Origin: Somniosus microcephalus
Taxonomy: Eukaryota
Direction of reading: 5' to 3'
DNA length: 64,000 nucleotides
NCBI GenBank assembly: GCA_052327205.1
Contig: CM126204.1
Location: forward strand, 352,842,001 to 352,906,000
Part shown: positions 1 through 64,000 of the stretch, piece by piece
Numbering within the stretch: position 1 is the stretch's first letter
Layout of the letters: every line of letters starts with the position of its first letter
The notes under the pieces: generated by a model
Seen by the model: the letters and a program-made list of their open reading frames with translations, nothing else
Database searches by the model: none
What the model was told of the DNA's origin: nothing
Made by a program: the position numbers and the translations under genes

Positions 1-1270
1 CTTCCCGAATGCTTCTCCTCCAATTTGTGCGGTCTTGGGCCAGGGATTCCCAGGTGTCGGTGGGGATGTTACACTTTTTCAAGGAGGCTTTGAGGGTGTC
101 CTTGAAGCGTTTCCTCTGCCCACCTGGGGCTCTCTTGCCGTGCCAGAGCTCCGAGTAGAACGCTTGTTTTGGGAGTCTCGTATTGGGCATGCGGACATTG
201 TGACCCGTCCATCGGAGGTGATTGAGTGTGGTCAGAGCTTCAATGCTGGGGATGTTGGCCTGAGCAAGAACACAGACGTTGGTGCGCCTATCATGCCAAT
301 GGATTTGCAGGATCTTGCGGAGGCAGCATTGGTGGTACCTCTCCAGTGCTTTGAGGTGCCTGCTGTACATGGTCCATGTCTCTGAGGCATACAGCAGGGC
401 AGGTATCACTGCTGCCCTGTAGACCATGAGCTTAGTGCCGGGTTTGAGGTCCTGGTCTTCAAACACTCTCTTCCTCAGGTGACCGAAGGCTGCACTGGCA
501 CACAACGTCTGCCCTTGTTGACAGTAGGCTCCCGAGGTATGGAAAGTGGTCCACGTTGCCCAAGGCCTTGTCGTGGATTTTGATAATCGGGAGGCAGCAC
601 TGTGTGGCGGGGGCAGGTTGGTAGATGACCTTTGTCTTACGGATGTTTAGTGTAAGGCCCATGCTCTCGTATGCTTCGGTGAAGGTGTTTACGATGGTTT
701 GGAGTTCGACCTCCGAGTGAGCGCAGACGCAAGCATCGTCTGCATACTGTAATTCGACAACAGAGGATGGGACGACCTTGGATCTGGACTGGAGGCGATG
801 GAGGTTGAACAGTTTCCCGTTTGTTCTGTAAATTAGCTCCACTCCAGTGGGGAGCTTACTGAGGGTGAGATGGAGCATTGCAGCAAGGAAGATTGAGAAG
901 AGCGTTGGTGCGATGACACAGCCTTGCTTGACCCCGGTTCGTACGTGAATTGTGTCTGTTGTGGAATCATTGGTCAGGATCACGGCTTGCATGTCGTCGT
1001 GAAGCAGGCGCAGGATAGTGACAAACTTTTGAGGGCAGCCGAATTTGAGGAGGACACTCCATAACTCCTCACGGTTGACAGTGTCGAAGGCCTTTGTGAG
1101 ATCAAAGAAGGCCATGTACAGCGGTTGGTGCTGTTCCCTGCATTTCTCTTGTAATTGACGTGCAGTGAAGATCATGTCCATTGTGCCCCTTAGTGGGCGG
1201 AATCCGCATTGCGACTCTGGGAGGAGCTCTTCGGCCACTGGGAGAAGGCGATTGAGGAGGATTCTTGCGA
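1..1270 (-). mobile_element. RTE-clade LINE fragment (reverse transcriptase region, degraded)
   Basis: ORF 459..1238(-): ELLPESQCGFR..., FFDLTKAFDTVNR, GVKQGCVIAPTLF, LQYADD motifs typical of RTE/BovB-like RT; frameshifted downstream. Confidence 0.9.
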
Positions 1271-1274
1271 TGAG

Positions 1275-1405
1275 TGTTCCCGGGAGTGTATTGATATTTA
1301 CAGGGCGTTCCCGGGAATGTATTGATATTTACCCGAGTTCCTGGGAATGTATTGATATTCGTAGGGAGTCCACGGGAATATATTGATATTTGCATGGGTC
1401 CCCGG
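1275..1405. repeat. Short tandem repeat, ~31-bp unit (ttcccgggaatgtattgatattta...), ~4 copies
   Basis: Repeated 'ttcc(c/t)gggaatgtattgatatt' at ~31-bp spacing. Confidence 0.75.
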
Positions 1406-1409
1406 AAGG

Positions 1410-1795
1410 AACTTAGGAACAGGAGTCGGCCATTCAGCCCCTTGAGCCTGTTCCGCCATTCAATTGGATGATGGTTCATCTGTGTCTTAACTCCATTTAC
1501 CCGCCTTGGTTCCAAATCCCTTAATAACCTTGCCGAAAAAAATCAGTCAATCTCAGTTTTGAAATTTTCAATTGACGCCCCAGCCTCAACTGCTTTTTGG
1601 GGGAGAGAGTTTCAGATTTCCACTATCCTTTGTGTGAAGAAGTGCTTCCTGACATCAACCCCTGAACGGCCTGGCTCTAATTTTAAGTTTATGCCCCCTT
1701 GCTCTGGATTCTCCCACCAGAGGAAACAACTTCTCTCTATCTACCCAATCAAAATCCTTTATAAGCACCTCAATTAGATCACCCCTTAATCTTCG
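1410..1795 (-). mobile_element. CR1 LINE 3' fragment
   Basis: Reverse complement resembles the CR1 ORF2 C-terminus and 3' UTR seen at 3302-3600 and 14350-14822. Confidence 0.75.
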
Positions 1796-3050
1796 GTACC
1801 CGGGCACTGTGTTGATATTCACAGCAGGTATCACACCCAGGAAAGTTTTAAAACCACCGGTCTAAAGAAATATGCAGATAACAAAGATATGAAGAAGAGA
1901 GAAATAATTCAGTAAGATTCAGGTAGGAAACTGTTAAGCCTGTTGGAAGGAAAACAATTCCCCAACATTTTATATCCTCAGCTATTTATTGACCTGTTCC
2001 GTAATAGATCAGCTCACTTGTTCTTATTTTTGTTGCTTCAAAGTGTTTCTTTTCATGCTGTCAAATATATAGCCTCCCCTTGAAAAAGTTCATTTATTTT
2101 TGTAACCCCTTTTATCTGCATCGCGAAGAGCTTTCTTTTAAGAAACCTTTAAGACTGGTTAACAAACGTTCAATGACAACCTCTAGAAGCATCACCTACC
2201 CATGCTGAATACAATTGCAGCTTGTACTAAGCTAGTACTGTGCAACTCTAATGAGCTGGAAACAGTCCTGAGCGGTGTAGAGAGTCCAGTTCCCATGGGC
2301 AAAAGTGGACATTTTTAGTCAGGAGGCCGTCTCCTGAAGAGTGAATGAGTTCATCTCAATGCGCAGCAAAGAGAGTGAAAGAAAATAATACCTGTCGCTG
2401 AACTGGAAGAAGATGAGAATTCTGAAAACAAGAGCAGCTTTACATGGGGAGGTGCTTTGTTTATCTCTTCAGATGCACACTTGATGTACGCTCTGGTGAA
2501 TACAGCAGCCCCTCGACAGTAATGGTGGAGTGGCCATGACATGTGCTGCTTAGCGGAACGGCTGGCTCAGTGGCGTGTTCAGATGGGCAACAAAACCCAC
2601 CGGGGGCTAAATTTGATAGCCCCTGAAAACGGGCACGAGGATCACGATGCCTGATTAGCCCCGTGCCCATTGCTTCTGATGCAGGCAGCACGCTAACTTC
2701 GTGCTGCCTGCTAATTTAAATGATTGTAGTGTTGAGGAAGCACCAAATGTGCTGCTGAGCAGCTGAGCAGCTCAGCAGGGGGCCCAAGTTCGTGCTAGGC
2801 TAGCACCAATTAAAGCTACCCTGCACTGCTTAAAACCAGCCTGCACCTCTTAAAGGGGAGGTGCATTCTGGCTGGAGCAGGTGCTGGTAGTGTCTGGGGA
2901 AGAGAGTCTGACCTGTAAGAACACTGACCAATGGCGCAACAGGAGAGAAAGCATGCTACAAGGTTCTTAGATGCTGCACCGGAGGTCTTGGTGGAGAAGG
3001 TGGACAGGAGGAGAGAGGCCCTCTATCCACAGCAGACCAAGAGGCCATCC

Positions 3051-6000
3051 ATAGAAACATAGAAACATATTGACGTAAGAAAACTACTAGGCACTTGGTC
3101 TAAGCGTTAAACAAAGCTTTAATCAACTGTTTTACAACATGGAGATCTAGTTGTGTCCTTCCCTAGTTCCTGTAAAAGAATGTCCTGGGAAAGCTGGGCC
3201 CATGCCCGAGTATTTATACTCTCCCTGGACAGCGCCACCAGCAGGCCGCCCAGTATTATTTCATAAGTCATTTCCACATGAATGACAAGATTCATGTCAC
3301 ATAGAAGATAGGAGCAGGAGTAGGCCAGTCGGTCCCTCGAGCCTGTTCCGCCATTTAATGAGATCATGGCTGATCATCCAAATTCAGTACCCTGTCCCTG
3401 CTTTCTCCCCATATCCCTTGATCCCTTTAGCCTTAAGAAATATGTCTAACTCCTTCTTGAATATATTTAATGAATTGGCCTCAACTGCCTTCTGCGGTAG
3501 AGAACTCCACAGGTTCACCACTCTCTGGGTGAAGAAATTCCTCCTCATCTCAGTCCTAAATGGCTTACCCCTTATCCTTAGACTGTGACCCCTGGTTCTG
3601 GACTCCCCCGCCATCGGGAACATCCTTCCTGCATCTAGCCTGTCTAGTCCTGTTAGAATTTTATAAGTTTTAATGAGATCCCCTCTCATTCTTCTAAACT
3701 CTAGCGAATATAAGCCTAATCGACCCAATCTCTCCTCATACATCATTCCTGCCATCCCAGGTATCAGTCTGGTGAATCTTCGCTGCACTCTCTCCATGGC
3801 AAGAACATCCTTCCTCAGATAAGGTGACCAAAACTGCACAGAATACTCAAGGTGTGGTCTCACCAAGGCCCTGTACAACTGCAGCAAGACATCCTTGTTC
3901 CTGTACTCGAACCCTCTCGCTATGAAGGCCAACATACCATTTGCCCTCTTAACCGCCTGCTGCACCTGCATGCTTACCTTCAGCGAATGGTGCACAAGGA
4001 CACCCAGGTCTCGTTGCACTTCCCCTTTTCCCTAAGCTATTGCCGTTCAGATAATACTCTGTCTTCCTGTTTTTGCCACCAAAGTGGATAACCTCGCATT
4101 TATCCACATTATACTGCATTTGCCATGCATCTGCCCAATCACCCAACCTGTCCAAATCATACTGGAGTTTCTCTGCATCCTTCTCACAGCACACACGCCC
4201 ACCCAGCTTTATGTCGTCTGCAAACTTGGAGATATTACATCTAGTTCCCTCGTCTAGATCATTTATATATATTGTGAATAGCTGGGGTCCTAGCACTGAT
4301 CCCTGTGGTACCTCACTAGTCACTGCTTGGCACTCGGAAAAAGACCCGTTTATTCCAACTCTTGGCTCCCTGTCTGCCAACCAGCTCTCTATCCAAGACA
4401 GTACCTTACCCCCAATCCCATGTGCATGAACTTTGCATGCTAATCTATTATGCGGGACCTTATTGAAAGCCTTCTGAAAGTCCAAATACATCACATCCAC
4501 TGGCTCTCCCTTATCTATTCTATCAGTTACATCCTCAAAAAATTCCAGTAGATTAATCAAGCATGATTTACCTTTTGTAAATCCATGTTGACTTTGTCTG
4601 ATCCTGTCACTGTTTTCCAAGTGCTCTACTATTACATCTTTTATAATGGACTGTTGCATTTTCCTCACTACCGATGTCAGGCTTACTGGTCTATAATTCC
4701 CCGTTTTCTCTCTACCACCTTTTTTAAATAGTGGGGTTACATTAGCTACCCTCCAATCCATGGGAACTGTTCCAGAGTCTATAGAACTTTGGAAGGTGGC
4801 CAGCAATGCATCTACTATTTCTAGGGCCACTTCCTTAAATACCCTAGGATGTAGATTATCAGGCCCTGTGGATTTATCGGCCTTCAATCCCGTCAATTTC
4901 CCTAACACCATTTCCCTACAGATACTGATTTCATTCAATTCTTCCCTCTCATTAGACCCTATGTTCCCCAACATATCTGGGAATTTATTTGTGTCCTCCT
5001 TATTGAAGACAGAACTAAAGTATGTATTTAATTGGTCTGCCATTTCTTTGTTCCCCATTATAATTTCCCCTGATTCTGACTGCAAGGGACCTATGCTTGA
5101 CTTCACCAATCTTTTTCTCTTCACATATCTATAAAAGCTTTTACAGTCAGTTTTTATGTTCCCTGCAAGCTTACTCTCATAATCTATTTTCCCTCTCTTA
5201 ATTAATCCCTTTGTCCTCCTTTGCTGAATCCTAAACTGCTCCCATTCCTCAGGTTTGCTGCTTTTCTGGCCAAATTATATGTCCTCTCCTTGGAGCTTAT
5301 GCTATCCCTAATTTCCCTTGTTCGCCATGGTTGAGTCACCTTTTTATTTTTTTTTATGCCAAACAGGGATGAACAAATTCTGTAGTTCATCCATGTGATC
5401 TTTAAATGTTTGCCATTGCCTATCCACCATCAACCCTTTAAGTAATGTTCCCCATTCCATCCTAGCCAACTCATGCCTCATACCATCGTAGTTTCCTTTA
5501 TTTAAATTCAGGACCCTAGTCTCTGAGTCAACTACTTCACTCTCCATCTTAATGAAGAATTCTATCATATTATGATCGCTCCTCCCCAGGGGCCTTGCAC
5601 AACAAGATTGCTAATTAATCCTTTCTCATTACATAATACCCAGTCTAATATGGCCTGATCTCTAGTTGGTTCCTCGACATATTGGTCCAGGAAACCATCC
5701 TGTATACACTCTAGGAATTCCTCCTCCACAGTATTGTTACTAATTTGGTTAGCCCAATCTATATGTAGATTAAAGTCACCCATGATAACTGCTGTGCCCT
5801 TATTGCACACATCTCTAATTTCCCATTTAATGTCATCCCCAACCTCAGCATTACTGTTTGGGGGTCTGTGTACAACTCTCACTAACATTTTCTGCCCCTT
5901 GGTATTTCTCAGCTCTGCCCATACAGATTCCACATCATCAGAGCTAATATCCTTCCTTACTATTGTGTTAATCTCCTCTTTAACCAGCAATGCTACCCCA

Positions 6001-6112
6001 CCTCCTTTTCCTTTTTTCCTGTCCTTCCTGAATTTTGAATACCCCTGGATGTTGAATTCCCAGTCTTGATCAACCTGGAGCCATGTCTCCGTAATCCCAA
6101 TTATATCATATA
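3051..6112 (-). mobile_element. CR1 LINE (ORF2 APE endonuclease + RT, frameshifted) inserted in the Harbinger Myb gene
   Basis: ORFs 5565..6233 (IIGITETW, GGGVALLVK, MGDFN), 3949..5124 (YLDFQKAFNKVPH, VPQGSVLGP, KFADD), 3384..4019; (atagaaac)n 3' tail at 3051-3070. Confidence 0.92.
3071..3299 (-). mobile_element. Solo LTR (family X, copy 1)
   Basis: TG...CA ends, flanks catat/catag, TATAAA and ATTAAA on minus strand; homologous to 13845-14058, 20696-20924 and 42813-43039. Confidence 0.8.
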
Positions 6113-7574
6113 GCAGGTAACCATGGTGGTCAATGCTAGAAGTCAAGCCCCAAGGACCAGGATACAGTGTCTCAATAAGTTCATTGACCTCACACGAGTG
6201 GTGAAGAGCAGTGAATTCATCTTCAAATGCCATATCCCTCCAACTGGTACACTAGCTTGACACACAGCTCAATGGGCCACACTCCCATCACTCACCTACC
6301 AACAATCACTATCAAACAGGACTCATACCTCACATTCATAGCTTCACCTCACCCTCACACACTCAGCACTGCTGCAAGCCTCACACCCACATCTCACAGC
6401 TTGTACACAGTCAGCTACTCAAACATGACAGGCACATCACCCAAATATATTGCACCACATTCACTGACGCACTTCCCTCTCTCTTGCAGGGCAAGTTAAC
6501 GCATAACCAAAGGCAGCAGCAGCTAACCGGCGGGGACAGGCATGGTTGCATGACCCACTGGAGGAGACGGTGGTTGCCATCGTTGGAGTGGCCATCACTG
6601 AGGCCATGGCCAGCGGCAGGGCTGAACCAATCGAAGATGATGGTATGCTCATAACTAATCCTCCTTCTCACATCCCACTTCCCCCTCATCCCACAATCTC
6701 TTCTGATTTACATATTGCAACTGGTGTAAGCATGCACCTCTTGCTTTCCCCTCCCCACCCCCCACCCCCCTCTCACCGCAACCCTGCCCGTGTGTATTTT
6801 TCCTGCCAGATACCCAAGAACTGCAACCTGGCCAGGAAGTGGTGGAGGAGCAAGAACTGGAAGCGGAAGAAGGCAGTGATGCTGAAGACACAGCACCGTC
6901 ACTCGATTTCACACTCGCAGTCATCAGCTCAGATACTGACAACCCGCATACTTTAGAGGCGAGCTTAGACGCGTGATCTGCACGTGATGAGTCACCGGGC
7001 ACGAGCGGCCTGCAGCCAGGGTAGGGGGCAAGGGTAGCGCAGGTGCCAGCTCGCCGGAGGACGAGGTCGCAAACGAGTTCTGCTGCAGAGGGCTCAGGTG
7101 AGCACTTCAATGGGGCAGACTACAGAAGAAGGCTGGTGGGGATGCACAATGAAATGCTTGGTGCATTGGCGGGCCTGCCAGAAAGGCTGCGTGCAATGTC
7201 AAGGAGCACGGAGGAGTCCGGCACCAACTTGGCGCAGAGCCTCAGTTACCGCCAGCATTCCCGCGCAGGTCGCTCACTGGCATTAAAATGGAAGAAATGG
7301 CGCATGCTCGAAAATTTGAATGGGCCATGCAGCCAGTTAAAGGGATCGTGTACAAAAAAAAAATTAAAGGGAATATTGGTTACTTCCCTTATGCAACAGT
7401 GCACGGCAAACTGGGAGATGTTGCAAATATCGTCTGCTCCAGCCTGGAAGGAGCCTGACGCTTAAAAGTTCATGGCCACCGTGACCTTCACAGCCACTGG
7501 CAATGCGGCCTTCGCCCTGCTCTGAGGATGCAGTTGTGGCTGCAGCAGGTGGCAGATTTCAGTGAGGACATGCA

Positions 7575-7810
7575 CCATCACCCCTTTTGTCACTTAATCT
7601 CTCCTGCCTTCTACCCTATCACAGACCTTCCCTTTTGTTCTTTCCTCCCATCCCCCCTTTCACTGCCCCTGTACTTGCTCAAAACCTGTTACATCTCTAA
7701 CATTTTCCAGTTCTGACAAAGGGTCACCGACCTGAAACGTTAACTCTGTTTCTCTCTCCACAGATGCTGCCCGACCTGCTGAGTATTTCCAGCATTTTCT
7801 GTTTTAATTT
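7575..7810 (+). mobile_element. Penelope-like element pseudo-LTR fragment
   Basis: Matches the ...gacctgaaacgttaactctgtttctctc...cagatgctgcc...agcattttctg terminus seen at 34770-35030 and 41385-41600. Confidence 0.7.
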
Positions 7811-8048
7811 CGGTGAGGGCGTTGTAGGTGAAGCACAGACGTCTGACACACTGTTCCTCGCTGAGGCTCAGGTCGTAGTGTTGCTTCCTGAACAACCTGG
7901 ATGGATATGGCCTCCTGCTGAGGAACCTTCTCCCCCTCCTCCTCCTTCTTCTGCCAGCTTGTCTTGCTCTGTGTGGCCTCTGCTCATTCTCCCTGTCATG
8001 CTGTAGGCCAAGGGGAACGCCTACTACTGCATCCATGTCTGGAAGCAA
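7800..8048 (-). pseudogene. Harbinger (HARBI1-like) transposase N-terminal remnant
   Basis: RRPYPSRLFRKQHYDLSLSEEQCVRRLCF resembles Harbinger transposase N-termini. Confidence 0.6.
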
Positions 8049-8089
8049 GTGGTCTGTGCAGAAGTTGTGAAGTCAGGACAAGGTCCTTC

Positions 8090-8712
8090 AGCACCAGAGG
8101 TATTGAGTACAAAAGTAGAGAAGTTATGCTGAACCTTTATAAAGCGCTGGTTAGGCCACAACTGGAGTATTGCATCCAGTTCTGGTCACCACACTTTAGG
8201 AAGGATGTGAAGGCTCTTGAGAGGGTGCAGAGGAGATTTACCAGAATGGTTCCGGGGATGGGGGCTCTTAGCTACAAGGACAGGTTGGAGAAACTGGATT
8301 TGTTTTCATTAGAGCAAAGGAGGTTGAGGGGTGATTTGATAGAGGTGTACAAGATTATGACAGGTTTGATAGGCTGGACAGAGAAAGGTTGTTTCCACTA
8401 GTTGATGGTACAAGGACTAGGAGACACAGATTTAAGGTTTTGGGCAAGAGATACAGGGGGGATGTGAGGAAAAGCTTTTTTACGCAGCGAGTGTTGAGGA
8501 CCTGGAACCTGCTGCCGACGGAAGTGGTGGAAGCGGAGACACTCAATGTTTTCAAGGGGAGCCTGGATAGACACTTGAGGGAAATAAACTTGCAGGGCTA
8601 CAGGGATAGAGCGGGGGAATGGGACTGACTGGATTGCGCTACAGAGAGCCGGCATGGACTCGATGGGCCGAATGGCCTCCTTCTGTGCCGTTATGACTAT
8701 GACGCTATGACC
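8090..8712 (+). mobile_element. CR1 LINE 3' fragment
   Basis: LYKALVRPQLEYCIQFWSP, RRLRGDLIEVYK, FFTQRV; (tatgac)n-like tail. Confidence 0.9.
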
Positions 8713-9274
8713 TGCCATCCCATTCCCTGTAGACCTTAGCAACTTGAAATAACTGTACAAACCACCAAACACTTCTACAAATTCAGCAACAGTCAGTAGA
8801 AATCAATCAGCAACTAACCTGTAAGTAGGTGATGATCCCTTTAAATAGAATTGGTTGGGGTTCCTTCCTACTGCTGAACGCATGTTGAGCTGTGCGAGCT
8901 TAAGTGAGGGCGTTAGCTGGAGCATTGAGCTCCAAAATGGCAGCACTGGCGTCAAATCAGCATTACACACTGATTGACGTCATGGTCTGTCTATTCTGCA
9001 TACATCTGGCACACGCTCCCTGTGCCCGCACTAACACCTTACCCAAGATGGCGTTCAGCGGGCCCGCACCAGATGTTTGAGTGCGCACCGGGACACCATT
9101 TTGGAACCAAAACGGCACTTGTAGCACTCAAAATACAGGCGATACGGAGACGAATTTTGCGGCCACCATATTTTTACTTCAGCTGCTAGTTTGATCTTGG
9201 AACATGTTGCGGAGATACGCTCATTCTCCGCTGTCCAGTTGTACAATAAAGAAAGAAAGACTTTTGAGGTGTCT

Positions 9275-9716
9275 GCAGTGGCTCAGTTGGTAGCACTCTC
9301 GCCTCTGAGAGAAGGTTGAATTCCCACTCCAGAGACTTGAGCAGAAAATCTAGGCTGACACTCCAGTACTGAGTGCTGCACAGTCGGAGGTGCCGTCTTT
9401 CGGATGAGACGTTAAACCGAGACCCCATCTGCTCTCTCTGATAGATGTAAAAGATCCCATGGCACTAATTCGAAGAAGAGCAGGGGAGTTCTCCTTGGCG
9501 TCCTGGCCAATATTTGTCCCTTAATAAACATAACAAAAATAGATTTTCTGGTTTATTATCACATTGCTGTTTGTGGGATCTTGCTGTGTGAAAATTCGCT
9601 GCCGCGTTTCCTACATCACAACAGTGACTACACTTCAAAAGTGCTTCATTGGCTGTAAAGCACCTTGGGACATCCTGGGGTCGTGAAAGGCACTATATAA
9701 ATGCAAGTCTTTCTTT
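9275..9716 (+). mobile_element. tRNA-derived Deu-domain SINE (SacSINE1-like)
   Basis: A-box tggctcagttgg; core ggaggtgccgtctttcggatgagacgttaaaccga; tail ...tatataaatgcaagtctttcttt. Confidence 0.8.
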
Positions 9717-9794
9717 AGTTGTACAATTATTAACTATGATGGTGACTAGTCTATGTGTAGGATGGAAGAAGTGATCCTGCTTCACAAGCGTTTT

Positions 9795-10750
9795 TTAAAA
9801 ATTTGTTTATGGGATGTGGGCGTCGCTGGCAAGGCCAGAATTTATTGCCCATCCCTAATTGCCCTTGAGAAGGTGGTGGTGAGCTGCCTTCTTGAACCGC
9901 TGCAGTCCGTGTGGTGGAGGTACTCCCACAGTGCTGTCAGGGAGGGAGTTCCAGGATTTTGACCCAGTGACAATGAAGGATCGGCGATACACTTCTAAGT
10001 CAGGATGGTGTGTGACTTGGAGGGGAACTTGGAGGTGGTGGCGTTCCCATGCACCTGCTGCCCTTGTCCTTCTAGGTGGAAGAGGTCGCGGGTTTGGGAG
10101 GTGCTGCCGAAGAAGCCTTGGCGAGTTGCTGCAGTACATCGTGTAGATGGTACACACTGCAGCCACGGTACGCCGGTGGTGGAGGGAGTGAATGTTTAAG
10201 GTGGTGGATGGGATACCAATCAAGCGGGTTGATTTGTCCTGGATGGTGTCAAGCTTCTTGAGTGTTGTTGGAGCTGCACTCATCCAGGCAAGTAGAGATT
10301 ATTCCATCACACTCCTTACTTGTTCCTTGTAGATGGTGGAAAGGCTTTGGGGAGTCAGGAGGTGAGACACTCGCCACAGAATACCTAGCCTCTGACCTGC
10401 TCTTGTTGCCACAGTATTTATGTGGCTGGTCCAGTTAAGTTTCTGGCTAATGGTGATGGTGGGGGATTCGGTGATGGTAATGCCGTTGAATGTCAAGGGG
10501 AGGTGGTTAGACTCTCGCTTGTTGGAGATAGTCATTGCCTGGCACTTCTGTGTCACGAATGTTACCTGCCACTTATCAGCCCAAGCCTGAACGTCTTCCA
10601 GGTATTGTTGCATGCGGGCATGGACTGCTTCATTATCTGAGGAGTTGCGAATGGCGCTGAACACTGTGCAGTCATCAGCGAACATCCCCACTTTTGACCT
10701 TATGTTGGAGGGAAGGTCATTGATGAAGCAGCTGTAGATGGTTGGGCTGA
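9795..10750 (-). mobile_element. L2/CR1-superfamily LINE 3' fragment
   Basis: MFADD, WQVTF, RSVME, KKLDTIQDK, HSLHHRRTVAAV; same family as 59330-60838. Confidence 0.85.
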
Positions 10751-11334
10751 CATTTTAACCTGCTGCTTCTGATGATGTCGTATAAGCTCTACTTTGTCTC
10801 ATGACGTGTTTAACCTCCTTTCCAACTCATCCAAGAGGTATTTAATGAATTGAGGTCAGGGCACTTTTGACTCTTTTCATATGCTCATACTTTTCACTGA
10901 ATTGGTCGGTGAATGGGTATTATTATAATCCACCTATATAAATGTTGTGAGGCATATCTGTCACACTTCATAGACAAACATCTGTATCACACTTAAAAGT
11001 AAATGATAAAAAAGGGACAGAAGGACAATGATTTATAATCCACAGAGAAAGTCCTCCAGCAATGGAAAATATCTTCTAATTAACCTCGGGAGTCAAACTT
11101 TAAAAAAAAAGGGCCTGGTATTTTCCTCAGGCTTCTAATTGACCTCGAAATCTGTCTATGATAAAATTAGCTTTTATTGGACCTTAGGAAGGCACAGCAA
11201 TTAGACTATGAAACCAGGTTATACATCGGCACGCTTAAGCACTTAGAATAATACAATGCGGATAAAATCTGTCATGGACGGTAGCGTAAAATGGGTGATA
11301 GCGATTCACTAGATTCATCCCTGGGTTTTCTAGA

Positions 11335-11805
11335 TTGATCCCTGGGATGAGAGGGTTGTCCTATGAGGAGAGATTGTGTAGATTGGGCCTATACTTTCTG
11401 GAGTTTAAAAGAATGAGAGGTGATCTCATTGAAACATTTAGGATTCTGAGGGGGATTGACAGGGTAGATGCTGGGAGGTTGTTTCCCCTGGCTGGAGATT
11501 CTAGAACTAGGGGGCATAGTCTCAGGATAAGGTGCCGGCCTTTTAAGACTGAGATGAGGAGTAATTTCTTCACTCACATGTTTGTGAATCTTTGGAATTC
11601 TCTACCACAAAGGGCTGTGGATGCTGAGTTGTTGAGTATATTGAAGGCTGAGATAGATTTTTGGACTCTGGGGGCATCGAGGGACATGGAGATTGGGTGA
11701 GAAAGTGGAGTTGGGGTCGAAGATCGGCCATGATCTTATTGACTGGCGGAGCAGGCTCGAGGGGCCGTATGGCCTACTCCTGCTCCTAATTCTTATGTTC
11801 TTATG
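11335..11805 (+). mobile_element. CR1 LINE 3' fragment
   Basis: IPGMRGLSYEERL...RGDLIETF...TRGHSLR; ttcttatgttcttatg tail. Confidence 0.88.
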
Positions 11806-11991
11806 GGCAGCGGATTTGCTGTCTCCTGTTTTGCACTGCTGTTCAAGAAGGATTTCACCCCCATTGTGCGTTACAATGTTCCTATCCTGACAAAAGCAGC
11901 ATAACCTCCAAATTACTATGTGCAACCCCTCAGGAGATCTACTAGTCAAATATTACGTTGCATCTTTTGCATCAAAACCTCCCAAAACTTT

Positions 11992-12691
11992 GGCCTAGAA
12001 ATTCAGTGGGCTTTGCGCCCAGTTACCGCCCAAATAGGGTTTCTGCGCCAGTGTAAGAGGGTGCGCTGATATTCAGCGCTGCGGTAATGGCGGCGGTAGC
12101 CGGTAGCGCTGCGCCGACACCGATGACGTCATCGGTGTGCGCAGTGCCCCGGTTCCGCCCCGCTTCCGGCCCAAACCCCATATTTAGTTGCGGCCGCCTC
12201 TTCTGCAGCGGCCGCAAACAGCGCTGGAAAAACGGGGCCGTACTGCTGCGCTACTGGGGCGCTTTAAGGTGGAGGTGCGGCCGGCCGCATTTTCTGCGGC
12301 CGCCTGCCCGCACCTCCTTCCCCGGCCTCCTCCACCCCCCCCCCGCGGCATTGCCGGCTGCTTTCCGCGAGCCCGGCACTTCTCTGTGGTGCCGGGCTCA
12401 TTTGCCGGCACAATCCAGCGGCGATCTCGCTGTTGCAGGCACCTCCCCCTTAAGAGAAGGAGGAGGCCTGCAGTACTGCAGCCTGCCGCTCCGCAGCGGG
12501 TGGCGCTGCGGCACCTAGCGTGCCGATATTCAGTTTCAGCGCCCCAAGCGGGGGCGCCGAAACCCTTGAATAGCGGCCGCCTTTGAGTTGGGGCGCTGAA
12601 ACTGAATTTCCGGCGGCCGCAAGTGGCTCCGCGCGCAGCGCTAACTTTTGGGCGTTAGCCTGCTGGCGGGCCTTAACTGAATTTCTAGGCC
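11992..12691. mobile_element. GC-rich MITE (Harbinger/Tourist-like)
   Basis: 16-bp perfect TIR ggcctagaaattcagt/actgaatttctaggcc; 3-bp TSD ttt; paralog at 41860-42557. Confidence 0.85.
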
Positions 12692-13158
12692 TTTATTTTT
12701 TAACACAATCGGTGACTCTTTGAAGTGCAGCGAGGAAATGTGGGGCAGAAGGTGAAGGGAAAATGTACAGATTCCTTCCAATGAATGGTTGGTATCCATG
12801 TGTGGCCTGTTGAATGTTTTCTGGATTGTTTTCTGGATTTTATGGTATGGTAGCTTTAGTGGTAGAGTGCTTGGCTTTCACACTGGCAACAAAGGCATTA
12901 AAACTCTGGGGGCCTACCGCGCTGGTGTGCAAGTGTGATGGAGCTGAACTCCCGCCTTCCCGTACCCCAAGCCATGGACCCCATCCCAATATCCTGGGGA
13001 TAAGGTCACTTGCATGACTAGGTCGATCACATTACATCTGCAAAGGCACTTCAGTTGTGCTTGCCCCGATCCATCCGCCAGAAGGCTTGCGGCCTAAAGC
13101 CATTCCACTAGAGGGCATCTCGGCCCACCCCTGGGGATGAAGAAAAAACAAACTTAAA

Positions 13159-14081
13159 GGGGAAAAATTGGGTTGGTTTGCGCCTCCCCGGGGGGCACCA
13201 ACGGGGCACAAATCCCCTAGTGCCTGGGCGCGCGCCACTGACGCCGCCCGCGAAATTCAGCGGGAGGTTAGCGACAGCGGTAGCCGGTAGTGCCCTGTGC
13301 CGCTGTGCCGTCGGCGATGACATCATCGCTGTTCGCAGCACCCCGGCTGCAAACGTCCCTTGCACCCCCTGACCTATCGCCGCACGATATGTGCGACAGG
13401 ATCAGGGGGGTGTTTTTGCAGCAGCGGCGGCGCAAGTTAAAGGGAAGGTGTCGGGCGGCCATTTTTATTTTGGCTGACTGCCAGCACCTGCCCCCTTTTG
13501 CTTTTGTATTCTGGGGCAGCCAGCTGCGATCACTCAGCCCGGCACTCCTCTTGAGTGCCAGGCTGTTTTCACGGCCCCCACGCTCCACGGTGGTCCAGTA
13601 GGGCCCCAGTGCGCACAGCACTAGGTCCCTCCTCTTTAATCAGGAGAGGAGGCCTGCAATGACGCAGCGCTGCGTAGCGCCGTGAAATTCAGTAGTAGCG
13701 CCCCAAGCAGGAGGGGGAGCGCTTTCCAGTAATGTCCCACCCCCTGCTTGGGGCACTACCACTGAATTTATGGCGGGGGGGGTGCTAATTTTTTCGGGGC
13801 GCTAAAATTAGTGCCCGGCGATGTTAGCACCCCAAAATGGGTGCTGTCATGAATCTTATCATGACTCATGAGGTAACACTGGGCGGCCAGCTGGTGGCGC
13901 CGTCCAAGGAGTATAAATACTCGGGTGTGGGCCCAGCTTGCTCAGGATGTTTCTGTAACCAGGAACTAGTGATGTAACTAGAATCTCATGGTTATGAAAC
14001 AGTTGATTAAAGCCTTGTTTTATACTCAAACCAAGCGCTCAGTAGTCTCTTTACATCAGGCGCCATCCAATTTTTTCCCCC
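13159..14081. mobile_element. GC-rich MITE related to 11992-12691, carrying a solo LTR
   Basis: Ends ggggaaaaattgg / ccaattttttccccc with aaa flanks; internal aaattcag/ctgaattt motifs and gatgacatcatc palindrome. Confidence 0.7.
13845..14058 (+). mobile_element. Solo LTR (family X, copy 2)
   Basis: TG...CA; TSD ggtgc/ggcgc; gagtataaatactcggg and gattaaagcc motifs. Confidence 0.8.
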
Positions 14082-14349
14082 AAAATGCCTTCAGCTCCAA
14101 GGGGGGGCCATCCACCGCCCAGGGAATGATCACTTCTCCCGCCGCAGCTTCTGGGACCTTTATTGTAATTGTCAAATTCACTCCCCAGATGTCCAACTAC
14201 AGCTAAGCTCTATCGCTGCTGTAAGAGCTATTAGCGCAGTGTTATGAGTCATTTCCACAGCATTTTAACAACAGGTGGGAGCATCCGCAGAATGAAATGG
14301 GGGTTGTAAACGAAGAAGAACAAAATGTGTACAGGCTGAGGATGCACTA

Positions 14350-14822
14350 GAAACATAGAAGATAGGAGCAGGAGTAGGCCATTTCGCCCTCGAGCCTGCT
14401 CCGCCATTCAATGCGATCATGGCTGATCATCCAAATTCAGTACCCTGTCCCTGCCTTCTCCCCATATCCCTTGATCCCTTTAGCCTTAAGAAATATATCC
14501 AACTCCTTCTTGAATATATTTAATGAATTGGCCTCTACTGCCTTCTGTGGTAGAGAATTTCACAGGTTCACCACTCTCTGGGTGAAGAAATTCCTCCTCA
14601 TCTCTGTCCTAAATGGCTTACCCCTTATCCTTAGACTGTGACCCCTGGTTCTGGACTCCCCGACCATTGGGAACATCCTTCCTGCATCTAGTCTGTCTAG
14701 TCCTGTCAGAATTTTATAAGTTTCAATAAGATTCCCTCTCATTCTTCTAAACTCCAGCGAGTATAAGCCCAATCGTCCCAATCTCTCCTCATACGTCATT
14801 CCCGCCATCCCAGGTATCAGCC
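14350..14822 (-). mobile_element. CR1 LINE 3' fragment
   Basis: Nearly identical to 3300-3770; ORF 14560..14808. Confidence 0.9.
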
Positions 14823-14889
14823 TTACCTGAGGAGCAGTGAGAGTTTAAAGTCCAGCTGACGAGAGAGGCGGTCACTATGATACGATAGC

Positions 14890-15365
14890 AAAAGTACTGC
14901 GGATGCTAGAAGTCCGAAATAACAACAGAAAACGCTGAAGAAACTCAGCAGGCCAGGGCAGCATCCGTGGAGAGAGAAACAGAGCCAACGTTTCGGGTCG
15001 AAACCCGTCTACAGAACTGAGGAAAAAAAGGCAGGAAATGAAACAGATTAAAAGGCAGTTTGGGGGCTGGGAAATGGGGGAGGGGATGAAAGAAGAGACA
15101 TTAAGAGATATTCAAGGTGAGACGAGATGGTAATAGGACAGGTAAAGAAACAAACAATGGCTCTCGATGAAGTGTGAAATGCGCTGGCAGAGTGAGAGAC
15201 AGCTGCCATGTGGGAGAGAAAAAAAAGAAAGGCACAAACCAAAAGTGTGGATAAAAAATATAAAAATGTAATTGGGGCAGAGGTTATGATCTGAAATTGT
15301 TGAACTCGATATTGAGCCCGGAAGGCTGTAAAGTGTCTAATCGGAAGATGAGGTGCTGTTCCTCG
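14890..15365 (-). mobile_element. Penelope-like element 3' fragment
   Basis: Minus strand encodes the ...EEQHLIFRL..LQPSGLNIEF GIY-YIG C-terminus plus pLTR, as at 34770-35440. Confidence 0.75.
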
Positions 15366-15399
15366 AGTCACTAGGATATGTTCTGCAGCTGAAAATAGC

Positions 15400-15760
15400 C
15401 ATTCATTTCCATGTTGCAGGCTCGTTCCAGGCACCTGGAGGAGACGACAGTGACACTGTTCAAGGCACCATGTCCGTCTGTATTCAAGAGGTGACAGATG
15501 CACTGTTCTGAAAGGCTGGCAGGTACATCCATTTTTTCTTAAAGCGCAGAGAAATAGTGTGCCACTTGGCAAAGTTTTATGCCGCTGATCTTTCCCAGAG
15601 TTTTGGTAGTCCATACCCCTACAGAGACACACCTGTCGTCGGTCAATCCAGTGGCACATACCAACCACAAGGCCTTCCATTCCCTCAACTGGTGGATGCC
15701 TAGAACATTTTCTGATGTGACTGCACATGACCATTTTATCTGCAGACCCTTGTGCGCCTG
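15400..15760 (+). pseudogene. Degenerate Harbinger/HARBI1-like transposase fragment
   Basis: Translates ...AGSFQAPGGD...QGTMSVCIQEVTDALF*KAGRYIHF...FPRVL...NHKAFHSLN, resembling HARBI1-family GSFQ..CI.EVT.AL / FP.V / NRKG.HSLN motifs. Confidence 0.6.
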
Positions 15761-16799
15761 ATTTATTTGAATTGGATCATCATTGACAGGGCTGGCTTTT
15801 GGTGGAAATGCGTGCGTGGCCTGAAACCATAAAGCTCGACTTCTTTGCGCCAGCTGAGTATTCATGCAGCCAAGCACAGCACAACTGCATGATTTATGTG
15901 CATAACTCCATCATTTGGTTTGCAGACGCAGTAGCCTAGCAATTCGGCCGCGCAGCACCCAGTTTTTTGTCAGGTGGGAAACGGCCTCCAATGCCTCCAA
16001 TATGGCGGGCAGGAGCCCCAGGCTCATTACGAACTGGAAGTGCTCCGCCCGCCATATTGGTAAAGGCCAAAATAATCTGCCTGCATTGCCCGCACCTGAA
16101 ACAGGCCCTTTGCATATGCAAAAAAAAAAGGGGCCTAACGCCTATTGACGCCCCCCCTGCAAGATTGGTTTGCCCTGAGGAAGCCGGCACCAGCTGCACT
16201 CAGGTAAGCCAGGTCTGCAGGCGGCCTTACAGGCAGTCCCTAAAGGGACAACTCCGGGCCGCAAGCAACAAGTTGTGGTTTTTAAAATATGCTTACATGA
16301 ATCTAGAGCTGGTGGGGAGCAGGAGTGCATCTGGCACTTGCTAACTTTACTTCTGAAATGAATTAATATATTAAGCGCTTGTTTTGGGGATACTCAAGGT
16401 TCCACCCGCTTAACTTTCCCATACGACACTCTGCTCCATGGTAAAGTTTCCAGACTTTTCGAAAAAATGTTTCATATAAGGACATTTGCTCACACAACAG
16501 TCCTTGCAGTTGATAAGCAATTCATTCTGTGAAGCACTTTGAGATAATATACAAATGCAAATATTATTTATTTAAGTACATTTACTCTGTAGCGTTGTTT
16601 AGATTAAGTTACTTCCAACTTCAGCTGGTACTGCTTTGTGTCATCATGTCCAATCTGTTTAAAAGAGTGACCTTACTGCATTACTACAAAAGGAAAGATT
16701 TAGAGGAAGCATAAACATGATGTGCAAATATTACCTTTGCTATGCTGAGTACGGCAACATCAGCTCACCCAGGACTCCGAGGGCACGAGCTCTGTGAAC

Positions 16800-19700
16800 A
16801 CTCTGGGAGGGGGAGGGTGAACAGCCAGAGGTCGTGGTCCATATCGGCACCAACGACATAGGTGGAAAGAGGGATGAGGTCCTGCAGGCAGATTTTAGGG
16901 AGCTAGGAGGCAGAGTAAATAGCAGGACCTCAAAGGTAGTGATCTCCAGATTACTCCCGGTGCCACGCGCGAGTGAGTATAGAAATAGGAGGATAGAGCA
17001 GATGAATGTGTGGCTGGAGAGATGGTGCAGGAGGGAGGGCTTTAGATTCCTGGGGCATTGGGACCGGTTCTGGGGGAGGTGGGACCAATACAGGCCGGAC
17101 GGGTTGCACCTCAACAGAGCCGGTACCAATATCCTCGTGGGGAAGTTTGCTAGTGCTGTTGGAGATGGTTTAAACTAAGTTGGCAGGGGATGGGCACCAG
17201 GATGTAGCATTAGAAATGAGAAACAAAGGGCATAAGGGATTGGGAGAGACGGATAGCACTAGAGTAATAAATAGTGAGGTATTAGGTGGAGTCAGACTAA
17301 TAGAGAACACAGGATAGTCTAAGATGGGTTTACAGTGTATGTATGTCAACACACGAAGCATAGTAAACAAGGTAAGTGAGCTGCAGGCACAAATAGCCAC
17401 GGGGATATGATGTTATGGCAATAACAGAGACCTGGCTCAAAAAAGTGCAGGATTGGGTATTAAAAATTCCTGGATATAAGATGTTCAGGAAAGATAGGGA
17501 AGGAAAGATAGGAGGTGGTGTGGCAGTATTGGTTAAAGAGAACGTTACAGTGCTGGAGAGAGAGGATGTCCTGGAGGGGTCAAGGACAGAATCTATATGG
17601 CTAGAGTTAAGAAATAATAGAGGTGCCATTACACTACTAGGTGTATTCTATAGGCCACCAACTGTGGGAAAAATATAGAGGAGCAAATTTGCAGAGAAAT
17701 TACAGAGAGATGCACGAACTATAGAGTAGTAATAATGGGGGACTTCAACGATCCTAATATAGGCTGGGATAGTAAAAGTATAGTGAGAAGGAAGAATTTC
17801 TGAAGTGTGTTCAGGAGAACTTTCTTGATCAGTATGTTTCTGGCCTGATGAGGGAGGAGGCATTGCTAGATCTGGTTCTGGGGAATGAGGTAGGTCAAGT
17901 GGAGCAAGTGTCAGTAGGTGAACATTTAGAGAACAGTGATCATAGTATCATAAGGTTTAGATTAGCTATGGAAAAGGACAGGGAGCAATCTAGAGTAAAA
18001 GTACTTGATTGGAGGAAGGCCAATTTCAGTGGGATGGGAACGGATCTGGCCTGGGTAAATTGGAATCAAAGATTGGCAGGCAAAACTGTAATGGAACAAT
18101 GGGCTACCTTTAAAGAGGAAATAGTTCGGGTACAGTCAAGGTACATTCCCACGAGGGGGAAAGGTAAGACAACTAAAGTAAGAGCTCACTGGATTACGAA
18201 AAAGATAGAGAGTAAGATGAAGCAGTAAAAGAGTGCGTATGACAGATGTCAGGTCGAGAATACATCTGAGAATCAGGCTAAATATAGAAAGTTCAGAGAA
18301 GTGAAAAAAGAAAATAAGAGGGGCAAAGAGAGGGTATGAGACTAGAATGGCAGCTAACATAAAAGGTACTCCAAAAGTCTTCTATAAGCATATTGTGGTA
18401 AACCACTGTTTGTATTCCTGTTTGTCCTGTTTGTATTCCACTGTGTACATGCCTGGACATGCCTCGGCTGACTCCTCCCACAGGTCCTAGTATAAAGGTG
18501 ATTGCTCCCCAGCCCTTTGTATCCTGGACCGGTCGACCACTCGAGGCAGACCTCCATTCTTTTGTTAATAAAAGCCTTTAGTTACTCTTCTAACTCTCAG
18601 TCTTTTATGAGTAATTGATAGCGCATCACATATAAATAGTAAACAGGCAGTAAGAGGAGGGGTGGGGCCGATTAGGGACCAAAAAGGAGACCTATGCATG
18701 GAGGCAGAGGGTATGGCTGAGGTACTAAATGAGTACTTTGCATCTGTCTTCACCAAGGAAGAGGATGCTGCCATAGACATTGTGAAGGAGGAGGTAGAGG
18801 AGATACTGAATGGGCTAAAATTGATAAAGAGGAGGTACTGGAAAGACTGGCTGTACTTAAAGTAGATAAGTCACCAGGACCAGATGGGATGCATCCTAGG
18901 ATGCTGAGCGAACTGAAGGAAGAAATCGCGGAGGTACTGGCCATAATCTTCCCAGCCTCCTTAGAAACGGGGCTGGTGCCAGAGGATTGGAGAATTGCAA
19001 ATGTTACACCATTATTCAAAAAAGGGTGTAAAGATAAACCCAGCAACTACAGGCCAGTCAGTTTAACCTCGGTAGTGGGGAAGCATTTAGAAACAATAAT
19101 CAGGGACAAAATTAACAGTCACTTGGTTGGTGTGGGTTAATTAAGGAAAGCCAGCACGGATTTGTTAAAGGCAAATCGTGTTTAACCAACTTGATGAGGG
19201 CAATGCGGTGTACATGGATTTCCAAAAGGTATTTGACAAAGTGCCACATAATAGGTTTGCCAGCAAAGTTGAAGCCCATGGAATAAAAGGGACAGTGGCA
19301 GCATGGATACGGAATTGGCTAAGTGACAGGAAACAGAGAGTAGTGGTGAACGGTTGTTTTTCAGACAGGAGGAAGATACACAGTGGTGTTCCCCAGGGGT
19401 CGGTTCTAGGACCACTGCCTTTCTTGATATATATTAATGACTTGGATGTGGGTGTACAGGGCATCATTTCAAAATTTGCAGATGACACAAAACTTGGAAG
19501 TATAGTGAACAGTGACGAGGATAGTGATAGACTTCAAGAGGACATAGACAGGCTGGTGGAATGGGCAGACATGTGGAAGATGAAATTTAACACAGAAAAG
19601 TGCAAAGTGATACATTTTGGTACAAAGAATGAGGAGAGGAAATATAAAATTAAGGGTACAATCCTAAAGGGGGTGCATGACCAGAGAGACCGAGGGGTAT

Positions 19701-20385
19701 ATGTGCACAAATCGCTGAAGGAGGCAGGGCAGGCTGAAAATCAGTTAAAAAAGCATACGGGATCCTGGGCTTCACGAATAGAGGTATAGAGTAGAAAAGT
19801 GTAGAAATTATGATGAACCTTTATAAAACACTGGTTCGGCCTCAACTGGAGTATTGTGTCCAATTCTGGGCACCGCACTTTAGGAAGGATGTGACGGCCT
19901 TAGAGTGGGTGCAGAAAAGATTTACGAGAATGATTCCAGGGATGAGGGGCTTCAATTACGTGGCTAGACTGGAGAAGCTGGGCTTGTTCTCTTTAGAGCA
20001 GAGAAGATTGAGAGGAGATTTGATAGAGGTGTTCAAAATCATGAGGGGTCTAGACAGAGTAGAGGGAAACTGTTCCCATTGGCAGAAGGGTCGAGAACCA
20101 GAGGACACAGATTTAAGATGATTGGCAAAAGAACCAAAGGTGACATGAGGGAAAACTTTTTTACGCAGTTAGGATCTGGAATGCACTGCCTGAAAGGGTG
20201 GTGGAGGCAGACTCAATCGCAGCTTTCAAAAGGGAATTGGATAAGTAGTTAAAGGGAAAAAAATTGCAGGGCTACGGGGAAAGGGCGGGGGAGTGGGACT
20301 AGCTGAAGTGCTCTTGCAGAGAGCCGGCACCGGCTCGACGGGCCGAATGGCCTCCTTCTGTGCTGTAACCATTCTATGATTCTAA
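16800..20385 (+). mobile_element. Near-full-length CR1 LINE (ORF1 SGNH esterase domain + ORF2 EN/RT, disrupted)
   Basis: 16834..17178 VHIGTNDIG...DGLHLN (esterase); AITETW, GGGVAVLVK, MDFQKVFDKVPH, VPQGSVLGP, KFADD; 3' (attctatg) tail at ~20370. Confidence 0.92.
18394..18628 (+). mobile_element. Solo LTR (family Y) inserted in CR1 ORF2
   Basis: TG...CA, exact 5-bp TSD catat, TATAAA at ~18491 and AATAAA at ~18567. Confidence 0.8.
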
Positions 20386-20695
20386 GGAACAAAGTCAATC
20401 CCATAAAAAAACTCTATTAATTTATAACAGGACCTAGACATTAGGAACCATCCATAACAAGAATAATTTTAGCCAGTGCTGACAAGATGTTACAAATTAT
20501 ACTAATTTAGGGATATACATTGGAGCGGTTAAGTTTATGAGGCAATAAATGACTCCCGCTCACTATATAAATTATGAAGCTGCAGCCCAACCAGCATTGC
20601 CAAGGAATATGGCAAATCCAAGACATATATCTGGATAGCTTCATGAGAAAGAACATTTTTGGAGGCTTTTTGTTCTTTCTTAATTTTGTAAACTT

Positions 20696-20924
20696 TGTCA
20701 TAAATCGCAACTTCTACAAGAAGTAACTTTGGAAGTACTACTGAACGGCCAGCTGAGGACGCCGTCCGAGGAGTATAAATACTCAGGCGTGGGCCCACCT
20801 TGACCAGAGACAATCTGGAAACAGGAAGCTAGTGACTACTAACTAGACCTCCATGTTTTCTTACAAGCCGATTAAAGCCTTGCTTTATGTACAACCAAGT
20901 GCGTAGTGAGTCGTTAATACGTCA
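20696..20924 (+). mobile_element. Solo LTR (family X, copy 3)
   Basis: TG...CA; exact TSD aactt; gagtataaatactc and gattaaagcc motifs. Confidence 0.85.
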
Positions 20925-22254
20925 AACTTGTTCCACTGTTTTTTTTAATTTTCATTTTGTATCCAAAGATCTCCCAAGCTCTACCTTACTCGAACTCCAA
21001 GTTGTTCAGAACTCTGCAGCTTGTAGACTGTCCTGCACTAAGTCCCACGGTCCTATTACTCTTGTTGATGCAGGCCCATACTTGTTCCTGGAACGCATTG
21101 ACTTTAAAATGCTTGGGGTAGAAACTGGTTCGAGTTTTGTCCATGTTTCTGGTGTAAAACGGGTTTCCATCCACTTGTGTTCATTTCAGATCTCCTCATG
21201 AACTCACCACACCCTATCTCAGCACTCTCCGCCAACTCTGTATCCCTACGAGCACCCTCTGCTCTTCTGACTCTGGTTTATTGTCCATCTAACCACCCCC
21301 CCCGCCCTACCATTCCCCCCCGCCGGCCCAACCAACCCTCCACTCTGCTCCATCATTGGTGGCAGACTGTTCAGCCACCCGGCTCCTGCATTCTCGAATT
21401 CTGTTCCTAGGCTCTTCCGCCTTGCTATCTTTCTCCCCACCTTCACCAGGTTCCTGAAAAAACAGCGGAGGTCCCTCAGTACTGCACTGAACTGTCAGCT
21501 CAGATTATGTGCTCAAGTCTCTGGACAGTCGAGGGATACCATTCAACCCACTTATCGTCCACTCCATAGTTACCCACTATGGAGGTGGAGGCTGATCGTT
21601 CTGGAATACTGCTAATGCTTGGTGCTAGACCAGCAAGGATCAGAACCCTGGCCTACCAGAGGGCTATGATGAGTAGACCACCAATAAATGGGTAGTTCCC
21701 CCTGCAGCAGCAGCAGCAGGTAATGAAAAAACACACCAGCGCATGCCCTCACTGTTGTGGCACTGACCGCTGGTGGCAGCCATTGTGCCGCCTGCAGTAA
21801 TGGCGGGCAGCTGATGGCAGCACATGTAAAATGGGAACACGCACGTGAGCTCCTGTCCAGTGTCATCTGCCAGCATAGGTTCAAAACTGGTAATAGGCAG
21901 TGTCACAAAAACATATTTTAAATTGAACCCAATGAATACAGTGTGGTATTGTGCAACAATGCCTCCATCGCCACTCAGGGCATCAATTAACCACTGAAGT
22001 TTTTGGTCAGAAAATTGAAAATAAGAATGATGTAACATAGAAAAATGCCTTTTTAAAAATTATCTACTGTATTTGGTGGAAAGTCAGGAGATGTCGTCAT
22101 GTTACAGGAAGCACGCATTTTATCCAGAGAGTGGTTAGATTGTGAAACTTTACCCAGAAAGTGGTCAGAATGTGGAACTCGCTACCACAAGGAGTAGTTG
22201 AGCCGAATAATGTAGATGTATTTAAGGGGAAGCTAGATAAGTACATGAGGGAGA

Positions 22255-22752
22255 AAGGTCATTTTAATTCACCGCTCCATTCCCACTCGGACCTCACCGT
22301 CCTTGGCCTCTTGTATTGTTCCACGGAAGCTCAACGTAAACTCGAGGAACAGCACCTCATCTTCTGATTAGGCACTCTGCAGCCTTCCGGACTCAATATC
22401 GAGTTCAACAATTTCAGATCATAACCTCGGCCCCTATTTCATTTTTTCTTGTAATTTTTCCACTCCTTTCCCCCCCCCCCCCTTTCCTTTTGTTTCTCTC
22501 TCACACCTGGCAGCTATCTCTTGCCCTGCCAGTACATTTTACACCTAATCTCAGCCTATTACCATCTCGTCTAGCTTCTAATCTCTTTTACTTCTTTTGT
22601 TTCTTTTATTCTTTTGTCCGATCGCGGCCCTGCCTTCGATCTAGTTTCTTTTCTTTCCAGTTTTGAAGAAGGGTTCGACCCGAAACGTCAACTCAAATTT
22701 CTCTCCACGGATGTTGCCTGACCTGCTGAGTTTTTCCAGCATTTTCTGTTGT
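22255..22752 (+). mobile_element. Penelope-like element 3' fragment
   Basis: HFNSPLHSHSDLTVLGLL...RKLEEQHLIF GIY-YIG C-terminus followed by pLTR. Confidence 0.8.
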
Positions 22753-22904
22753 TATTTAGAAGGATATGTTGATTGGGTGAGATGAAGCAGGGTGGTAGGA
22801 GGCTCTCGTGTGGAGCATAAACACCGGCTTCGACCACAGACTGGCCTGTTTCTGTGCTGTAAATTCTACCTCAGTGTACTTGTTAGCAATGACACACAAT
22901 GTTA

Positions 22905-23300
22905 GCCGTGCCTCAGAGGTTGGCACTCTTGCCTCTGAATCAGAAGGCTGTGGGTTCAAGTTCCACTCCAGAGACTTGAGCACATTATTCAGGCTGACAC
23001 TCCAGTGCAGTGCTGAGGGAGTGCTGCACTGTCGGAGGTGCCGTCTTTTGGATGTGACGTTTAACCGAGGCCCCGTCAGTCTCTCGGGTGGTCATACAAG
23101 ATCCCATGTCACTGTCTGAAGGAGAGCAAGGAAGTTCTCTTCGGTGTCCTGGCCAATATTTAACCCACAACCAACACCACTAAAACAGATTATCTGGTAA
23201 TTACTTCATTGCTGTTTGCGGGAGCTTGCTGTGCGCAAATTATCTGCACTTTGGGATGTCCTGAGGTCGTGAAAGGCACTATATAAATGCAAGTCTTTCT
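22905..23300 (+). mobile_element. Deu-domain SINE
   Basis: tRNA-like head (gggttcaagttcc B-box), ggaggtgccgtcttttggatg core, same tail as 9275-9716. Confidence 0.8.
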
Positions 23301-24373
23301 TTTTTCCTAAATTCCTCTGCTTTGACGCATTTCTCCCCACTTTCAAAAGCTTCCTCAAAAGATACCTATTTGTTGACACCGTCTCCCAACTCCTGCTCGA
23401 TATCCAGTCTCCCTTTTGTGAAGTACTTGGGATGTTTACCTCCATTAAAGATACCAAGGATGTTAGAAGATATGATTGTGCTGATCTATTTCACATACCA
23501 AAGGAGGTTGGTGCCTTGTGGACTCAGAACCTGCCATGCATCATATGGTCTCACCCGTAACTATGAAAAGCAGCCCGGTGTTGTGTCACAACTAGAGAGG
23601 TAATTAGAGGTAAATAGTTACGCAACCCCTGAGTTAAGGGAATCAAGACATATGGGGATAGGGGGATAGGGCAGGAAAGTGGAGTTCATGTAGAAGTTCA
23701 GCCATGATCTTATTGAAAGGCAGCGCAGGCTCGAGGGGCCGAATGGCCTACTCTTGCTCCTATTTCTTATGTTCTTATGTTCTTATAACAGACCAGTTTA
23801 AGTAGGAAAAGATTGTAGGTTAATCAAAAGAGTAAAACCACAGCGATATCATCCTTACAGTTCAAAGATGAGAAATTGAACATTTTAGAAAATGTGGTTA
23901 TTGCATCTAATGGTACTAACATTACAATATGGAATGTACACTTAGTGCTTGGCACAAGGATCACAGTGTGACTTTGAGAACAAGTAAAGACAGATTATGA
24001 TAGTGATAAGGATAAGGGGTCAGCCATTTAAGACTGAGATGAGGAAGAATTTCTTCACTCAGAGGGTTGTGAATCTTTGGAATTCTCTACCCCAAAGGGC
24101 TGTGGATGCTGAGACGTAGGAGTCAATTTTCGTTCAGGTGCGGGGAATTGGCGGTTTCCCCGAATTTGATGATTCTGACACGATTGTAAATGGGTCTGTG
24201 AGATTGATGCAAATTTAACACAATTGGCCAATTGATTTCCAGCGTGTGGGAAGCCTTGACAATTGAGTATTTCCAGTCAGAAAGTCGCAGAATATGACGT
24301 CATCATTGCTGCTGCTTTTAAGGTCCACAGCAAGCCTTGCTTCCTCTGCAGGCTTCCAACCTTCAACATTAAG

Positions 24374-26386
24374 ATGGTACAGGAGCCTGCAGGAGGAACG
24401 CCCAGCAGAAGGGCCAGATCTGCGCCCAAATTTGATGAGGCTTCACTACAGGCATTATTGGATGGTGCTAGCGCCCACAGGGAGGTCCTCTTCCCTTCTT
24501 CAGGGAGGAAGAGGCCTCCCAGCCAGACCAAGGCTGTGTGGCTAGAGGTGGCAGGTCAAGTCAACTCCTTGGGGCTAACACGAAGAACGTGGTAGCAGTG
24601 CAGGAAAAGATTCCATGACCTTCTTCTCACTGGAAAAGTAAGTACTGTATGATGTTTCCATCATCCTCAATCTGATCCCCATTGCCTTTCCTCACCAGTA
24701 CTCAGCTTTAGCAATCTCTTCCTGCACATCCCACTAGACACTCACACCCATGCACCCTTACCCATTCCCTCTCTCTCTATGCTCACATTCACAGAACTAT
24801 GCCACCATGCAGCCCTCACACTCCCTCTCACTCTGATGCTTTGAACACAACTGACAACACACAGGGAGGGCCCTTGGTATTGCAACCTCACTCCATCTTT
24901 GTCTCCTTCTAAATATCTATGCTATGCAATCTCTGCACTCACTCCTTCATTCTCACTCAACCTCCACTTGTCTCCCTCATTGCAGGAAAAGAGAGCTCAC
25001 AACAGGAGAGAGCGAGCCAGGACAGGAGGAGGGTCGCCCTCATTAGCCCACCTCGCCCCCTGGGAGGAAGGCGTGCTGCAGATTGCCAGGGCTGACCGAG
25101 ATGTGGACGTTGGGGAAGGACAGGCAGGAGCATCCCCGCAAGCTGGTGACAGAATAGTTTTCCATCCCTCTCATTGGCATTGCATGAGTCGCTGATAATG
25201 ATTCTGAAGCTACATCATATGGACTTATGATCATCTGCAAAATGCAATGTGCATGTAACCTTGGCATCACATCTCTAACTTTTTCCTTGACTCCCCCACA
25301 GGACCATCGAGAGCCCCCGTCCCCAGTGTGCAGGAGGAAGAGCCTGAGCAGCCGGACTCCTCAGTGGAATCTGCAACCTCTGAGGGCGCAACGTCATCAG
25401 AAATAAGCGCACCCAGCACCAGCTCAGACACTCACACCTTGGTGGGACCTTCGGGACATAGAGTAGAGTTGTCACCTGGTGTATCACAGCTCACAAGTGA
25501 GCATCAGCAGATTGTGGAGACAGGGGCAGCAGTGGAGAGTCCTCGTCGGAGGGCGCAGGACTCTGCCAGCTCGGCTCAGCTGCATGTCGACCCTCTGCCT
25601 CTGGGTCCATCCGTAAGATCAGAGGTGATGGAACTCCAGGCACAGATGCGGGAGACTCTGTCAGGTTTTGTCTCTAGGGTCGCTGCGAGTGTGGAGCGAA
25701 TGGAGGAGTCCATTGCGAACATGAGCAGAGCCTTTGTAGAGTCATTGGCGCATGAACGCATCAACATGAAAAGGATGGCTACCTACATGGAAATGATTGT
25801 TCCCTCTGTGGTAAGGCTGGCTACGGTAGAGGAGAGGAGGGCTATGGCCATGGAGGAGGTTAGTCGCCAGGGTATGGAAAACATGATGAGTGTTCAGAAT
25901 AGAATGACATCTCTTGAGGAGCGATGGGCATCTATTGAACAGAGAAATCAGACCTTCATGGAAGTCCTTCTGAGTAGGACTGCCATTGCAGATATGGGTC
26001 CCCATGGCCCCCCTGATGTGCAGCAAGGTGCTCTCAAGCCACTTGAAGGCACTGAGGGGGACCTGACCCATGAGAGGGAGGTTGGTGGCAGACCTCAAGG
26101 AAGTGGGGGCTCCTCTCCAAGTGCTCACACTTCCATGCCACTGCAGAGCCCTCGGCCAGAGCTCCGCCGGAGCACACACCCAATGGAGATAGAGGTCTCA
26201 ACACCTGCACAGCCGCAGGAGCAGCAGACTGCTGGCGAGCCCTCACAGGCTCGCCATCCCAGAGGACGCCCGCCAAAGGTGTCGAGACAGGAGCAGCAGG
26301 AAAGTGAGCAAGGGGCCTCCACATCTGCTGAAGCCACAGGGGAACCACTACGTAGGAGCACGCATAAGAGGAAAATAAAGCACTAA
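24374..26386 (+). pseudogene. Harbinger Myb/SANT-like (NAIF1/MSANTD-type) DNA-binding protein, 3 exons (24374-24637, 24986-25145, 25302-26386), one nonsense codon
   Basis: APKFDEASLQALL...WLEVAGQVNSLGLTRRTW*QCRKRFHDL; GT/AG splice sites give an in-frame join to EKRAHNRRERARTGGG and to the 352-aa ORF; TAG at 24593-24595. Confidence 0.8.
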
Positions 26387-26849
26387 TAGTCACAAGGGTA
26401 GTCACTTGGGTGAAATGTGTTTATTTTAAAAATGCCATCAGTTGGTTATTGTAAATAAAATTTCTGATGGCAACTTCTGCATTTGTGGCATGTGTCATTT
26501 TGCGAATAGGGCTGGAGGTCCTCTAATGTCCAGATGGGAAGGAAATAAATGGCTCCCATGCTTCTGGTAGATCCCTCAGTTGAGGAAGCGCTGAGTGAGG
26601 GTGGCGAGAGGGGTCTCGCAGGAGGTCACACTGGAGATGGGTGTCAGGCTCCAAACTTCCACAGCTGTGGTTATGCTTTCTAAAAGTTCTCCCAGACCTG
26701 AGACAACAAAGTCCTGCCATCTGCAAATGATGACTGATCAAATATCCTTTTTAATGTTGGACCTGCAGCTGATAGTCAGCAAGCCAATAGTCTTCACGCC
26801 AGGTTTCACAGGCGTCATCCCCACCAGGTGCGTTTTATGTGGGACAGCT

Positions 26850-29800
26850 TGAAGGATGAGTGTGAGCTACAGCCCACCTCATGCAGACTGACCAGCTATG
26901 GGGGTGAGCAGCTCATTGTAAAAGGCACATGCGTGATGAAATGGAAGTACAAAGAAAGTGACATGATGTTGGACTTTTACGTTGTTGACACTCGAGCACC
27001 TCCAGTGCTAGGTCTAAAGGCATGCTTAGACATGGACCTCGTCAAGCTAGTGCTATCATTGACAGCACCAGTTGAGAAGCAGACAGTCATGGAGGAGTTT
27101 GCTGACGTTTTCAAAGGAATCGGACTATTCCCAGGTGAATGCACTATTCACCTTGACCCAGCAGCAACCCCTGTGGATTGCCCACCAAGAAGGATACCTC
27201 TTGCTCTACATAGTCACCTGAAGGAGGAGCTGCAGAGCATGGAGAATACAGAAATCATCATCCAGGAAACAGAACCGACAGAGTGGGTCAACGCGTTAGT
27301 AGTGGTTGAGAAACCACATACAGGCAAGCTCAGAGTCTGTCTCGACCCCAGAGATTTGAACAAGGCTATCAAACGCCCTCACTACCCTCTACCAATGCTA
27401 GATGACATCACACCCAAGCTAGTGGGAGCATGTTACTTCAGTGTAATGGACGCACGATCAGGATACTGGACTATCAAGCTCACGGAAGAGTCATCTAAGC
27501 TAACAATGTTCAACACACCATTTGGACGCTACCGAGTTCTGCGTTTACCATTTGGTCTTATCTCAGCTCAGGATGAATTCCAGCGGAAGATCGATGAAAC
27601 CTATGAAGGCCTCGGCGGAGTAGTCATAATCGTAGACAACATCCTCATCTATGGCAGGAATAGAGCGGAACATGACAGGAACCTCCGTGCGATGCTACAA
27701 AGATCACGGGAGAAAGGTATCCGGCTCAAGCCCGAGAAAAGCATAATCGGATCCACCGAGATCAGTTATTTCAGGCATCACCTCTCAACTGATGGCATTA
27801 AGCCGGATCCAGAGAAAATCTCCGCCATCAAGAAGATGGAGCCACCGAAGAACCGCGCAGAGCTAGAGACAGTACTAGGCATGGTTAACTACTTAGCCAA
27901 GTTTGCCCCGAGCCTCTCCGAAATCAACGCACCCATGCGTCAGTTGCTCAAACAATCCAATGAGTTCCTGTGGGACAAACAACATGACACAGCATTTCAG
28001 AAAATGAAAGACCTAATCACCAGAGAACCAGGACCAGTTCTTGCCTACTTCGACCCCAACAAAGAGCTCAGACTACAAGTGGACGCGTCAAAGTACGGAC
28101 TAGGTGCAGTATTACTGCAAGAAGGAAAGCCGATCGGCTACGCTTCCAGATCTCTCACAGACAGTGAAATCAACTATGCTTAAATCGAGAAAGAGCTATA
28201 TGCAATTCTGTTTGGATGTAAGCGTTTCCACCAGTACGTCTATGGCTGACAAGTCATTGTGGAATCCGACCACAAGCCCCTCGAGTCAATCATGAGGAAA
28301 CCACTAGCCGCAGCCGAACCAAGGCTACAGAGAATGATCCTTCAGCTACAGAAGTACGACTTCACAATCATTCACCGTCCAGGCAAAGACATTCCTGTCG
28401 CAGACACGCTCTCCAGAAAGTCTCTTAGCTACCAGGACAGCAGCCTCAGTGAAGGCATGGATGTGCAGGTGCACATGGTGTACAACAGCTTACCTGTGAG
28501 TGACTCAAAACTGAAGGAGATCCGAGCAGGAACAGAGAAAGATGCACAACTCACACTGCTGAGCAAAGTCATACATGAAGGGTGGCCTGAGGAAAGGAGG
28601 AAATGCCCTCAGAGCATATCTGAATTCTGGAACCACAGAGACGAACTGTCACAAATCAACAAAATCGTCTTCAAAGGGGAGAAAATCATCATTCCTACCA
28701 GTCTCAGAGAAGAGATGTTGACAAAAATTCATGCTGGACATATGGGCATGGAAAAATGCAAACAAAGAGCACATGACATTATGTTTTGGCTCGGAATCTG
28801 CAAACACATTGAGGACATTGTCGGAAAATGTTCCATTTGTCTAGAACGCCGCCCATCAAATGTCAAAGAGCCCATGATACCTCACCGTATCCCAGACAGG
28901 CCCTGGCAGGTCGCGGCAACGGATCTGTTCACATGGAACAACGAGGACTACATAGTGACTGTTGATTACTACAGCAGATTTTTTGAACTGGACAAGCTTC
29001 ACAGCACCACATCTGCAGCTGTGATCCACAAGCTAAAGGCAGCCTTTGCCAGGCATGGCATGGTAGAGACTTTAGTCTCAGACAATGGCCCCCAATACAA
29101 ATCAAAAGAGTTTGAGTCATTTGCCAAGGCATGGGATTTCACACATGTCACATCAAGCCCACATTACCCTCAAAGTAATGGCCTTGCTGAAAAAACTGTC
29201 CAGATTGCAAAAACACTCATGGACAAAGCCAAAGCGGACAAAAGAGACCCCTACATCAGTCTCCTTGAGTACCGCAACACTCCGGTTGACAACTTCAAGT
29301 CGCCAGCACAGCTGTTGATGAGCCGCAGACTTCACTCAAACCTTCCAAGCACCAACCAGCAGCTGCAGCCAGTGGTCATCAGCTGCAAGCAAGTGCATGC
29401 AAAACATGTACAGAGACAGCAACACCAAAAGAGATACTATGACAGGTCAGCTAGACTACTGCCGCCGCTGCACAATGGAGAATCTGTCAGAATCCAGGAG
29501 CATGACTACTGGAAGCCAGCAGTCGTCATCCAGCCAGCTGACACTGAGCGATCGTATCACGTCCGCACCCCAGAAGGACAGGTGTACCGCCACAATCGCA
29601 GGCACCTCCTGAACACCAAGGAACAACACCGTCATTCCGATGAGAGGATCAGTTCAACAGAGTGTGATGAACAGAGCAATACACAAAACACATCATACTT
29701 ACCTGAACCTAAACCTGAACCTGAATTGTTGACCGATTCAGGAGCATGCTCAGTTCCATACCACACAAAGTCGGGACAAGAGGTCAAGCCTAGAGTTATC

Positions 29801-30274
29801 CTTGACTTGTGAACTGTCAAAGGGTGTAGGCGGATCGCTGCCCTAAAAAAAAACTGTACATCGTTATTGAAACGTTGAGATGTTTTCAGTGCTAGTTAAA
29901 TGCTGAGTTTACTTATATGTTTATGCTACCGAGAACATTATGTACAAGAAAGGTTTAAAAGTAATGCATAACATTTTTCTTTTAAAAGAAAGGGGATGTA
30001 ACAGTTGCATATTGAATTATCATTGGCCCACAGGCATCTGTAAGGAATATCGATTATATTCACATGTGATCACATGCTGAGTTGTCATTGGCCTGCAGGC
30101 ATCTGTAAGGACTACTATTGTTTTGAAGACCCAGGCTAGGGGTCCTAATGCCAGGCTTTTCCCCACGGTGCTGTATGAGTAAGATCAGACCTAATGCTTA
30201 TTAAAAGAGTTAAACTGTAATACTCCGTTGTCCTGCAAGTTATTATTTTTGTACGAAGTGTGCAAAACAAGACA
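26850..30274 (+). mobile_element. 5'-truncated Gypsy/Ty3 LTR retrotransposon (element E: PR-RT-RNase H-IN, PPT, 3' LTR ~29997-30274)
   Basis: ORFs 26828..28183 (LRVCLDPRDLN, RLPFG, VDASKYGLGAVL) and 28259..29812 (HHCC, VDYYS, SDNGPQ, SNGLAE); PPT aaaagaaagggga then tgtaac; no 5' LTR or gag. Confidence 0.88.
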
Positions 30275-32518
30275 GGAAAAGGGTTAAACAGGCAAGGGCC
30301 TGTTAAAATGGGATTATAAAGGCCACTCAGTGCTGTTTAAGTGCCCTAAAGACCAGTCCTGCCTGTTGCAGGCGGGACTGATTCGGGTCAATCAGGCACA
30401 CCTAGGTTAAAATGGCGTGAAGGCGGGAACCAGGCGGGGGGGGGGGGTGGTGTCGCGACCCCTAGGTTTTGCGATTTTAACCCCCCACATGCCTAAAAGC
30501 CCGCCTCACGGCCCAATGAAAATCGAGGCCGTAGAGTATATTCAAGCCCAAAATAGATTTTTGGACTGTAGGGAAATCAAGGGACATGGGGATCAGGCAG
30601 GAAAGTGGTTGAGGTCGAAGATCAGCCATGATCTTACTGAATGGCAGACCAGGCTCGGGGGGCCGTATGGCCTACTCCTGCTCCTAATTCTTATGTTCTT
30701 ATGACTGAGTGAATACTACTTATTAGGCCTGAAACTGTTTTCCCAACACACGTCTCTTCATTAAAGACTTTTAAGGATTGCTTTAAAATACCTATTCAAC
30801 TGCTTTAAAGATTTAAATCAAAAATAAAGATTGAACAAAAGCAAAGGGCTGCGGAAGCTGGCAATCTGAAATATAAACAGAAAATGCTGGAAACACTCAG
30901 GAGGTCAGGCAGCATCTGAGGAGAGAGAAACAGAGTTAACATTTCAGCTCGATGGCTTGTCATCAGAGCAATCTGAATAATGAAGATTGGATGTTGGTTT
31001 GAAGATACAGTGGATGACCGACCGCACCCAAGAAAAATCAAGAAGCCCTTTACAACCCAGCATCACTCTGCACTCCAAAACAGGTGTCAAAAGGTTATGA
31101 GATCGAATTACGTTATTATATAAGTATCCACATCCAACCTAAAGTGTTCACTTTTCTGGGCCATTTATGTTTGTGCTAAAATAAAAGCGCATTATTATTT
31201 GCATAATTATTTCTTCACAATCCTTTTTCTCCCTGTTAAAATGTATTTAAATTTTATTGCCGTAATCTTTGTGGCTCGAGTCATGCTTCTAGATGCTCCC
31301 GAGTACAGCGGGATCACTGGTTGGCTGACTTTGAATTTGTGAAATTGACTCGAAATTGACAAGTAGATAATTGGAAAAAGGATATTGCAGTTGAAGAGAA
31401 AGGAAGATTTACAAACAAGAGTGGGTGGTATACTGCAGAAACATGTCCTTGTAGCCTATAAAAGGAGTCCTAATAAATGCAGTACTAATGTAGTAGTAAA
31501 TGTTATAATACAGAGCACTTTAAAATGGATAAAGTATAACAAAATTATTCATAAAAGGAAATGGGGAGAGATGCCATGCTGAGTGGCTACATGCAGCTAT
31601 ATAGAGCACTAACAAGGTTATCATTGAAAGCTGAGTGCTGCTGCTCACTTATAGCTCTTTTACTTACTACATTTATATGCAGGCTGAAAAATTGATGTTT
31701 AAATTGTTGATTTTTCCCAAGAGCAATGTTCCTCCCCCACCCCCCGCGTGTAAACGGAGCAAGTCAGCTTTGCCATCGGCTAATCCATGAGAGGCATTCG
31801 TCGGGAAACATCAATGTTGCTCGTGATGTAAAATATCCAGTTAAACAGGCTGTCAATCAAGGAAGTATCACTTCTCAACTGTGGAAGTTTTGAGAGATTG
31901 CTATTCACAATAAACGGAACCAAAAATCTATAAGGCTATTAACTATCAGTCTGCTTAATCAGAAAATCATTGACTGGAGCCAGGCATGCCCCCGCAGGTA
32001 GGTATGATCAGCTTGGTTGCTTCAATTTACTGACTTCCCAATTAATACAATAGAATTGGATTTCTTTTTCTGTGTTTAAAAATTCACTTGTCGGGTTGAA
32101 ATTTAAAAAAAAAAAATATTTGACCAAAATTGCAGTATGTTCAAAATACAGCAAAAAAAGTTATTAAAATGATTATGCATCTGGATACATCATTTCTTTT
32201 TATTTTCTCTCTACTTAGTGCATGCAGCTACCTGCAGCAAAGTGATTAGCTTCTGTCCTGGATTTCCTGAAGGGCACCTCATGGGTTTATTCCTGAGGTT
32301 TAGGGGTTGATGGGAGAGTGGGGAAAGCACAACAAATTTAAAGATAACCCACAGATGATAAATTAAACATGTTCGGAAGCAACGTAAAGGAGTGTGGGGT
32401 GATACCATGGTGATACAAGCTCTTACAAGCTGCACGGTCAGAGGTGCCATCTTAGAATCATAGAAAATTACATCACAGAAGGAGGCCATTTGGCCCATCA
32501 TCTTTCGGATAAGACATT

Positions 32519-33270
32519 GGCCCAGAAATTCGGGTCGGAGGCTTCCCGCGGGTGCAAGCCCCCGACCTGCACTTACCTAGCGCACCTGCCGTTGTGCTGT
32601 GGGCCAGCGTGAGATTCCGATCCTGGGCCTCCTCCAGCTGCCGGCGCGCAGTGCTCGCATATCCCAGGGGCGCAGCTAGTTCGAAGCGTCCTCTGGGATC
32701 ACATGGGCCATGGAGAGCCAATCGTAGCAGGGAATCTCTATTCATAGATTTGACAGGAAGACCTGGCAAATCTATGAATAGAGATTGGCCCCAAAACCTA
32801 AATAAAACTTCAAAAAAAAAATTTTTTTAATTACATTTTTAAAATAACTATAAATTACATAAAATAACTATTTTATACAATAATTTAAATTTTTGAAAAA
32901 ATTAATTACAGTTTTTAACGGGGCTAAAAATAAACTTACCTTTCTTTAAAGTATTTAAAAATAATAAACCTGTGGAAAAAATGTTTTAGTTTTACTTAAT
33001 CTGCCACTTACCTTGTTAAAAGCAGGCCTTGCGACTGCTTTTTAAACGCGCAGCTGCTGGAGACTTACCCTCCCGGAGAAACCTGTAAAAAAAATGGAAG
33101 TTCCAGGTGTATGCGCTGCCTCTCCAGCGCACGCGTTTGACCTGTGAACCCCTTCCTTCAAGGGAACGGAAGTTCCGGTTTCCAGCGCATGCACGAAATC
33201 AGCACTTTCGTTGGCTCTACGTGTGAGTACACAGCGCTTACTCACCCGTGGGGACCCGAATTTCTGGCCC
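32519..33270. mobile_element. MITE inserted in a Deu-SINE
   Basis: TIR ggcccagaaattcgggtc / gacccgaatttctggccc; TSD att; SINE core tctttcggataagacatt|aaaccgagg is split by the insertion. Confidence 0.85.
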
Positions 33271-33892
33271 ATTAAACCGAGGCCCCATCTCCTCTCTCAG
33301 GTGGATGTAAAAGACCAGGGCAGTTCTCCTTGGATGTCCTGGCCAACATTTATCCCTCAACCAACATCAATAAAAAACAGACTATCTGGTCATTTATCTC
33401 ATTGCTGTTTTGGGGACTTTGCTGTGTGCAAATTGGCTGCCACTTTTTCTACATAACAATTGTGACTACACTTCAAAAAGTACTTCATTGGTTGCAAATC
33501 ATTTTGGGACGCTCTGAGATCGTGAAAGGTGCTCTTTCTTAGATTAAACCAGGAGAGGCTGTAGTTAGTCCTCTCCAGCAGCAGCCAATACAGAGGGATC
33601 AGTAGCACCCAGACATTTCATGGGTTCATCCTCCAGGGTCTCTTGACAGTTGCACTCACCTGGGGGCAATTTTGTTAGTCCTTGGCCAAGCCACTTGATG
33701 GCAAATGCTTCATCTCAGAAATATGAGCCTGCGAGGGGAAAACAGACTTGGGCTTATTTACACAAATGCCCAATCCATCAACATGGTTTTTGGGTGGGGT
33801 GGGGAATGTATATATTGTGATCCACAAGGTATCATAATTCTGTGGGACAGGCTGGATGGACCAGAGAGTCTTTTCCTGTCTGTCATTGTTGG

Positions 33893-34203
33893 GGGCACGG
33901 TGGCATAGTGGTTAGCACTGTTGCCTCACAGCGCCAGGGACCCGGGTTCAAATCTGGCCTTGGGCGACTGTCTGTGTGGAGTTTGCACATTCTCCCTGTG
34001 TCTGCGTGGGTTTCCTCCGGGTGCTCCGGTTTCCTCCCACAGTCCAAAGATGTGCAGGTTAGGTTGATTTGGCTATGATAAATTGACCCTTAGTGTTAGG
34101 GGATTAAATACGTGGGGTTACGGGGATAGGGTGGGATATGTGTCGGTGCAGGCTCGATGGGCCGAAATGGCCTCTATCTGCACTGTAGATTCTGTGATTC
34201 TGT
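33893..34203 (+). mobile_element. HE1-like V-SINE
   Basis: tRNA head (tggcatagtgg, gggttcaaatc); V-domain tgtgtggagtttgcacattctccc...ggtttcctcccacagtccaaagatgtg; CR1-like tail. Confidence 0.88.
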
Positions 34204-34866
34204 ATGTTCGTAACTAAAGTTGTAAAGTATCTTCTTTAAATGCCTGCCATGAATAATGTTTTAATCTCAAAATGTCAACGAATCTCAAAGCCTCACCTAA
34301 TTCTAGAATAATACAATATCCAATGTATACTAATACCCTTGTGTCTTAATTCAACTGCAAAGCCGCTGACATGTATAGTGTTGTCTCCTGAGGCCATCAG
34401 ATGCATACCCACACTTTATCTATGCCACTTTGTGGGTTTTTATTCTTTGTAAAATTCTTTACTACCAATGAAAAGTAGACTGATTATTCACAGGCTGGAT
34501 AGTAAGAACATCAACACTGTGACTTATAACAAAGAGAAATGTTATTGCCTGATCTTAGATGACTGCTCTTCAAAAGTACTGTGGGACATCCTGAGGTTGT
34601 GAAAAGCGCTATATAAAGGCAAGTTATTTCTTTGTTCTTTTAACACGGCTACCGATCAGACTGCTGTGGTCCATCTTTATCAAGTGATTTTGCGAAACAA
34701 GAACATTCATCTTCAGGTGATGCTTGCCATGATTATATTGAATCTGAGTGCAGGTGATTCTATCGCAAATACAAAAAGAAAATACTGCAGATGCTGGAAA
34801 TCTGCAATAAAAACAGAAAATGCTGGAGATACTCAGCGGGTCAGGCAGCATCTGTGAAGAGAGAAA

Positions 34867-34908
34867 CAGAGTTAACGTTTCAGGTCGATGACCCTTCATC
34901 AGAACTGG
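34867..34908 (-). ncRNA. Putative minimal type I hammerhead ribozyme in Penelope pLTR
   Basis: Minus strand: cagtt-CTGATGA-ag-ggtc-atc-gacc-t-GAAA-cgtta-actctg: catalytic core, short stem II, palindromic AACGTT stem III. Confidence 0.55.
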
Positions 34909-35842
34909 AAAAAAGCAGGAAATGGAACAGATTTTTAAGCAAGTGTAGGGGCTGGGAAATGGGGGAGGGGATGGGAGAACAAAAGGGAAGGTCTGTGATA
35001 GGATAGAAGGCAGGAGGAGTTAAGAGACATTAAGAGATATTCAAGGCAAAAGGAGATGGTAATGGGACAGGTTAAGAAACAAAGGATGGCTCTAGATGAA
35101 GTGTGAATTGCGCTGGCAGAATGGAAGACAGCTGCCCTGTGGGAGAGAAGAACAGAAGGCACAAACAAAAAGTGTGGATAAAAAATATATATATGATAGG
35201 GGCCAGGTTATGATCTGAAATTGTTGAACTCTATGTTGAGTCCAGAAGGCTGTAAAGTGCCTAATCGAAAGATGAGGTGCTGTTCCTCGAGCTTACGCTG
35301 AACTACCGTGGAACAATGCAAGAGGCCAAGGACGGTGAGGTCTGAGTGGGAATGGAGTGGTGAATTAAAGTGACAGGCCACCGGGAGCTCGGGGTCCCCC
35401 TTATGGACTGAACGGAGGTGTTCCGCAAAGCGGTCACCCAATCTGCGTTTGGTCTCCCCAATGTAGAGGAGACCACATCGTGAGCAGCGAATACAGTATA
35501 CTAAATTGCAAGAAGTACAAGTAAATCACTGTTTCACCTGGAAGGGGTGTTTGGGGCCCTGGACAGTGGGAAGGGGGGAGGTATAAGGGCATGTGTTGCA
35601 TCTCCTGCGCTTGCACTGGAAGGTGCCGGTTGAAGGAGAAGGGATGTTGGGGGTGATAGAGGAGTGGACTAGGGTGACGTGGAGGGAGTGGTCCCTATGG
35701 AATGCTGAAAGGGGAGGTGAGGGGAAGATGCGTTTGGTGGTGGGATCATGCTGGAGGTGGCGGAAATGGCGGAGGATGATCCATTGAATGTGGAGGCTGG
35801 CGGGGTGAAAGGTGAGGACAAGGGGAACTCTATCGTGGTTCT

Positions 35843-38800
35843 TGTTGAGTCTGAGTGTCCCAGATATGCTTATTCTAAATCACTGGACACAGACAACAAG
35901 AATAACTTAAACAGGTCTTTACTAATCGAAGGTCACGGCTGAACTGCTTAGCAAATTACTACACAGAGTTTATATACCGGTGTGGTCACCACCGGTACTA
36001 CAATATACAGTAGCCAAGAGAAAGTAGTCCATCTCTTAAGGTAGTCTCTTAAGGTGGTACAGGTTACATACACCATAATTCCTCCCTTTTTAGCTTAACA
36101 GTGTACATCCCAATTTAAACATAACATGGATAACATATATACAACTTCATGCAAAACTGTTCAAAGATTCAGTCTCTGAGGAGGCCTCCTGATCCGAGTT
36201 GGATAACGCCTTTCAGGGGTCTCTGATTCTCATTGCTGGGGTGACTCATCTAGTTGATCTCTTATGGGTTGGACATCATCAGATACATTGGCGTCTGAGG
36301 TAGATGCTTCAGGTTCACTAACTTCTTCCACTGGTGTCTCTGTCGTAGTCATGGGTTCGACCCTTGTTCTCGATTCTATAAGTTGGTCAGCATGACGTCG
36401 TATTACGTTTTCACCAATATCTACCGTGTACATCAGGGGTCCCTGTCTGGCACGAATTGTTCCAGATTGCCATTTCTCATTCTTATAGTCCCGGGCTAAC
36501 ACTGGTTGTCCTATTTCGAAACTCCGAGTGGTCTTGTTATTTATATGCTGGAACTGTTTGTTTTCGACTTCCCTCCGCACATTTGGTTTTAACAAGTCCA
36601 ACCTGGACCGCAACCTCCTGTTATAGAACATCATGGCAGGGCTTTGATTTGTCACTGCATGAGTGGCGTTTCGATATGCCATTAGGAAATTGTCCACCTT
36701 GTGTTGTAGTGGAATCTGGTCTTCGCTCATGGCCTTTATCGCCTTTTTGAACGTTTGTACAAATCTCTCGGCCAACCCATTTGTAGCCGGATGATATGGG
36801 GCAGAGGTATAATGTTTCACCCCATTCTTCTTCATGAATTTCTGGAATTCTTCTGACATGAACTGCGGTCCATTGTATGAACATATTTGTTCTGGCAATC
36901 CATTTCTTGCGAATATCGTTCTTAGAACTGCGATCGTCTTTTCCGAGGTAGTGGTCGCCATCTTAATCACTTCTGGCCATTTAGAATGTGCGTCTACCGC
37001 AATTAAAAACATGGAGTCCATGAATGGACCTGCGAAGTCAATATGTACATGTTGCCATGGGGTTGAAGGCCATTCCCATGGATGCAGCGGTGCAATTGGA
37101 GGTGCATTTTGAACTTTTTGGCACCCTGAGCAGCTTTTAGTCAGATCCTCTATTTGTTGGTCGATACCTGGCCACCACACATAAGCCCTAGCAAGGCTTT
37201 TCATCTTGACTCCCCCCAGATGACCTTCATGCAGTTCCTTTAGAACTCTCTCTCTTAATTTAGGAGGAATAATCACCCTTGTTCCATACATCAATGTTCC
37301 TTGACAGACGGACAGCTGTTCTCGCCTGGCTGAGAATGCCGGTAACAGTGGTTCACCATGAGCTGGCCATCCCTTCACTGTCAATTCGTAGACCCAAGAC
37401 AGTGTCGGGTCGTTCCTGGTTTCTCTCTCAATACTTGCATTGGTGACTGGTAAACATTCGATGATGGTCAAGTGAAATAACTCAACAGAGTCAACTGTCG
37501 GTGCCTCTTCCGCTGTAGGTAGTGGCAGGCGCGACAGCCCATCAGCATTACCATGTTGCTTTGTACCTTTGAATTCGATATGATATTGATGTGCCCCTAG
37601 GAAAAGAGACCATCTCTGGAGCCTCTGCGCTGTCATCACCGAAACACCCTTCTTAGGGTTAAAAATGGAAACCAACGGCTGGTGGTCTGTCAGCAGCGTA
37701 AACTTTTGCCCTTGCAGGTAATGATTAAATTTTTTTACTCCCCACACAAGGCTGAGAGCCTCCCTATCTATCTGAGCATAGTTGCGCTCAGCGGAGGTCA
37801 ATGATCTGGATGCGAATGCGACTGGTCTTTCCAAGCCATTTGGCAACTTATGTGAGAGCACTGCCCCACTACCATATGGAGAAGCATCACAAGCTAAACG
37901 AATAGGCAGCGTTGGGTTAAAGTGAGCCAACACTTCCTTAGAGGTGATCAATGCCTTGCTTTTGTGAAAGGCCCGCTTACAGTCCTCGCTCCACTTCCAT
38001 GGCACTCCCTTCTGCAAAAGAACGTTCAGCGGGTGTAGCACCGTGGATAAATTTGGCAGAAACTTATGGTAATAGTTAATAACCCTAGGAACGACCTCAA
38101 CTGGGATACATTTTCCGGAGCGGGAGCCTTCACAACAGCTTCGATCTTGTCAGGTGACTTGTGAAGCCCCTCCTGGTCAATGACGTGACCACAGTACGAG
38201 ATTTGCTTCTGAAAGAACTCACATTTCTGGCGATTAACTCGAAGTCCATATTCTTTCAATCTGGTGAGCACCTGTTCCAAATTTGCAAGGTGTTCCTCAT
38301 CATCATCTCCTGTAATCAGAATGTCGTCCAGGTAGCATTGTGTGCCTGGAATTCCCTGTAATACCTGCTCCATGGCCCTTTGCCAAATCGCTGGAGCCGA
38401 TGCCACTCCAAAAACTAGTCTATTATACCGATATAAGCCCTTATGCGTGTTGATCGTGAGATACTGGCGTGACGCTTCATCAACTTCCATCTGTAAGTGC
38501 GCCTGCGCCAGGTCTATCTTGGTGAAGTGTTTCCCGCCAGACAACGAAGCAAAGATATCCTCAATCCGTGGAAGCGGATATTGCACCGTGTGAAGCACCG
38601 GATTAACAGTGATCTTGAAATCGCCACAGATGCGAACCTTCCCCGGTTCCCCCGGCTTGTTACTCGATGAACGCTTCATGACGGGAACAATGGGCGTGGC
38701 CCATTCACTCCAGTCCACCTTTGACAGTACTCCGGAACGTTCTAGTCCTTCCAGCTCAGCTTCCACAGCAGGTCGTATCGCATAAGGTACCGGTCTAGCT

Positions 38801-41008
38801 TTGAAAAATTTTGGGTTTGCATGTTCTTCAACCTTGATGTTTGCCGTAATTCCTTTCAGTGTTCCCAGTCCCTGCTGGAACACCTCTTTAGCATCGTCCA
38901 ATATTCTGGACAGTCGTTTAGGTTTGACATCGTCCTTTTTACCGGAATCTACAGTTAGTGCTTTTAAGGAATGCCAGTCCATATTTATTCTCCTGATCCA
39001 TTCCCGTCCCAGTAGTGGTGGACCTCCCTCAGGTAACACATATAAGTCCATTCCTCGGCTTTCTTTACCCTTGTGGACCACCTTTACCTTTATCTTTCCA
39101 ATGGGGTATACTCTTTGCCCCGTGTATGTTTTCAATACAATCTCCGTATCCCTTAGGGGAATGTGTGGAAATAACCTTTTGTAATCTTGCTTATTCATGA
39201 CCGTCAATGCCGATCCAGTGTCCAATTCCATCTTCACTTGGACTCCTGCTATCTGAAGTGTGACCCAGATAGTTTGGTGGTCTGCTGTGTTACCCACATT
39301 ATGTATTCTTAGACAACCCAGTTCCTTACTGCTGGAGTCTGAATCCATCTTCTGTTCATCCGAACTGTTCTCTGTCACCTTGTTGCACTTTTCCTGCAGT
39401 GACTTTTTGTTGCTGGTCTTCTTTCCTGACCGGCATACTTTATCTATGTGACCGAGCTTGCCACATTTTCTGCATTCCTGATTTTTGAACCAGCACTGGT
39501 TCTGATCGTGCGTTGTCCTTCCGCAACGATAACACTTTACTGCACCCAATGCCATTTGATTGGTGCTGAGTTCCGATGACCTTAGCTGCATTTCCGCGGT
39601 GCCTCTTGCCGCGGCCTCGTGCGATGCTGCAATGGTGACAGCTTTATCAAGCGTAAGGTCCTTTTCCTCTAGCAGTCGCTTTTGTGTTCCTTCTTTTAAT
39701 AATCCACACACGAATTTATCTCTCAGAGCATCTGCTAGTCCTGTACCAAACTGACAGTACTTTGATAGCTTGCGCAGTTCAATTAAGAATTCAGCGTTGC
39801 TTTCCTCTTTCCGCTGCGTTCTTCTGTAAAATTTAAATCGTTCCGCTATCAGCAGCGGCGTGGGGTTTAAATCTTCTTGCAGGATATTAACAATATTCGC
39901 GAAAGTCTGATCCGCCGGTTTATCTGGTGTTACAAGGTGCCTCAATAACCCGTACGTCTTTGCACCCATTGAGTTTAATAAGGTTAGTGCTTTCTTATCA
40001 TCTGGTACCTCATTTGCTGTACAATAAACTTCAATGCGTTCTACATACGTGGCCCAATCTTCAACATCGCTATCAAAAGCAGTGATGTTACCGTGTTTAG
40101 GCATCCTTGAGAGTTTCTTTAAATATTTTATTTTTCCAAAATGGCGGCTTCCCGCGCTTGTCTTCTTCCCCCGCCTACTACAATGGCGGCTTCCCGCGCT
40201 TGTCTTCTTCCCCCGCTGGCTACAATGGCGATGACCACGCTGTTGCCGTTCTCGCCTCCCAGCGGTTCTTAATTTCCCCGACGCTGCTTTTGCTCCCCCG
40301 CGGTTCTTGTGGGCATTAACGCTTCCCTCGTTGCTGCGCCTCTCAGCCCCGATTGCAGCCCGGCCCTTTTCACCAGCTGTGGTCGAGTTCTCCGTGGTTC
40401 TCGTGGCATTAACGCTGCCCTTGTTGCTGCGCCTCTCGGCCCCGATTGCAGCCCGGCCCTTTTCACCGGCTGCGGTCGAGTTCTCCGCCCTTTTTCCTCC
40501 GGTTTCCCTCCCCTTCTCCACTGACAACACGGCCGACTTTCTGCCCGTGTCGCTAGATCGGCTTACCCACCACCGTGGTAGAAGGATGATCACTGCCTGT
40601 CGCTGATGGAGGACTTCGTGGTCAGTAATTTCAACCTGGGTTCTCGATGCCTCCCGTGCGATGCAGTGCTCAGCAGGATGATGAGGGCGGATGCCTCTTC
40701 TCGATGCCCGTTCTGAGGACGAAGCTGCCTTGGATGCAAAACTGCCGCAGGGTAAGATCGGACTCGTCGCCACTGTTGAGTCTGAGTGTCCCAGATATGC
40801 TTATTCTAAATCACTGGACACAGACAACAAGAATAACTTAAACAGGTCTTTACTAATCGAAGGTCAGGGCTGAACTGCTTAGCAAATTACTACACAGAGT
40901 TTATATACCGGTGTGGTCACCACCGGTACTACAATATACAGTAGCCAAGAGAAAGTAGTCCATCTCTTAAGGTAGTCTCTTAAGGTGGTACAGGTGACAT
41001 ACACCACA
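35843..41008 (-). mobile_element. Full-length Gypsy/Ty3 LTR retrotransposon (element A)
   Basis: 235-bp LTRs 35843-36077 and 40774-41008 (3 mismatches by eye); TSD gttct; PBS TGGCGACGAG (tRNA-Ser-like); PPT aaaagggaggaat. Confidence 0.95.
36165..40104 (-). pseudogene. gag-pol of element A (Gag, 2 zinc knuckles, PR, RT, RNase H, IN); one frameshift near 38050 and a late stop at 36230
   Basis: MPKHGN..., [59 protein letters not shown]. Confidence 0.92.
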
Positions 41009-41859
41009 GTTCTGGGAGGGAGGGGCAGGGGTGAGGGCAGACGTGCGGGAGATAGAACTGACACGGTCAACCATGGTAGAGGGGAATCCTTGGTTGAGGA
41101 AAAAGGAAGACATGTCGGAAGCACTGGTATGGAAGGTGGCATCATCAGAGCAGATGCGGCGGAGACGGAGAAACTGGGAGAATGGAATAGAGTCCTTACA
41201 GGAGGCGGGGTGGGAGGAAGTGTAGTCCAGGTAGCTGTGGGAGTCAGTGGGCTTGTACTGAATGTTGGTCAATAACCTATCCCCAGAGATGGAGACGGAG
41301 AAGTCGAGGAAGGAAGGGAAGAGCCGGAGATGGACCATGTGAAGATGAGGGAAGGGTGGAAATTGGAAGCAAAGTGAATTAAATTCTCTTAACTTCTCCT
41401 GCCTTCTATCCTATCACAGACCTTCCCTTTTGTTCTTTTATCCCCTCCCCCATTTCCCAGCCCCTACACTTGCTTAAAAATCTGTTCCATTTCCTGCTTT
41501 TTTCCAGTTCTGACAAAAGGTCATCGACCTGAAACGTTAACTCTGTTTCCCTCTTCACAGAGGCTGCCTGACTTGCTGAGTATCTCCAGCATTTTCTGAT
41601 CCTATCTCTGTCCTGGCTCCAACCAAAGCAACTCCCACTCTTTATGAGCAGTTATACTGCCAATGCCCTGTGAAGTTGATGGGAATGCTGGGAATGCTTG
41701 GTCTGCCGTAGCATTGCAATGACATAATAATTTGTCTTAATCGTGCAATTTAGACCTTTGGAGAGTTTGAAATTTATAGACAGGGAAGATAGGGGAAAGC
41801 GTGGACTATTCGCTAAACTTCCAGCTGTTCCAGGGTTTCAATTACATTTACAACTATAG

Positions 41860-42557
41860 GGCTTAGAAATTCAGTCGCGTTTGCGCCCACTTATGGGCTA
41901 TAGAGTGGTTTGCGCCGGAAGTTTTTTCGCGCCCGAAATTCAGTTGGTCCGTAACATCGACGTTAGCCGGTAGCGCTGCGCCGGCACCGATGACATCATC
42001 GGTGTGCGCAGCGCCCCGGTTCCAATGCAATTCCGGTCCGACCGCCAAATTCAGTTGCGGCCGCCTCTCCCATGGCGGCCGCAAACAGCGTTTGCAAAAC
42101 GGTGCCTTGCAGCTCCGAGAGGCCGGCGCATAAAGGTGGAGGGGCGGCCGGCCGCTTTCCCGGCGGCCGCCTGGCCGCACCTCCCTCCCCGGACTCCTGC
42201 ACCACCCCCCCGCGGCATTGGTGTGTCACTCCCGCGAGCCCGGCACTTCTCCGTGGTGCCGGGCTCATTTGCCGGGGGAATCCAGCGGCGATCTCACGGC
42301 TGCAGGCAGCTCCTCCTTAAGAGAAGGAGGAGGCCTGCAGTACCCCAGCCTGCCGCACCGCATCGGGTGCCGCAGCGGCAGCTGGACGCCTGAAACTGAC
42401 ATTCTTCGCCCCAAACGAGGTGGCCAAACCCTCCAATAGCGCCCGCCTCCGTGTTGGGGCGGCGCAACTGAATTTCAGGCGGGCGCTACGGGAATCCGGC
42501 TGAGCGCTAAATTTCGGGCGCTAAAGACCTGGCGGGGCTATACCTAATTTCTAGGCC
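41860..42557. mobile_element. GC-rich MITE (paralog of 11992-12691)
   Basis: TIR ggcttagaaatt / aatttctaggcc; TSD tag. Confidence 0.85.
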
Positions 42558-42812
42558 TAGATGTTTACAATTGCACAACACATTATAGAACACAATCCAG
42601 TATGGACAAATTGCCTAGCAAAACCCCAATTAGTAATGAACCACCAAGTAATCAAGGGGTCCATTTACACTACAATTTTGGGGTTACTTTGCACCAACAC
42701 TAAATTTGCAATCTAAATCTAGAATTAAGCCCAAAGTTGACTCGGAAAAGAAATGGAGTGAATTTCTCTAATAGGGGGTAATTACTGCTTGGATTTGACA
42801 GCGCAGAGAGTG

Positions 42813-43039
42813 TGACATGAATCAGTCATTCATGAAAGAAAAACTTTTGAAATAATACTGAGCGGCCTACGGGTGGCGCTGTCCAGGGAGAGTATAAATA
42901 CTCGGGCACGGGCCCAGCTTGCGCAGGACATTCTTAACAGGAACTAGTGAAGGACACAACTAGACCTTCATGTTGTAAAACAGTTGATTAAAGCTTTGTT
43001 TAACGCTTAGACCAAGTGCCTAGTAGTTTTCTTACGTCA
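42813..43039 (+). mobile_element. Solo LTR (family X, copy 4)
   Basis: TG...CA; flanks gagtg/gagta; reverse complement of 3071-3299. Confidence 0.8.
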
Positions 43040-43059
43040 GAGTATATCTACAAATGAGC

Positions 43060-45490
43060 AGGGAGTGTAAATCCAGGGTAACGAGCGTAACTCCAGTGCA
43101 GGGAATGTAACTCCAGTGCAGGTAGCGTAACTCCAGTGCAGGGAGAGTAACTCCAGTGGAGGGGGAGTAACTCCAGTGCAGGGAGAGTAACTCCAGGGCA
43201 ATGAGCATAACTCCAGTGCAGGGAGTATAAGTCCAGCGCAACAAGCGTAACTCCAGTGCAGGGAGAGTAACTCCAGGGCAACGAGCGTAACTCCAGTGCA
43301 GGGAGTGTAAGTCCAGCGCAAGGAGAGTAACTCCAATGCAGGGAGAGTAACTCCATGGAAATGAGTGTAACTCCAGCACAGGGAGACTAACTAGTGCAGG
43401 GAGAGTAACTCCATGGCATGGATTGTAAGTCCTGCACAGCAAAAGTATCTCCTGTACAGGGAGAGTAACTCCAGCACAGGGAGAGTAACGCCAGTGCAGG
43501 GAGAGTAACTCCAGTGCAGCGAGAGTAACACCAGTGCAGGGAGAGTAACACCAGTGCAGGGAGAGTAACACCAGTGCAGGGAGAGTAACTCCAGCACAGG
43601 GAGAGTAACTCCAGTGCAGGGAGAGTAACTCCAGGTCAGGGAGCGTAACTCCAGTGCAGGGAGAGTAACTCCAGGTCAGGGAGCGTAACTCCAGTGCAGG
43701 GAGAGTAACTCCAGGTCAGGGAGAGTAACTCCAGCACAGAGAGAGTAACTCCAGTGCAGGGAGAATATCTTCAGTGCAGGGAGAGTAACTCCAGTGCAGG
43801 GAGAGTAACTCCAGCGCAGGGAGAGTAACTCCAGCGCAGGGAGAGTAACTCCAATACAGGGAAAGTAACTCCAGTGCAGGGAGAGTAACTCCAGGTCAGG
43901 GAGAGTAACTCCAGCACAGAGAGAGTAACTCCAGTGCAGGGAGAATATCTTCAGTGCAGGGAGAGTAACTCCAGTGCAGGGAGAGTAACTCCAGCGCAGG
44001 GAGAGTAACTCCAGTGCAGGGAGAGTAACTCCAGTACAGGGAAAGTAACCCCAGTGCAGGGAGAGTAACTCCAGTGCAGGGAGAGTAACTCCAGCGCAGG
44101 GAGAGTAACTCCAGTACAGGGAAAGTAACTCCAGTGCAGGGAGAGTAACTCCAGTGCAGGGAGAGTAACTCCAGCGCAGGGAGAGTAACTCAAGTGCAGG
44201 GAGAGTAACTCCAGTGCAGGGAGAGTAACTCCAGTGCAAGGAGAGTAACTCCAGGTCAGGGAGAGTAACTCCAGTGCAGGGAGAGTAACTCCAGGTCAGG
44301 GAGAGTAACTCCAGCACAGAGAGAGTAACTCCAGTGCAGGGAGAATATCTTCAGTGCAGGGAGAGTAACTCCAGCGCAGGGAGAGTAACTCCAGCACGGG
44401 GAGAGTAACACCAGTGCAGGGAGAGTAACACCAGTGCAGGGAGAGTAACTCCAGCGCAGGGAGAGTAACTCCAGTGCAAGGAGAGTAACGCCAGTGCAGG
44501 GAGAGTAACTCCAGTGCAGGGAGAGTAACTCCAATGCAGGGAGAGTAACTCCAGTGCAGGGAGAGTAACTCCAGTGCAGGGAGAGTAACTCCAGCTCAGG
44601 GAGAGTAACTCCAGTGCAGGGAGAGTAACTCCAGTGCAGGGAGAGTAACTCCAGTGCAGGGAGAGTAACTCCAGTGCAGGGAGTAACTCCAGTGCAGGGA
44701 GAGTAACGCCAGTGCAGGGAGAGTAACTCCAGCGCAGGGAGAGTAACTCCAGCGCAGGGAGAGTAACTCCAGTGCAGGGAGAGTAACGCCAGTGCAGGGA
44801 GAGTAACTCCAGTGCAGGGAGAGTAACTCCAGCGCAGGGAGAGTAACACCAGCGCAGGGAGAGTAACTCCAGCGCAGGGAGAGTAACTCCAGTTCAGGGA
44901 AAGTAACTCCAGTGCAGGGAGAGTAACTCCAGCGCAGGGAGAGTAACTCCGGCGCAGGGAGAGTAACTCCAGTGCAGGGAGAGTAACTCCAGCGCAGGGA
45001 GAGTAACTCCAGCACAGGGAGAATAACTCCAGTGCAGGGAGAGTAACTCCAGTGCAGGGAGAGTAACTCCAGTGCAGGGTGAGTAACTCCAGTGCAGGGA
45101 GAGTAACTCCAGCACAGGAAGAGTAACTCCAGCGCAGGGAGAGTAACTCCAGCGCAGGGAGAGTAACACCAGTGCAGGGTGAGTAACTCCAGCGCAGGAA
45201 GAGTAACTCCAGCGCAGGGAGAGTAACTCCAGCGCAGGGAGAGTAACACCAGTGCAGGGTGAGTAACTCCAGTGCAGGGAGAGTAACTCCAGCACAGGAA
45301 GAGTAACTCCAGCGCAGGGAGAGTAACTCCAGCGCAGGGAGAGTAACTCCAGTGCAGGGAGAATAACTCCAGCGCAGGGAGAGTAACTCCAGCACAGGGA
45401 AAGTAACTCCAGTGCAGGGAGAATAACTCCAGTGCAGGGAGAGTAACTCCAGCGCAGGGAGAGTAACTCCAGCACGGGGAGAGTCACTCC
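43060..45490. repeat. Minisatellite, 20-bp unit gggagagtaactccagtgca, ~120 copies
   Basis: Direct reading; variant units (-cgca, -caca, -gtca, gagaatatcttc) recur in blocks. Confidence 0.97.
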
Positions 45491-46979
45491 AACATTTGGT
45501 TTGTAACTCTAGTGCAGGGAGTTGTAAGTTAATTTAAGTGTCAAGAAATTGTGGACTCTCCTACTCTCTAAACATTAACATTTTAACTGCTGGAAGAATT
45601 GTTCATACACCAGTAATCATGCATGCACAGAGCTCCCTCCTGGGCAGATTTGGAGTTTGCCTACATAATAACAGTGACCAAACTTCAAAAATAATTCATT
45701 GCCTGTAAAGTGCTTTGGGACAGCCTGAGCATGTAAAAGGCACTCATGATCACACACAAGACAAGTTCATCCGATAAGCTAGTTCTCCCCTATAAATACA
45801 ACATGCCAGCCACTGGGATGTTCTCCTCATACTAAAAGCCATATTATACTGATTCATTAACCAAAATCATTCTGAAAAATGATCATTACAGTTCTTACTG
45901 AAAATCTGAAGCAATAATAGAAAATGCTGGATATACTCAACAGGTCAGGCACAAATCAATTGAGGTTTCAGGTATAAACCCTTCCTCAGAACTAAGTTGG
46001 ACCAAACTTAGTTGGTTTGTGCTCACTGACCTGCATTGACTCTCGGTCTGGCAATGCCTCAATTTTAAAAATTCTCATCCTTTTCATCCAGTCTTCAAAG
46101 CCCTCCATGGCCTCCTGAGACCCTACAAGATCTCTGCGCTCCTCCAATTCTGGCCTCTTGTGCAAACCCGATTTTAATCGCTCCACCATTGATTGCCGTG
46201 CCTTCAGCTGCCCAGGATCTCAAAGCTCTGGAATTCCCTCCCTAAACCTCTCCACCTCTCCTTCTTTAAGATGCTCCTTAACGCCTACCACTTTGGTCAA
46301 GCATTTTGTCACCTGTCCTAATGTCTCCTTTCTTGGCTTGGTGTCATTTTGTGTCTGATTACACTGATTATGCCTTGAGACGTTTTACTATGTTAAAGGC
46401 ACTATATAAATCCAAGTTGTTGTTATTATGCTGGATTAAAGCACCAAACTAAGAGCATTATACTTTGTTTCTATAAGGCTTTGGTATGTCGACACGGTGC
46501 CCAGTTTTCAGCCCCACATCTGCTGAAGCATATTGATGCTATAGTGAGAGTGCAAAGGAGGGCAACAACTCTTACCTAAACTTAGACCTCTGCGTTACAA
46601 GGATAGGCTTAGAGAGTTAGGGTTAGTCACTTGGGAGAAAGATAGGCTTAGAGAGTTAGGGTTAGTCACTTGGGAGAAAGATAGGCTTAGAGGAGAAATG
46701 ATTGGGCTTTTTAAAAGATAAATACATTGGATAGATTTAGAGAATATATTTAAAATAGATTTTTAATAGCGGGTATGTCTATAAAATCTAGAAGGAAGGA
46801 GTCAATTAAATGTCGGGAAATGATTCTTCCTTGGAGAGTTGTCACCTGGAAGAGGCTACTGAAGAATGTATTAAGTATGGGTATGCTACAGTCCAGTTAA
46901 GAAAGAATGAGGGGGCCACGTGAGCATATTGGGGATGTGTGGGTTGATTAAGCTCGCCTAGTGTGATCTCGTATTCTAG

Positions 46980-47314
46980 GCTGACTATCTGGTGTAGTAC
47001 TCAAGGCTGTACTGTTGGAGGTGCCGGCATTCTGTTGAGATGTTAAACTAAAGTCTTGTCTGCTCATTCAGGTGAACATTCAAGATGCTATGAGACTATT
47101 TGAGGAAGAGCGGAGAGTTCTTATTCCCAGTGTCCTGGGCAATATTCTTCTCCCAACTAAACCCATCAAAAACAGATTAACTGGTCATTCATCTCCTTGC
47201 TCTTTGTGAGATCTTGCTGTGTGAAAAATGGCTGCTTTGTTTGTCTACATAGCACCAATCACTGAATTTCAAAACGATTTATTTTTTAAGAAGCACTTTG
47301 ACCTGAGTCTGAGG
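46980..47314 (+). mobile_element. Deu-SINE (degenerate); target of element B
   Basis: ggaggtgccggcattctgttgagatgttaaac core; the tail resumes after 51892. Confidence 0.65.
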
Positions 47315-50300
47315 TGTAAAGTCTGTGGGTTATATGGTGAATTAATACACAGACTACAAGAGTAACTTTAACAGGACTTTACTATTCGAAGGTCAGGGCG
47401 AATCTGCCCAATAAATCCTTACACAGCACTTATATACCGGTGTGGTCACCACCGGTATTACAGTATACAGCAGCCAAGATAAAGTAGTGCAACACCTAAA
47501 ATAGTTCTCTTAAAGGTGGATGGTTACATACAATAGTTCTCTTAAAGGTAGAACGGTTACATACACTACAATCCTCCCTTTTTAGCTTACAACATACTTA
47601 TTCCCCATTAAACATAACATCATAACATCTATCCAACTTCATTTAAAAACAGTTCACAGATGTAGTCTCTGCGGAAAACAGTTCACAGATGTAGTCTCTG
47701 CGGAAAACAGTTCACAGATTCAGTCTCTGCGGAAAACAGTTCACAGATTCAGTCTCTGTGGAGGCGCCTCCTGTGCTTCTTGACTCGGTCCGGACAATGC
47801 CTCGGTGGTGTAGCAGTTTCCTGTGGTATAGTCGGTTCACGTTGCTGGAGTGACTCATCCAATAGTCCTTCACTGGACTTAACAGCTTGAACTTCCGTCA
47901 CTTCTGAACCAGCATTGTTGACTTCTAAAAGCTTGAGTACCTTGGGAAGTTTTTCTACTTCCAAACTGATTTGGCTCCGTTCGGAGGGACCACGTGCGTG
48001 ATCTGGTAGAGGTGATAATGGTTCAGATGGGACATCTTCTTCTGTTTCGTCTTTTCCTTTCCTGCTTCTTGGAGACTCTCTGTGCTCCGCTGCCAGCCGC
48101 ATGCACAGTTCCTCCTCCTCTTTCTCCTGTTGCCTTAGCAGTGCCACTATCTCCCGGTGTTTCTTAGACTTTTTGTGATTCTTCAGGGTTTGTGCACTTC
48201 GGAAGATTTCCCCACAAGCTGGGCAGAACAGGTCCTCGTTATATTCGGTGTCGTTCAACAGGACATGGTAATAATCGGTGTCGTCCTGAGCTAGGCCAGC
48301 GAGAGGGTCTTTTATTTCCTCCATGCCCAGCTGGACGTTAGCCAGCTTTTGTTCCAAGTCCCGACATCTCTCCTGAAGAGACTTCTTCATGTGTTCAGCT
48401 TCCTCCAGCTTTTTCTGGGCTTCCTGCAAGTCTTTTATTAATGACCTCATTCGTGATTTCAATGCTTCAACTTCCTTCGGAGATTGATTGATCGTACTAT
48501 TCAATCCCTCTACTGGAGCAGCTGTTTCAGCATTTTGTTGTTCGACATTGACGTGAGTCAGCGTACGTTTGGCATCCAAGGGTTGCTCTGCTGCCATCTT
48601 CTCAGTCTGTGTTGCAACCTCAGCTATTTCAATAACTTTTGAGAGCTCCGAACCCCTTTCCTTTGAAGATTGAAGCTCGTGTTCAAATTGTTCCCATTTC
48701 AGAGTCTTGTCCCTCAGCATATGAAGGAGTTGGCTGACCGTTAACTCTTCTGACCTCATCCATTTCCCAGTAGCTGCAGGGCTGTTTATAACCTTGCCCT
48801 GGGGCTCCTTTGCTGTTTCTACTTCGCCATCATCCGCAGCCTCCACCATTCGAATTTCCACAAATGAATCGTCCGGTGGTGCTGCACCCAACTTCAGTAG
48901 GAGCTCGGAATTCATGGCGACCAACTCAGCCTTTTCTGCCTGCAATCTGCTAACAAGCGCCTTCAGTTGCTGAACATCTTGCTCCACCAGATTAGAGCAC
49001 GCACCTTCAGAAACCGAATCAGCTTTGATTCGTTTGGCCTCCTTGCGCAGACGGTTTGTGTGCTCCTGCTCCCTTTTCTCCCTCAGCTGTTTCTGTTGTC
49101 TTTCCAGATTCTCCCACTCTGTGTCAAAGAACGTTTTCATTGCTTTTATCTCTTGCTCGAGACGGCAACTCAATTGTTCTAATTGCTGTTGTAATTTGAA
49201 ATGGAGTTGAGTTCGAGCCCGGTGTTCCTCAGACTTGTGCATGTCTGTAAACTGGACAGACTCAGAATTCTCTGCCAAACTATGTTGTTGTTGTTCAGTG
49301 GAATTCTGTTCTGAAACTTTGTTCTCCTTTGAAGCATCAGTATTTATGCACTCCTTCGTTTTTCCAACCTTAGTCAGCAAGTCCATTTTAGACTTGTCTT
49401 TCGCACCTGGGCTGGTCTTGTCGTCATCCGTTTCAGAGTCTGAGCTGATTGTCTTCACCGAGTTCTCACTCGTTATTGCTTTTAGGTAGTGCCATTCCAT
49501 ATTTATTTCCCTGATCCACTCCCGTCCCAGAAGTGGTGGACCTCCCTCAGGTAGTACATATAAGTCCATTCCTTGGTGTTCTTTGCCCCTGTCTCTCACC
49601 TTGACTTGTATCTTTCCCATGGGGTATACTTTATGCCCCGTGTATGTCTGCAATACGATCTTGGTATCTCTCAAGGGTATATGTGAGAATAGCCGGTTGT
49701 AATCCCTTCGATTTATGACTGATAGGGCTGATCCTGTGTCCAATTCCATTTTCACTTGGACTCCGGCTACTTTTAGTGTGACCCAGATAGTTTGTAGGTT
49801 AGCTTCCTTACTCACATTGTGAATTCTCAGACTACCCAGTTCCTGGCCGTTCGGGTCTGAATGCGAATTCTGTTCATCTGAACTCTTCTCAGCCACCTTG
49901 TGTACCTTGCTGTCCTTTTCCTGAGGTGACTTTTTTCTGTTGTTGGTCTTCTTTCCTGACCGGCATACTTTAGCTATGTGACCAAGCTTGCCACATTTTC
50001 TACATTCCTGGTTTTTAAACCAGCATTGGTTCTGGTCGTGTGTTGTCTTCCCACAACGATAACATTTTGTTGTACCCGAAGTCATTTGATCCACGCTGAG
50101 TACCGCTGCCTTCAGCTGCATTTCCGCAGTGCCTCTCACGGCTGCTTCGTGTGATGCTGCAATAAGGACAGCCTTGTCAAGTGTAAGATCGTTCTCTTCG
50201 AGCAGTCGCTTTTGTGTTCCTTCCTTCGACAACCCGCACACGAACTTATCTCTCAATGCCTCTGTCAGATTTTCCCCAAACTGGCAGTATTTCGCTAGTC

Positions 50301-51887
50301 TACGCAGTTCGACCAAGTATTCCGCGTTGCTTTCCTCTTTCCGTTGCGTTCTCGCATAAAATTTGAATCATTCCGCCAACATCAGCGGTGTGGGGTTCAA
50401 ATGATCCTTCAGGACAGCAACAATATCAGCGAAAGTCTGATCCGCCGGTTTAGCTGGTGATAGAAGATGCTTCAATAGCCCGTATGTCTTCGCCCCCATT
50501 GCGTTTAATAAGGTGAGAGCTTTATCATCATCTGCTATTTTATTGGCCTCACAATATATCTCGATGCGTTCTACGTACGTGGCCCAATCTTCCACTTCGG
50601 AATCGAAGTTGTTGATGTTACCATGCTTAGGCATCTTCACTATCTTTTTGAGAAACCACAACGAATTTGTTCGTTACTTTTTTTTTCCAAAAATGGCGGT
50701 TTCCCGCGCTTCTGTCTTCTTCCCCCCTACTGGCGGCTTCCCGCATTTCTTCCCCTGGCGGGAGGGGTAAGCTTTCCTTCGGGCGACGACCGCTGGCTTT
50801 CGGAGTTCGCAGCCTGCGCGCCGGCTTCAGTGCGTTCCTTGTTCCCTTTTCTCGGCCGGCAACCGGCGCTGGGGACAACCCGTTGGCGGCGAACAGTTCC
50901 AGCCGCTGGGCGGAATCTCGCTCGGTCTCCCTCGCTCGGTCCCGTTCCCCCTTCACTCGGCTCTGTCTCTCCCTCAGCGGCTTCCAATCGCGCCTCCCAG
51001 CCCTCTCGCAGTCCGGTCCTTTCCTCCCCCGGCTGCGGCTGAGTTCTCCGCGGTTTTATTTATTTTTATATCTTCCCGCGCCTTACAATCCCGGTCGCAG
51101 CGCCTCGTGGCCTCGGTAGCTGCCCGGCCTTTTTCGCCGGTCGCGGTCTAGCTGTCTCACGACGCTGTTGCGTCTCCCAGCCCGCTTGTAGCCCGGTCTC
51201 TCACACCGGCTGCGTTCCCGCTTGTAGCCCGGTCTCTCACACCGGCTGCGTTCCCGCTTGTACCGCGGCTTCCGTGCCCTACGCTGCCCCAGTCTCAGCG
51301 CCTCTGGGCCCGACTTCTGTCCGGCTCCTTTCCCCCGACCGTGGTCGAGTTCACCGCCCTTATCCTCCGTTTCTTTTTATTTTCCCCCTACTCACAGTCA
51401 ACGTGGCCGACTTGCTTCTCTTGGCTGATCGGCTCACTCACCGCCGTGGCAGAAGGGACAATAACAGCCTGTTGCTGATGGAAGGCTTCGTGTCTGAATC
51501 CTTCCTTCTTCCTTGCTCTGCAGACTCGAGTCTTCTCTCAGCAGAACGACGAGGGCGGGTGCCTCTTCTCGACGCTCGTTAACTGCTTCAGGTGTGTCGC
51601 TGCCGCAGGGTAAGATCGAACCCGTCGCCACTGTAAAGTCTGTGGGTTATATGGTGAATTAATACACAGACTACAAGAGTAACTTTAACAGGACTTTACT
51701 ATTCGAAGGTCAGGGCGAATCTGCCCAATAAATCCTTACACAGCACTTATATACCGGTGTGGTCACCACCGGTATTACAGTATACAGCAGCCAAGATAAA
51801 GTAGTGCAACACCTAAAATAGTTCTCTTAAAGGTGGACGGTTACATACAATAGTTCTCTTAAAGGTAGAACGGTTACATACACTACA
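47315..51887 (-). mobile_element. Non-autonomous Gypsy LTR element B carrying host-gene-like cargo
   Basis: 256-bp LTRs 47315-47570 and 51632-51887 (1 mismatch by eye); TSD tgagg; PBS TGGCGACGGG; PPT aaaaagggaggat; no RT/IN motifs. Confidence 0.95.
47749..50634 (-). CDS. Chimeric Gag-protease-cargo polyprotein (STK10/SLK-like coiled coil + optineurin-like segment with LIR + DNAJC21-like zinc finger + integrase C-terminal tail); single CGA>TGA stop at 50368-50370
   Basis: ORFs 50368..50661 and 47749..50316 are in the same frame; Gag/PR homologous to element A; cargo motifs [88 protein letters not shown]. Confidence 0.85.
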
Positions 51888-52064
51888 TGAGGGACATGTT
51901 AAAGTGTTACACATATAGAACCCAAGAATCATACAGCACAGAAGAAGGCCATCCAAGTGGATAAGGCAAGCGCTGTGTCCAGACACTCAAACAGCTCCAT
52001 ATATTGAGCATGGTGCTCATTGCACAAGCCTATTCAGCCATGTGGTCCTAGATTACTCTCTCTG

Positions 52065-52248
52065 GGGGTCATTTTGACTTTGTGCAATAGTGTAAAACAG
52101 GTGATAGCGGCTCGCCAGCCCGTATTACATCTCTCTCGATTTTTATTTCCATTGAACTTAATCGAAATAAAACTCGTGAGAGCTGTTAGACGGGCTACCA
52201 ATTCACTATCACCTGTTTTGCCCTATCGCACAAAGTCAAAATGACTCC
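52065..52248. mobile_element. Small fold-back palindromic MITE
   Basis: gtcattttgactttgtgc..aaaacaggtgatag pairs with ctatcacctgtttt..gcacaaagtcaaaatgac; imperfect palindrome over ~185 bp. Confidence 0.75.
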
Positions 52249-52524
52249 CCCCCCCCACTCCCCATGTGCTTAGCTGGCCAGTTTCAATCTCACAGTTGAT
52301 TGCGTCTATCACAAATTTCGGAACAGAGTATACCAAAGTTGATGGAATGGATGCATCTACTATAAAAACATAGAATGGAATATGTTTTTTTAATTACAAA
52401 CCCAAAGAAATAACGCGGTAGAATCACAAATATGATCTAGTAGCTGATTAGCAAGGGAATATAAACACACAGGAGCGTTTCTGATTGGCATCATGAAATT
52501 GTATAGTGTGGCTGTCAGAAAAAG

Positions 52525-52940
52525 ACAAATCTTGCATTTATATGCTGCCTTTTACGTCCTCATGATGTCCCAACATGCGTTTCAGCCAATTAATTACTTT
52601 TGACAGTGTCGTCACTGTAGGTGTTTGGCAAATGCAGCAAATTGCTCACAGCAAAGTCCCACAAACAGGAAATGAGCTAAATGCCAATTTAAATTGTCTT
52701 GCTTGTGTTTCTTGAGGGATGAATGCAGGCCAGGTCACCGGGAGAACTCCCTACTCTTCTTTGAATAGTGCAAGGGGATCTTTTACGTCTAGGCAGATGG
52801 GCCCTTGGTTCAAAGTCTCATCCAACAGATGTCAGCTCTGACAATGTAGCACTCCCCCAGTACAGCAATCTGAAGAGGTAGTCTCACTTATGTCCTGGAC
52901 TGACTGGGGCTTGAGCTCAAGACCTTCTGGGAGTTCTGTG
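52525..52940 (-). mobile_element. Deu-SINE; its tRNA head continues at 57819-57845, split by element C
   Basis: Reverse complement matches the SINE core and tail; A-box (tgactcagttggtagca) lies just beyond the 3' LTR of C. Confidence 0.7.
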
Positions 52941-55900
52941 TGTAGTGTGTGTACCCGTCTACCTTTAAGAGAACTATTGTATGTAACCGTTCACCTTTAA
53001 GAGAATTATTTTAGGTGTGGCACTACTTTGTTTGGCTTCTGTATACTGTAATACCGACGGTGACCACACCAGTATATAAGTGTTGTGTCAGGAATTATTG
53101 GGCAGATTCGCCCTGACCTTCGAATAGTAAAGTCCTGTTTTAAGTTACTCTTGGAGTCTGTGTATTAATTAACTAAACAACCCACAGACTTTACAGTGGC
53201 GACGAGTCCGATCGTACCCTGTGGCAACAATACGTCCGAAGCAGTTAACGAGCGTCGAGAAGAGGCAACCGCCCTCGTCGTTCTGCTGGGAAAAAACTCG
53301 AGGCTGCAGAACTAGAAAGGAGGAAGAATTTAGAGACAAAGACTTCCATCAGCAACAGGCACTGACTGTCCCTTCTGCCACGGTGAGGAGTGAGCCGATC
53401 AGCACGAGAAGCAAGGCGGCCACGGTGACTGTGAGTAAGGGAAAGTAAAAAGAATAACCGGAGGATAAGGGCGGTGCACTCGACCACGGTCGAGGGGGAA
53501 AGGAGCCGGACAGAAGTCGGGCCCAGAGGCGCTGAGACTGGGGCAGCGTGGAGCAAGGAAGCCGCGGTACAGACAGGCTGGGGACGCAACGGCGTTGTGA
53601 GACAGCTAGACCGCGACCGGCGAAAAAGGCCGGGCAGCGACCGAAGCCACGAAGCGCTGCGACCGAGAGCGTAGGCGCGGGAAGATATAAAAACTCAGCC
53701 GCAGCCGGGGAGGGAAGCACCGGACTGCGAGAGGGCTGGGAGGCGCGATTGGGAGCCGAGTGAGCGGGAGAGGCAGAGCCGACCAAGGGAGACTGAGCGA
53801 GAGCCAGTCCAGCGGCTGAAACTGTTCGCCGTCAACGGGGTGTACCCAGCGCCGGTAGAGCCGAGCGAGCGGGAGAGAAACAGAGCCCGAGCAAGGGGAA
53901 CTGAGTGAGAGCCAGCCCAGCGGCTGAAACTGTTCGCCGTCAATGGGGTGTACCCAGCGCCGGTTGCCCTGCCGAGAAAAGGGAAAGCACTGAAGCCGAC
54001 GCGCAGGCTGTGAACCTGAAAGCCAGCGGCCGTCGCCCGTGGGGGAAGTGTACCCCTCCCGCCAGGGGAAGGAACGCGGGAAGCCGCCATTAGGCGGAGA
54101 AGAAGACAGAAGCGGGGAACCGCCATTGAAGTGGGCGGGGAGAGAAGATAAGCGCGGGAAACCGCCATTTTCGCGGGAACCGCCATCTTGGGAAAAGAAA
54201 AAAAAATTTTAAAGAAATAATTCGTGGTGTTATCAGGAAGAGAGGAAGATGCCTAAGCGTGGTAACATCAACAATTTTAATTCCGAGGTAGAAGACTGGG
54301 CCACGTATGTGGAACGCATTGAGATCTATTGTGAGGCCAATAAAATAGAAGAAGATGACAAAGCTATAACCTTGCTAAACTCGATGGGCGCGAAGACATG
54401 TGAGCTCTTGAAGCATCTACTAGCACCAGCTAAACCGGCGGATCAGACTTTCGATGATATTGTGACTGTTCTGAAGGATCACTTGAACCCCACACCGTTG
54501 ATGTTGGCGGAACGATTCAAATTCTATGCGAGAACGCAAAGGAACGATGAAAGCAACGCAGAATACTTGGTCGAACTGCGTAGACTAGCGAAACACTGCC
54601 AGTTTGGAGGGAATCTGACAGAGGCATTGCGAGACAAGTTCGTGTGCGGATTGGCAAAGGAAGGAACGCAAAAGCGACTACTCGAAGAGAACGACCTTAC
54701 ACTTGACAGGGCTGTCCTTATTGCAGCATCGCACGAAGCCGCAGCGAAGGGAACTGCGGAAATGCAGCTAAAGACAGCGGCACTCAGTGTGGATCAAATT
54801 ACCTCGACAACAACAAAATGCTATCGTTGTGGGAAGACAACACACGACCAGAACCAATGCTGGTTTAAGAACCAGGAATGTAGGAAATGTGGCAAACTGG
54901 GTCACATAGCTAAGGTATGCCGGTCAGGGAAGAAGACCAACAACCAAAGGACCAACAACCAAAGGAAGCCATCACAGGAAAAGTACAACAAGGTACACAA
55001 GGTGGCTGAGAAGAGTTCAGACGAACAGAATTCGGACTCAGACCCAAACGGCCAGGAGCTGGGTAGTCTGAGAATTCACAATGTGAGTAAGGAAGCTGAC
55101 CTACAAACTATCTGGGTCATGCTAAAAATAGCTGGAGTCCAAGTGAAAATGGAGTTGGACACTGGATCAGCTCTATCAGTCATAAATCGAAGGGATTACC
55201 ACCAGCTATTCTCACATATACCCTTAAGGGATACCAAGTTCGTATTGCAGACATACACGGGGCATAAAGTATGCCCCATGGGAAAGATAAGAGTCAAGGT
55301 GAGAGATAGGGGTAAAGAACACCCAAGAATGAACTTATACGTACTACCTGAGGGAGGACCACCACTTCTAGGATGGGAGTGGATCAAGAAAATAGACATG
55401 GAATGGCCCTATCTAAAAGCCATAACGAGTGAGGACTCGGTGCAGACAATCAGCTCAGATTCTGAATCGGATGACGATAAGACCAACCCAAATGTGAAAG
55501 ACAAGGCTAAAATGGACTTGCCGACTAAGGTTGGAAAAACGAAGGCATGCCGAAAGGCTTATGCTTCAGAGAAGAACAAAGTTTCAGAACAGAGCTCCAC
55601 CGAACAACGACAACATAGTTTGACAGAGAATTCTGAGTCTGTTCAGTTTAAGGACATATCCATGACGGAAGAACACCGAGCTCAGACTCAACTTTATTTC
55701 AAATCACGACAACAATTAGAACAATTGAGTTACCGTCTCGTACAAGAGATGAAAACAATGAAAAAGTTCTATGACACCGAATGGGAGAATCTGGAAAGAC
55801 AACAGAAGCAGCTAGCTCAAGCAGAGAGCGACCATAGAGCCATCGTGACCAATCACCGATCACATCTCCCTTATGATGTTCAGGAGTTAGAATATTTACA

Positions 55901-57818
55901 GAAAGAAGCAAATGAAGAGGAATCTTCAGGAAGCCAGGATTTTATTCCAGTTCTTCTCTACGACTCCTTACAAGCAGAGTTTGAGAAGTTGAAGGAACAG
56001 GCCCAGGCTACAATCCTGGAGGGGGTTAACTCAGCAACCTCCGAAAAGCTAGTTTCAGTGGAAGCATATGAGCAACTAAAGGTTGAACATGAACAAGAAG
56101 TCCAAAGGCTGCAGGAAATTCTTAATGAGCTCAAGGCCAAGACAGACTCATCGGTAGAAGTTCCATCCATAGATGAGAAATTAGAGGTGAAAGACATGGC
56201 AGAACATGAAAGTCAAGATGTCCAAGAACTCATAAAAATATTGAAGGAAACCCAAGACAAATATGAGGCGGCAATGACCGAGGTTCAACAACTTGAAGAA
56301 CAGATTCAACTGGGAATTCTTTCAGTGAAAGAAAAGGCAACTGTAAGAAACACAGAGACTGTAAGAATGGCCCCTGAACATGAGCTAGAGAGCATCAAGG
56401 CGCAACTTCTCCGAGCGCTTAAAGCCAAAGTACAAGAGGAAAAAAAGGTGAAAGCATTGGAGGAAAAGGTGGATGAAATAGAGAAGACTCTGATCCACAG
56501 GGTCCCCGTGGAAGAGTTAACGGTCAGCCAACTCCTTCATATGCTGAGAGACAAGACTCTGCAAGGGGAACCATTTGAACACGAGCTTCAATCTTCAAAG
56601 GGAAGGGGTTCGGAGCTCTCAAAAGTTTGGGGAATAGTTGAGGTTGCAACACAGATTTTACGGGGCTGCCGAAAGTACGCTGAATCACGTCAATGGGAAC
56701 TACAGAATGTTGAAACAGCTGCTCCAATAGAAGGATTGAATAGCCCGATCAATCAATCCCCGATGGAAGGGGAAGTATTGGAATCACAAATGAGGTCATT
56801 AGTGAAGGACTGGCAGGAAACCCAGGAAGAGCGGGATGAATATGAACGCATGAAGAAGTCTCTTCAGGAAAGATGTCTAGGGAGGGAACAACAGTCAGCT
56901 AACGTCCAGTTGGGTAAGGAAGAAGTAGCAGGCCCTCTCGCTAGACTAGCTCAAGACGACACCGAATATTACCATGACCTGTTGAGTGACACGGAATATT
57001 ACGAGGACTTGGTCTGCCCAGCTTGTGATGAAAACTCCCAAAGTGCAGAAATCAGGATGAAGCACTTAAAGTCTAAGGAACATAGGGAGATGGTGGCGCT
57101 ACAGCTGGCAGCTGATAAGGGAGCCCCGAGAGTCTCCAAGAAGCAGAAAAGAAAAAGACGAAGCAGAAGACGATAACCATCTAAATCATTATCACTTCTA
57201 TCAGATCATGCACGTGGGCCCTATGAAGGAGGCCAAATCAGTTGGAAAGTAGGAAAAATTACCAAGGCAGTCCAGCTGTTTGTAAAAGTCAGCACTGCTG
57301 GTTCAGCAGGACGGAAGTTCAAGCTGTTAAGCCAAGGGAAAGACTATTGGATGAGTCACGCTAGAAATGTGAACCGGCTACACCACAGAGATGTTGTTCG
57401 GACCGAGTTAAGACCAGAGACTGAATCTGTGAACTGTTCCCGCAGAGACTGAATCTGTGAACTGTTTCCCGCAGAGACTATATCTGTGAATTGTTTTACA
57501 TGAAGTTGATTATATGTTATGTTTAATGGGGAATAAGTATGTTGTAAGCTAAAAAGGGAGGATTGTAGTGTATGTACCCGTCTACCTTTAAGAGAACTAT
57601 TGTATGTAACCGTTCACCTTTAAGAGAATTATTTTAGGTGTGGCACTACTTTGTTTGGCTTCTGTATACTGTAATACCGACAGTGACCACACCAGTATAT
57701 AAGTGTTGTGTCAGGAATTATTGGGCAGATTCGCCCTGACCTTCGAATAGTAAAGTCCTGTTTTAAGTTACTCTTGGAGTCTGTGTATTAATTAACTAAA
57801 CAACCCACAGACTTTACA
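52941..57818 (+). mobile_element. Non-autonomous Gypsy LTR element C carrying host-gene-like cargo
   Basis: 255-bp LTRs 52941-53195 and 57564-57818 (2 mismatches by eye); TSD ctgtg/ctatg; PBS TGGCGACGAG at 53197; PPT aaaaagggaggat; no RT/IN motifs. Confidence 0.95.
54249..57176 (+). CDS. Intact 975-aa chimeric Gag-protease-cargo polyprotein (STK10/SLK-like + ANKRD24/RAI14-like + optineurin-like + DNAJC21-like segments)
   Basis: Uninterrupted ORF; Gag, 2 CCHC knuckles, LDTGS protease, then [73 protein letters not shown]-x12-H-x5-H. Confidence 0.88.
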   Translation: MPKRGNINNFNSEVEDWATYVERIEIYCEANKIEEDDKAITLLNSMGAKTCELLKHLLAPAKPADQTFDDIVTVLKDHLNPTPLMLAERFKFYARTQRNDESNAEYLVELRRLAKHCQFGGNLTEALRDKFVCGLAKEGTQKRLLEENDLTLDRAVLIAASHEAAAKGTAEMQLKTAALSVDQITSTTTKCYRCGKTTHDQNQCWFKNQECRKCGKLGHIAKVCRSGKKTNNQRTNNQRKPSQEKYNKVHKVAEKSSDEQNSDSDPNGQELGSLRIHNVSKEADLQTIWVMLKIAGVQVKMELDTGSALSVINRRDYHQLFSHIPLRDTKFVLQTYTGHKVCPMGKIRVKVRDRGKEHPRMNLYVLPEGGPPLLGWEWIKKIDMEWPYLKAITSEDSVQTISSDSESDDDKTNPNVKDKAKMDLPTKVGKTKACRKAYASEKNKVSEQSSTEQRQHSLTENSESVQFKDISMTEEHRAQTQLYFKSRQQLEQLSYRLVQEMKTMKKFYDTEWENLERQQKQLAQAESDHRAIVTNHRSHLPYDVQELEYLQKEANEEESSGSQDFIPVLLYDSLQAEFEKLKEQAQATILEGVNSATSEKLVSVEAYEQLKVEHEQEVQRLQEILNELKAKTDSSVEVPSIDEKLEVKDMAEHESQDVQELIKILKETQDKYEAAMTEVQQLEEQIQLGILSVKEKATVRNTETVRMAPEHELESIKAQLLRALKAKVQEEKKVKALEEKVDEIEKTLIHRVPVEELTVSQLLHMLRDKTLQGEPFEHELQSSKGRGSELSKVWGIVEVATQILRGCRKYAESRQWELQNVETAAPIEGLNSPINQSPMEGEVLESQMRSLVKDWQETQEERDEYERMKKSLQERCLGREQQSANVQLGKEEVAGPLARLAQDDTEYYHDLLSDTEYYEDLVCPACDENSQSAEIRMKHLKSKEHREMVALQLAADKGAPRVSKKQKRKRRSRRR

Positions 57819-58211
57819 CTATGCTACCAACTGAGTCAAGCTGACAGTTAACGGTATGAGTATGGTAGTCAAAATGAATATGTTACAACAAGGTGACAGA
57901 CGTTAAAGTACAGCTTGATAATCAATTATTGAAGGAATTAAAAACCTTGATCAAATTAATATCATGTCATTTTTTTCTCCTCATAGTGTTTAAATCTACC
58001 TTTCAACACAACATCATGACAAGTAAATCTCTGACCCACTGAGAGATATTTCAATCAAGTGAAAGTAAAAGAGACATGCTCTACTGATGCCAGATAGGGA
58101 GATCCTCAAGGAACATATTCATTGACTTCAGCATAGTCGGGCTGTTTCTAAAACTATTGGGAGCTGCTGTTCAATGCAGTCCATATCAAAGTTTACCATA
58201 GTCACAGCCCA

Positions 58212-58494
58212 ATCTGTGTGGAGTTTGCACATTCTCCCCGTGTTTGCGTGGGTTTACTCCGGGTGCTCCGGTTTCCTCCCACAGTCCAAAGATGTGCAGG
58301 TTAGGTTGATTGGCTATGATAAATTGATCCTTAGTGTTAGGGGGATTAAATACGTGGGGTTACGGGGATAGGGTGGGATATGTGTTGGTGTAGGGGTTAT
58401 GGGGATCGGGTGGGATATGTGTCGGTGCAGGCTCGATGGGCCGAAATGGCCTCTATCTGCACTGTGGGGTTTCTGTGATTCTGTGATTCTGTGA
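58212..58494 (+). mobile_element. HE1-like V-SINE, 5' truncated
   Basis: Near-identical to 33970-34203. Confidence 0.85.
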
Positions 58495-59329
58495 ATCCCA
58501 CTAACTGCAAAATAGTGCGTTGCTGTATATTATACTGCATTTGCAATTCATCTGCCCTAGTTGCTTTATCCCTTTCCCGTCAATGTTTTCTTATCGGAGA
58601 CAATTTGATACGATCTATAAACACGGACATTTAAAACATTTTCAACATCATTGATACATATTCTGAGCAGAGGCCCCATGACTGATTCCTGGGTATTCTG
58701 TTAGTCACAGCAGCCCAATTAGAACCACTCCCATTGATCGCCGGCCTTTGTTTCCGATTATTTAGCTGGTTATCCAATTTATTGCTTCTTCCCATGTCCC
58801 AAGAGTTTTCCCTTTCATGTTTCAAGTCTCTTACCAAATGACTTTTGAAAGTCAACTATCTAACACCCACCACATCAACATCATCTGCCACTCTTTTTAC
58901 ATAATCAAAGGATGTCAAATTTTTCGTCTTACAACACTCCTGTGAAGCGCCTTGGGATGTTTTACTACGTTAAAGGCGCTATATAAATACAAGTAGTTGT
59001 TGTTATTGTTGATTCCAATAAATCTGTTGAGTGTAATTTAGCTCATAAACTTGTATTTGTTTGGAATTAGTGCCTTTATATTTCTTAAATGCCCTTGACT
59101 TGCTTTCTTTATGATACTCCTTTTCCTACTATTGATGTTAAGCTAACAGGAGTATGATTTGCAGAATCATTAACCGACCCTTTAAAAATACTGCAATGCC
59201 ACATTAGCAGCCCCGGTTCTTTGCTGGGGCAAAGATCACATCAATGAGAAGCTAAGTGGATTAACTGTTAAGGTATACTTGGTCAATGTGATCTCCTGGA
59301 CTGGTTTCGATCACCTGAGGGTTTTTTTT

Positions 59330-60838
59330 TATTCATTGATGGGATGTGGGCGTCGCTGGCTAGGCCTGCATTTAATGCCCATCCCTAATTGCCCTTGAGA
59401 AGATGGTGGTGAGCCGCCTTCTTGAACCGCTGCAGTCCATATAGTGCAGGTACACCCACAATGCTGTTAGGAAGGGAGTTCCAGGATTTTGGCCCAGCGA
59501 CAGTGAAGGAACGGCGATACAGGTCCAAGTCAGGATGGTGTGTGGCTTGGAGGGGGACTTGTAGGTGGTGATGTTCCCATGCGTCTGCTGCCCTTGTCCT
59601 TCTAAGTGGTAGAGGTCGCGGGTTTGGAAGGTGCTGTTGAAGGAGCTTTGGCGAGTTGCTGCAGTGCATCTTGTAGATGGTACACACTGCAGCCACAGTG
59701 CGCCGATGGTGGAGGGAGTGAATGTTGAAGGTGGTGGATGGAGTGCCAATCAAGCGGGCTGCTTTATCCTGAATGGTGTCGAGCTTCTTGCGTGTTGTTG
59801 GAGCTGCACTCATCCAGGCAAGTGGAGAGTATTCCATCACACTCCTGACTTGTGCCTTGTAGATGGTGGAAAGGCTTTGGGGAGTCAGGAGGTGAGACAC
59901 TCACCGCAGAATTCCCAGCCTCTGGCCTGCTCTTGTAGCTACAGTATTTATATGGCTGGTCCAGTTCAGTTTCTGGTCAATGGTAACCCCCAGGATGTTG
60001 ATAGTGGGGGATTCAGCAATGGTAATGCCATTGAATGTCAAGGGGAGATGGTTAGAGTCTCGCTTGTTGGAGATGGTCATTGCCTGGCACTTGTGTGGTG
60101 CGAATGTTACTTGCCACTTGCCAGCCCAAGTCTGAATGTTGTCCAGGCCTTGCTGCATATGGACACGGACTGCGTCAGTATCTGATGAGTCTCGAATGGT
60201 GCTGAACAGTGTGCAATCATCAGCGAACATCCCCACTTCTGACCTTATGATGGAGGGAAGGTCATTGATGAAACAGCTGAAGATGGTTGGGCCTAGGACA
60301 CTGCCCTGAGGAACTCCTGCAGTGATGTCATGTGATTGAGATGAATGACCTCCAACAACCACAGCCAACTTCCTTTGTGCTAGGTATGATTCCAACCAAT
60401 GGAGAGTTTTCCCCTTGATTCCCATTGACTTCAGTTTTGCTAGGGCTCCTTGATGCCACACTCGATCAAATGCTGCCTTGATGTCAAGGGCAGTCACTCT
60501 CACCTCACCTCTTGAGTTCAGCTCTTTTGTCCATGTTTGGACCAAGGCTGTAATGAGGTCAGGAGCTGAGTGGCCCTGGCGGAACCCAAACTGGGCGTCA
60601 GTTAGCAGGCTATTGCTGAGTAAGTGCCGCTTGATAGCACTGTCGACGACACCTTCCATCACTTTGCTGATGATTGAGAGTAGACTGATGGGACAGTAAT
60701 TGGCCGGGTCGGATTTGTCCTGCTTTTTGTAGACAGGACATACTTGGGCAATTTTCCACATTGCCGGGTAGATGCCAGTGTTGTAGCTGTACCGGAACAG
60801 CTTGGCTAGGGGCGCAGCTAGTTCTGGAGCACAAGTCT
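59330..60838 (-). mobile_element. L2/CR1-superfamily LINE RT fragment
   Basis: ORFs 59901..60761 (ALDIKAAFDRVWH, VPQGSVLGP, MFADD) and 59385..59900. Confidence 0.9.
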
Positions 60839-61639
60839 TAAGGAATCAAGGCCAAGTGTGATCTTCCAATGAGGTAGGGTTAGAGGACGGGGGAATTGGA
60901 GCAGGGTGTGCAGATGTAATCAGTCCCCATTTTAAAGTCACATATTTTGTCTTTATCTTTACATGATACTTTTATTTACTATTACTATTTATAATTAAAA
61001 TAGAAAAATGCACAGTAATTTGAGAAGTAAAGCTGTATGGGTCACAAGAGTTTCTCTGCAGTACAGAATGAAGAGCTGGGAGATGCAAGACTCAAGTGTT
61101 ACAGTGTCACCACCAGCACGAAGGTGTTGTTGCAGCGTGACAAGTTTACGTTGGGAGTTTCAATTGTAAATGTGGATGTGGAGATTTATAATGGAAAGCA
61201 CTGACAGGAAGTATGCACGGATGTAAAATTATAACAAAAAACATCTGCACATACTTCCTAGCTGCACCACTTGACTTCCTGTCTTCATGTTTTAGAATCA
61301 TAGAATAGTACAACACTTTTTGTCAGCTTTTCCCATTCTTAAAATCCAATGGGGGAAACATTTGTCCCCTTAGCTCCTCCCATTAGCACCAGTAGATGGC
61401 ACTAATGGGGTGCTAGAGCAGTATCGCCCAGGCGTGGTGAATCCAGCGCCGCACGTCAAATCCGGCGCCCCCATAGCGCCGCCGGTAAGAGGAATCGCCA
61501 GGTATTTCATGACGTCAGTGAGTGCGCAATGGTCACTGACCGCCCAATTTGCAAAATTGATTCTTGCCACTTACCTCACCGCCTGGAGTAAACACCGACA
61601 GGGAGAGCTGGCGTGCAGCACCAGGAAGCCGGCTCCAAG

Positions 61640-63721
61640 AGTAGTGTATGTACCTTTAAGACAGAACTACTTTTACAGCTCCTGTATACTGTAGTACCGG
61701 CAGTGACCACACCTGTATATAAGCCTTGCGCATGCCTCTGTACCCCCAGTCTTGAGACTACCCTCCACCAGTAAATACCTGTTGATTGTTAAGTTACAGC
61801 ATCCGTGTGGTTATTGAAAAACATCATACTCTCAGAATCACGGATCTAACAGTGGCGATGAGTGTCAATTCGAATCTACCTGCAACTCTGCATTTCCCTT
61901 CGAGGAGTCACTCCGGGAGGGCGGTGGAAGCAAGTCGAGGCCAGAAACACGTGCGTCGACCACGAGCAACCGCCCAGTCGTCCGGCAGAGAGTGAACATC
62001 GCAGGGGAGGCTGTGGAGAGCCGGGCTTGGTTCCCCAGCCACGACGATCAGCAAGAGACTGACGACAGGTACAGCGCAGATCCTTCCCGGACAGCGGTGG
62101 CTGGAGCCGACCGACGGCAGAGAGAAAGCCGAGCAGCGTCGACGGGGTAAGACAGAGGGTGAAGCGCACAGGGCGCAGCCGGGGGTTGAAAACCGAGCAG
62201 CGTCGAGAGAAAAAAAAAATGGAGAGAGAGAGGGTAAAGCAACAGCCGGGTTCAGGACCGAGCGGCGGGAACGGGAAAGGCACACAAAAAAAAGAACGCG
62301 CAGAGCACATCCAGGGCTCAAGGGCTGAACGGTGTCCGCGGGGAGAAGAAGGGAGAGCGCGGGAGATGCCATTGAGCTGCGGAGAAGAAGGAAGAGCGCG
62401 GGAGATGCCATTTTTAGAAGCCGCAGCGGAGAAGAAGGGCGAGCGCGGGAAGGAAGGGGAAGCGCGGGAGATGCCATTTTTGACAGTTAAATCACACCCA
62501 GGGATGCCGAAGAGTGGCAGTATCTCTACGTTCGACAATGAAGTCGAAGATTGGGCAACATATGTGGAACGTATTGAGGTGTACTGCAGGGCGAATGAAG
62601 TGCCAGATGCTAGGAAAGCACTGGTTTTGTTAAATTCCATGGGTGCAAAAACTTTTGGGTTACTGCGGAACCTAATAACCCCAGAGAAGCCAGTGAACAA
62701 GAATTTCGAAAGCATAGTAGAAATCCTACAGGACCACTTAAACGCCATACCGCTGCTGATAGCAGAACGATTTAAGTTCCATAAAAGGAACCAACACAAA
62801 GACGAAAGCAATGCTGAGTACCTAACGGAACTACGCAAGCTATCGAAACACTGCCAGTTTGGAGCGGGACTAGCAGATACGTTAAGGGGCAAGTTTGTGT
62901 ATGGGCTGCAAAGTGAAGGAACCCAGAAACGGCTTCTATCAGAAAGGGATCTTACGCTGGACAAGGCTTTCAGTATGGCAGTATCACACGAAGCAGCCGC
63001 AAGGGGCGCTGCAGAGATACAACGGAGACCGCAAGAATATGGCACCAATTAAATGTCCTATGGAACAGGGAAGTGCTATCGCTGCGACAGAACAACACAT
63101 GACCAGAAGGATTGTTGGTTCAAGGACCAAGTGTGCAGACTGTGTGGAAAAGCAGGACACATAGCAAGAGTCTGCAGGTCTGGGAAGAAAACCAACAGTA
63201 AGAAATCTCCACAGGAGAAGTACAAAAAGGTACACAAGGTGATGGACAGTAGTTCAGATGAACAGAAAAGTGACGCAGACTCCGGAAACAAGGTTGTCTG
63301 AAACTACATAAGGTAACCAAAATGGAGGATCACCAGACTATCTGGGTTACACTCAAGATAGACGGAGTCCAAGTGAAAATGGAATTGGACACAGGATCAG
63401 CCCTAACAGTCATAAACCAAAGGGACTACAAGCGGCTATTTTCACATATACCCTTGAAAGCTACAGAGATTGAATATTAGGGGTACTACTAATCTAAAAG
63501 GGGAGGAATTGTAGTGTATGTACCTTTAAGACAGAACTACTTTTACAGCTCCTGTATACTGTAGTACCGGCAGTGACCACACCTGTATATAAGCCTTGCG
63601 CATGCCTCTGTACCCCCAGTCTTGAGACTACCCTCCACCAGTAAATACCTGTTGATTGTTAAGTTACAGCATCCGTGTGGTTATTGAAAAACATCATACT
63701 CTCAGAATCACGGATCTAACA
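61640..63721 (+). mobile_element. Gag-only non-autonomous Gypsy LTR element D
   Basis: 212-bp LTRs 61640-61851 and 63510-63721 (differ only at the first base by eye); TSD ccaag; PBS TGGCGATGAG; PPT aaaaggggaggaat. Confidence 0.93.
62504..63480 (+). pseudogene. gag plus truncated protease of element D
   Basis: MPKSGSISTFD..., stop at 63050, two CCHC knuckles, frameshift near 63300, ELDTGS, then truncation just before the PPT. Confidence 0.85.
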
Positions 63722-64000
63722 CCAAGGACGTTATTTAAAGGGATCATCAGTAATCACTTGCAGCTGTCAGGTTAGTGCAGTTTCAATGTTTTTTTTGTTA
63801 GTTTCACCCACTGCAAAAGTTTCATTAATTAATTTCAAGGTTCTTTTGTATCAGGAGCCTTCTGGCAACTAAAAAGTAATTACATTTATTCTTCAAAGAT
63901 TCAAACTGCTACACTTGGTAACATTACGGTGAAGGGAGCGTAGGCAGCGAGAAATACGGGAAGATATGCACAGAGAGGTGAGGAGGGACATCAGGGCTCT

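Follow-up and report, generated by a model that had tools for sequence, protein, structure and literature searches.

Acutely transforming retroviruses are defective and helper-dependent, and carry gag-onc fusions in which spliced host sequence was acquired by template switching. A related process, LTR-mediated retroposition, is described in animals, where a double template switch guided by microsimilarity puts host RNA in the place of part of an element's internal ORF; the products spread non-autonomously, are often in frame and include some multi-gene chimeras, among them a mouse locus with four genes, and the vertebrate cases amount to a few per species (Tan et al. 2016, PMC5131818). In plants, the maize LTR element Bs1 carries segments of three host genes in a chimeric ORF (PMC5131818, PMC13317346). 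Circular RNAs have also left copies in genomes: circRNA-derived pseudogenes, such as that of mouse circRFWD2, retain a back-splice junction, lack poly(A) and have LTR-enriched flanks, and the 33 high-confidence copies described were termed pseudogenes of 'mysterious' mechanism (Dong et al. 2016, PMC4897178). Gene capture by LTR elements and pseudogenes made from circRNAs are thus both known, separately. Finally, a shark genome preprint lists single-exon copies of OPTN, RAD51, PLEKHA1, LRAT and WAPAL, and treats as retrogenes the OPTN copies that lack introns and have a LINE or LTR no more than 1 kb away (10.1101/2024.09.09.611499).

The 64-kb window analysed here (the whole stretch of shark DNA, to which all positions refer) contains three Gypsy elements, A, B and C. 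LINEs are plentiful within it, and a window-wide search for direct repeats is dominated by a 20-nt satellite. Element A (35843-41012, minus strand) is of the parent type and encodes gag-PR-RT-RNaseH-IN in two overlapping frames between LTRs of 239 nt that are 98.3% identical; its Pfam order, PR-RT-RNaseH-IN, and the lack of env are those of Ty3/Gypsy, and its PR/RT boundary has 16,118 genomic matches. Elements B and C bear the LTRs, primer-binding site, polypurine tract and target-site duplication (TSD) of the same class, and Pfam recognizes a Gag zinc knuckle and an aspartic protease in both, whereas RT, RNase H and integrase, all present in A, have no Pfam match in either. With cis signals retained, RT and integrase lost and many young, dispersed copies, B and C class as young, non-autonomous derivatives of Ty3/Gypsy; in both, host exons replace RT-RNaseH-IN in frame with Gag-protease.

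Element B, of the OPTN-type subfamily (47315-51887, minus strand, as are all its parts), reads Gag-PR, STK10, OPTN, DNAJC21, STK10 and integrase tail, and all 40 scored genome matches are full length at 99-100% identity. Its 5′ LTR (51632-51887; 256 nt, TG...CA termini) agrees with the 3′ LTR (47315-47570) at 255 of 256 positions, and the TSD CCTCA stands at both edges. The primer-binding site, TGGCGACG (51621-51631), is presumably of the tRNA-Ser type; the purine tract, AAAAAGGGAGGA, and 3′ LTR together span 47315-47584. Gag, with zinc knuckles, and protease occupy 49472-50634, as assigned by Pfam and by DNA homology to A, which ends at 49472 and returns near the 3′ end. There follow STK10 pieces (49019-49471; aa ~400-478 and ~616-686; 90% to host exons), which we read as internally deleted leftovers of the 5′ half of a captured circle; an optineurin piece (48314-49027; aa ~131-383) of six spliced host exons in linear order, with a retained DSFVEI motif that we take to be of the LC3-binding type; a DNAJC21 piece (48053-48313; aa ~312-384) with a C2H2 zinc finger, identified by homology and Pfam; a second STK10 piece (47854-48052; aa ~323-388), apparently the far end of the circle, which in the host gene lies upstream of the first; and the native integrase tail (47749-47853), in frame up to its stop.

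Element C, of the ANKRD24-type subfamily (52941-57818, plus strand throughout), has 40 of 40 scored genome matches at 96-100%. Its LTRs (52941-53195 and 57564-57818; 255 nt) agree at 253 of 255 positions, its TSD (CTGTG/CTATG) has one mismatch, the 5′ LTR with the primer-binding site TGGCGACG covers 52941-53206, and the purine tract AAAAAGGGAGGA with the 3′ LTR covers 57550-57818. Gag and protease (54249-55426) open a frame of 975 codons (54249-57176), and DNA homology to A ends at 55426, to return near the 3′ end. Beyond lie STK10 pieces (55427-55813; aa ~400-478 and ~616-663; ~81% to host exons) and late ANKRD24 exons (55806-55883; aa ~1055-1080), made up of the last ~12 nt of one exon and then a complete 66-nt exon (host G000:C13:62873348-62873413) through its splice donor. 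At a back-splice junction (55883-55884) these meet the large ANKRD24 exon, present from its first base (55884-56517; aa ~492-705; 95% to host). An optineurin piece (56511-56925, 3′ limit approximate; aa ~231-383) that shares the microhomology GAAGAGT with ANKRD24 has lost DSFVEI, and the DNAJC21 piece with stop (56926-57176, limits approximate) has the motif RVSKKQKR and a degenerate zinc finger, scored by Pfam at E 0.04-0.08 only. A decaying STK10 far-end piece (57156-57355; 76-85%) lies mostly past the stop.

A preliminary description had credited B and C with complete cis signals, separate TSDs and a Gag-PR homologous to that of A but diverging after the protease, all of which the features above bear out. 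Its claim of an open coding sequence holds for the 975 codons of C; B has one stop codon in gag (50368-50370), carried by none of the seven siblings that cover the site. Conversely, the return to the native pol tail in frame is seen in B but not in C, whose frame ends at 57176, just past the DNAJC21 piece.

Homolog searches confirm all four donors named in the preliminary description: ANKRD24/ankycorbin (E 2.5e-83), optineurin (E 2.9e-83), STK10 (E 1.7e-56) and DNAJC21 (E 1.5e-13, the sole match among 16 candidates; host gene placed on G000:C1). A 50%-representative protein library gave 11 matches, all ANKRD24-like or optineurin relatives, and no Gag-cargo chimera from another species appeared among 24 and the best 120 of 170 homologs, a weak negative because annotation masks repeats. 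As the preliminary description had expected, the STK10, OPTN and ANKRD24 pieces span host exon-exon junctions without intron sequence. Every piece examined reads in the host frame; the donor segments are mostly coiled-coil or zinc-finger, and catalytic domains, the kinase included, are absent from the cargo. Like LTR-mediated retrocopies, the pieces of STK10, OPTN, ANKRD24 and a fifth donor are spliced and have microsimilarity at the switch points, and at their cargo junctions neither poly(A) nor an insertion-site duplication was found; the six switch points that can be aligned to both donors each show 4-10 nt of microhomology. The pieces in B and C are out of mRNA order, probably because some of the donors were circular RNAs.

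The clearest record of such a capture is found in founder-type copies of the family, where five STK10 exons, split mid-exon, are joined through an exact back-splice junction. Compared with the host exons (G000:C8), founder copy L019 shows the order b(3′)-c-d-e-a-b(5′) at 98.7-100% identity, each join falling at an AG acceptor and a GT or GC donor of the host gene. The captured length, 1,245 nt, equals the exon sum of 1,245 nt and is divisible by 3, and entry and exit lie at one microhomology. The back-splice is present in 20 of 20 fetched founder loci, and the founder-type junction has 1,138 genomic matches (control, 0). In ANKRD24, a late-exon donor is fused, exactly at both splice sites, to an exon acceptor that lies 11.5 kb upstream; this junction is matched 3,876 times in the genome, its reversed control not once, and the capture covers part of one turn only. 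With a back-splice junction preserved exactly in both, the pieces of STK10 and ANKRD24 were most likely templated by circular RNAs, and for at least these two donors the 'mRNA fragments' of the preliminary description need correction. The ANKRD24 exon end and acceptor have TTCAG in common, and RT switching to an unspliced RNA could therefore have produced a look-alike of that junction.

For OPTN, no back-splice junction was found; the sequence is linear over seven exons in L060, and the piece begins 9 nt within one exon and stops in the final ~15 nt of another. OPTN and DNAJC21, two of the five donors, may be ordinary mRNA. The fifth donor, which we assume to be EVI5-like, is carried by a sister subfamily as an insert in the ANKRD24 piece, and atlas searches with it returned generic coiled-coil clusters of low recognition and no gene name. 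Its native exon end, predicted from both insert ends, is found once in the genome, and TTGC is common to entry and exit. The insert runs from the donor of this exon into an exon ending 45 kb upstream, exact on the donor side and in inverted order; a search with a polypyrimidine-acceptor pattern gave 2 matches, neither in its gene. Judged from the insert ends and the donor side, this capture would also represent one turn.

A genome-wide count, as the preliminary description had proposed, gives 9,300 family copies by the shared 3′ junction, which would total about 40 Mb if all were full length; subfamily junctions account for 1,138 founder-type, 4,017 OPTN-type and 3,876 ANKRD24-type copies (9,031 versus 9,300), the derived subfamilies outnumbering the founder by ~7 to 1. 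Summed contig depths were left out of copy-number estimates. The older the capture, the lower the identity of the donor piece to the host: STK10 stands at 99.1% in the founder, 97% in the intermediate copies L059 and L060, 90.5% in B and 81% in C, and L064 shows 77% for STK10, 86% for OPTN, 96% for the large ANKRD24 exon and 97% for the fifth donor. Serial capture of several donors into one polyprotein by template switching, the central proposal of the preliminary description, is supported by the microhomologies, these intermediates and the fall of identity with capture age.

Taken together, the junctions make it very probable that one non-autonomous Gypsy lineage serially captures host RNA in its particle, with circular RNAs prominent among the donors. 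In the first step, which can be read from the sequence, RT quit its Gypsy template close to the integrase tail, entered the five-exon STK10 circle at a common GATGAG, regained the GATGAG letters after one lap and landed on a second TATTGGAYGA just past the protease (both Gypsy-side sites are visible in element A), leaving the STK10 circle in place of RT-RNaseH-IN, in frame. The limit to a single turn would arise because RNase H degrades the circle behind RT, the template being exhausted when the 3′ end is again the microhomology. A second series, ordered from intermediates and divergence, would comprise an internal deletion, OPTN and DNAJC21 (B type), the ANKRD24 circle (C type) and last the fifth donor, entering the ANKRD24 piece as one turn. 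The elements would spread with their own Gag-protease, while the parent family, which is abundant, would lend them RT and integrase, and the cargo would most likely act as an open-frame spacer rather than as a working host domain, a premature stop presumably destabilizing the RNA or disrupting cis-acting particle assembly. A bolder version, in which the Gypsy particle prefers circular RNAs (RNase H forcing the one-lap copy), the lineage is an evolving machine for exon shuffling and translated coiled-coil cargo is selected as an aid to competition or co-assembly with the helper, is conceivable but doubtful; if it were true, the same system would have captured further circles, now seen in sharks of this kind as single-exon 'retrogenes'.

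Gag-protease is under purifying selection, with dN/dS of 0.16-0.21 in 6/6 pairs and 46 residue changes against 79 expected. In a spectrum-matched shuffle, cargo stops number 0 versus 3.1 expected in B (P 0.037) and 0 versus 5.2 in C (P 0.004), two tests that are interdependent through shared history; of the five tests on a single donor, none reaches significance by itself. Cargo residue changes number 65 versus 69.8 expected in B (P 0.16) and 77 versus 88.5 in C (P 0.011), the latter a mild constraint; changes found in one copy only behave neutrally and include stops (2/46 and 2/57). Cargo residues are nearly in neutral drift while the reading frame is kept open, which lends no support to the functional analogy with transforming retroviruses that had been drawn. 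A Nei-Gojobori dN/dS of ~0.5 for the cargo was discarded in favour of the shuffle, being lowered by transition bias, and a founder dN/dS of 0.13 was disregarded, as the loci had been chosen by protein score. In RNA run X17, B and C reads lie mostly on the mate strand that is sense in most stranded libraries, and both wholly unique spacer bins have zero reads; run X18 shows weak strandedness. Both runs are labelled with the species of another sample. Element transcripts share the back-splice junction, and plain RNA-seq therefore cannot reveal the host circle.

Donors could instead have been linear RNAs with scrambled exons, made by tandem exon duplication in the host or by trans-splicing and taken up by ordinary template switching. 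Were exon e to precede exon a in a linear RNA, the junction would be identical, non-colinear junctions are noted to have other origins too (PMC4897178), and the host genes were fetched in part only. This explanation is improbable: each STK10 exon is single in the 30 kb fetched (the search for a genomic duplication covered 7.7 kb downstream of exon e), exon order is inverted in three unlinked genes, and the STK10 piece measures exactly one circumference with identical entry and exit letters, the fifth donor agreeing at its ends. Still less credit is due to processed pseudogenes, circRNA pseudogenes included, that L1/LINE machinery inserted into Gypsy DNA before amplification. LINEs abound in the window and mammalian circRNA pseudogenes exist (PMC4897178), but the cargo substitutes for pol rather than merely interrupting it, and its junctions, devoid of poly(A) and insertion-site duplications, share microhomology with the donor on both sides; this anatomy largely refutes the LINE route. 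Repeats are prone to misassembly, yet the chance that the elements are an assembly artefact is negligible, given that each junction recurs at thousands of separate loci, that B, C and the L056/L058 copy have TSDs of their own, and that the cargo is covered by contigs of two further runs and by the two RNA runs.

A different question is whether the cargo was selected as protein, its coiled coils oligomerizing Gag, recruiting helper Pol or affecting autophagy or innate signalling. The host frame of all checked pieces, the coiled-coil and zinc-finger bias of the donors, the purged stops, the residue constraint in C, the ~7 to 1 excess of derived subfamilies over the founder and the DSFVEI kept in B would agree with such a role. 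We consider it unlikely, however, as residue changes in B match the neutral expectation, the pieces have been deleted and overwritten again and again, and C is left without DSFVEI and with a barely recognizable zinc finger.

The route by which circRNAs are reverse transcribed into genomes is left open where PMC4897178 addresses it. The preserved switch points, back-splice junctions and intermediates of the shark elements lead to a testable model (microhomology entry, one lap, same-letter exit) and would constitute a direct genomic record of circular RNAs being written back into DNA, together with a case in which exons of five vertebrate genes were shuffled one after another within a single transposon lineage of ~9,300 copies. 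In practice, STK10, OPTN, ANKRD24 and DNAJC21 will seem to be duplicated more often than they are wherever such copies are counted, and circRNA surveys of these sharks will meet reads from the copies that look like back-splicing.

Vertebrate LTR-mediated capture, of which the preliminary description knew no account for a vertebrate Gypsy family, had already been described, multi-gene chimeras included (PMC5131818). Our literature search found no report of a lineage that amplifies itself while taking up one circRNA after another and whose junctions still show the mechanism. 'Circular' occurs 0 times in the text of PMC5131818, and neither it nor 'STK10' occurs in the main text of 10.1101/2024.09.09.611499. 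Maize Bs1 is a plant element, and circular donors go unmentioned in the accounts of it in PMC5131818 and PMC13317346. The shark elements resemble transforming retroviruses in being defective and presumably helper-dependent and in joining gag to spliced host sequence by template switching, but differ from them in having no env, residing in the germline and not taking catalytic domains. Unlike circRNA pseudogenes as described in PMC4897178, the shark copies lie inside complete LTR elements in frame with Gag-protease, with readable switch points and, most likely, at least two donor circles. Compared with the cases of Tan et al., they add back-splice junctions, one-turn captures, ~9,300 copies and a nested capture series in one lineage, in which Gag-protease is still conserved.

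The preliminary description had B and C, the elements with host-gene cargo in place of pol, carrying the cis signals of retrotransposition and a Gag-protease region homologous to that of A, a parent-type Ty3/Gypsy element; both points hold. Near-identical LTRs (255/256 in B, 47315-51887, minus strand; 253/255 in C, 52941-57818, plus strand), target site duplications (CCTCA; CTGTG/CTATG), a primer site and a purine tract are present in both. Pfam detected a zinc knuckle and a protease in each, and no match to RT, RNase H or integrase, whereas A (35843-41012, minus strand) has the full Gypsy domain set; in DNA comparison, the likeness to A stops directly after the protease. The reading frame, described as open in the cargo, spans 975 codons in C and ends after the DNAJC21 piece; the gag of B has one stop codon private to this copy (0/7 siblings covering the site).

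Protein searches matched the donors proposed earlier, STK10/SLK (here STK10), optineurin (OPTN), ANKRD24/RAI14 (here ANKRD24) and DNAJC21, and the nearest homologues among the matches listed for the captured proteins belong to sharks; the host STK10 kinase exons are 89-96% identical to a sawshark protein. By strict local alignment, the cargo of B comprises STK10 residues 400-478 and 616-686, OPTN 131-383, DNAJC21 ~312-384 and STK10 323-388, and that of C comprises STK10 400-478 and 616-663, ANKRD24 1054-1080 and 491-705, OPTN 231-383 and DNAJC21. The last STK10 piece of B and the joining of ANKRD24 residue 1080 to 491 in C run against host order. Host exons confirmed that the STK10, ANKRD24 and OPTN pieces are spliced across exon-exon junctions, and the host DNAJC21 gene was located.

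The origin of this arrangement is best seen in founder-type copies, identified in the 6.45-billion-base assembly containing the window (G000). With shark STK10 as query, all 47 scored candidates matched residues ~376-704, and 46 then show a match beginning at residue 290; the 20 loci fetched all consist of Gypsy gag-protease, STK10 386-704, STK10 290-388, the native integrase tail and an LTR. The host gene was found using the uncaptured kinase part as query, and 30 kb of its locus was fetched. Five of its exons, a to e in gene order, are 98.7-100% identical to one founder (L019), whose path begins within b, continues through c, d and e, passes from the donor of e straight to the acceptor of a, and finishes in b at its own start point. 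The exons (135, 675, 131, 124 and 180 nt) sum to 1,245, the length of the captured stretch. The back-splice junction is present in 20/20 founder loci, and a pattern spanning it has 1,138 genomic matches (reversed control, 0). The parent Gypsy has TATTGGAYGA downstream of the protease and GATGAG within the integrase tail; the host STK10 exon reads TATTGGATGAG where the circle was opened. Judged from genomic copies, the founder's anatomy is the trace that would be expected from a single lap of a back-spliced circle. Within the circle, the donor of one STK10 intron is GC (G000:C8:167193683, L053). The left junction lies ~955 nt from the back-splice in some copies and ~535 nt in many others (G000:C1 and C2), the latter being a common, internally deleted founder form.

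ANKRD24 probably provides a second circle. Its piece in C starts in the final dozen letters of one exon, takes in a whole 66-nt exon up to the GT donor, and resumes at the first base of a large exon 11.5 kb upstream in the host gene; this junction has 3,876 genomic matches. One C-type copy (L056/L058, G000:C13:62867071-62871961; LTRs 98.4% identical, duplication CTCAC) lies antisense within ANKRD24's own intron, flanked by both late exons whose pieces it carries. Reads with loose ends at 55897 and 55901 pointed to a subfamily bearing a further insert (1,231 pattern matches). The insert runs from TTGC in the last of the captured exons of a fifth donor gene to that exon's donor, then into an exon whose end is 45 kb upstream, traverses later exons at 90-99% identity and terminates at the same TTGC; the native exon end predicted from both insert ends has a single match genome-wide. 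This is a putative third circle, its junction read on the donor side. Each of two copies fetched (L063, L064) has one frameshift within the insert. The gene, which we take to resemble EVI5, maps to the contig that holds the window, ~4.8 Mb away (G000:C3:347968125-348013505).

OPTN was captured differently: in the intermediate L060 it is spliced over seven exons in host order, starting 9 nt within one exon and ending in the final ~15 nt of another, and comparison with host exons revealed no back-splice junction in the OPTN piece. At 15 loci beyond the host gene (C1, C2, C4, C5, C6, C9, C11, C14, C20, C22, C33), of which L059 and L060 were fetched, OPTN extends past residue 383 with long open frames. 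RNA reads in both runs jump 231 nt (a multiple of 3) at 48753-48985 within the OPTN piece of B; the ends are not splice-like, and this is probably another deletion subfamily.

L059 and L060 carry the deleted STK10 circle and OPTN without DNAJC21. STK10 identity to host exons falls from 99.1% in the founder to 97% in L059/L060, 90.5% in B and 81% in C, and in L064 identity by donor is 77% for STK10, 86% for OPTN, 96% for ANKRD24 and 97% for the fifth donor. The intermediates and falling host identity fit a capture order of STK10, OPTN, DNAJC21, ANKRD24 and fifth donor, DNAJC21 being placed by presence or absence only and the others by identity and intermediates. Because patterns tolerated 1-2 mismatches, every count is approximate, and a match need not be a full-length copy. 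Genome-wide, the family's shared 3' junction has 9,300 matches; the subfamilies are additive (1,138 + 4,017 OPTN-type + 3,876 = 9,031). The original left junction is retained in 1,090 matches, and the parent PR/RT boundary has 16,118. Same-direction pairs ~4.3-4.4 kb apart (G000:C13:56041152 and 56045451; C1:10172328 and 10176722) are possibly tandem elements with a common LTR.

Gag-protease is constrained, with dN/dS of 0.16-0.21 in 6/6 pairs and 46 residue changes against 79.4 expected from a shuffle preserving the observed substitution types. Over the 442 (B) and 465 (C) cargo codons in alignments with host exons, which exclude DNAJC21, residue changes number 65 against 69.8 (P 0.16) and 77 against 88.5 (P 0.011), and stops 0 against 3.1 (P 0.037) and 0 against 5.2 (P 0.004), respectively; none of five single-donor tests reached significance by itself. 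Changes confined to a single copy among nine B or seven C siblings are at neutral expectation, with two stops in each set. Hence the replicating lineage maintains an open frame with little constraint on cargo residues, and copies decay once inserted. RNA-seq gave family-level signals (96% likeness; runs labelled organism B). In X17, of which about 24% was read, internal bins of B have a depth of 32-175 for one mate strand and 2-23 for the opposite one, those of C 52-297 and 3-32, and wholly unique spacer bins 0; the favoured strand is sense if X17 follows most stranded libraries. Strandedness in X18 is weak. Coverage of the cargo also comes from contigs of organisms A and C, and part of the ANKRD24 reads may be host mRNA.

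The preliminary description had explained the cargo as serial mRNA transduction by template switching. Switching microhomologies and intermediates support the serial switching; the exact back-splice junctions of the STK10 and ANKRD24 pieces speak against mRNA as their template. Capture of circles through template switching is, in our judgement, very probable. The copies themselves show that donors were spliced, that two back-splice junctions are exact and that a capture can be one lap long, together with microhomologies, intermediates and a retained frame. RNA circles would be co-packaged in the particle, RNase H would force RT to exit after a single lap, and RT and integrase would be provided in trans. 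The open frame may be kept for RNA stability or cis assembly; a protein function of the cargo seems unlikely.

The window also holds a second, unrelated Gypsy-like pol in two frames (26738-29812, plus strand; RT to integrase motifs judged by eye) behind a 375-codon low-complexity frame (25259-26386), a small element (61666-63593) bounded on both sides by short repeats related to the LTR and including a gag-like stretch 70% identical to B (62540-63470), a satellite of ~120 or more 20-nt units (42925-~45600), and LINE-type endonuclease/RT frames at 459-1328 and 3384-6251 (minus strand), presumably RTE-like and CR1-like.

Our searches of the open-access literature turned up neither this family nor any LTR element that serially captures circRNAs. 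Single-exon copies of OPTN, RAD51 (exons 2-5), PLEKHA1, LRAT and WAPAL near LINEs or LTRs are described in a shark genome in the available part of 10.1101/2024.09.09.611499, the last four being candidates for further captures. CircRNA pseudogenes with LTR-rich flanks are known, their mechanism being termed mysterious in the accessible text of PMC4897178, and the term 'circRNA' is absent from the available portion of a review of Bs1 (PMC13317346). The mechanistic record of the present family is unusually complete. LTR-mediated retroposition with microsimilarity, multi-gene chimeras included, is documented in fly, mosquito, zebrafish, chicken and mammals (PMC5131818, in the text available); the word 'circular' is absent from that text, whereas the present family has back-splice junctions.

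Follow-up and report, generated by a model that had tools for sequence, protein, structure and literature searches.

Probable serial gain of host exons, including circular RNAs, by a recently mobile non-autonomous Ty3/Gypsy family in a shark genome

Non-autonomous LTR elements that keep gag and oncogene-transducing retroviruses share the loss of pol, the in-frame fusion of host sequence to Gag, and dependence on a helper. LTR-mediated retrocopies, including maize Bs1, have been described by Tan et al. 2016 (PMC5131818), and the string "circ" does not occur in the main text of that article. Pseudogenes derived from circular RNAs (circRNAs) include 33 mouse circRFWD2 copies associated with LTR sequence (Dong et al. 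2016, PMC4897178). In that article, the mechanism of circRNA retrotransposition is termed mysterious and LTRs are merely enriched in the flanks; LTR involvement in circRNA-derived pseudogenes is only suggested, there and in a second source (PMC4897178, PMC5408686). Our literature search, limited in coverage and with the repeat databases and the supplements of Dong et al. and Tan et al. outside its scope, found no description of the family reported below, nor of any LTR element holding a complete circRNA turn.

The window analyzed here is a 64-kb stretch of shark DNA that contains the related Gypsy elements A, B, and C. Element B spans 47315-51887 on the minus strand and is a young non-autonomous Ty3/Gypsy element whose frame runs from Gag and protease into pieces of host genes. 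We think it probable that B is one member of a large Ty3/Gypsy family, non-autonomous and recently mobile, which gains host exons serially, circRNAs included, by template switching of reverse transcriptase (RT), and that this cargo is mostly passenger. The initial annotation centered on an LC3-interacting (LIR) motif in the optineurin (OPTN) part of the cargo; the interest of the locus is carried more by the series of circRNA captures than by the LIR. The features of the window are as follows.

35843..41012, minus strand: element A, a related Gypsy element with gag-PR-RT-RNaseH-integrase, which shows what the cargo replaced
47310..47314, repeated at 51888-51892, no strand: target-site duplication (TSD) TGAGG, 5 bp
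47315..47570, minus strand: 3' LTR of element B, 256 bp, TG...CA, 99.6% identical to 51632-51887
47572..47583, minus strand: polypurine tract (PPT) of element B, sequence adjoining the 3' LTR
47749..47853, minus strand: remnant of the pol 3' end with the stop codon, in frame with the cargo
47854..48042, minus strand: STK10 piece c, aa ~327-389, the end of host exon 8 and the start of exon 9, spliced
48058..48234, minus strand: DNAJC21-derived C2H2 zinc finger and downstream stretch (Pfam zf-C2H2_jaz, E=4e-7; best hits DNAJC21)
48235-48315, minus strand: stretch between the DNAJC21-derived piece and the OPTN cargo of B
48316..49026, minus strand: OPTN exons 3-8 (partial), spliced, shark OPTN aa ~133-385
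48853..48873, minus strand: LIR motif DDSFVEI, by translation
48889..48987, minus strand: OPTN leucine zipper with its four heptad leucines kept, by alignment
49021..49233, minus strand: STK10 piece b, aa ~613-683, PKK coiled coil, host exons 11-12, spliced (Pfam PKK, E=6e-12)
49234..49470, minus strand: STK10 piece a, aa ~400-482, host exon 9
49492..49794, minus strand: aspartic protease, LDTG intact (Pfam)
49963..50064, minus strand: two CCHC zinc knuckles of Gag (Pfam)
50065..50634, minus strand: gag capsid part, with the start codon at 50634 and, in copy B, an in-frame stop at 50368-50370
51619..51631, minus strand: primer-binding-site-like sequence adjoining the 5' LTR
51632..51887, minus strand: 5' LTR of element B, which pairs with 47315-47570
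52941..57818, plus strand: element C, of the same family as B, LTRs 99.2% identical
55808..56517, plus strand: ANKRD24/ankycorbin cargo of C, in which two exons are joined non-colinearly at 55883|55884

Element B is a non-autonomous derivative of a Ty3/Gypsy LTR retrotransposon, with paired TG...CA LTRs, a short TSD, a CCHC Gag, an aspartic protease, and a PPT; it may belong to the Mag clade of Gypsy, which it resembles in its single gag-pol frame and two knuckles. Its frame reads, in order, Gag, protease, STK10 400-482, STK10 613-683, OPTN, the DNAJC21 finger, STK10 327-389, and the last pol codons, which match the end of the element A pol from a shared motif onward. By Pfam, RT, RNase H, and integrase are missing from both B and C, and the cargo takes their place in frame after the protease. 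Element A has these domains, its pol being split over two frames near 38.0-38.1 kb. No envelope was seen in the element, and no tRNA gene was found in the 64-kb window. LTR pairs in the window were found by self-BLAST, and a 20-bp minisatellite dominates its direct repeats. The optineurin-like segment had been described as fused to Gag. The two do share a frame, but the protease and two STK10 pieces lie between them, and because of the stop in its gag, copy B is itself unable to produce a fusion protein that begins at the gag start codon. An uninterrupted frame of ~960 codons is present in 5 of 12 near-identical copies of B.

The identification of the segment as optineurin-like is borne out. 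The best database matches to ORF residues 375-780 are shark optineurins (top E=4.3e-84), and residues 450-686 align with Pristiophorus OPTN 133-385 at 71% identity (E=1e-107). The cargo is 40% identical to cat OPTN 137-333, and two solved OPTN fragments match it weakly (E=0.0075 and 0.026). This genome has its host OPTN gene at G000:C17:85.87-85.91 Mb, and the B cargo matches exons 3-8 of that gene at 83-95% DNA identity, the exons being joined without introns, which indicates that the donor was a spliced RNA. The cargo starts 9 nt inside exon 3 and stops ~5 nt before the end of exon 8. Since it is colinear, a circular OPTN donor is unproven, though the limits of the cargo fit one. Host exons 2 and 9 had no match in 35 element-bearing loci screened exon by exon, nor in 60 more.

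The LIR and the truncation of the protein had likewise been described correctly. The minus strand of 48853-48873 translates to DDSFVEI within one open frame, the Ser before the Phe is kept, and the cargo spans only aa ~133-385, without the N-terminal TBK1-binding region, the UBAN, or the C-terminal zinc finger. The Ser four residues further upstream is Pro in B (AAPPDD versus AASPDD in the host), and the (S/T)F(V/I)EI motif is found in 113 of the 119 OPTN-type matches listed. The leucine zipper of optineurin (human 143-164) binds ATG9A, and its recruitment of ATG9A vesicles needs neither TBK1 binding nor ubiquitin binding (PMC7480101); TBK1 binding is reported to be necessary for Ser177 phosphorylation (PMC5962687). 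The cargo has in common with optineurin this zipper, the LIR with its upstream Ser, and the middle coiled coil (PMC5962687, PMC7480101), but it is devoid of the TBK1-binding region, the UBAN, and the OPTN zinc finger, its own zinc finger being derived from DNAJC21. It therefore cannot act as a ubiquitin-cargo receptor and is not a functional optineurin.

The LIR is dispensable and has been lost at least twice in this genome. With one mismatch allowed, the LIR motif has 2,149 genome hits and an OPTN exon 5 motif has 11,775 (controls, 3 and 1, respectively). The exon-5 motif was also matched in 16 of 30 LIR copies, and with the hit counts this overlap places the LIR in ~17% of OPTN-bearing copies. 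Of thirty OPTN-bearing copies taken in order along contig C1, 4 have the LIR, 12 have lost both zipper and LIR through a deletion that keeps the frame, and 14 have ANKRD24 sequence instead; the LIR is thus missing from 26 of the 30, and the two losses form separate clades. RNA reads, taken from two raw runs of a related organism (24-31% of each), cover the family end to end in both runs. Most of these reads resemble B at 90-95%, which makes them a record of the family rather than of copy B. About 95% of first mates in one run fall on one strand, which under the usual stranded protocol indicates sense transcription. Read depth over the LIR is ~1/5 of that in downstream OPTN bins in the stranded run (179-231 versus 977-1,199) and ~1/4 in the other. 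Reads skip the LIR region by gaps of 231 nt and 291 nt, LIR-less variants dominate, and a third LIR-region deletion is present in reads and contigs of relatives.

Where it is kept, the exon that encodes zipper and LIR appears to be under moderate constraint. Shared changes in OPTN exon 3 of 70 LIR-bearing copies number 17 synonymous versus 15-19 non-synonymous (omega, 0.35-0.44), while cargo outside exon 3 in the same copies has an omega of 0.79-0.85. These copies are exact motif matches from contig C1 only, 70 of the 2,149 hits, and they share lineages; the 7 motif codons used to find them were excluded from the test. Fisher p values for exon 3 against other cargo are 0.009-0.042 across thresholds, and 0.08 for the first 30 LIR copies alone. 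Permutation gives 0.0015-0.01 with exon 3 as a pre-named block and 0.017-0.09 with exon 3 as the best of 7 blocks. Exon 3 (0.283) and the rest (0.282) do not differ in synonymous rate in the first 30 copies, and private changes are near neutral (omega, ~1) in both. The four heptad leucines are kept in 70, 70, 70, and 69 of the 70 copies. The conservation across copies that had been proposed as a check on the LIR is observed, FVEI being invariant in 50 of 50 copies (among them loci L031-L050, 20 copies picked by OPTN protein similarity and kept out of the exon-3 test), but 17 of 212 four-codon windows are equally invariant. Between the host and the B family, 13 of the shared changes over the whole OPTN cargo are synonymous and 29 are non-synonymous, which does not depart from neutrality, and the element C cargo has an omega of ~0.7-1.0 relative to the host.

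These figures bear on the alternative that survives best, namely, that the zipper and LIR are used where they are kept. Translated cargo would bind LC3/GABARAP, and possibly ATG9A vesicles or Rab8, and would serve as a decoy or deliver Gag-protease-cargo that is still unassembled to membranes, in a minority of the family. We regard this as possible, if rather unlikely. The low omega of exon 3 at a normal synonymous rate, the kept leucines, the invariant FVEI, and sense transcription in the related organism all favor it, as do the recruitment of ATG9A vesicles by the OPTN zipper independently of TBK1 and ubiquitin and the aid that GABARAPs give to HIV-1 genome packaging (PMC12678799), but it must also accommodate loss of the module in ~5/6 of OPTN-bearing copies, the third deletion in relatives, the weakening of p when exon 3 is treated as the best of 7 blocks or when only the first 30 copies are used, the lineages that the copies share, and the absence of the TBK1-binding region. 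The cargo also occupies the Pol slot. RT and integrase of Ty3/Gypsy particles are located inside the capsid, and an LIR exposed on finished capsids is therefore doubtful. What stands of the functional LIR first proposed is the constraint on exon 3 where that exon is kept; the loss of the motif from most OPTN-bearing copies speaks against the remainder.

The favored reading, serial exon gain, draws its main evidence from STK10. The STK10 pieces of B stand in permuted order, and piece c ends at the motif where STK10 cargo starts in less-deleted sister copies. In these sisters, the cargo starts and ends at this one STK10 motif, and pol contains similar sequence both at its 3' end and directly behind the protease. 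Permuted order and the same motif at both ends predicted an ancestral form containing the whole exon circle, which was then searched for and found: with a host STK10 stretch absent from B as the query, we obtained 39 further matches at 99-100% (40 were scored). The circle copies begin in the middle of exon 9, continue with exons 10, 11, and 12 and then exon 8, and come back to the same point in exon 9, with exons numbered from the host regions of this genome. Their exon-12-to-8 junction consists of the host donor and the host acceptor, with 0-1 mismatches in 11 of 12 loci and a 5-nt deletion in the twelfth. The back-splice junction motif has 1,119 genome hits, and its reversed control has 3. 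The two copies of the switch motif lie 1,245 nt apart, a multiple of three, in three of four copies, these being the ones where the pattern found both. The cargo is intronless relative to the host gene, and B itself keeps only the permuted order, OPTN having replaced the back-splice junction. Judged on their DNA, the sister copies qualify as circRNA-derived retrocopies, which carry a back-splice junction in genomic DNA; they contain the product of one circle turn, with a circular RNA and a template switch as its putative sources.

Non-colinear junctions might also come from linear RNAs, either trans-spliced or exon-repeated, or from backward template jumps, and other routes to them are noted by Dong et al. 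(PMC4897178). At the DNA level, a circle and an exon-repeated linear RNA are indistinguishable: the STK10 product would look no different had it come from a linear transcript with repeated exons, and the parent circRNAs are deduced from DNA. We nevertheless consider an origin without circles improbable, because the STK10 junction is exact to the base for donor and acceptor alike, and a linear mRNA offers only ~2-3 nt of similarity; entry and exit share one motif and are separated by one circle length; the cargo has no exons from outside the circle, exons 7 and 13 being absent from the loci screened exon by exon; and the host STK10 locus shows no tandem exon duplication, each exon occurring a single time in the 70 kb analyzed.

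A second junction of this type is present in element C. An ANKRD24/ankycorbin piece takes the place of zipper and LIR, reading ANKRD24 aa 1056-1080 and then aa 492-703, and the host donor of a late exon is joined to the host acceptor of a large exon that precedes it in the gene. This junction shows a short CAG|G similarity (4 nt), which could serve a backward template jump and counts in favor of an origin without a circle here. The DNAJC21 cargo is colinear, so that a circular donor is unproven for DNAJC21, and the 3' part of 48058..48234 is read out of the DNAJC21 frame. A PF21884 search of the genome for the host DNAJC21 gene returned no locus matching the cargo; the candidate donor from this search, G000:C17:58.31-58.37 Mb, is unlike the DNAJC21 cargo in sequence and was rejected.

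The fetched copies form a nested series. The simplest carry the circle only; others have STK10 with an internal deletion and OPTN exons 3-8 across the former back-splice site; later forms show a further deletion and the addition of DNAJC21, with B-like, zipper-LIR-deleted, and ANKRD24-bearing branches. Identity to host exons is 93-100% in circle-only copies, mostly 94-100% in STK10+OPTN copies (lower in exon 6 because of deletions), 83-95% in B, and 76-92% in C. Microhomology of 4-9 nt is present at every junction examined: both pol/STK10 ends, STK10/OPTN, OPTN/STK10, the STK10 deletion, the OPTN deletion, and ANKRD24/OPTN. This agrees with template switching as modeled by Tan et al. (PMC5131818). 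LTR pairs are 96-100% identical and 5-bp TSDs flank 37 of 47 fetched loci, indicating recent spread. The family has ~12,900 motif hits in the 6.45-Gb assembly, counted as motif hits in one assembly and not as curated copies, and would make up roughly 0.9% of it if all hits were full length. In 39 of 60 sampled loci, the frame has no interruption between the protease (or the edge of the locus) and the exon-5 codons, and shared cargo indels are in frame more often (39 of 54) than private ones (26 of 55; p=0.011), which together suggest that translation matters. The indel count is noisy, some shifts being compensated pairs, and omits L144, L150, L151, and L153 as duplicate LIR-sample loci. Long open frames in many copies might be read as a host-domesticated chimeric gene instead of a selfish element, a reading that thousands of dispersed copies, the near-identical LTR pairs, the TSDs, neutral decay within lineages (omega, ~1), and the gag stop in copy B make hardly credible.

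The Gag-protease part has a history of its own. The LDTG of the protease is present in 50 of 50 copies, and the Gag-protease omega is 0.13-0.39 between lineages and mostly ~1 within them. Between B and the STK10+OPTN copies, dS is higher in gag-protease (0.14-0.31) than in the cargo (0.06-0.10), which suggests exchange with other lineages; the Gag-protease omega can therefore not be credited to the non-autonomous elements.

We propose the following course of serial exon gain. RT would leave the element RNA at a 9-nt motif near the pol end, cross at that same motif into a circular STK10 RNA (exons 8-12) packaged alongside, and copy one full 1,245-nt turn across the back-splice junction. Return to the element at the like motif just after the protease would remove RT, RNase H, and integrase and leave the frame open. 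Later switches at 4-9-nt microhomologies may then have deleted part of STK10 and overwritten the back-splice junction with spliced OPTN exons 3-8, after which a DNAJC21 piece would have been added and, in one branch, an ANKRD24 piece crossing a second back-splice junction. The nested structure and the rising distance from the host genes suggest this order of captures, whose intermediates exist as genomic copies. The family was presumably mobilized in trans by autonomous relatives, although no autonomous partner was identified, and the Gag-protease-cargo frame would stay translatable. Co-packaging of host RNAs, switching around a circle, trans mobilization, and translation of the cargo are steps that we infer. 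The cargo would be mostly a near-neutral passenger, with a zipper-LIR exon that is moderately constrained where kept, optional, and discarded in the most numerous branches. The exon 3 constraint is not expected of a pure passenger. A bolder version, in which the family routinely packages circRNAs as exon donors (STK10, ANKRD24, perhaps OPTN) and one branch is selected to keep a zipper-LIR module that engages ATG9A/LC3 membranes during particle assembly, seems doubtful to us.

An LTR element that contains one complete turn of a circle, bounded on either side by one switch motif and accompanied by its descendants, offers a direct and testable mechanism for circRNA retrotransposition, and the family records stepwise in-frame shuffling of four genes, the intermediates of which this genome still contains. 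Transcribed fragments of OPTN, STK10, and ANKRD24 number in the thousands; they could affect the host genes via small RNAs or the pairing of coiled coils, and in sharks they will complicate both the annotation of these three genes and the mapping of RNA to them. If the zipper-LIR constraint holds, the family would be a retrotransposon carrying a selected autophagy module.

Among known systems, oncogene-transducing retroviruses differ from the shark family, in which no envelope is seen and there is no evidence of advantage from the cargo. With LTR-mediated retrocopies the family has in common spliced, intronless host exons that replace internal ORFs, multigene chimeras, sense in-frame cargo, microsimilarity at switch points, and secondary retroposition as non-autonomous elements (PMC5131818). 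It exceeds Bs1 in number, with >12,000 motif hits against 1-5 copies (PMC5131818), and adds to the LTR-mediated type preserved intermediates, a retained Gag-protease, and putatively circular donors. With circRNA-derived pseudogenes it shares a back-splice junction in genomic DNA, cargo made only of circle exons, and LTR association (PMC4897178). It differs from these in that a complete LTR element encloses the circle, which is opened at a single shared motif, exactly one turn long, and in frame with Gag-protease, and in that a second gene, ANKRD24, bears the same signature.

Elements B and C, sister non-autonomous Gypsy elements carrying pieces of captured host genes, differ in how they read their shared DNAJC21 piece. 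Element C keeps to the reading frame of DNAJC21 there and its frame terminates inside the piece, giving the product a basic tail (window 57100-57176), whereas element B reads the matching stretch in a different frame and then continues into STK10.

Several family copies carry further inserts, which are candidates for additional captured genes. One copy (L049) has about 140 additional amino acids in the interval between protease and STK10, and two others (L042, L043) have a 43-amino-acid insert close to the tail. The ANKRD24 piece in L147, L149, and L160 is interrupted by several hundred bases. Copies also occur as same-orientation pairs about 4.3 kb apart, at G000:C8:211110108 and 211114421, C1:10173326 and 10177721, and C19:73916236 and 73920503 in the same shark genome; these pairs are possibly tandem elements with a common LTR.

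Related elements also sit within the donor genes. An ANKRD24 intron (G000:C13, L171:2072 to L172:3961) contains a full-length C-type element, antisense and itself with ANKRD24 cargo, directly before the late exon that was captured. In STK10, the intron preceding exon 8, the first exon of the proposed circular RNA donor, contains a 5-kb Gypsy element in sense orientation (G000:C8:167.208-167.213 Mb) that is 72% identical to element A, the related element of the window that has gag, protease, reverse transcriptase, RNase H, and integrase. Elsewhere, an intronless STK10 copy (L078:4271-4945) covers amino acids 750-974 at 94% identity. It is adjoined by a 970-bp inverted repeat and shows no similarity to element A or element B.

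Compared with the element copies and the proteins of other sharks, the assembled host OPTN gene (G000:C17, L056) has two single-base insertions at the end of exon 5 and the start of exon 6, which break its frame. This break is probably an assembly error, although it may represent a genuine disruption of host OPTN.

The window contains other repeats in addition to elements A, B, and C:

3949-5274, LINE reverse transcriptase fragment
26738-29812 (+), Gypsy-type element, reverse transcriptase-RNase H-integrase fragments
42925-45490, 20-bp minisatellite, about 120 copies
59385-60845, LINE reverse transcriptase fragment, recognized by eye
about 62500-63475 (+), Gypsy-type element, gag-protease region with about 70% similarity to elements A, B, and C

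An array like this minisatellite also flanks the element at L037.

The cargo region of element B is present in sequencing runs X1-X6 from three organisms, at 25 to 68% of sampled words, which indicates that the family is either older than species boundaries or crosses them.

Follow-up and report, generated by a model that had tools for sequence, protein, structure and literature searches.

A non-autonomous Ty3/Gypsy family of Somniosus microcephalus with captured host sequence, some of it from circular RNA, and an open frame maintained through the cargo

Background

Acutely transforming retroviruses are replication-defective and helper-dependent, and carry gag in frame with transduced host coding sequence. 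The elements described here differ from these gag-onc retroviruses: they lack env, their cargo shows no conservation as protein, and none of the captured host sequence is a catalytic domain. Host sequence can also enter LTR elements by LTR-mediated retroposition, in which parts of host mRNAs come to occupy the place of the internal ORFs, flanked by the two LTRs (Tan et al. 2016, PMC5131818). Our family resembles the cases of Tan et al. and maize Bs1 in having microsimilarity at the template switches, several parents, transcription and secondary retroposition (PMC5131818); the host sequence that it carries is likewise partial and intron-less. Bs1 is present in 1-5 copies per species (PMC5131818), whereas the present family has at least 3,673 marker matches. 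Also unlike Bs1, its captures form a nested series from five or more donors, its Gag-PR has been kept under selection, and selection on the cargo acts on the open frame and not on residues.

Pseudogenes derived from circular RNAs are recognized by a non-colinear exon-exon junction and have likewise been associated with LTRs; the mouse RFWD2 circle gave rise to 33-42 copies, and the mechanism of circRNA retroposition was left open (Dong et al. 2016, PMC4897178). Our case differs from those in that the circle lies inside an intact LTR element, is joined at microhomologies, apparently comprises one complete single turn and is in frame with gag, and in that the host is a cartilaginous fish. The string "circ" is nowhere in the main text of PMC5131818, and a literature search that lacked most subscription journals returned no paper on capture of circular RNA by LTR elements, although the supplements of PMC5131818 and PMC4897178 may list similar cases. 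The same literature gave no paper on circSTK10 and none in a query on Bs1, and four on gene capture by Gypsy LTR elements in sharks, none of which looked relevant, judged by titles and the starts of abstracts.

Two viral systems bear on the need for an open frame. Defective-interfering RNAs of mouse hepatitis virus resemble our elements in being helper-dependent and in having a mosaic ORF that needs translation, with a product that is perhaps irrelevant (van der Most et al. 1995, via PMC4395149); the replication system is unrelated, and our evidence is instead evolutionary and comes from integrated germline copies. RSV faces the same problem, since a stop after gag is followed on its genomic RNA by a long 3' UTR, and deals with it by an RNA stability element after the stop (PMC2925335), whereas the present family appears to use an open frame instead.

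Elements of the window

The window is a stretch of 64,000 nucleotides of the S. microcephalus genome, in which repeats were located by self-BLAST; it also holds a 20-bp satellite, which dominated repeat-finder output. Two elements, B and C, belong to a non-autonomous Ty3/Gypsy LTR family, which we take, as a guess, to be Mag-like. They have paired LTRs, a primer-binding site, a polypurine tract and a short target-site duplication, and the family encodes gag and protease but lacks reverse transcriptase (RT) and integrase. An autonomous relative with the order PR-RT-IN exists. Element C is laid out as follows.

52941..53195 (+): 5' LTR, 255 bp; a primer-binding-site-like sequence starts at 53196
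54249..55115 (+): gag, with capsid, CCHC knuckle and linker (Pfam); net dN/dS 0.15-0.18, purifying selection
55116..55427 (+): aspartyl protease (Pfam), LDTGS motif; net dN/dS 0.41
55428..55813 (+): STK10 cargo, low-complexity linker and start of the PKK domain
55811..55883 (+): ANKRD24/ankycorbin, bases of an exon end forward-spliced to the entire following exon (host L122:9348-9413)
55883..55884 (+): ANKRD24 back-splice junction, exact match to host donor and acceptor
55884..56517 (+): ANKRD24/ankycorbin, piece of the large exon, with 95% identity to that exon in the host
56511..56923 (+): optineurin piece, spliced exons, with a compensated frameshift at about 56652-56686
56925..57176 (+): C2H2 zinc finger and basic tail from DNAJC21, up to the lineage stop
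57177..57420 (+): STK10 remnant (about aa 322-390) plus integrase tail, not translated in this element
57544..57818 (+): polypurine tract and 3' LTR (the LTR itself 57564-57818)

The target-site duplication of C is 5 bp with one mismatch. Its stop lies 387 nt upstream of the 3' LTR, and the final STK10 piece is located 3' of that stop. Elements B and A are on the other strand.

47315..51887 (-): element B, flanked by a perfect 5-bp target-site duplication; LTRs 51632-51887 and 47315-47570
50634-47749 (-): frame of B, 961 codons, comprising gag-PR, STK10, optineurin, DNAJC21, STK10 and integrase tail
49027-48314 (-): optineurin piece of B
35843..41013 (-): element A, a broken copy of an autonomous-type relative, gag-PR-RT with integrase after RT

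The B/C family would obtain its RT and integrase in trans from elements of the type of A. The marker of that family has 3,673 exact matches in the 6.4-Gb genome, and an autonomous-type pattern has 4,783; in five of six loci examined, the autonomous-type gag-PR is 96-99% identical to that of the S type. The gag-PR tree is a ladder of S, then S2/O/T, then B-like and then C, in agreement with the order of captures. When copies were sampled regardless of similarity, C-type was commonest (38/90). Before counting, segmental or tandem duplication led to the removal of three loci, L135, L050 and L136, of which only L135 and L050 belonged to the B and C sets.

The original prediction started from the intactness of these two copies, and much of its description stands: C is a single fully open frame of 975 codons (54249-57176, +), the LTRs within each element are almost identical (differing at 1 of 256 sites in B and 2 of 255 in C), and B and C have clearly diverged, with 84% and 79% identity in their two shared blocks. 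B does have a single stop in its 961 codons, but at gag codon 89 and not in the cargo; this stop is private: among the 30 nearest B-type copies 15 read through the codon, and among the 30 nearest C-type copies 19 do. Nor do the two elements have one common cargo, the stretch at C codons about 522-754 (ANKRD24) and that at B codons about 517-628 (STK10/optineurin) being different captures. One young copy with an open frame is to be expected under neutral decay, and the signal exceeds chance at the family level only.

Origin of the cargo

At least one cargo is derived from a circular RNA. In the ANKRD24 piece, the donor end of a downstream exon (followed in the host by GTAAGG) abuts with base precision the acceptor of the large exon upstream of it (L091:862), so that two exons meet at their host splice sites in non-colinear order. 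Transcripts of the elements carry this junction too, and in ordinary RNA reads they would be indistinguishable from a parent circle. A second cargo, STK10, probably arose in the same way. The founding cargo of the family is STK10 in complete circular permutation; it has its start and its end at one STK10 site and runs a single time through aa 291-705, and its internal joint coincides with a difference between shark isoforms (P0055/P0056 vs P0031/P0046/P0048), that is, an exon end. Here the permutation and the 3' exon end are backed by isoforms. In the STK10 cargo of C, about aa 400-482 of P0031 are fused through an in-frame deletion to about aa 621-668, the start of PKK. The permuted order might instead reflect capture of a linear mRNA with later tandem duplication and deletion, or scrambled template jumps, and duplications and deletions by template jumping are indeed frequent inside elements of this family. 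We consider such an origin improbable, given that the cargo has the same start and end site, single coverage and an internal joint at an exon end, and that the ANKRD24 joint is exact for both host donor and acceptor.

Optineurin was also captured in spliced form: its piece corresponds to six exons of the host without their introns, beginning 9 nt inside one exon start and finishing about 4 nt before another exon end. A word-based homolog search with the zinc-finger piece gave no match among 183 candidates; a full HMMER search identified it as DNAJC21. Microsimilarity of 7-9 nt is present at the four junctions for which both sides are in hand, the STK10 side being taken from element copies. It is conceivable, though we would sooner doubt it, that all five donors were circles (the ends of the optineurin piece, close to exon ends, would fit this), with Gypsy particles in the shark germline preferentially co-packaging circular RNAs and RT circling them. 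If so, the family would be a fossil record of germline circular RNAs in thousands of copies, filtered for an open frame, and would provide circRNA retroposition with the mechanism that it has lacked.

The sense orientation of every recognizable donor piece had been counted in favor of selection. It is no evidence for it, because template switching onto a co-packaged RNA should yield sense pieces anyway. Contrary to what had been supposed, the pieces are also not all in frame: about 11 codons of optineurin in C are read out of frame between deletions of 20 nt and 1 nt, and the end of the DNAJC21 piece in B is translated in a shifted frame. Capture junctions are in frame in 9 of 10 cases, but this is modest evidence only, since about 45-65% of microhomologies are in frame by composition alone.

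Selection on the open frame

Across the family, an open frame is required and the encoded sequence is not, on evidence that is evolutionary. Stops make up 17 of 514 singleton variants in the cargo and none of the 218 variants present in at least five copies (p = 0.005). The mutation spectrum of the inherited variants themselves predicts about 12 inherited stops; on the contrary side, the 17 singleton stops fall short of the 27 that the singletons' own spectrum predicts. Indels tell the same story: upstream of the end of DNAJC21, frame-shifting indels are 0 of 9 inherited vs 28 of 41 private (p = 2e-4), and of the six inherited indels located 3' of the lineage stop, five are frame-shifting (4 of 5 without the indel at the stop itself). 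The region matching 57177..57420 of C includes inherited frameshifts in related lineages. Inherited frameshifts are seen only when compensated or near the 3' end; the -20/-1 nt pair in optineurin is found in 55 of 56 C copies, and the -7 nt shift in B makes the ORF longer. In RNA reads, the four cargo joints with known net length are all multiples of three (-66, -99, -51 and +90). Copies sharing a recurrent early stop are mostly not nearest relatives of one another, an exception being L138 and L183, close relatives with a common early stop in gag.

Stops and frameshifts have thus been purged from the variants passed on through transposition, and the idea that translation of the cargo is selected is upheld. 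That the pattern reflects no selection in a young family, with microhomology and codon periodicity putting captures and deletions in frame by default, is very improbable and largely refuted: the youth is real (median LTR-pair difference 0.8%, from 54 of 60 loci measured), the in-frame bias is about 45-65%, and Tan et al. attributed in-frame young retrocopies to youth (PMC5131818), but inherited stops are absent despite about 15% cargo divergence between lineages, and small inherited frameshifts are common just after the stop, with none before it and compensated ones fixed.

Selection on the encoded residues

Purifying selection on the captured residues is not seen, with the ANKRD24 piece as a weak exception. 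With transition correction (kappa 4.5), net dN/dS between B-type and C-type copies is 0.91 (0.61-1.37) in shared cargo and 0.21 (0.13-0.30) in gag-PR; between B and O-type the values are 0.89 and 0.32. The neutral within-type baseline for cargo is 0.83-0.87. An uncorrected cargo value of 0.58 was rejected as bias, the baseline then being 0.57-0.60 too. Comparison of inherited with private variants gives the same answer, with cargo N/S of 164/68 vs 337/145 (p = 0.86) and gag-PR N/S of 65/76 vs 301/131 (p = 7e-7). The protease motif LDTGS is retained in 53 of 56 C copies and 48 of 50 B-like copies.

These values speak against the proposal that selection maintains a coiled-coil fusion protein, as do the free swapping and deletion of the pieces. 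The cargo was said to consist mostly of coiled coils, but two of the five pieces of C are a low-complexity kinase linker and a C2H2 zinc finger, and a sister lineage carries titin-type Ig repeats. A residue-level signal is seen in the ANKRD24 piece, where inherited vs private N/S is 20/15 vs 75/18 (relative N/S 0.32, p = 0.012); this is one of nine cargo segment tests, after which it is non-significant, and the singleton ratio of the piece is unusually high. Against the host exon, dN/dS of this piece is 0.35-0.70 in five copies, a value into which the host branch enters as a confounder. For the 47 codons of PKK, dN/dS is 0.35 (0.12-0.99), with the signal absent from the inherited-vs-private test. 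Optineurin against host exons gave 1.07 in B, 1.22 in C, and 0.31 and 0.67 in O-type; given such mixed values and the host-branch confounding, this comparison was rejected as the main test. A protein function of the cargo or of its ANKRD24 coiled coil, in capsid incorporation or host interference, could draw on that signal and on C-type being the commonest type and the element being transcribed. We regard it as quite improbable when the remaining pieces are neutral, are swapped, deleted or read out of frame, and can be of non-coiled-coil type. Of the two observations that the original prediction had set against itself in advance, a cargo dN/dS near 1 was found and frequent inherited cargo frameshifts were not.

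A proposed requirement for translation in cis

The explanation that we favor, and think fairly probable as a whole, is that each RNA must, in cis, be translated almost as far as the 3' LTR, on account of nonsense-mediated decay or packaging, with the amino-acid sequence of the cargo an irrelevant filler. The family encodes Gag and protease of its own and would borrow RT and integrase from the co-resident autonomous family. RT would jump at the 7-9 nt microhomologies, which are observed at the junctions, to co-packaged host RNAs. In the founding event, pol would have been exchanged for one full turn of an STK10 circle, as the permutation strongly suggests, and subsequent switches would have brought in optineurin, DNAJC21, titin-type repeats and the ANKRD24 circular RNA. 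Copies are propagated, as the stop and indel statistics show, only where ribosomes can translate from gag onward to no more than about 400 nt before the 3' LTR. An early stop would leave a 3' UTR of 1-2 kb and could expose the single mRNA/genome RNA to nonsense-mediated decay; alternatively, it may uncouple the RNA from translation-linked packaging. The branch of the original prediction that invoked mRNA stability or packaging in cis is thus supported by the purged stops and frameshifts, with decay or packaging as the presumptive step. Ty1 provides a counterpoint, in that its proteins act without cis-preference and defective Ty1 elements are mobile efficiently (PMC3945221).

Every lineage terminates in a basic K/R run, and an alternative is that the Gag-PR polyprotein must bear a basic C-terminal tail, as a nuclear-import or RNA-binding run, with the cargo an indifferent spacer. 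This model forecasts the same pattern of stops and indels as does translation in cis. The K/R-rich ends are integrase-derived in S, S2, O and B and DNAJC21-derived in C and most B-like copies, and the sole tolerated inherited truncation stops directly after a K/R run. However, the tail residues are unconserved (dN/dS about 2, over 31 codons and with a wide interval), K/R runs could arise by composition from frameshifted E/D-rich purine codons, and a protease site after PR would probably detach the tail from Gag. We judge a required tail unlikely, if less so than a function of the cargo as protein.

The family makes the role of nonsense-mediated decay in the fitness of LTR elements testable from RNA data alone, and it is a natural experiment, with thousands of replicates, in which selection on translation can be separated from selection on protein. 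Long open chimeric ORFs in transposons are, by the same token, not necessarily new genes. The captures also give a concrete and countable mechanism of circRNA retroposition, at microhomologies within an LTR element and apparently including a full turn of the circle. Expressed host-gene fragments, in their thousands, may also distort how STK10, OPTN, ANKRD24 and DNAJC21 are annotated in these sharks and how strongly they seem to be expressed; sense-biased RNA reads of the family were found in one of two runs of one study.

The open cargo frame

The LTR elements B and C belong to a family of non-autonomous Ty3/Gypsy elements that also falls among LTR-mediated retrocopies (PMC5131818). An incomplete literature search, covering main texts, turned up no account of the family and none of an LTR element capturing a full circle. 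The window covers positions 352,842,001-352,906,000 of C3 in a genome of 6.4 Gb and has four LTR elements.

LTR elements in the window
35843-41013, minus strand: element A, gag-PR-RT (PR, protease) plus integrase, broken
47315-51887, minus strand: element B, LTR element
52941-57818, plus strand: element C, LTR element
61641-63721, plus strand: element D, LTR element of 2.1 kb with identical 211-bp LTRs

Both B and C retain LTRs, primer-binding tract, polypurine tract, 5-bp target duplications, gag and protease, and both lack RT and integrase; the anatomy of the family is helper-dependent. Element D has gag-PR-like sequence alone, without cargo (captured host RNA pieces), and is a short derivative of a related family.

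The original prediction correctly described the C frame as open (975 codons without a stop), the B frame as carrying a single stop (in 961 codons), and the LTRs of each element as nearly identical (one site differs in one element, two in the other). The B stop is indeed the only one, but it lies in gag rather than cargo and is private to that copy, and the cargo compared between B and C is common to them only in part. The donor pieces, said to be all in frame, are not all so: C includes an 11-codon out-of-frame stretch, and its frame stops before its last donor piece. When the 30 nearest copies of each type are compared, 19 of C type and 15 of B type stay open throughout, which is what young copies descending from an open source should show. 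B keeps an optineurin segment with the motif DDSFVEIRM, the LC3-interacting region (window 49027-48780, minus strand), and C has lost this segment. Every lineage has a K/R-rich run at the C-terminus (e.g. window 57130-57176), drawn from two unrelated sources.

Selection on frame and residues

Early stops and frameshifts are purged from the cargo. Stops account for 17 of 514 singleton variants, 3 of 167 variants shared by two to four copies (each at a CpG-type codon), and none of the 218 found in at least five copies, where about 12 would be expected from their own spectrum and about 8 after scaling for the singleton shortfall. Frame-shifting indels upstream of the DNAJC21 end make up 0 of 9 inherited versus 28 of 41 private events, and 0 of 7 versus 14 of 22 in the cargo alone (p = 0.006); events were tallied by hand, and one inherited event draws on locus L073. 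The claim that translation of the cargo is selected is supported by both comparisons. Outside this tally, an inherited -20/-1 pair in C scrambles 11 codons and restores the frame, and an inherited -7 nt change in B leads to read-through of a stop and a longer ORF. C and most B-like lineages have a common stop 387 nt before the LTR, behind which frameshifts account for 5 of 6 inherited indels. Capture was serial and in frame: 9 of 10 junctions, all but the most distal one, keep the frame. On its own this is weak evidence, since microhomologies between A-rich sequences of this kind, coding for E, K and Q, are about 45-65% in frame.

The residues of the cargo are neutral, and those of gag-PR are under purifying selection. 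With a transition/transversion ratio of 4.5, estimated from the copies, gag-PR of 30 B-type versus 30 C-type copies has a net dN/dS of 0.21 (0.13-0.30); the 299 shared cargo codons have 0.91 (0.61-1.37), and the single pieces 1.07, 0.35, 0.95 and 1.39. Cargo values are 0.83-0.87 within types and 0.89 for B versus the O lineage. Variants in at least four copies were also compared with singletons among 50 B-like and 56 C copies, sets that overlap in ancestry, so that pooled counts are not fully independent. In cargo, N/S is 164/68 versus 337/145 (p = 0.86); in gag-PR, it is 65/76 versus 301/131 (p = 7e-7). The suggested selection on the cargo as a protein is not supported. Two pieces speak against neutral residues: the ANKRD24 piece, with N/S 20/15 versus 75/18 (p = 0.012 in one of nine tests) and dN/dS 0.35-0.70 against the host exon, and the PKK piece of the STK10 cargo, low in one analysis.

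Expression and proposed mechanism

In two runs of one study, 16,425 RNA reads out of 16.7 million and 11,826 out of 14.4 million match C at 92% likeness; the counts include sister-lineage and host-gene reads, and the reads cover all 30 bins. The runs share a species label with a DNA data set and possibly do not come from the species of the source genome; DNA data sets with at least half of the words carry three organism labels in two studies. First mates in run X8 are mostly minus strand, i.e., sense RNA given the usual stranded protocol, and run X9 is mixed.

A stop in the cargo would leave Gag and protease whole, and its cost would therefore be borne either by the RNA or by the far C-terminus. 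The open frame is probably needed for the RNA, not for the product. Retroviral RNA is known to undergo nonsense-mediated decay when a long 3' UTR follows gag (PMC2925335), and some translation may be required for the stability of Ty1 RNA (PMC3945221). Defective-interfering RNAs are alike in needing translation and not its product, as stated in PMC4395149. A required basic C-terminal tail, which would place the cost at the far C-terminus, is an unlikely alternative to this RNA-level model. That the cargo functions as protein is more doubtful still: on testing, the family does not behave as a functional gag-host fusion. Neutrality of the frame itself is hardly credible beside the purged stops.

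Family size and lineages

A search for a 33-base marker from just within the cargo gave 3,673 exact matches, against 0 for the control. A census of 90 of the first 100 listed marker places on C1, picked by position and not by similarity, gave 38 C-type, 33 B-like, 11 S2 or titin-type and 8 S-type copies; the additional O lineage (15 loci) was found through protein search. A relative that continues into RT has 4,783 pattern matches, and its gag-PR is 96-99% identical to S type in 5 of 6 loci examined. Cargo-bearing lineages come close to their presumed helper in number. Element length is not fixed, since S2 elements are shorter and element D measures 2 kb. Median LTR pair divergence is 0.8% (the 54 of 60 full-length loci with both LTRs found).

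A gag-PR tree rooted on A, used for topology only, has the same nested order as the cargo captures except for the old copy L124. This copy (L124:6329-8547) is about 70% identical and has STK10, optineurin and DNAJC21 pieces; with gag-PR outside the S-to-C ladder, it is possibly a recombinant with another helper.

Origin of the cargo

Shark proteins are the best matches for the donor pieces. The S type, in one frame of 848 codons, runs from gag-PR and the first RT residues through STK10 aa 389-705 and STK10 aa 291-389 to an integrase tail. It covers STK10 291-705 exactly once, starting and ending at the same site, which has a short motif common to both element junctions; the internal joint falls where shark STK10 isoforms part. 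One turn round a back-spliced STK10 circle (with a putative acceptor side) and two template switches would explain this arrangement.

S2 lost 139 codons in frame. In the O type, the STK10 joint region is swapped for optineurin sequence that matches six host exons without introns, with 9-nt overlaps at both ends. The stretch (host L118:8557 to ~L101:1615) begins 9 nt into one exon and stops about 4 nt short of the end of another; capture limits near exon ends hint at a six-exon circle. A host optineurin exon (~L117:4862) has one base more than B and C, which shifts the host frame and reflects either a true allele or a mistake in the assembly.

In the B-like lineages, 93 nt disappeared downstream of the protease and a zinc finger from DNAJC21 was added. 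The C lineage gained ANKRD24/ankycorbin sequence: first a forward splice junction and a 66-nt exon in full, then a back-splice joining the donor of that exon exactly to the acceptor of a large upstream exon. Because a downstream donor abuts an upstream acceptor exactly, the criterion of PMC4897178 makes this piece a retrocopy of a circRNA. In three copies (L070, L083, L185) the cargo includes titin-type I-set Ig repeats, about 320 codons long and joined in frame on both sides.

A C-type copy lies antisense in an ANKRD24 intron (L122:3712-6650, G000:C13), the donor-gene intron just before the back-spliced exon, and two more family-related elements (L123, L124) lie within 30 kb of it.

Other repeats in the window

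At 42800-45400, about 120 units of 20 bp form a tandem satellite, and locus L114 sits within an array of similar period. Between 25628 and 29812 lies a second, unrelated LTR-type pol with ORFs at 26837-28183 and 28292-29812; ahead of it, at 25628-26386, is an ORF of 252 aa. LINE-type reverse transcriptase and endonuclease fragments lie at 459-6233, 9806-10747, 19214-19789 and 59336-60761; 9806-10747 and 59336-60292 are 88% identical.

Follow-up and report, generated by a model that had tools for sequence, protein, structure and literature searches.

Element C, a retrotransposon of the shark Somniosus microcephalus, is very probably the newest product of serial capture of host RNAs by reverse transcriptase (RT) template switching, with circular RNAs as at least two of the templates. 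The original prediction, which described a cargo swap between C and its neighbor, element B, overlooked the back-spliced template, and back-splicing is the main finding here.

Elements A, B, and C

The stretch of DNA that we analyzed (the window; 64,000 nucleotides) contains A, B, and C. Coordinates are those of the window.

Element A and element B, minus strand:
35843..41012, element A, a related full-length Ty3/Gypsy element with gag, PR, RT, RNase H, and integrase; frameshifted
47315..51887, element B, sister subfamily of C; LTRs identical at 255/256 positions; target-site duplication TGAGG/TGAGG
48752..49084, B-specific 333 bp: end of the STK10 exon S5 piece, then OPTN from O2 nt 9 to O4
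49019-49027, STK10-OPTN microhomology in B, CAAAGCTGA, 9 nt

Element C, plus strand:
52941..57818, whole element, a non-autonomous LTR retrotransposon; 5-bp target-site duplication CTGTG/CTATG
52941..53195, 5' LTR, identical to the 3' LTR at 253/255 positions
53197, primer-binding-site-like TGGCGACGAG, directly 3' of the 5' LTR
54249..57176, single ORF of 975 aa: Gag, protease, STK10, ANKRD24, OPTN, DNAJC21
55427..55813, 5' part of the STK10 cargo: exon S2 nt 192-416, a 417-nt internal deletion, S4, S5 nt 1-59
55807..55813, 5' switch point AGCAGCT, common to STK10 exon S5 and the end of the 165-nt ANKRD24 exon K3
55814..55817, final 4 nt of ANKRD24 exon K3, with a normal splice to K4
55818..55883, ANKRD24 exon K4, complete (66 nt), second-last among the mapped exons
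55883..55884, ANKRD24 back-splice junction: end of K4 (GT donor) to start (AG acceptor) of the upstream 1512-nt exon K2
55884..56517, ANKRD24 exon K2 nt 1-643, 95% identical to the gene; the window copy has a 9-nt in-frame deletion
56511..56517, 3' switch point GAAGAGT, common to ANKRD24 K2 and OPTN exon O4
56511..56923, OPTN cargo, O4 (from nt 44) to O7, without introns
56924..57155, DNAJC21 zinc-finger cargo (approximate borders)
57156..57355, 3' part of the STK10 cargo, exon S1 nt 96 to S2 nt 159; out of frame in C
57548-57563, polypurine tract
57564-57818, 3' LTR

A Pfam search of the two ORFs of A gave the domain order PR-RT-RNase H-integrase. There was no env-like ORF, as A contains no further ORF of at least 150 aa. 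Element A displays what cargo replaced in its relatives: the single ORF of C has two zinc knuckles in Gag and none of RT, RNase H, and integrase. B and C are non-autonomous Ty3/Gypsy LTR retrotransposons and are sister subfamilies, 81-91% alike. Twin zinc knuckles and a TGGCGACGAG-type primer-binding site, both features of the Mag clade of Ty3/Gypsy, are seen in the lineage, which may belong there. The cargo order in B is Gag-PR-STK10-OPTN-DNAJC21-STK10, and its OPTN part includes an FVEI motif (48853-48864) that is presumably an LIR.

The ANKRD24 piece of C

The predicted cargo swap was borne out by pairwise alignment, in which B and C match up to 55813 (...LERQQKQL) and again from 56511 (EELTVSQLL). 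Between these points C has 697 bp of ANKRD24 sequence (55814-56510; about 700 bp had been predicted), whereas B has, also as predicted, the remainder of its STK10 piece and then OPTN, in 333 bp (48752-49084). Frame was said to be preserved at both ends, and the ORF does stay open through them; among C loci, it is open across the 5' junction in 29/30 and across the 3' junction in 28/30. The microhomology predicted at the 3' junction is present, but it is 7 nt long (GAAGAGT, 56511-56517) rather than 6, and the donor residues are PLEE and not PVEE. A second 7-nt microhomology lies at the 5' end (AGCAGCT, 55807-55813), where the prediction had none. As proposed, we aligned B and C with the genomic donors, which share the 7 nt at both junctions.

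The proposal of RT template switching at microhomology agrees with the spliced donors, the 7 nt at both ends, and the derived state of C. Random joins between B cargo and ANKRD24 exons had at least 7 nt in common in 0.08% of 300,000 draws (0.14% if in frame). Many shared 7-mers are in frame by default (154/314, 38/75, 65/162, and 21/32), which lowers the weight of the in-frame junctions as proof of selection. The exchange was also predicted to be ongoing and modular. That was not supported, because all 43 C loci examined have identical cargo order and end points. The B/C swap was therefore one event, followed by amplification. A direct exchange of cassettes between B and C was not supported either; the ANKRD24 piece joined a backbone already diverged from B.

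Among proteins, the C piece best matches shark entries that bear the names ankycorbin or ANKRD24-like (79%), and the coelacanth and tetrapod matches name ANKRD24 in every case. The piece is 95% identical to a host gene (G000:C13:62.86 Mb), but it is not colinear with that gene, because it consists of two out-of-order blocks. The downstream 66-nt exon is joined to the upstream 1512-nt exon exactly at the GT and AG sites, and 42/43 C loci have this K4-K2 join with no base gained or lost. At this junction, the window copy differs from the gene at 7 positions in 80 nt, and early copies differ at fewer. When C (55802-56517) was aligned with a doubled K2+K3+K4 circle, it matched as one piece (94.9%, 725 columns), versus two pieces with the linear order. 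The proposed ANKRD24 circle is 1743 nt long. Block ends are identical in 13/13 of the most donor-like C loci, three of which have a substitution that disturbs the letter-level match at the 5' junction.

An exchange at the DNA level, with the gene as donor in gene conversion or in break repair, might have been considered, as 643 nt, the bulk of the piece, belong to one big exon and one C copy is located inside the ANKRD24 gene. However, the piece spans both the back-join and the K3-K4 forward splice junction, where a 6.7-kb intron is missing, and the copy in the gene is a whole C within an intron, in antisense orientation and flanked by a separate target-site duplication. The piece is also no nested transposon: host coding exons match it at 95-98% identity, it bears neither repeat ends nor a separate target-site duplication, and it takes the place of 333 bp instead of being inserted. 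Neither of the two outcomes named as refuting the original prediction, a lack of donor microhomology and a nested transposon, was seen. Taken together, a DNA-level swap or a nested transposon is extremely improbable.

Given the two splice junctions, a DNA-level swap would need a processed ANKRD24 copy with the exon order of C outside the elements, and we found none in the 13 non-donor loci read among the 40 best matches. The uncaptured half of ANKRD24 has one close match genome-wide. A search for an earlier form of C, holding either more of ANKRD24 or the whole circle, found none, the uncaptured K2 half matching the gene and two distant paralogues only.

STK10 capture and the order of events

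In the STK10 gene, the 3' STK10 part of C lies upstream of its 5' part. Judged by this order, the 3' part is a putative relic of a captured circle, and the founder family, E, points to the same origin. E (L090:5099-6357) aligns without gaps to a doubled STK10 circle over 1259 nt at 99.0% identity. The circle comprises five exons and 1245 nt, so that E holds one full turn plus 14 nt. Its join runs exactly from the S5 donor to the S1 acceptor, and a transcript contig from a different organism confirms the STK10 exon borders. E tracks A to nt 2119 and resumes it at nt 4761, with pol missing (E and A are 84% identical, and A is not the exact parent). The entry word, TATTGGA, is common to the post-protease sequence of A, and the exit word, GATGAG, to its integrase end. 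Microhomology at seven junctions of the lineage measured 7, 6, 4, 9, 7, 7, and 7 nt, a set that leaves out the two DNAJC21 junctions and a later entry deletion. Introns are missing from the captures (STK10, OPTN, and ANKRD24 exons abut), and the 3' end of the cargo runs by microhomology into the 3' part of the element, polypurine tract, and LTR, without a poly(A) tail.

Could RT have produced both reversed joins on ordinary linear mRNA, by backward jumps at CAG/G look-alikes of exon ends? AG/G is common at exon junctions, and internal jumps are known in the lineage, such as the 417-nt STK10 deletion, whose junction is at GAGG. The ANKRD24 back-join has CAGG (4 nt) in common to both sides and, taken alone, could be an RT jump. 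However, such jumps would be required in two genes, and at the STK10 back-join no more than the 2-nt AG is shared, compared to 4-9 nt at the seven switch points measured. Among possible backward joins in the mapped exons, splice-exact ones are 1/8584 for ANKRD24 (at least 4 nt shared) and 6/53,744 for STK10 (at least 2 nt shared). For E, four switches would also be required, and entry and exit would have to coincide on the same 14 nt by chance. This explanation is highly improbable.

A less remote alternative is that RT captured linear RNAs with repeated exon blocks, made by trans-splicing of two pre-mRNAs or from a tandem exon duplication in the donor. The junction in such an RNA would be indistinguishable from that of a circle, and the full turn plus 14 nt of E would be possible as well; furthermore, the RNA reads at the STK10 locus, dominated by element transcripts, demonstrated no host circle. 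Against it, every donor exon occurs once in its locus, so duplications must have appeared and vanished in two genes, and no element examined has exons from beyond the two exon blocks. The genome has one intron-holding STK10 locus. As a rule, reversed junctions of this kind arise more often by back-splicing. Repeated-block linear templates are improbable, and we favor circles.

Several intermediates survive: E, E with the deletion, the state with OPTN added (G), the state with DNAJC21 added (H), and then B and C. Loci that retain the STK10 back-splice are full E in 5/30 cases and have the deletion in 25/30. OPTN is entered at O2 nt 9 in 25/27 G loci, and H loci have the G state plus DNAJC21. 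Identity to the STK10 gene (566 columns) is 98-99% for E, 97-98% for deleted E, 96-98% for G, 96-97% for H, 92% for B, and 81-83% for C. The phylogeny of copies that had been proposed for ordering the captures gives that same order. Stars mark the B+C and (B,C,F,H) branches, and trees that place C outside B+G+H or beside the donor were rejected (p-AU below 1e-46). Derivation of C from F, a short variant with STK10 straight onto OPTN O4, was also rejected (C+F p-AU, 0.0045; C is closer to B in 8/8 segments). The copies examined were top search matches rather than a random sample.

Copy candidates number at least 1640 and at least 2209 for C, at least 1701 for B, and at least 1148 for the STK10 back-join. 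For B and C, 40/40 scored matches each had 98-100% identity and were spread over many contigs, indicating further non-autonomous retroposition.

We propose that, inside the particle, RT would move from the element RNA to a co-packaged host RNA at a common word of 4-9 nt and come back at another. First, pol of an A-like element would have been replaced with a full turn of the 1245-nt STK10 circle and 14 nt more, with entry and exit at one and the same spot, giving E. Loss of 417 nt followed. OPTN exons O2-O7 then took the place of the STK10 back-splice junction (G), and DNAJC21 was acquired (H) before the B and C lineages split. On the C line, RT would have switched onto the 1743-nt ANKRD24 circle, passed through the back-splice junction, and returned into OPTN. 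Each product retained the LTRs, primer-binding site, polypurine tract, and Gag-PR and was probably amplified with RT and integrase provided in trans, perhaps with selection for one open frame.

The OPTN and DNAJC21 pieces are colinear, and no back-splice junction was found in either cargo in any locus examined; for OPTN, it was missing from 27/27 G loci. The OPTN capture starts 8 nt inside one exon and stops at the last bases of another, and the block that it encloses would be 909 nt (3n), setting aside a 1-nt excess in assembled exon O4. Of the DNAJC21 donor, the assembly yielded two upstream exons only and none of those captured; the 100 kb past the upstream pair, which includes two 500-N gaps, contained nothing further, and a search with the ZUO1-like family matched another locus. 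WAPL was tried as additional cargo and rejected (three matches, all one gene locus). We tentatively raise a possibility that we consider rather doubtful: that the lineage prefers circular RNAs, with all captures, including OPTN, coming from stop-free 3n circles and the element selected for a Gag-protease-coiled-coil polyprotein. If so, the genome would be a dated, high-copy fossil record of germ-line circular RNAs, and stop-free circles would be a standing supply of exon-shuffled protein modules.

Back-join reads on the STK10 locus numbered 70 and 60. More than 90% of reads on the shared STK10 exons had element letters, and exon S3 was almost without coverage; the back-join reads are therefore best read as element transcripts and not a host circle. 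A further RNA run had no coverage of these exons. Two RNA runs, of which one was strand-biased, contained joints and letters of the element type, evidence of sense transcription of the cargo in the STK10-bearing early families. Simple dN/dS of cargo versus donors was 0.19-0.47 in seven comparisons, a set without two OPTN O5-O7 rows (the assembled donor frame is broken) and two O4 rows (too short); it was 0.15-0.20 for Gag-PR. Cargo substitutions were 61 synonymous and 113 nonsynonymous when fixed versus 49 and 134 as singletons (p = 0.11), and so we do not claim strong protein-level selection. Evidence for amino-acid-level constraint on the cargo is weak.

Comparison with known systems

These elements suggest that circular RNAs are able to reach germ-line retrotransposon particles. 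They also provide a rare, ordered set of exon-shuffling steps. Both switch points and the 14-nt overlap of E are the footprint expected of an LTR RT going once round a circle; with a second capture in the same lineage, this makes the mechanism testable. Two warnings apply to this shark: thousands of such elements fake back-splice reads, and they inflate gene counts and expression of STK10, OPTN, DNAJC21, and ANKRD24.

Our literature search found no report of this element system. In retroviral oncogene transduction, host coding pieces enter a defective retroelement ORF that is moved by a helper. We know of no back-splice junction there or in maize Bs1. Bs1 likewise has host coding pieces fused into a defective, helper-moved retroelement ORF (as cited in PMC5131818). 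Both have linear mRNA donors, in contrast to the back-spliced templates in the shark lineage.

One shark genome preprint (10.1101/2024.09.09.611499) describes retrocopies of OPTN, PLEKHA1, LRAT, and WAPAL with LINEs or LTRs on their flanks. Its intron-less OPTN copy close to LTR or LINE sequence resembles ours, but the copies are treated as retrogenes, and STK10, ANKRD24, DNAJC21, and the word "circular" are not in its main text. The portion consulted of a second preprint (10.1101/2025.06.08.657570) names none of STK10, OPTN, ANKRD24, and DNAJC21.

In their main text, Tan et al. (2016, PMC5131818) describe LTR-mediated retroposition in animals: stretches of mRNA take the place of a portion of the internal ORF that lies between the two LTRs, with microsimilarity at switch points (median, 6 bp), chimeras of up to four genes, further non-autonomous rounds, and sense transcription. 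Paired LTRs and target-site duplications are present in both B and C. The shark cargo is similarly intron-free, located between LTRs, joined at microsimilarity beyond chance, re-mobilized, and, in the STK10-bearing early families, sense-transcribed. That main text has no mention of circular, back-spliced, scrambled, or exon-order templates. Unlike the retrocopies it describes, the shark elements have back-spliced templates and serial captures with surviving intermediates, and the chimera is now a high-copy family.

A close precedent is provided by the mouse circRFWD2-derived pseudogenes of Dong et al. (2016, PMC4897178), which have a reversed exon-exon junction, no poly(A), 33-42 copies, and an LTR association (the figure legends name MMERVK10C-int). 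Dong et al. left open the route of circular RNAs back into genomes, termed the mechanism mysterious, and gave no switch-point analysis in the text. The shark elements share with these pseudogenes a non-colinear, splice-exact junction (K4-K2 in C and S5-S1 in E), many copies, the lack of poly(A), and the LTR association. They differ in that both switch points are resolved, one capture being a full turn whose ends overlap by 14 nt; two distinct putative circles entered one lineage; the cargo is in frame with Gag-PR; and candidates exceed 1000 per family. LTR-mediated retroposition and mouse circRFWD2 copies were already known, and what is new here is the base-level mechanism, the repeated capture of probable circular RNAs, and the serial stacking of cargo in frame.

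Cargo-bearing elements and their donor genes

Comparing the window with itself revealed four related LTR elements:

35843-41012, minus strand: element A, a full-length Ty3/Gypsy relative
47315-51887, minus strand: element B, non-autonomous and cargo bearing
52941-57818, plus strand: element C, also cargo bearing, from a sister subfamily of B
61641-63721, plus strand: element D, a short relative

Element A carries protease, reverse transcriptase, RNase H, and integrase, ordered as in Ty3/Gypsy. B and C each have a PBS-like site, a polypurine tract, 5-bp target-site duplications, and a single long open reading frame with zinc knuckles and a protease, without reverse transcriptase or integrase. 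Both are multicopy (at least 1701 copy candidates for B and 1640 for C), and 40/40 scored matches were 98-100% identical for both. LTR pair identity (255/256 in B and 253/255 in C) suggests recent spread of these families. Element D has a gag with a stop, a cut protease, identical 211-bp LTRs, and target-site duplication CCAAG; we looked for host cargo in D and found none. By eye, translations of the window also revealed a second, unrelated-looking Gypsy-type pol (26738-29812) and LINE reverse-transcriptase fragments (459-1328, 3384-5274, and 59385-60845). A 2.5-kb tandem array at 43040-45521, with ~20-bp units in higher-order repeats, gives long repetitive open frames, and there are imperfect palindromes at 52064-52249 (81% self-complementary) and 32733-32786 (89%).

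B and C share STK10, OPTN, and DNAJC21 zinc finger cargo, and the best protein matches of the cargo are in sharks, from which a shark host was assumed. Best matches for the C-specific piece were shark entries annotated as ankycorbin or ANKRD24-like, plus tetrapod ANKRD24, and it is named ANKRD24 on this basis. Intron-holding donor genes were located with uncaptured gene parts as queries, and their splice sites were then read:

G000:C13:62.86 Mb: ANKRD24 gene
C8:167.19 Mb: STK10 gene
C17:85.87 Mb: OPTN gene

Exons were labeled K, S, and O, respectively, in this analysis. The captured DNAJC21 exons were sought in the genome and not found. A contig from another organism (X1) confirmed the STK10 exon borders. 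STK10 intron S3-S4 (L084:3266-3682) seemingly starts with GC, not GT. OPTN exons O4 and O5 (G000:C17:85884655-85885539) have small frame-breaking indels in the assembled gene compared with all element copies, reflecting either an assembly error or a damaged allele.

The ANKRD24 capture in C

The original prediction was a cargo swap between B and C with microhomology at the 3' junction, produced by ongoing template switching. The pairwise alignment runs to 55813 and resumes at 56511, separated by 697 bp in C versus 333 bp in B. Genomic donor comparison revealed AGCAGCT (55807-55813) common to STK10 and ANKRD24 at the 5' switch and GAAGAGT (56511-56517) common to ANKRD24 and OPTN at the 3' switch. 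Random joins reach a 7-nt match in 0.08% of cases. The predicted swap holds, with two microhomologies rather than one. Capture at microhomology is therefore supported, but running exchange is not: cargo end points were identical in all C loci examined, which argues for a single event followed by amplification.

The prediction missed the out-of-order, back-spliced structure of the ANKRD24 piece. Donor residues 1054-1080 precede residues 490-705. The piece consists of the end of exon K3, all of K4 (66 nt), and then the first 643 nt of upstream K2 (1512 nt). The K4-K2 join (55883/55884) coincides exactly with the K4 GT donor and K2 AG acceptor, and it is exact in 42/43 C loci. Against a doubled K2+K3+K4 circle (1743 nt, a multiple of three, and stop-free), the segment aligns as a single piece at 94.9%.

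A complete C lies antisense in ANKRD24 intron K3-K4 (G000:C13:62867070-62871961; L073/L074), within the block that C captured. It has target-site duplication GTGAG and LTRs identical at 251/255 positions, and it branches first among seven C rows in the tree. This copy must post-date the capture, and the ANKRD24 pre-mRNA might base-pair with the inverted exon copies inside it.

A probable STK10 circle and the order of captures

A search with the uncaptured middle of STK10 returned 98 matches, mostly intron-less, and so brought family E to light. One E copy (L090) is A-like through the protease, has 1259 nt of STK10, and is A-like again from the integrase end. Those 1259 nt align gap-free, at 99.0%, with a doubled circle of five STK10 exons (1245 nt, divisible by three and stop-free). 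Starting from S2 nt 146, the insert runs across the back-join between S5 and S1 and ends at S2 nt 159, a length of one turn plus 14 nt. The same STK10 word has exact matches of 7 nt with A's post-protease sequence and of 6 nt with the end of A's integrase. With these two switches, a linear mRNA would insert 14 nt, whereas a circle would insert a full turn. A full turn in E would explain the permuted STK10 pieces at both cargo ends of B and C, and STK10 appears to be a second, independent back-spliced capture.

Of the backward joins that the mapped ANKRD24 exons allow with 4 or more common nt, 1/8584 is splice-exact; for the mapped STK10 exons and 2 or more common nt, the figure is 6/53,744. 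The STK10 back-join shares only AG; seven switch points share 4-9 nt. Linear RNAs that were trans-spliced or had duplicated exons are possible templates, but the donor exons occur singly in their genes. Overall, circular RNAs were very probably the templates of both captures. OPTN cargo is colinear, and its ends lie within ~10 nt of exon-block borders, which is only suggestive of a circle origin.

Two raw RNA runs, from animals possibly other than the assembled one, were mapped on the STK10 locus (L084). Both contained the back-join (70 reads with 14 starts; 60 reads with 23 starts) and the joint left by a 417-nt deletion (131 reads; 107 reads). Element letters were present at locus positions 2017 (151/157 and 183/195 reads) and 6785 (179/185 and 159/160 reads), and exon S3 had almost no read depth in either run. 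The reads are best attributed mainly to transcription of early element families, in sense orientation in the strand-biased run, although some back-join reads may come from a host circle.

The 30 STK10 back-join loci comprise 5 full E copies and 25 copies with the 417-nt deletion, at GAGG. In family G (27 loci), OPTN from O2 nt 9 to the O7 end replaces the back-join, with microhomologies of 9 and 7 nt at the insertion ends; the O2 nt 9 entry is kept in 25/27 loci. In family H, DNAJC21 is also present, as is the shortened entry that B and C have. We built a gene-rooted tree from 566 STK10-derived columns and 42 rows (5-7 chosen per family from the loci extracted, plus the gene). Sequence identity with the gene declines along the series, being 98-99% in E, 96-97% in H, 92% in B, and 81-83% in C, whose STK10 cargo has since diverged 18%. 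H, F, B, and C group together in a starred branch, and B and C are themselves paired with a star. Topology tests rejected trees in which C falls outside B+G+H or next to the donor. By the tree and these rejections, the B cargo state is ancestral and the C state derived. In the most donor-like C copies, ANKRD24 is 98% identical to its donor, the flanking cargo is 76-94%, and they are only 79-90% like B, which argues that the capture took place in a sister line that had by then diverged from B.

Variant F (G000:C13:~62889395-62893121; L075/L076) joins STK10 directly to OPTN O4 and has more deletions and 99% identical LTRs. Its gag-protease is only 71-73% identical to C, no closer to C than that of A, and its backbone is possibly recombinant. 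The STK10 transcript on the X1 contig, from a related organism, has 16 differences from the L084 gene and no element letters. Because it agrees with E against the gene at 3 sites, the first capture looks younger than, or near, the split from that organism.

Reading frame and comparison with known systems

Translation indicated that the frame is kept at 9/10 non-splice junctions. Since roughly one in two shared 7-mers is in frame in any case, this is a ~1% outcome, which moderately supports selection on the open frame. One candidate reason is that an open frame may let element RNA escape decay of RNAs with early stops. The protease-to-OPTN frame is open in 22/30 C loci. Amino-acid constraint on the cargo is weak, and the OPTN FVEI motif is missing from C, with its spread unharmed. 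The one junction that does not keep the frame is the distal DNAJC21-STK10 junction (window 57100-57176; B 47752-48100), which is off-frame in the native reading in C, most B top matches, and some H. The window B and several H copies regain the tail frame; among 30 B loci, 22 reach the zinc finger and 6 read through the tail.

The elements have the features of LTR-mediated retroposition described in PMC5131818, and the junction feature of circRNA-derived pseudogenes (PMC4897178). Mouse circRFWD2 copies likewise have a back-spliced junction and are LTR-linked, sitting with MMERVK10C-int; the mechanism behind them is called mysterious (PMC4897178). A shark preprint describes, in its main text, an OPTN retrocopy close to LTR or LINE sequence, with no mention there of circles, STK10, ANKRD24, or DNAJC21 (10.1101/2024.09.09.611499). 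Searches of the openly accessible literature returned no report of this system. What is novel here is that host RNAs, including two back-spliced ones, were captured one after another and in frame, and that a full-turn founder and the intermediate steps survive.
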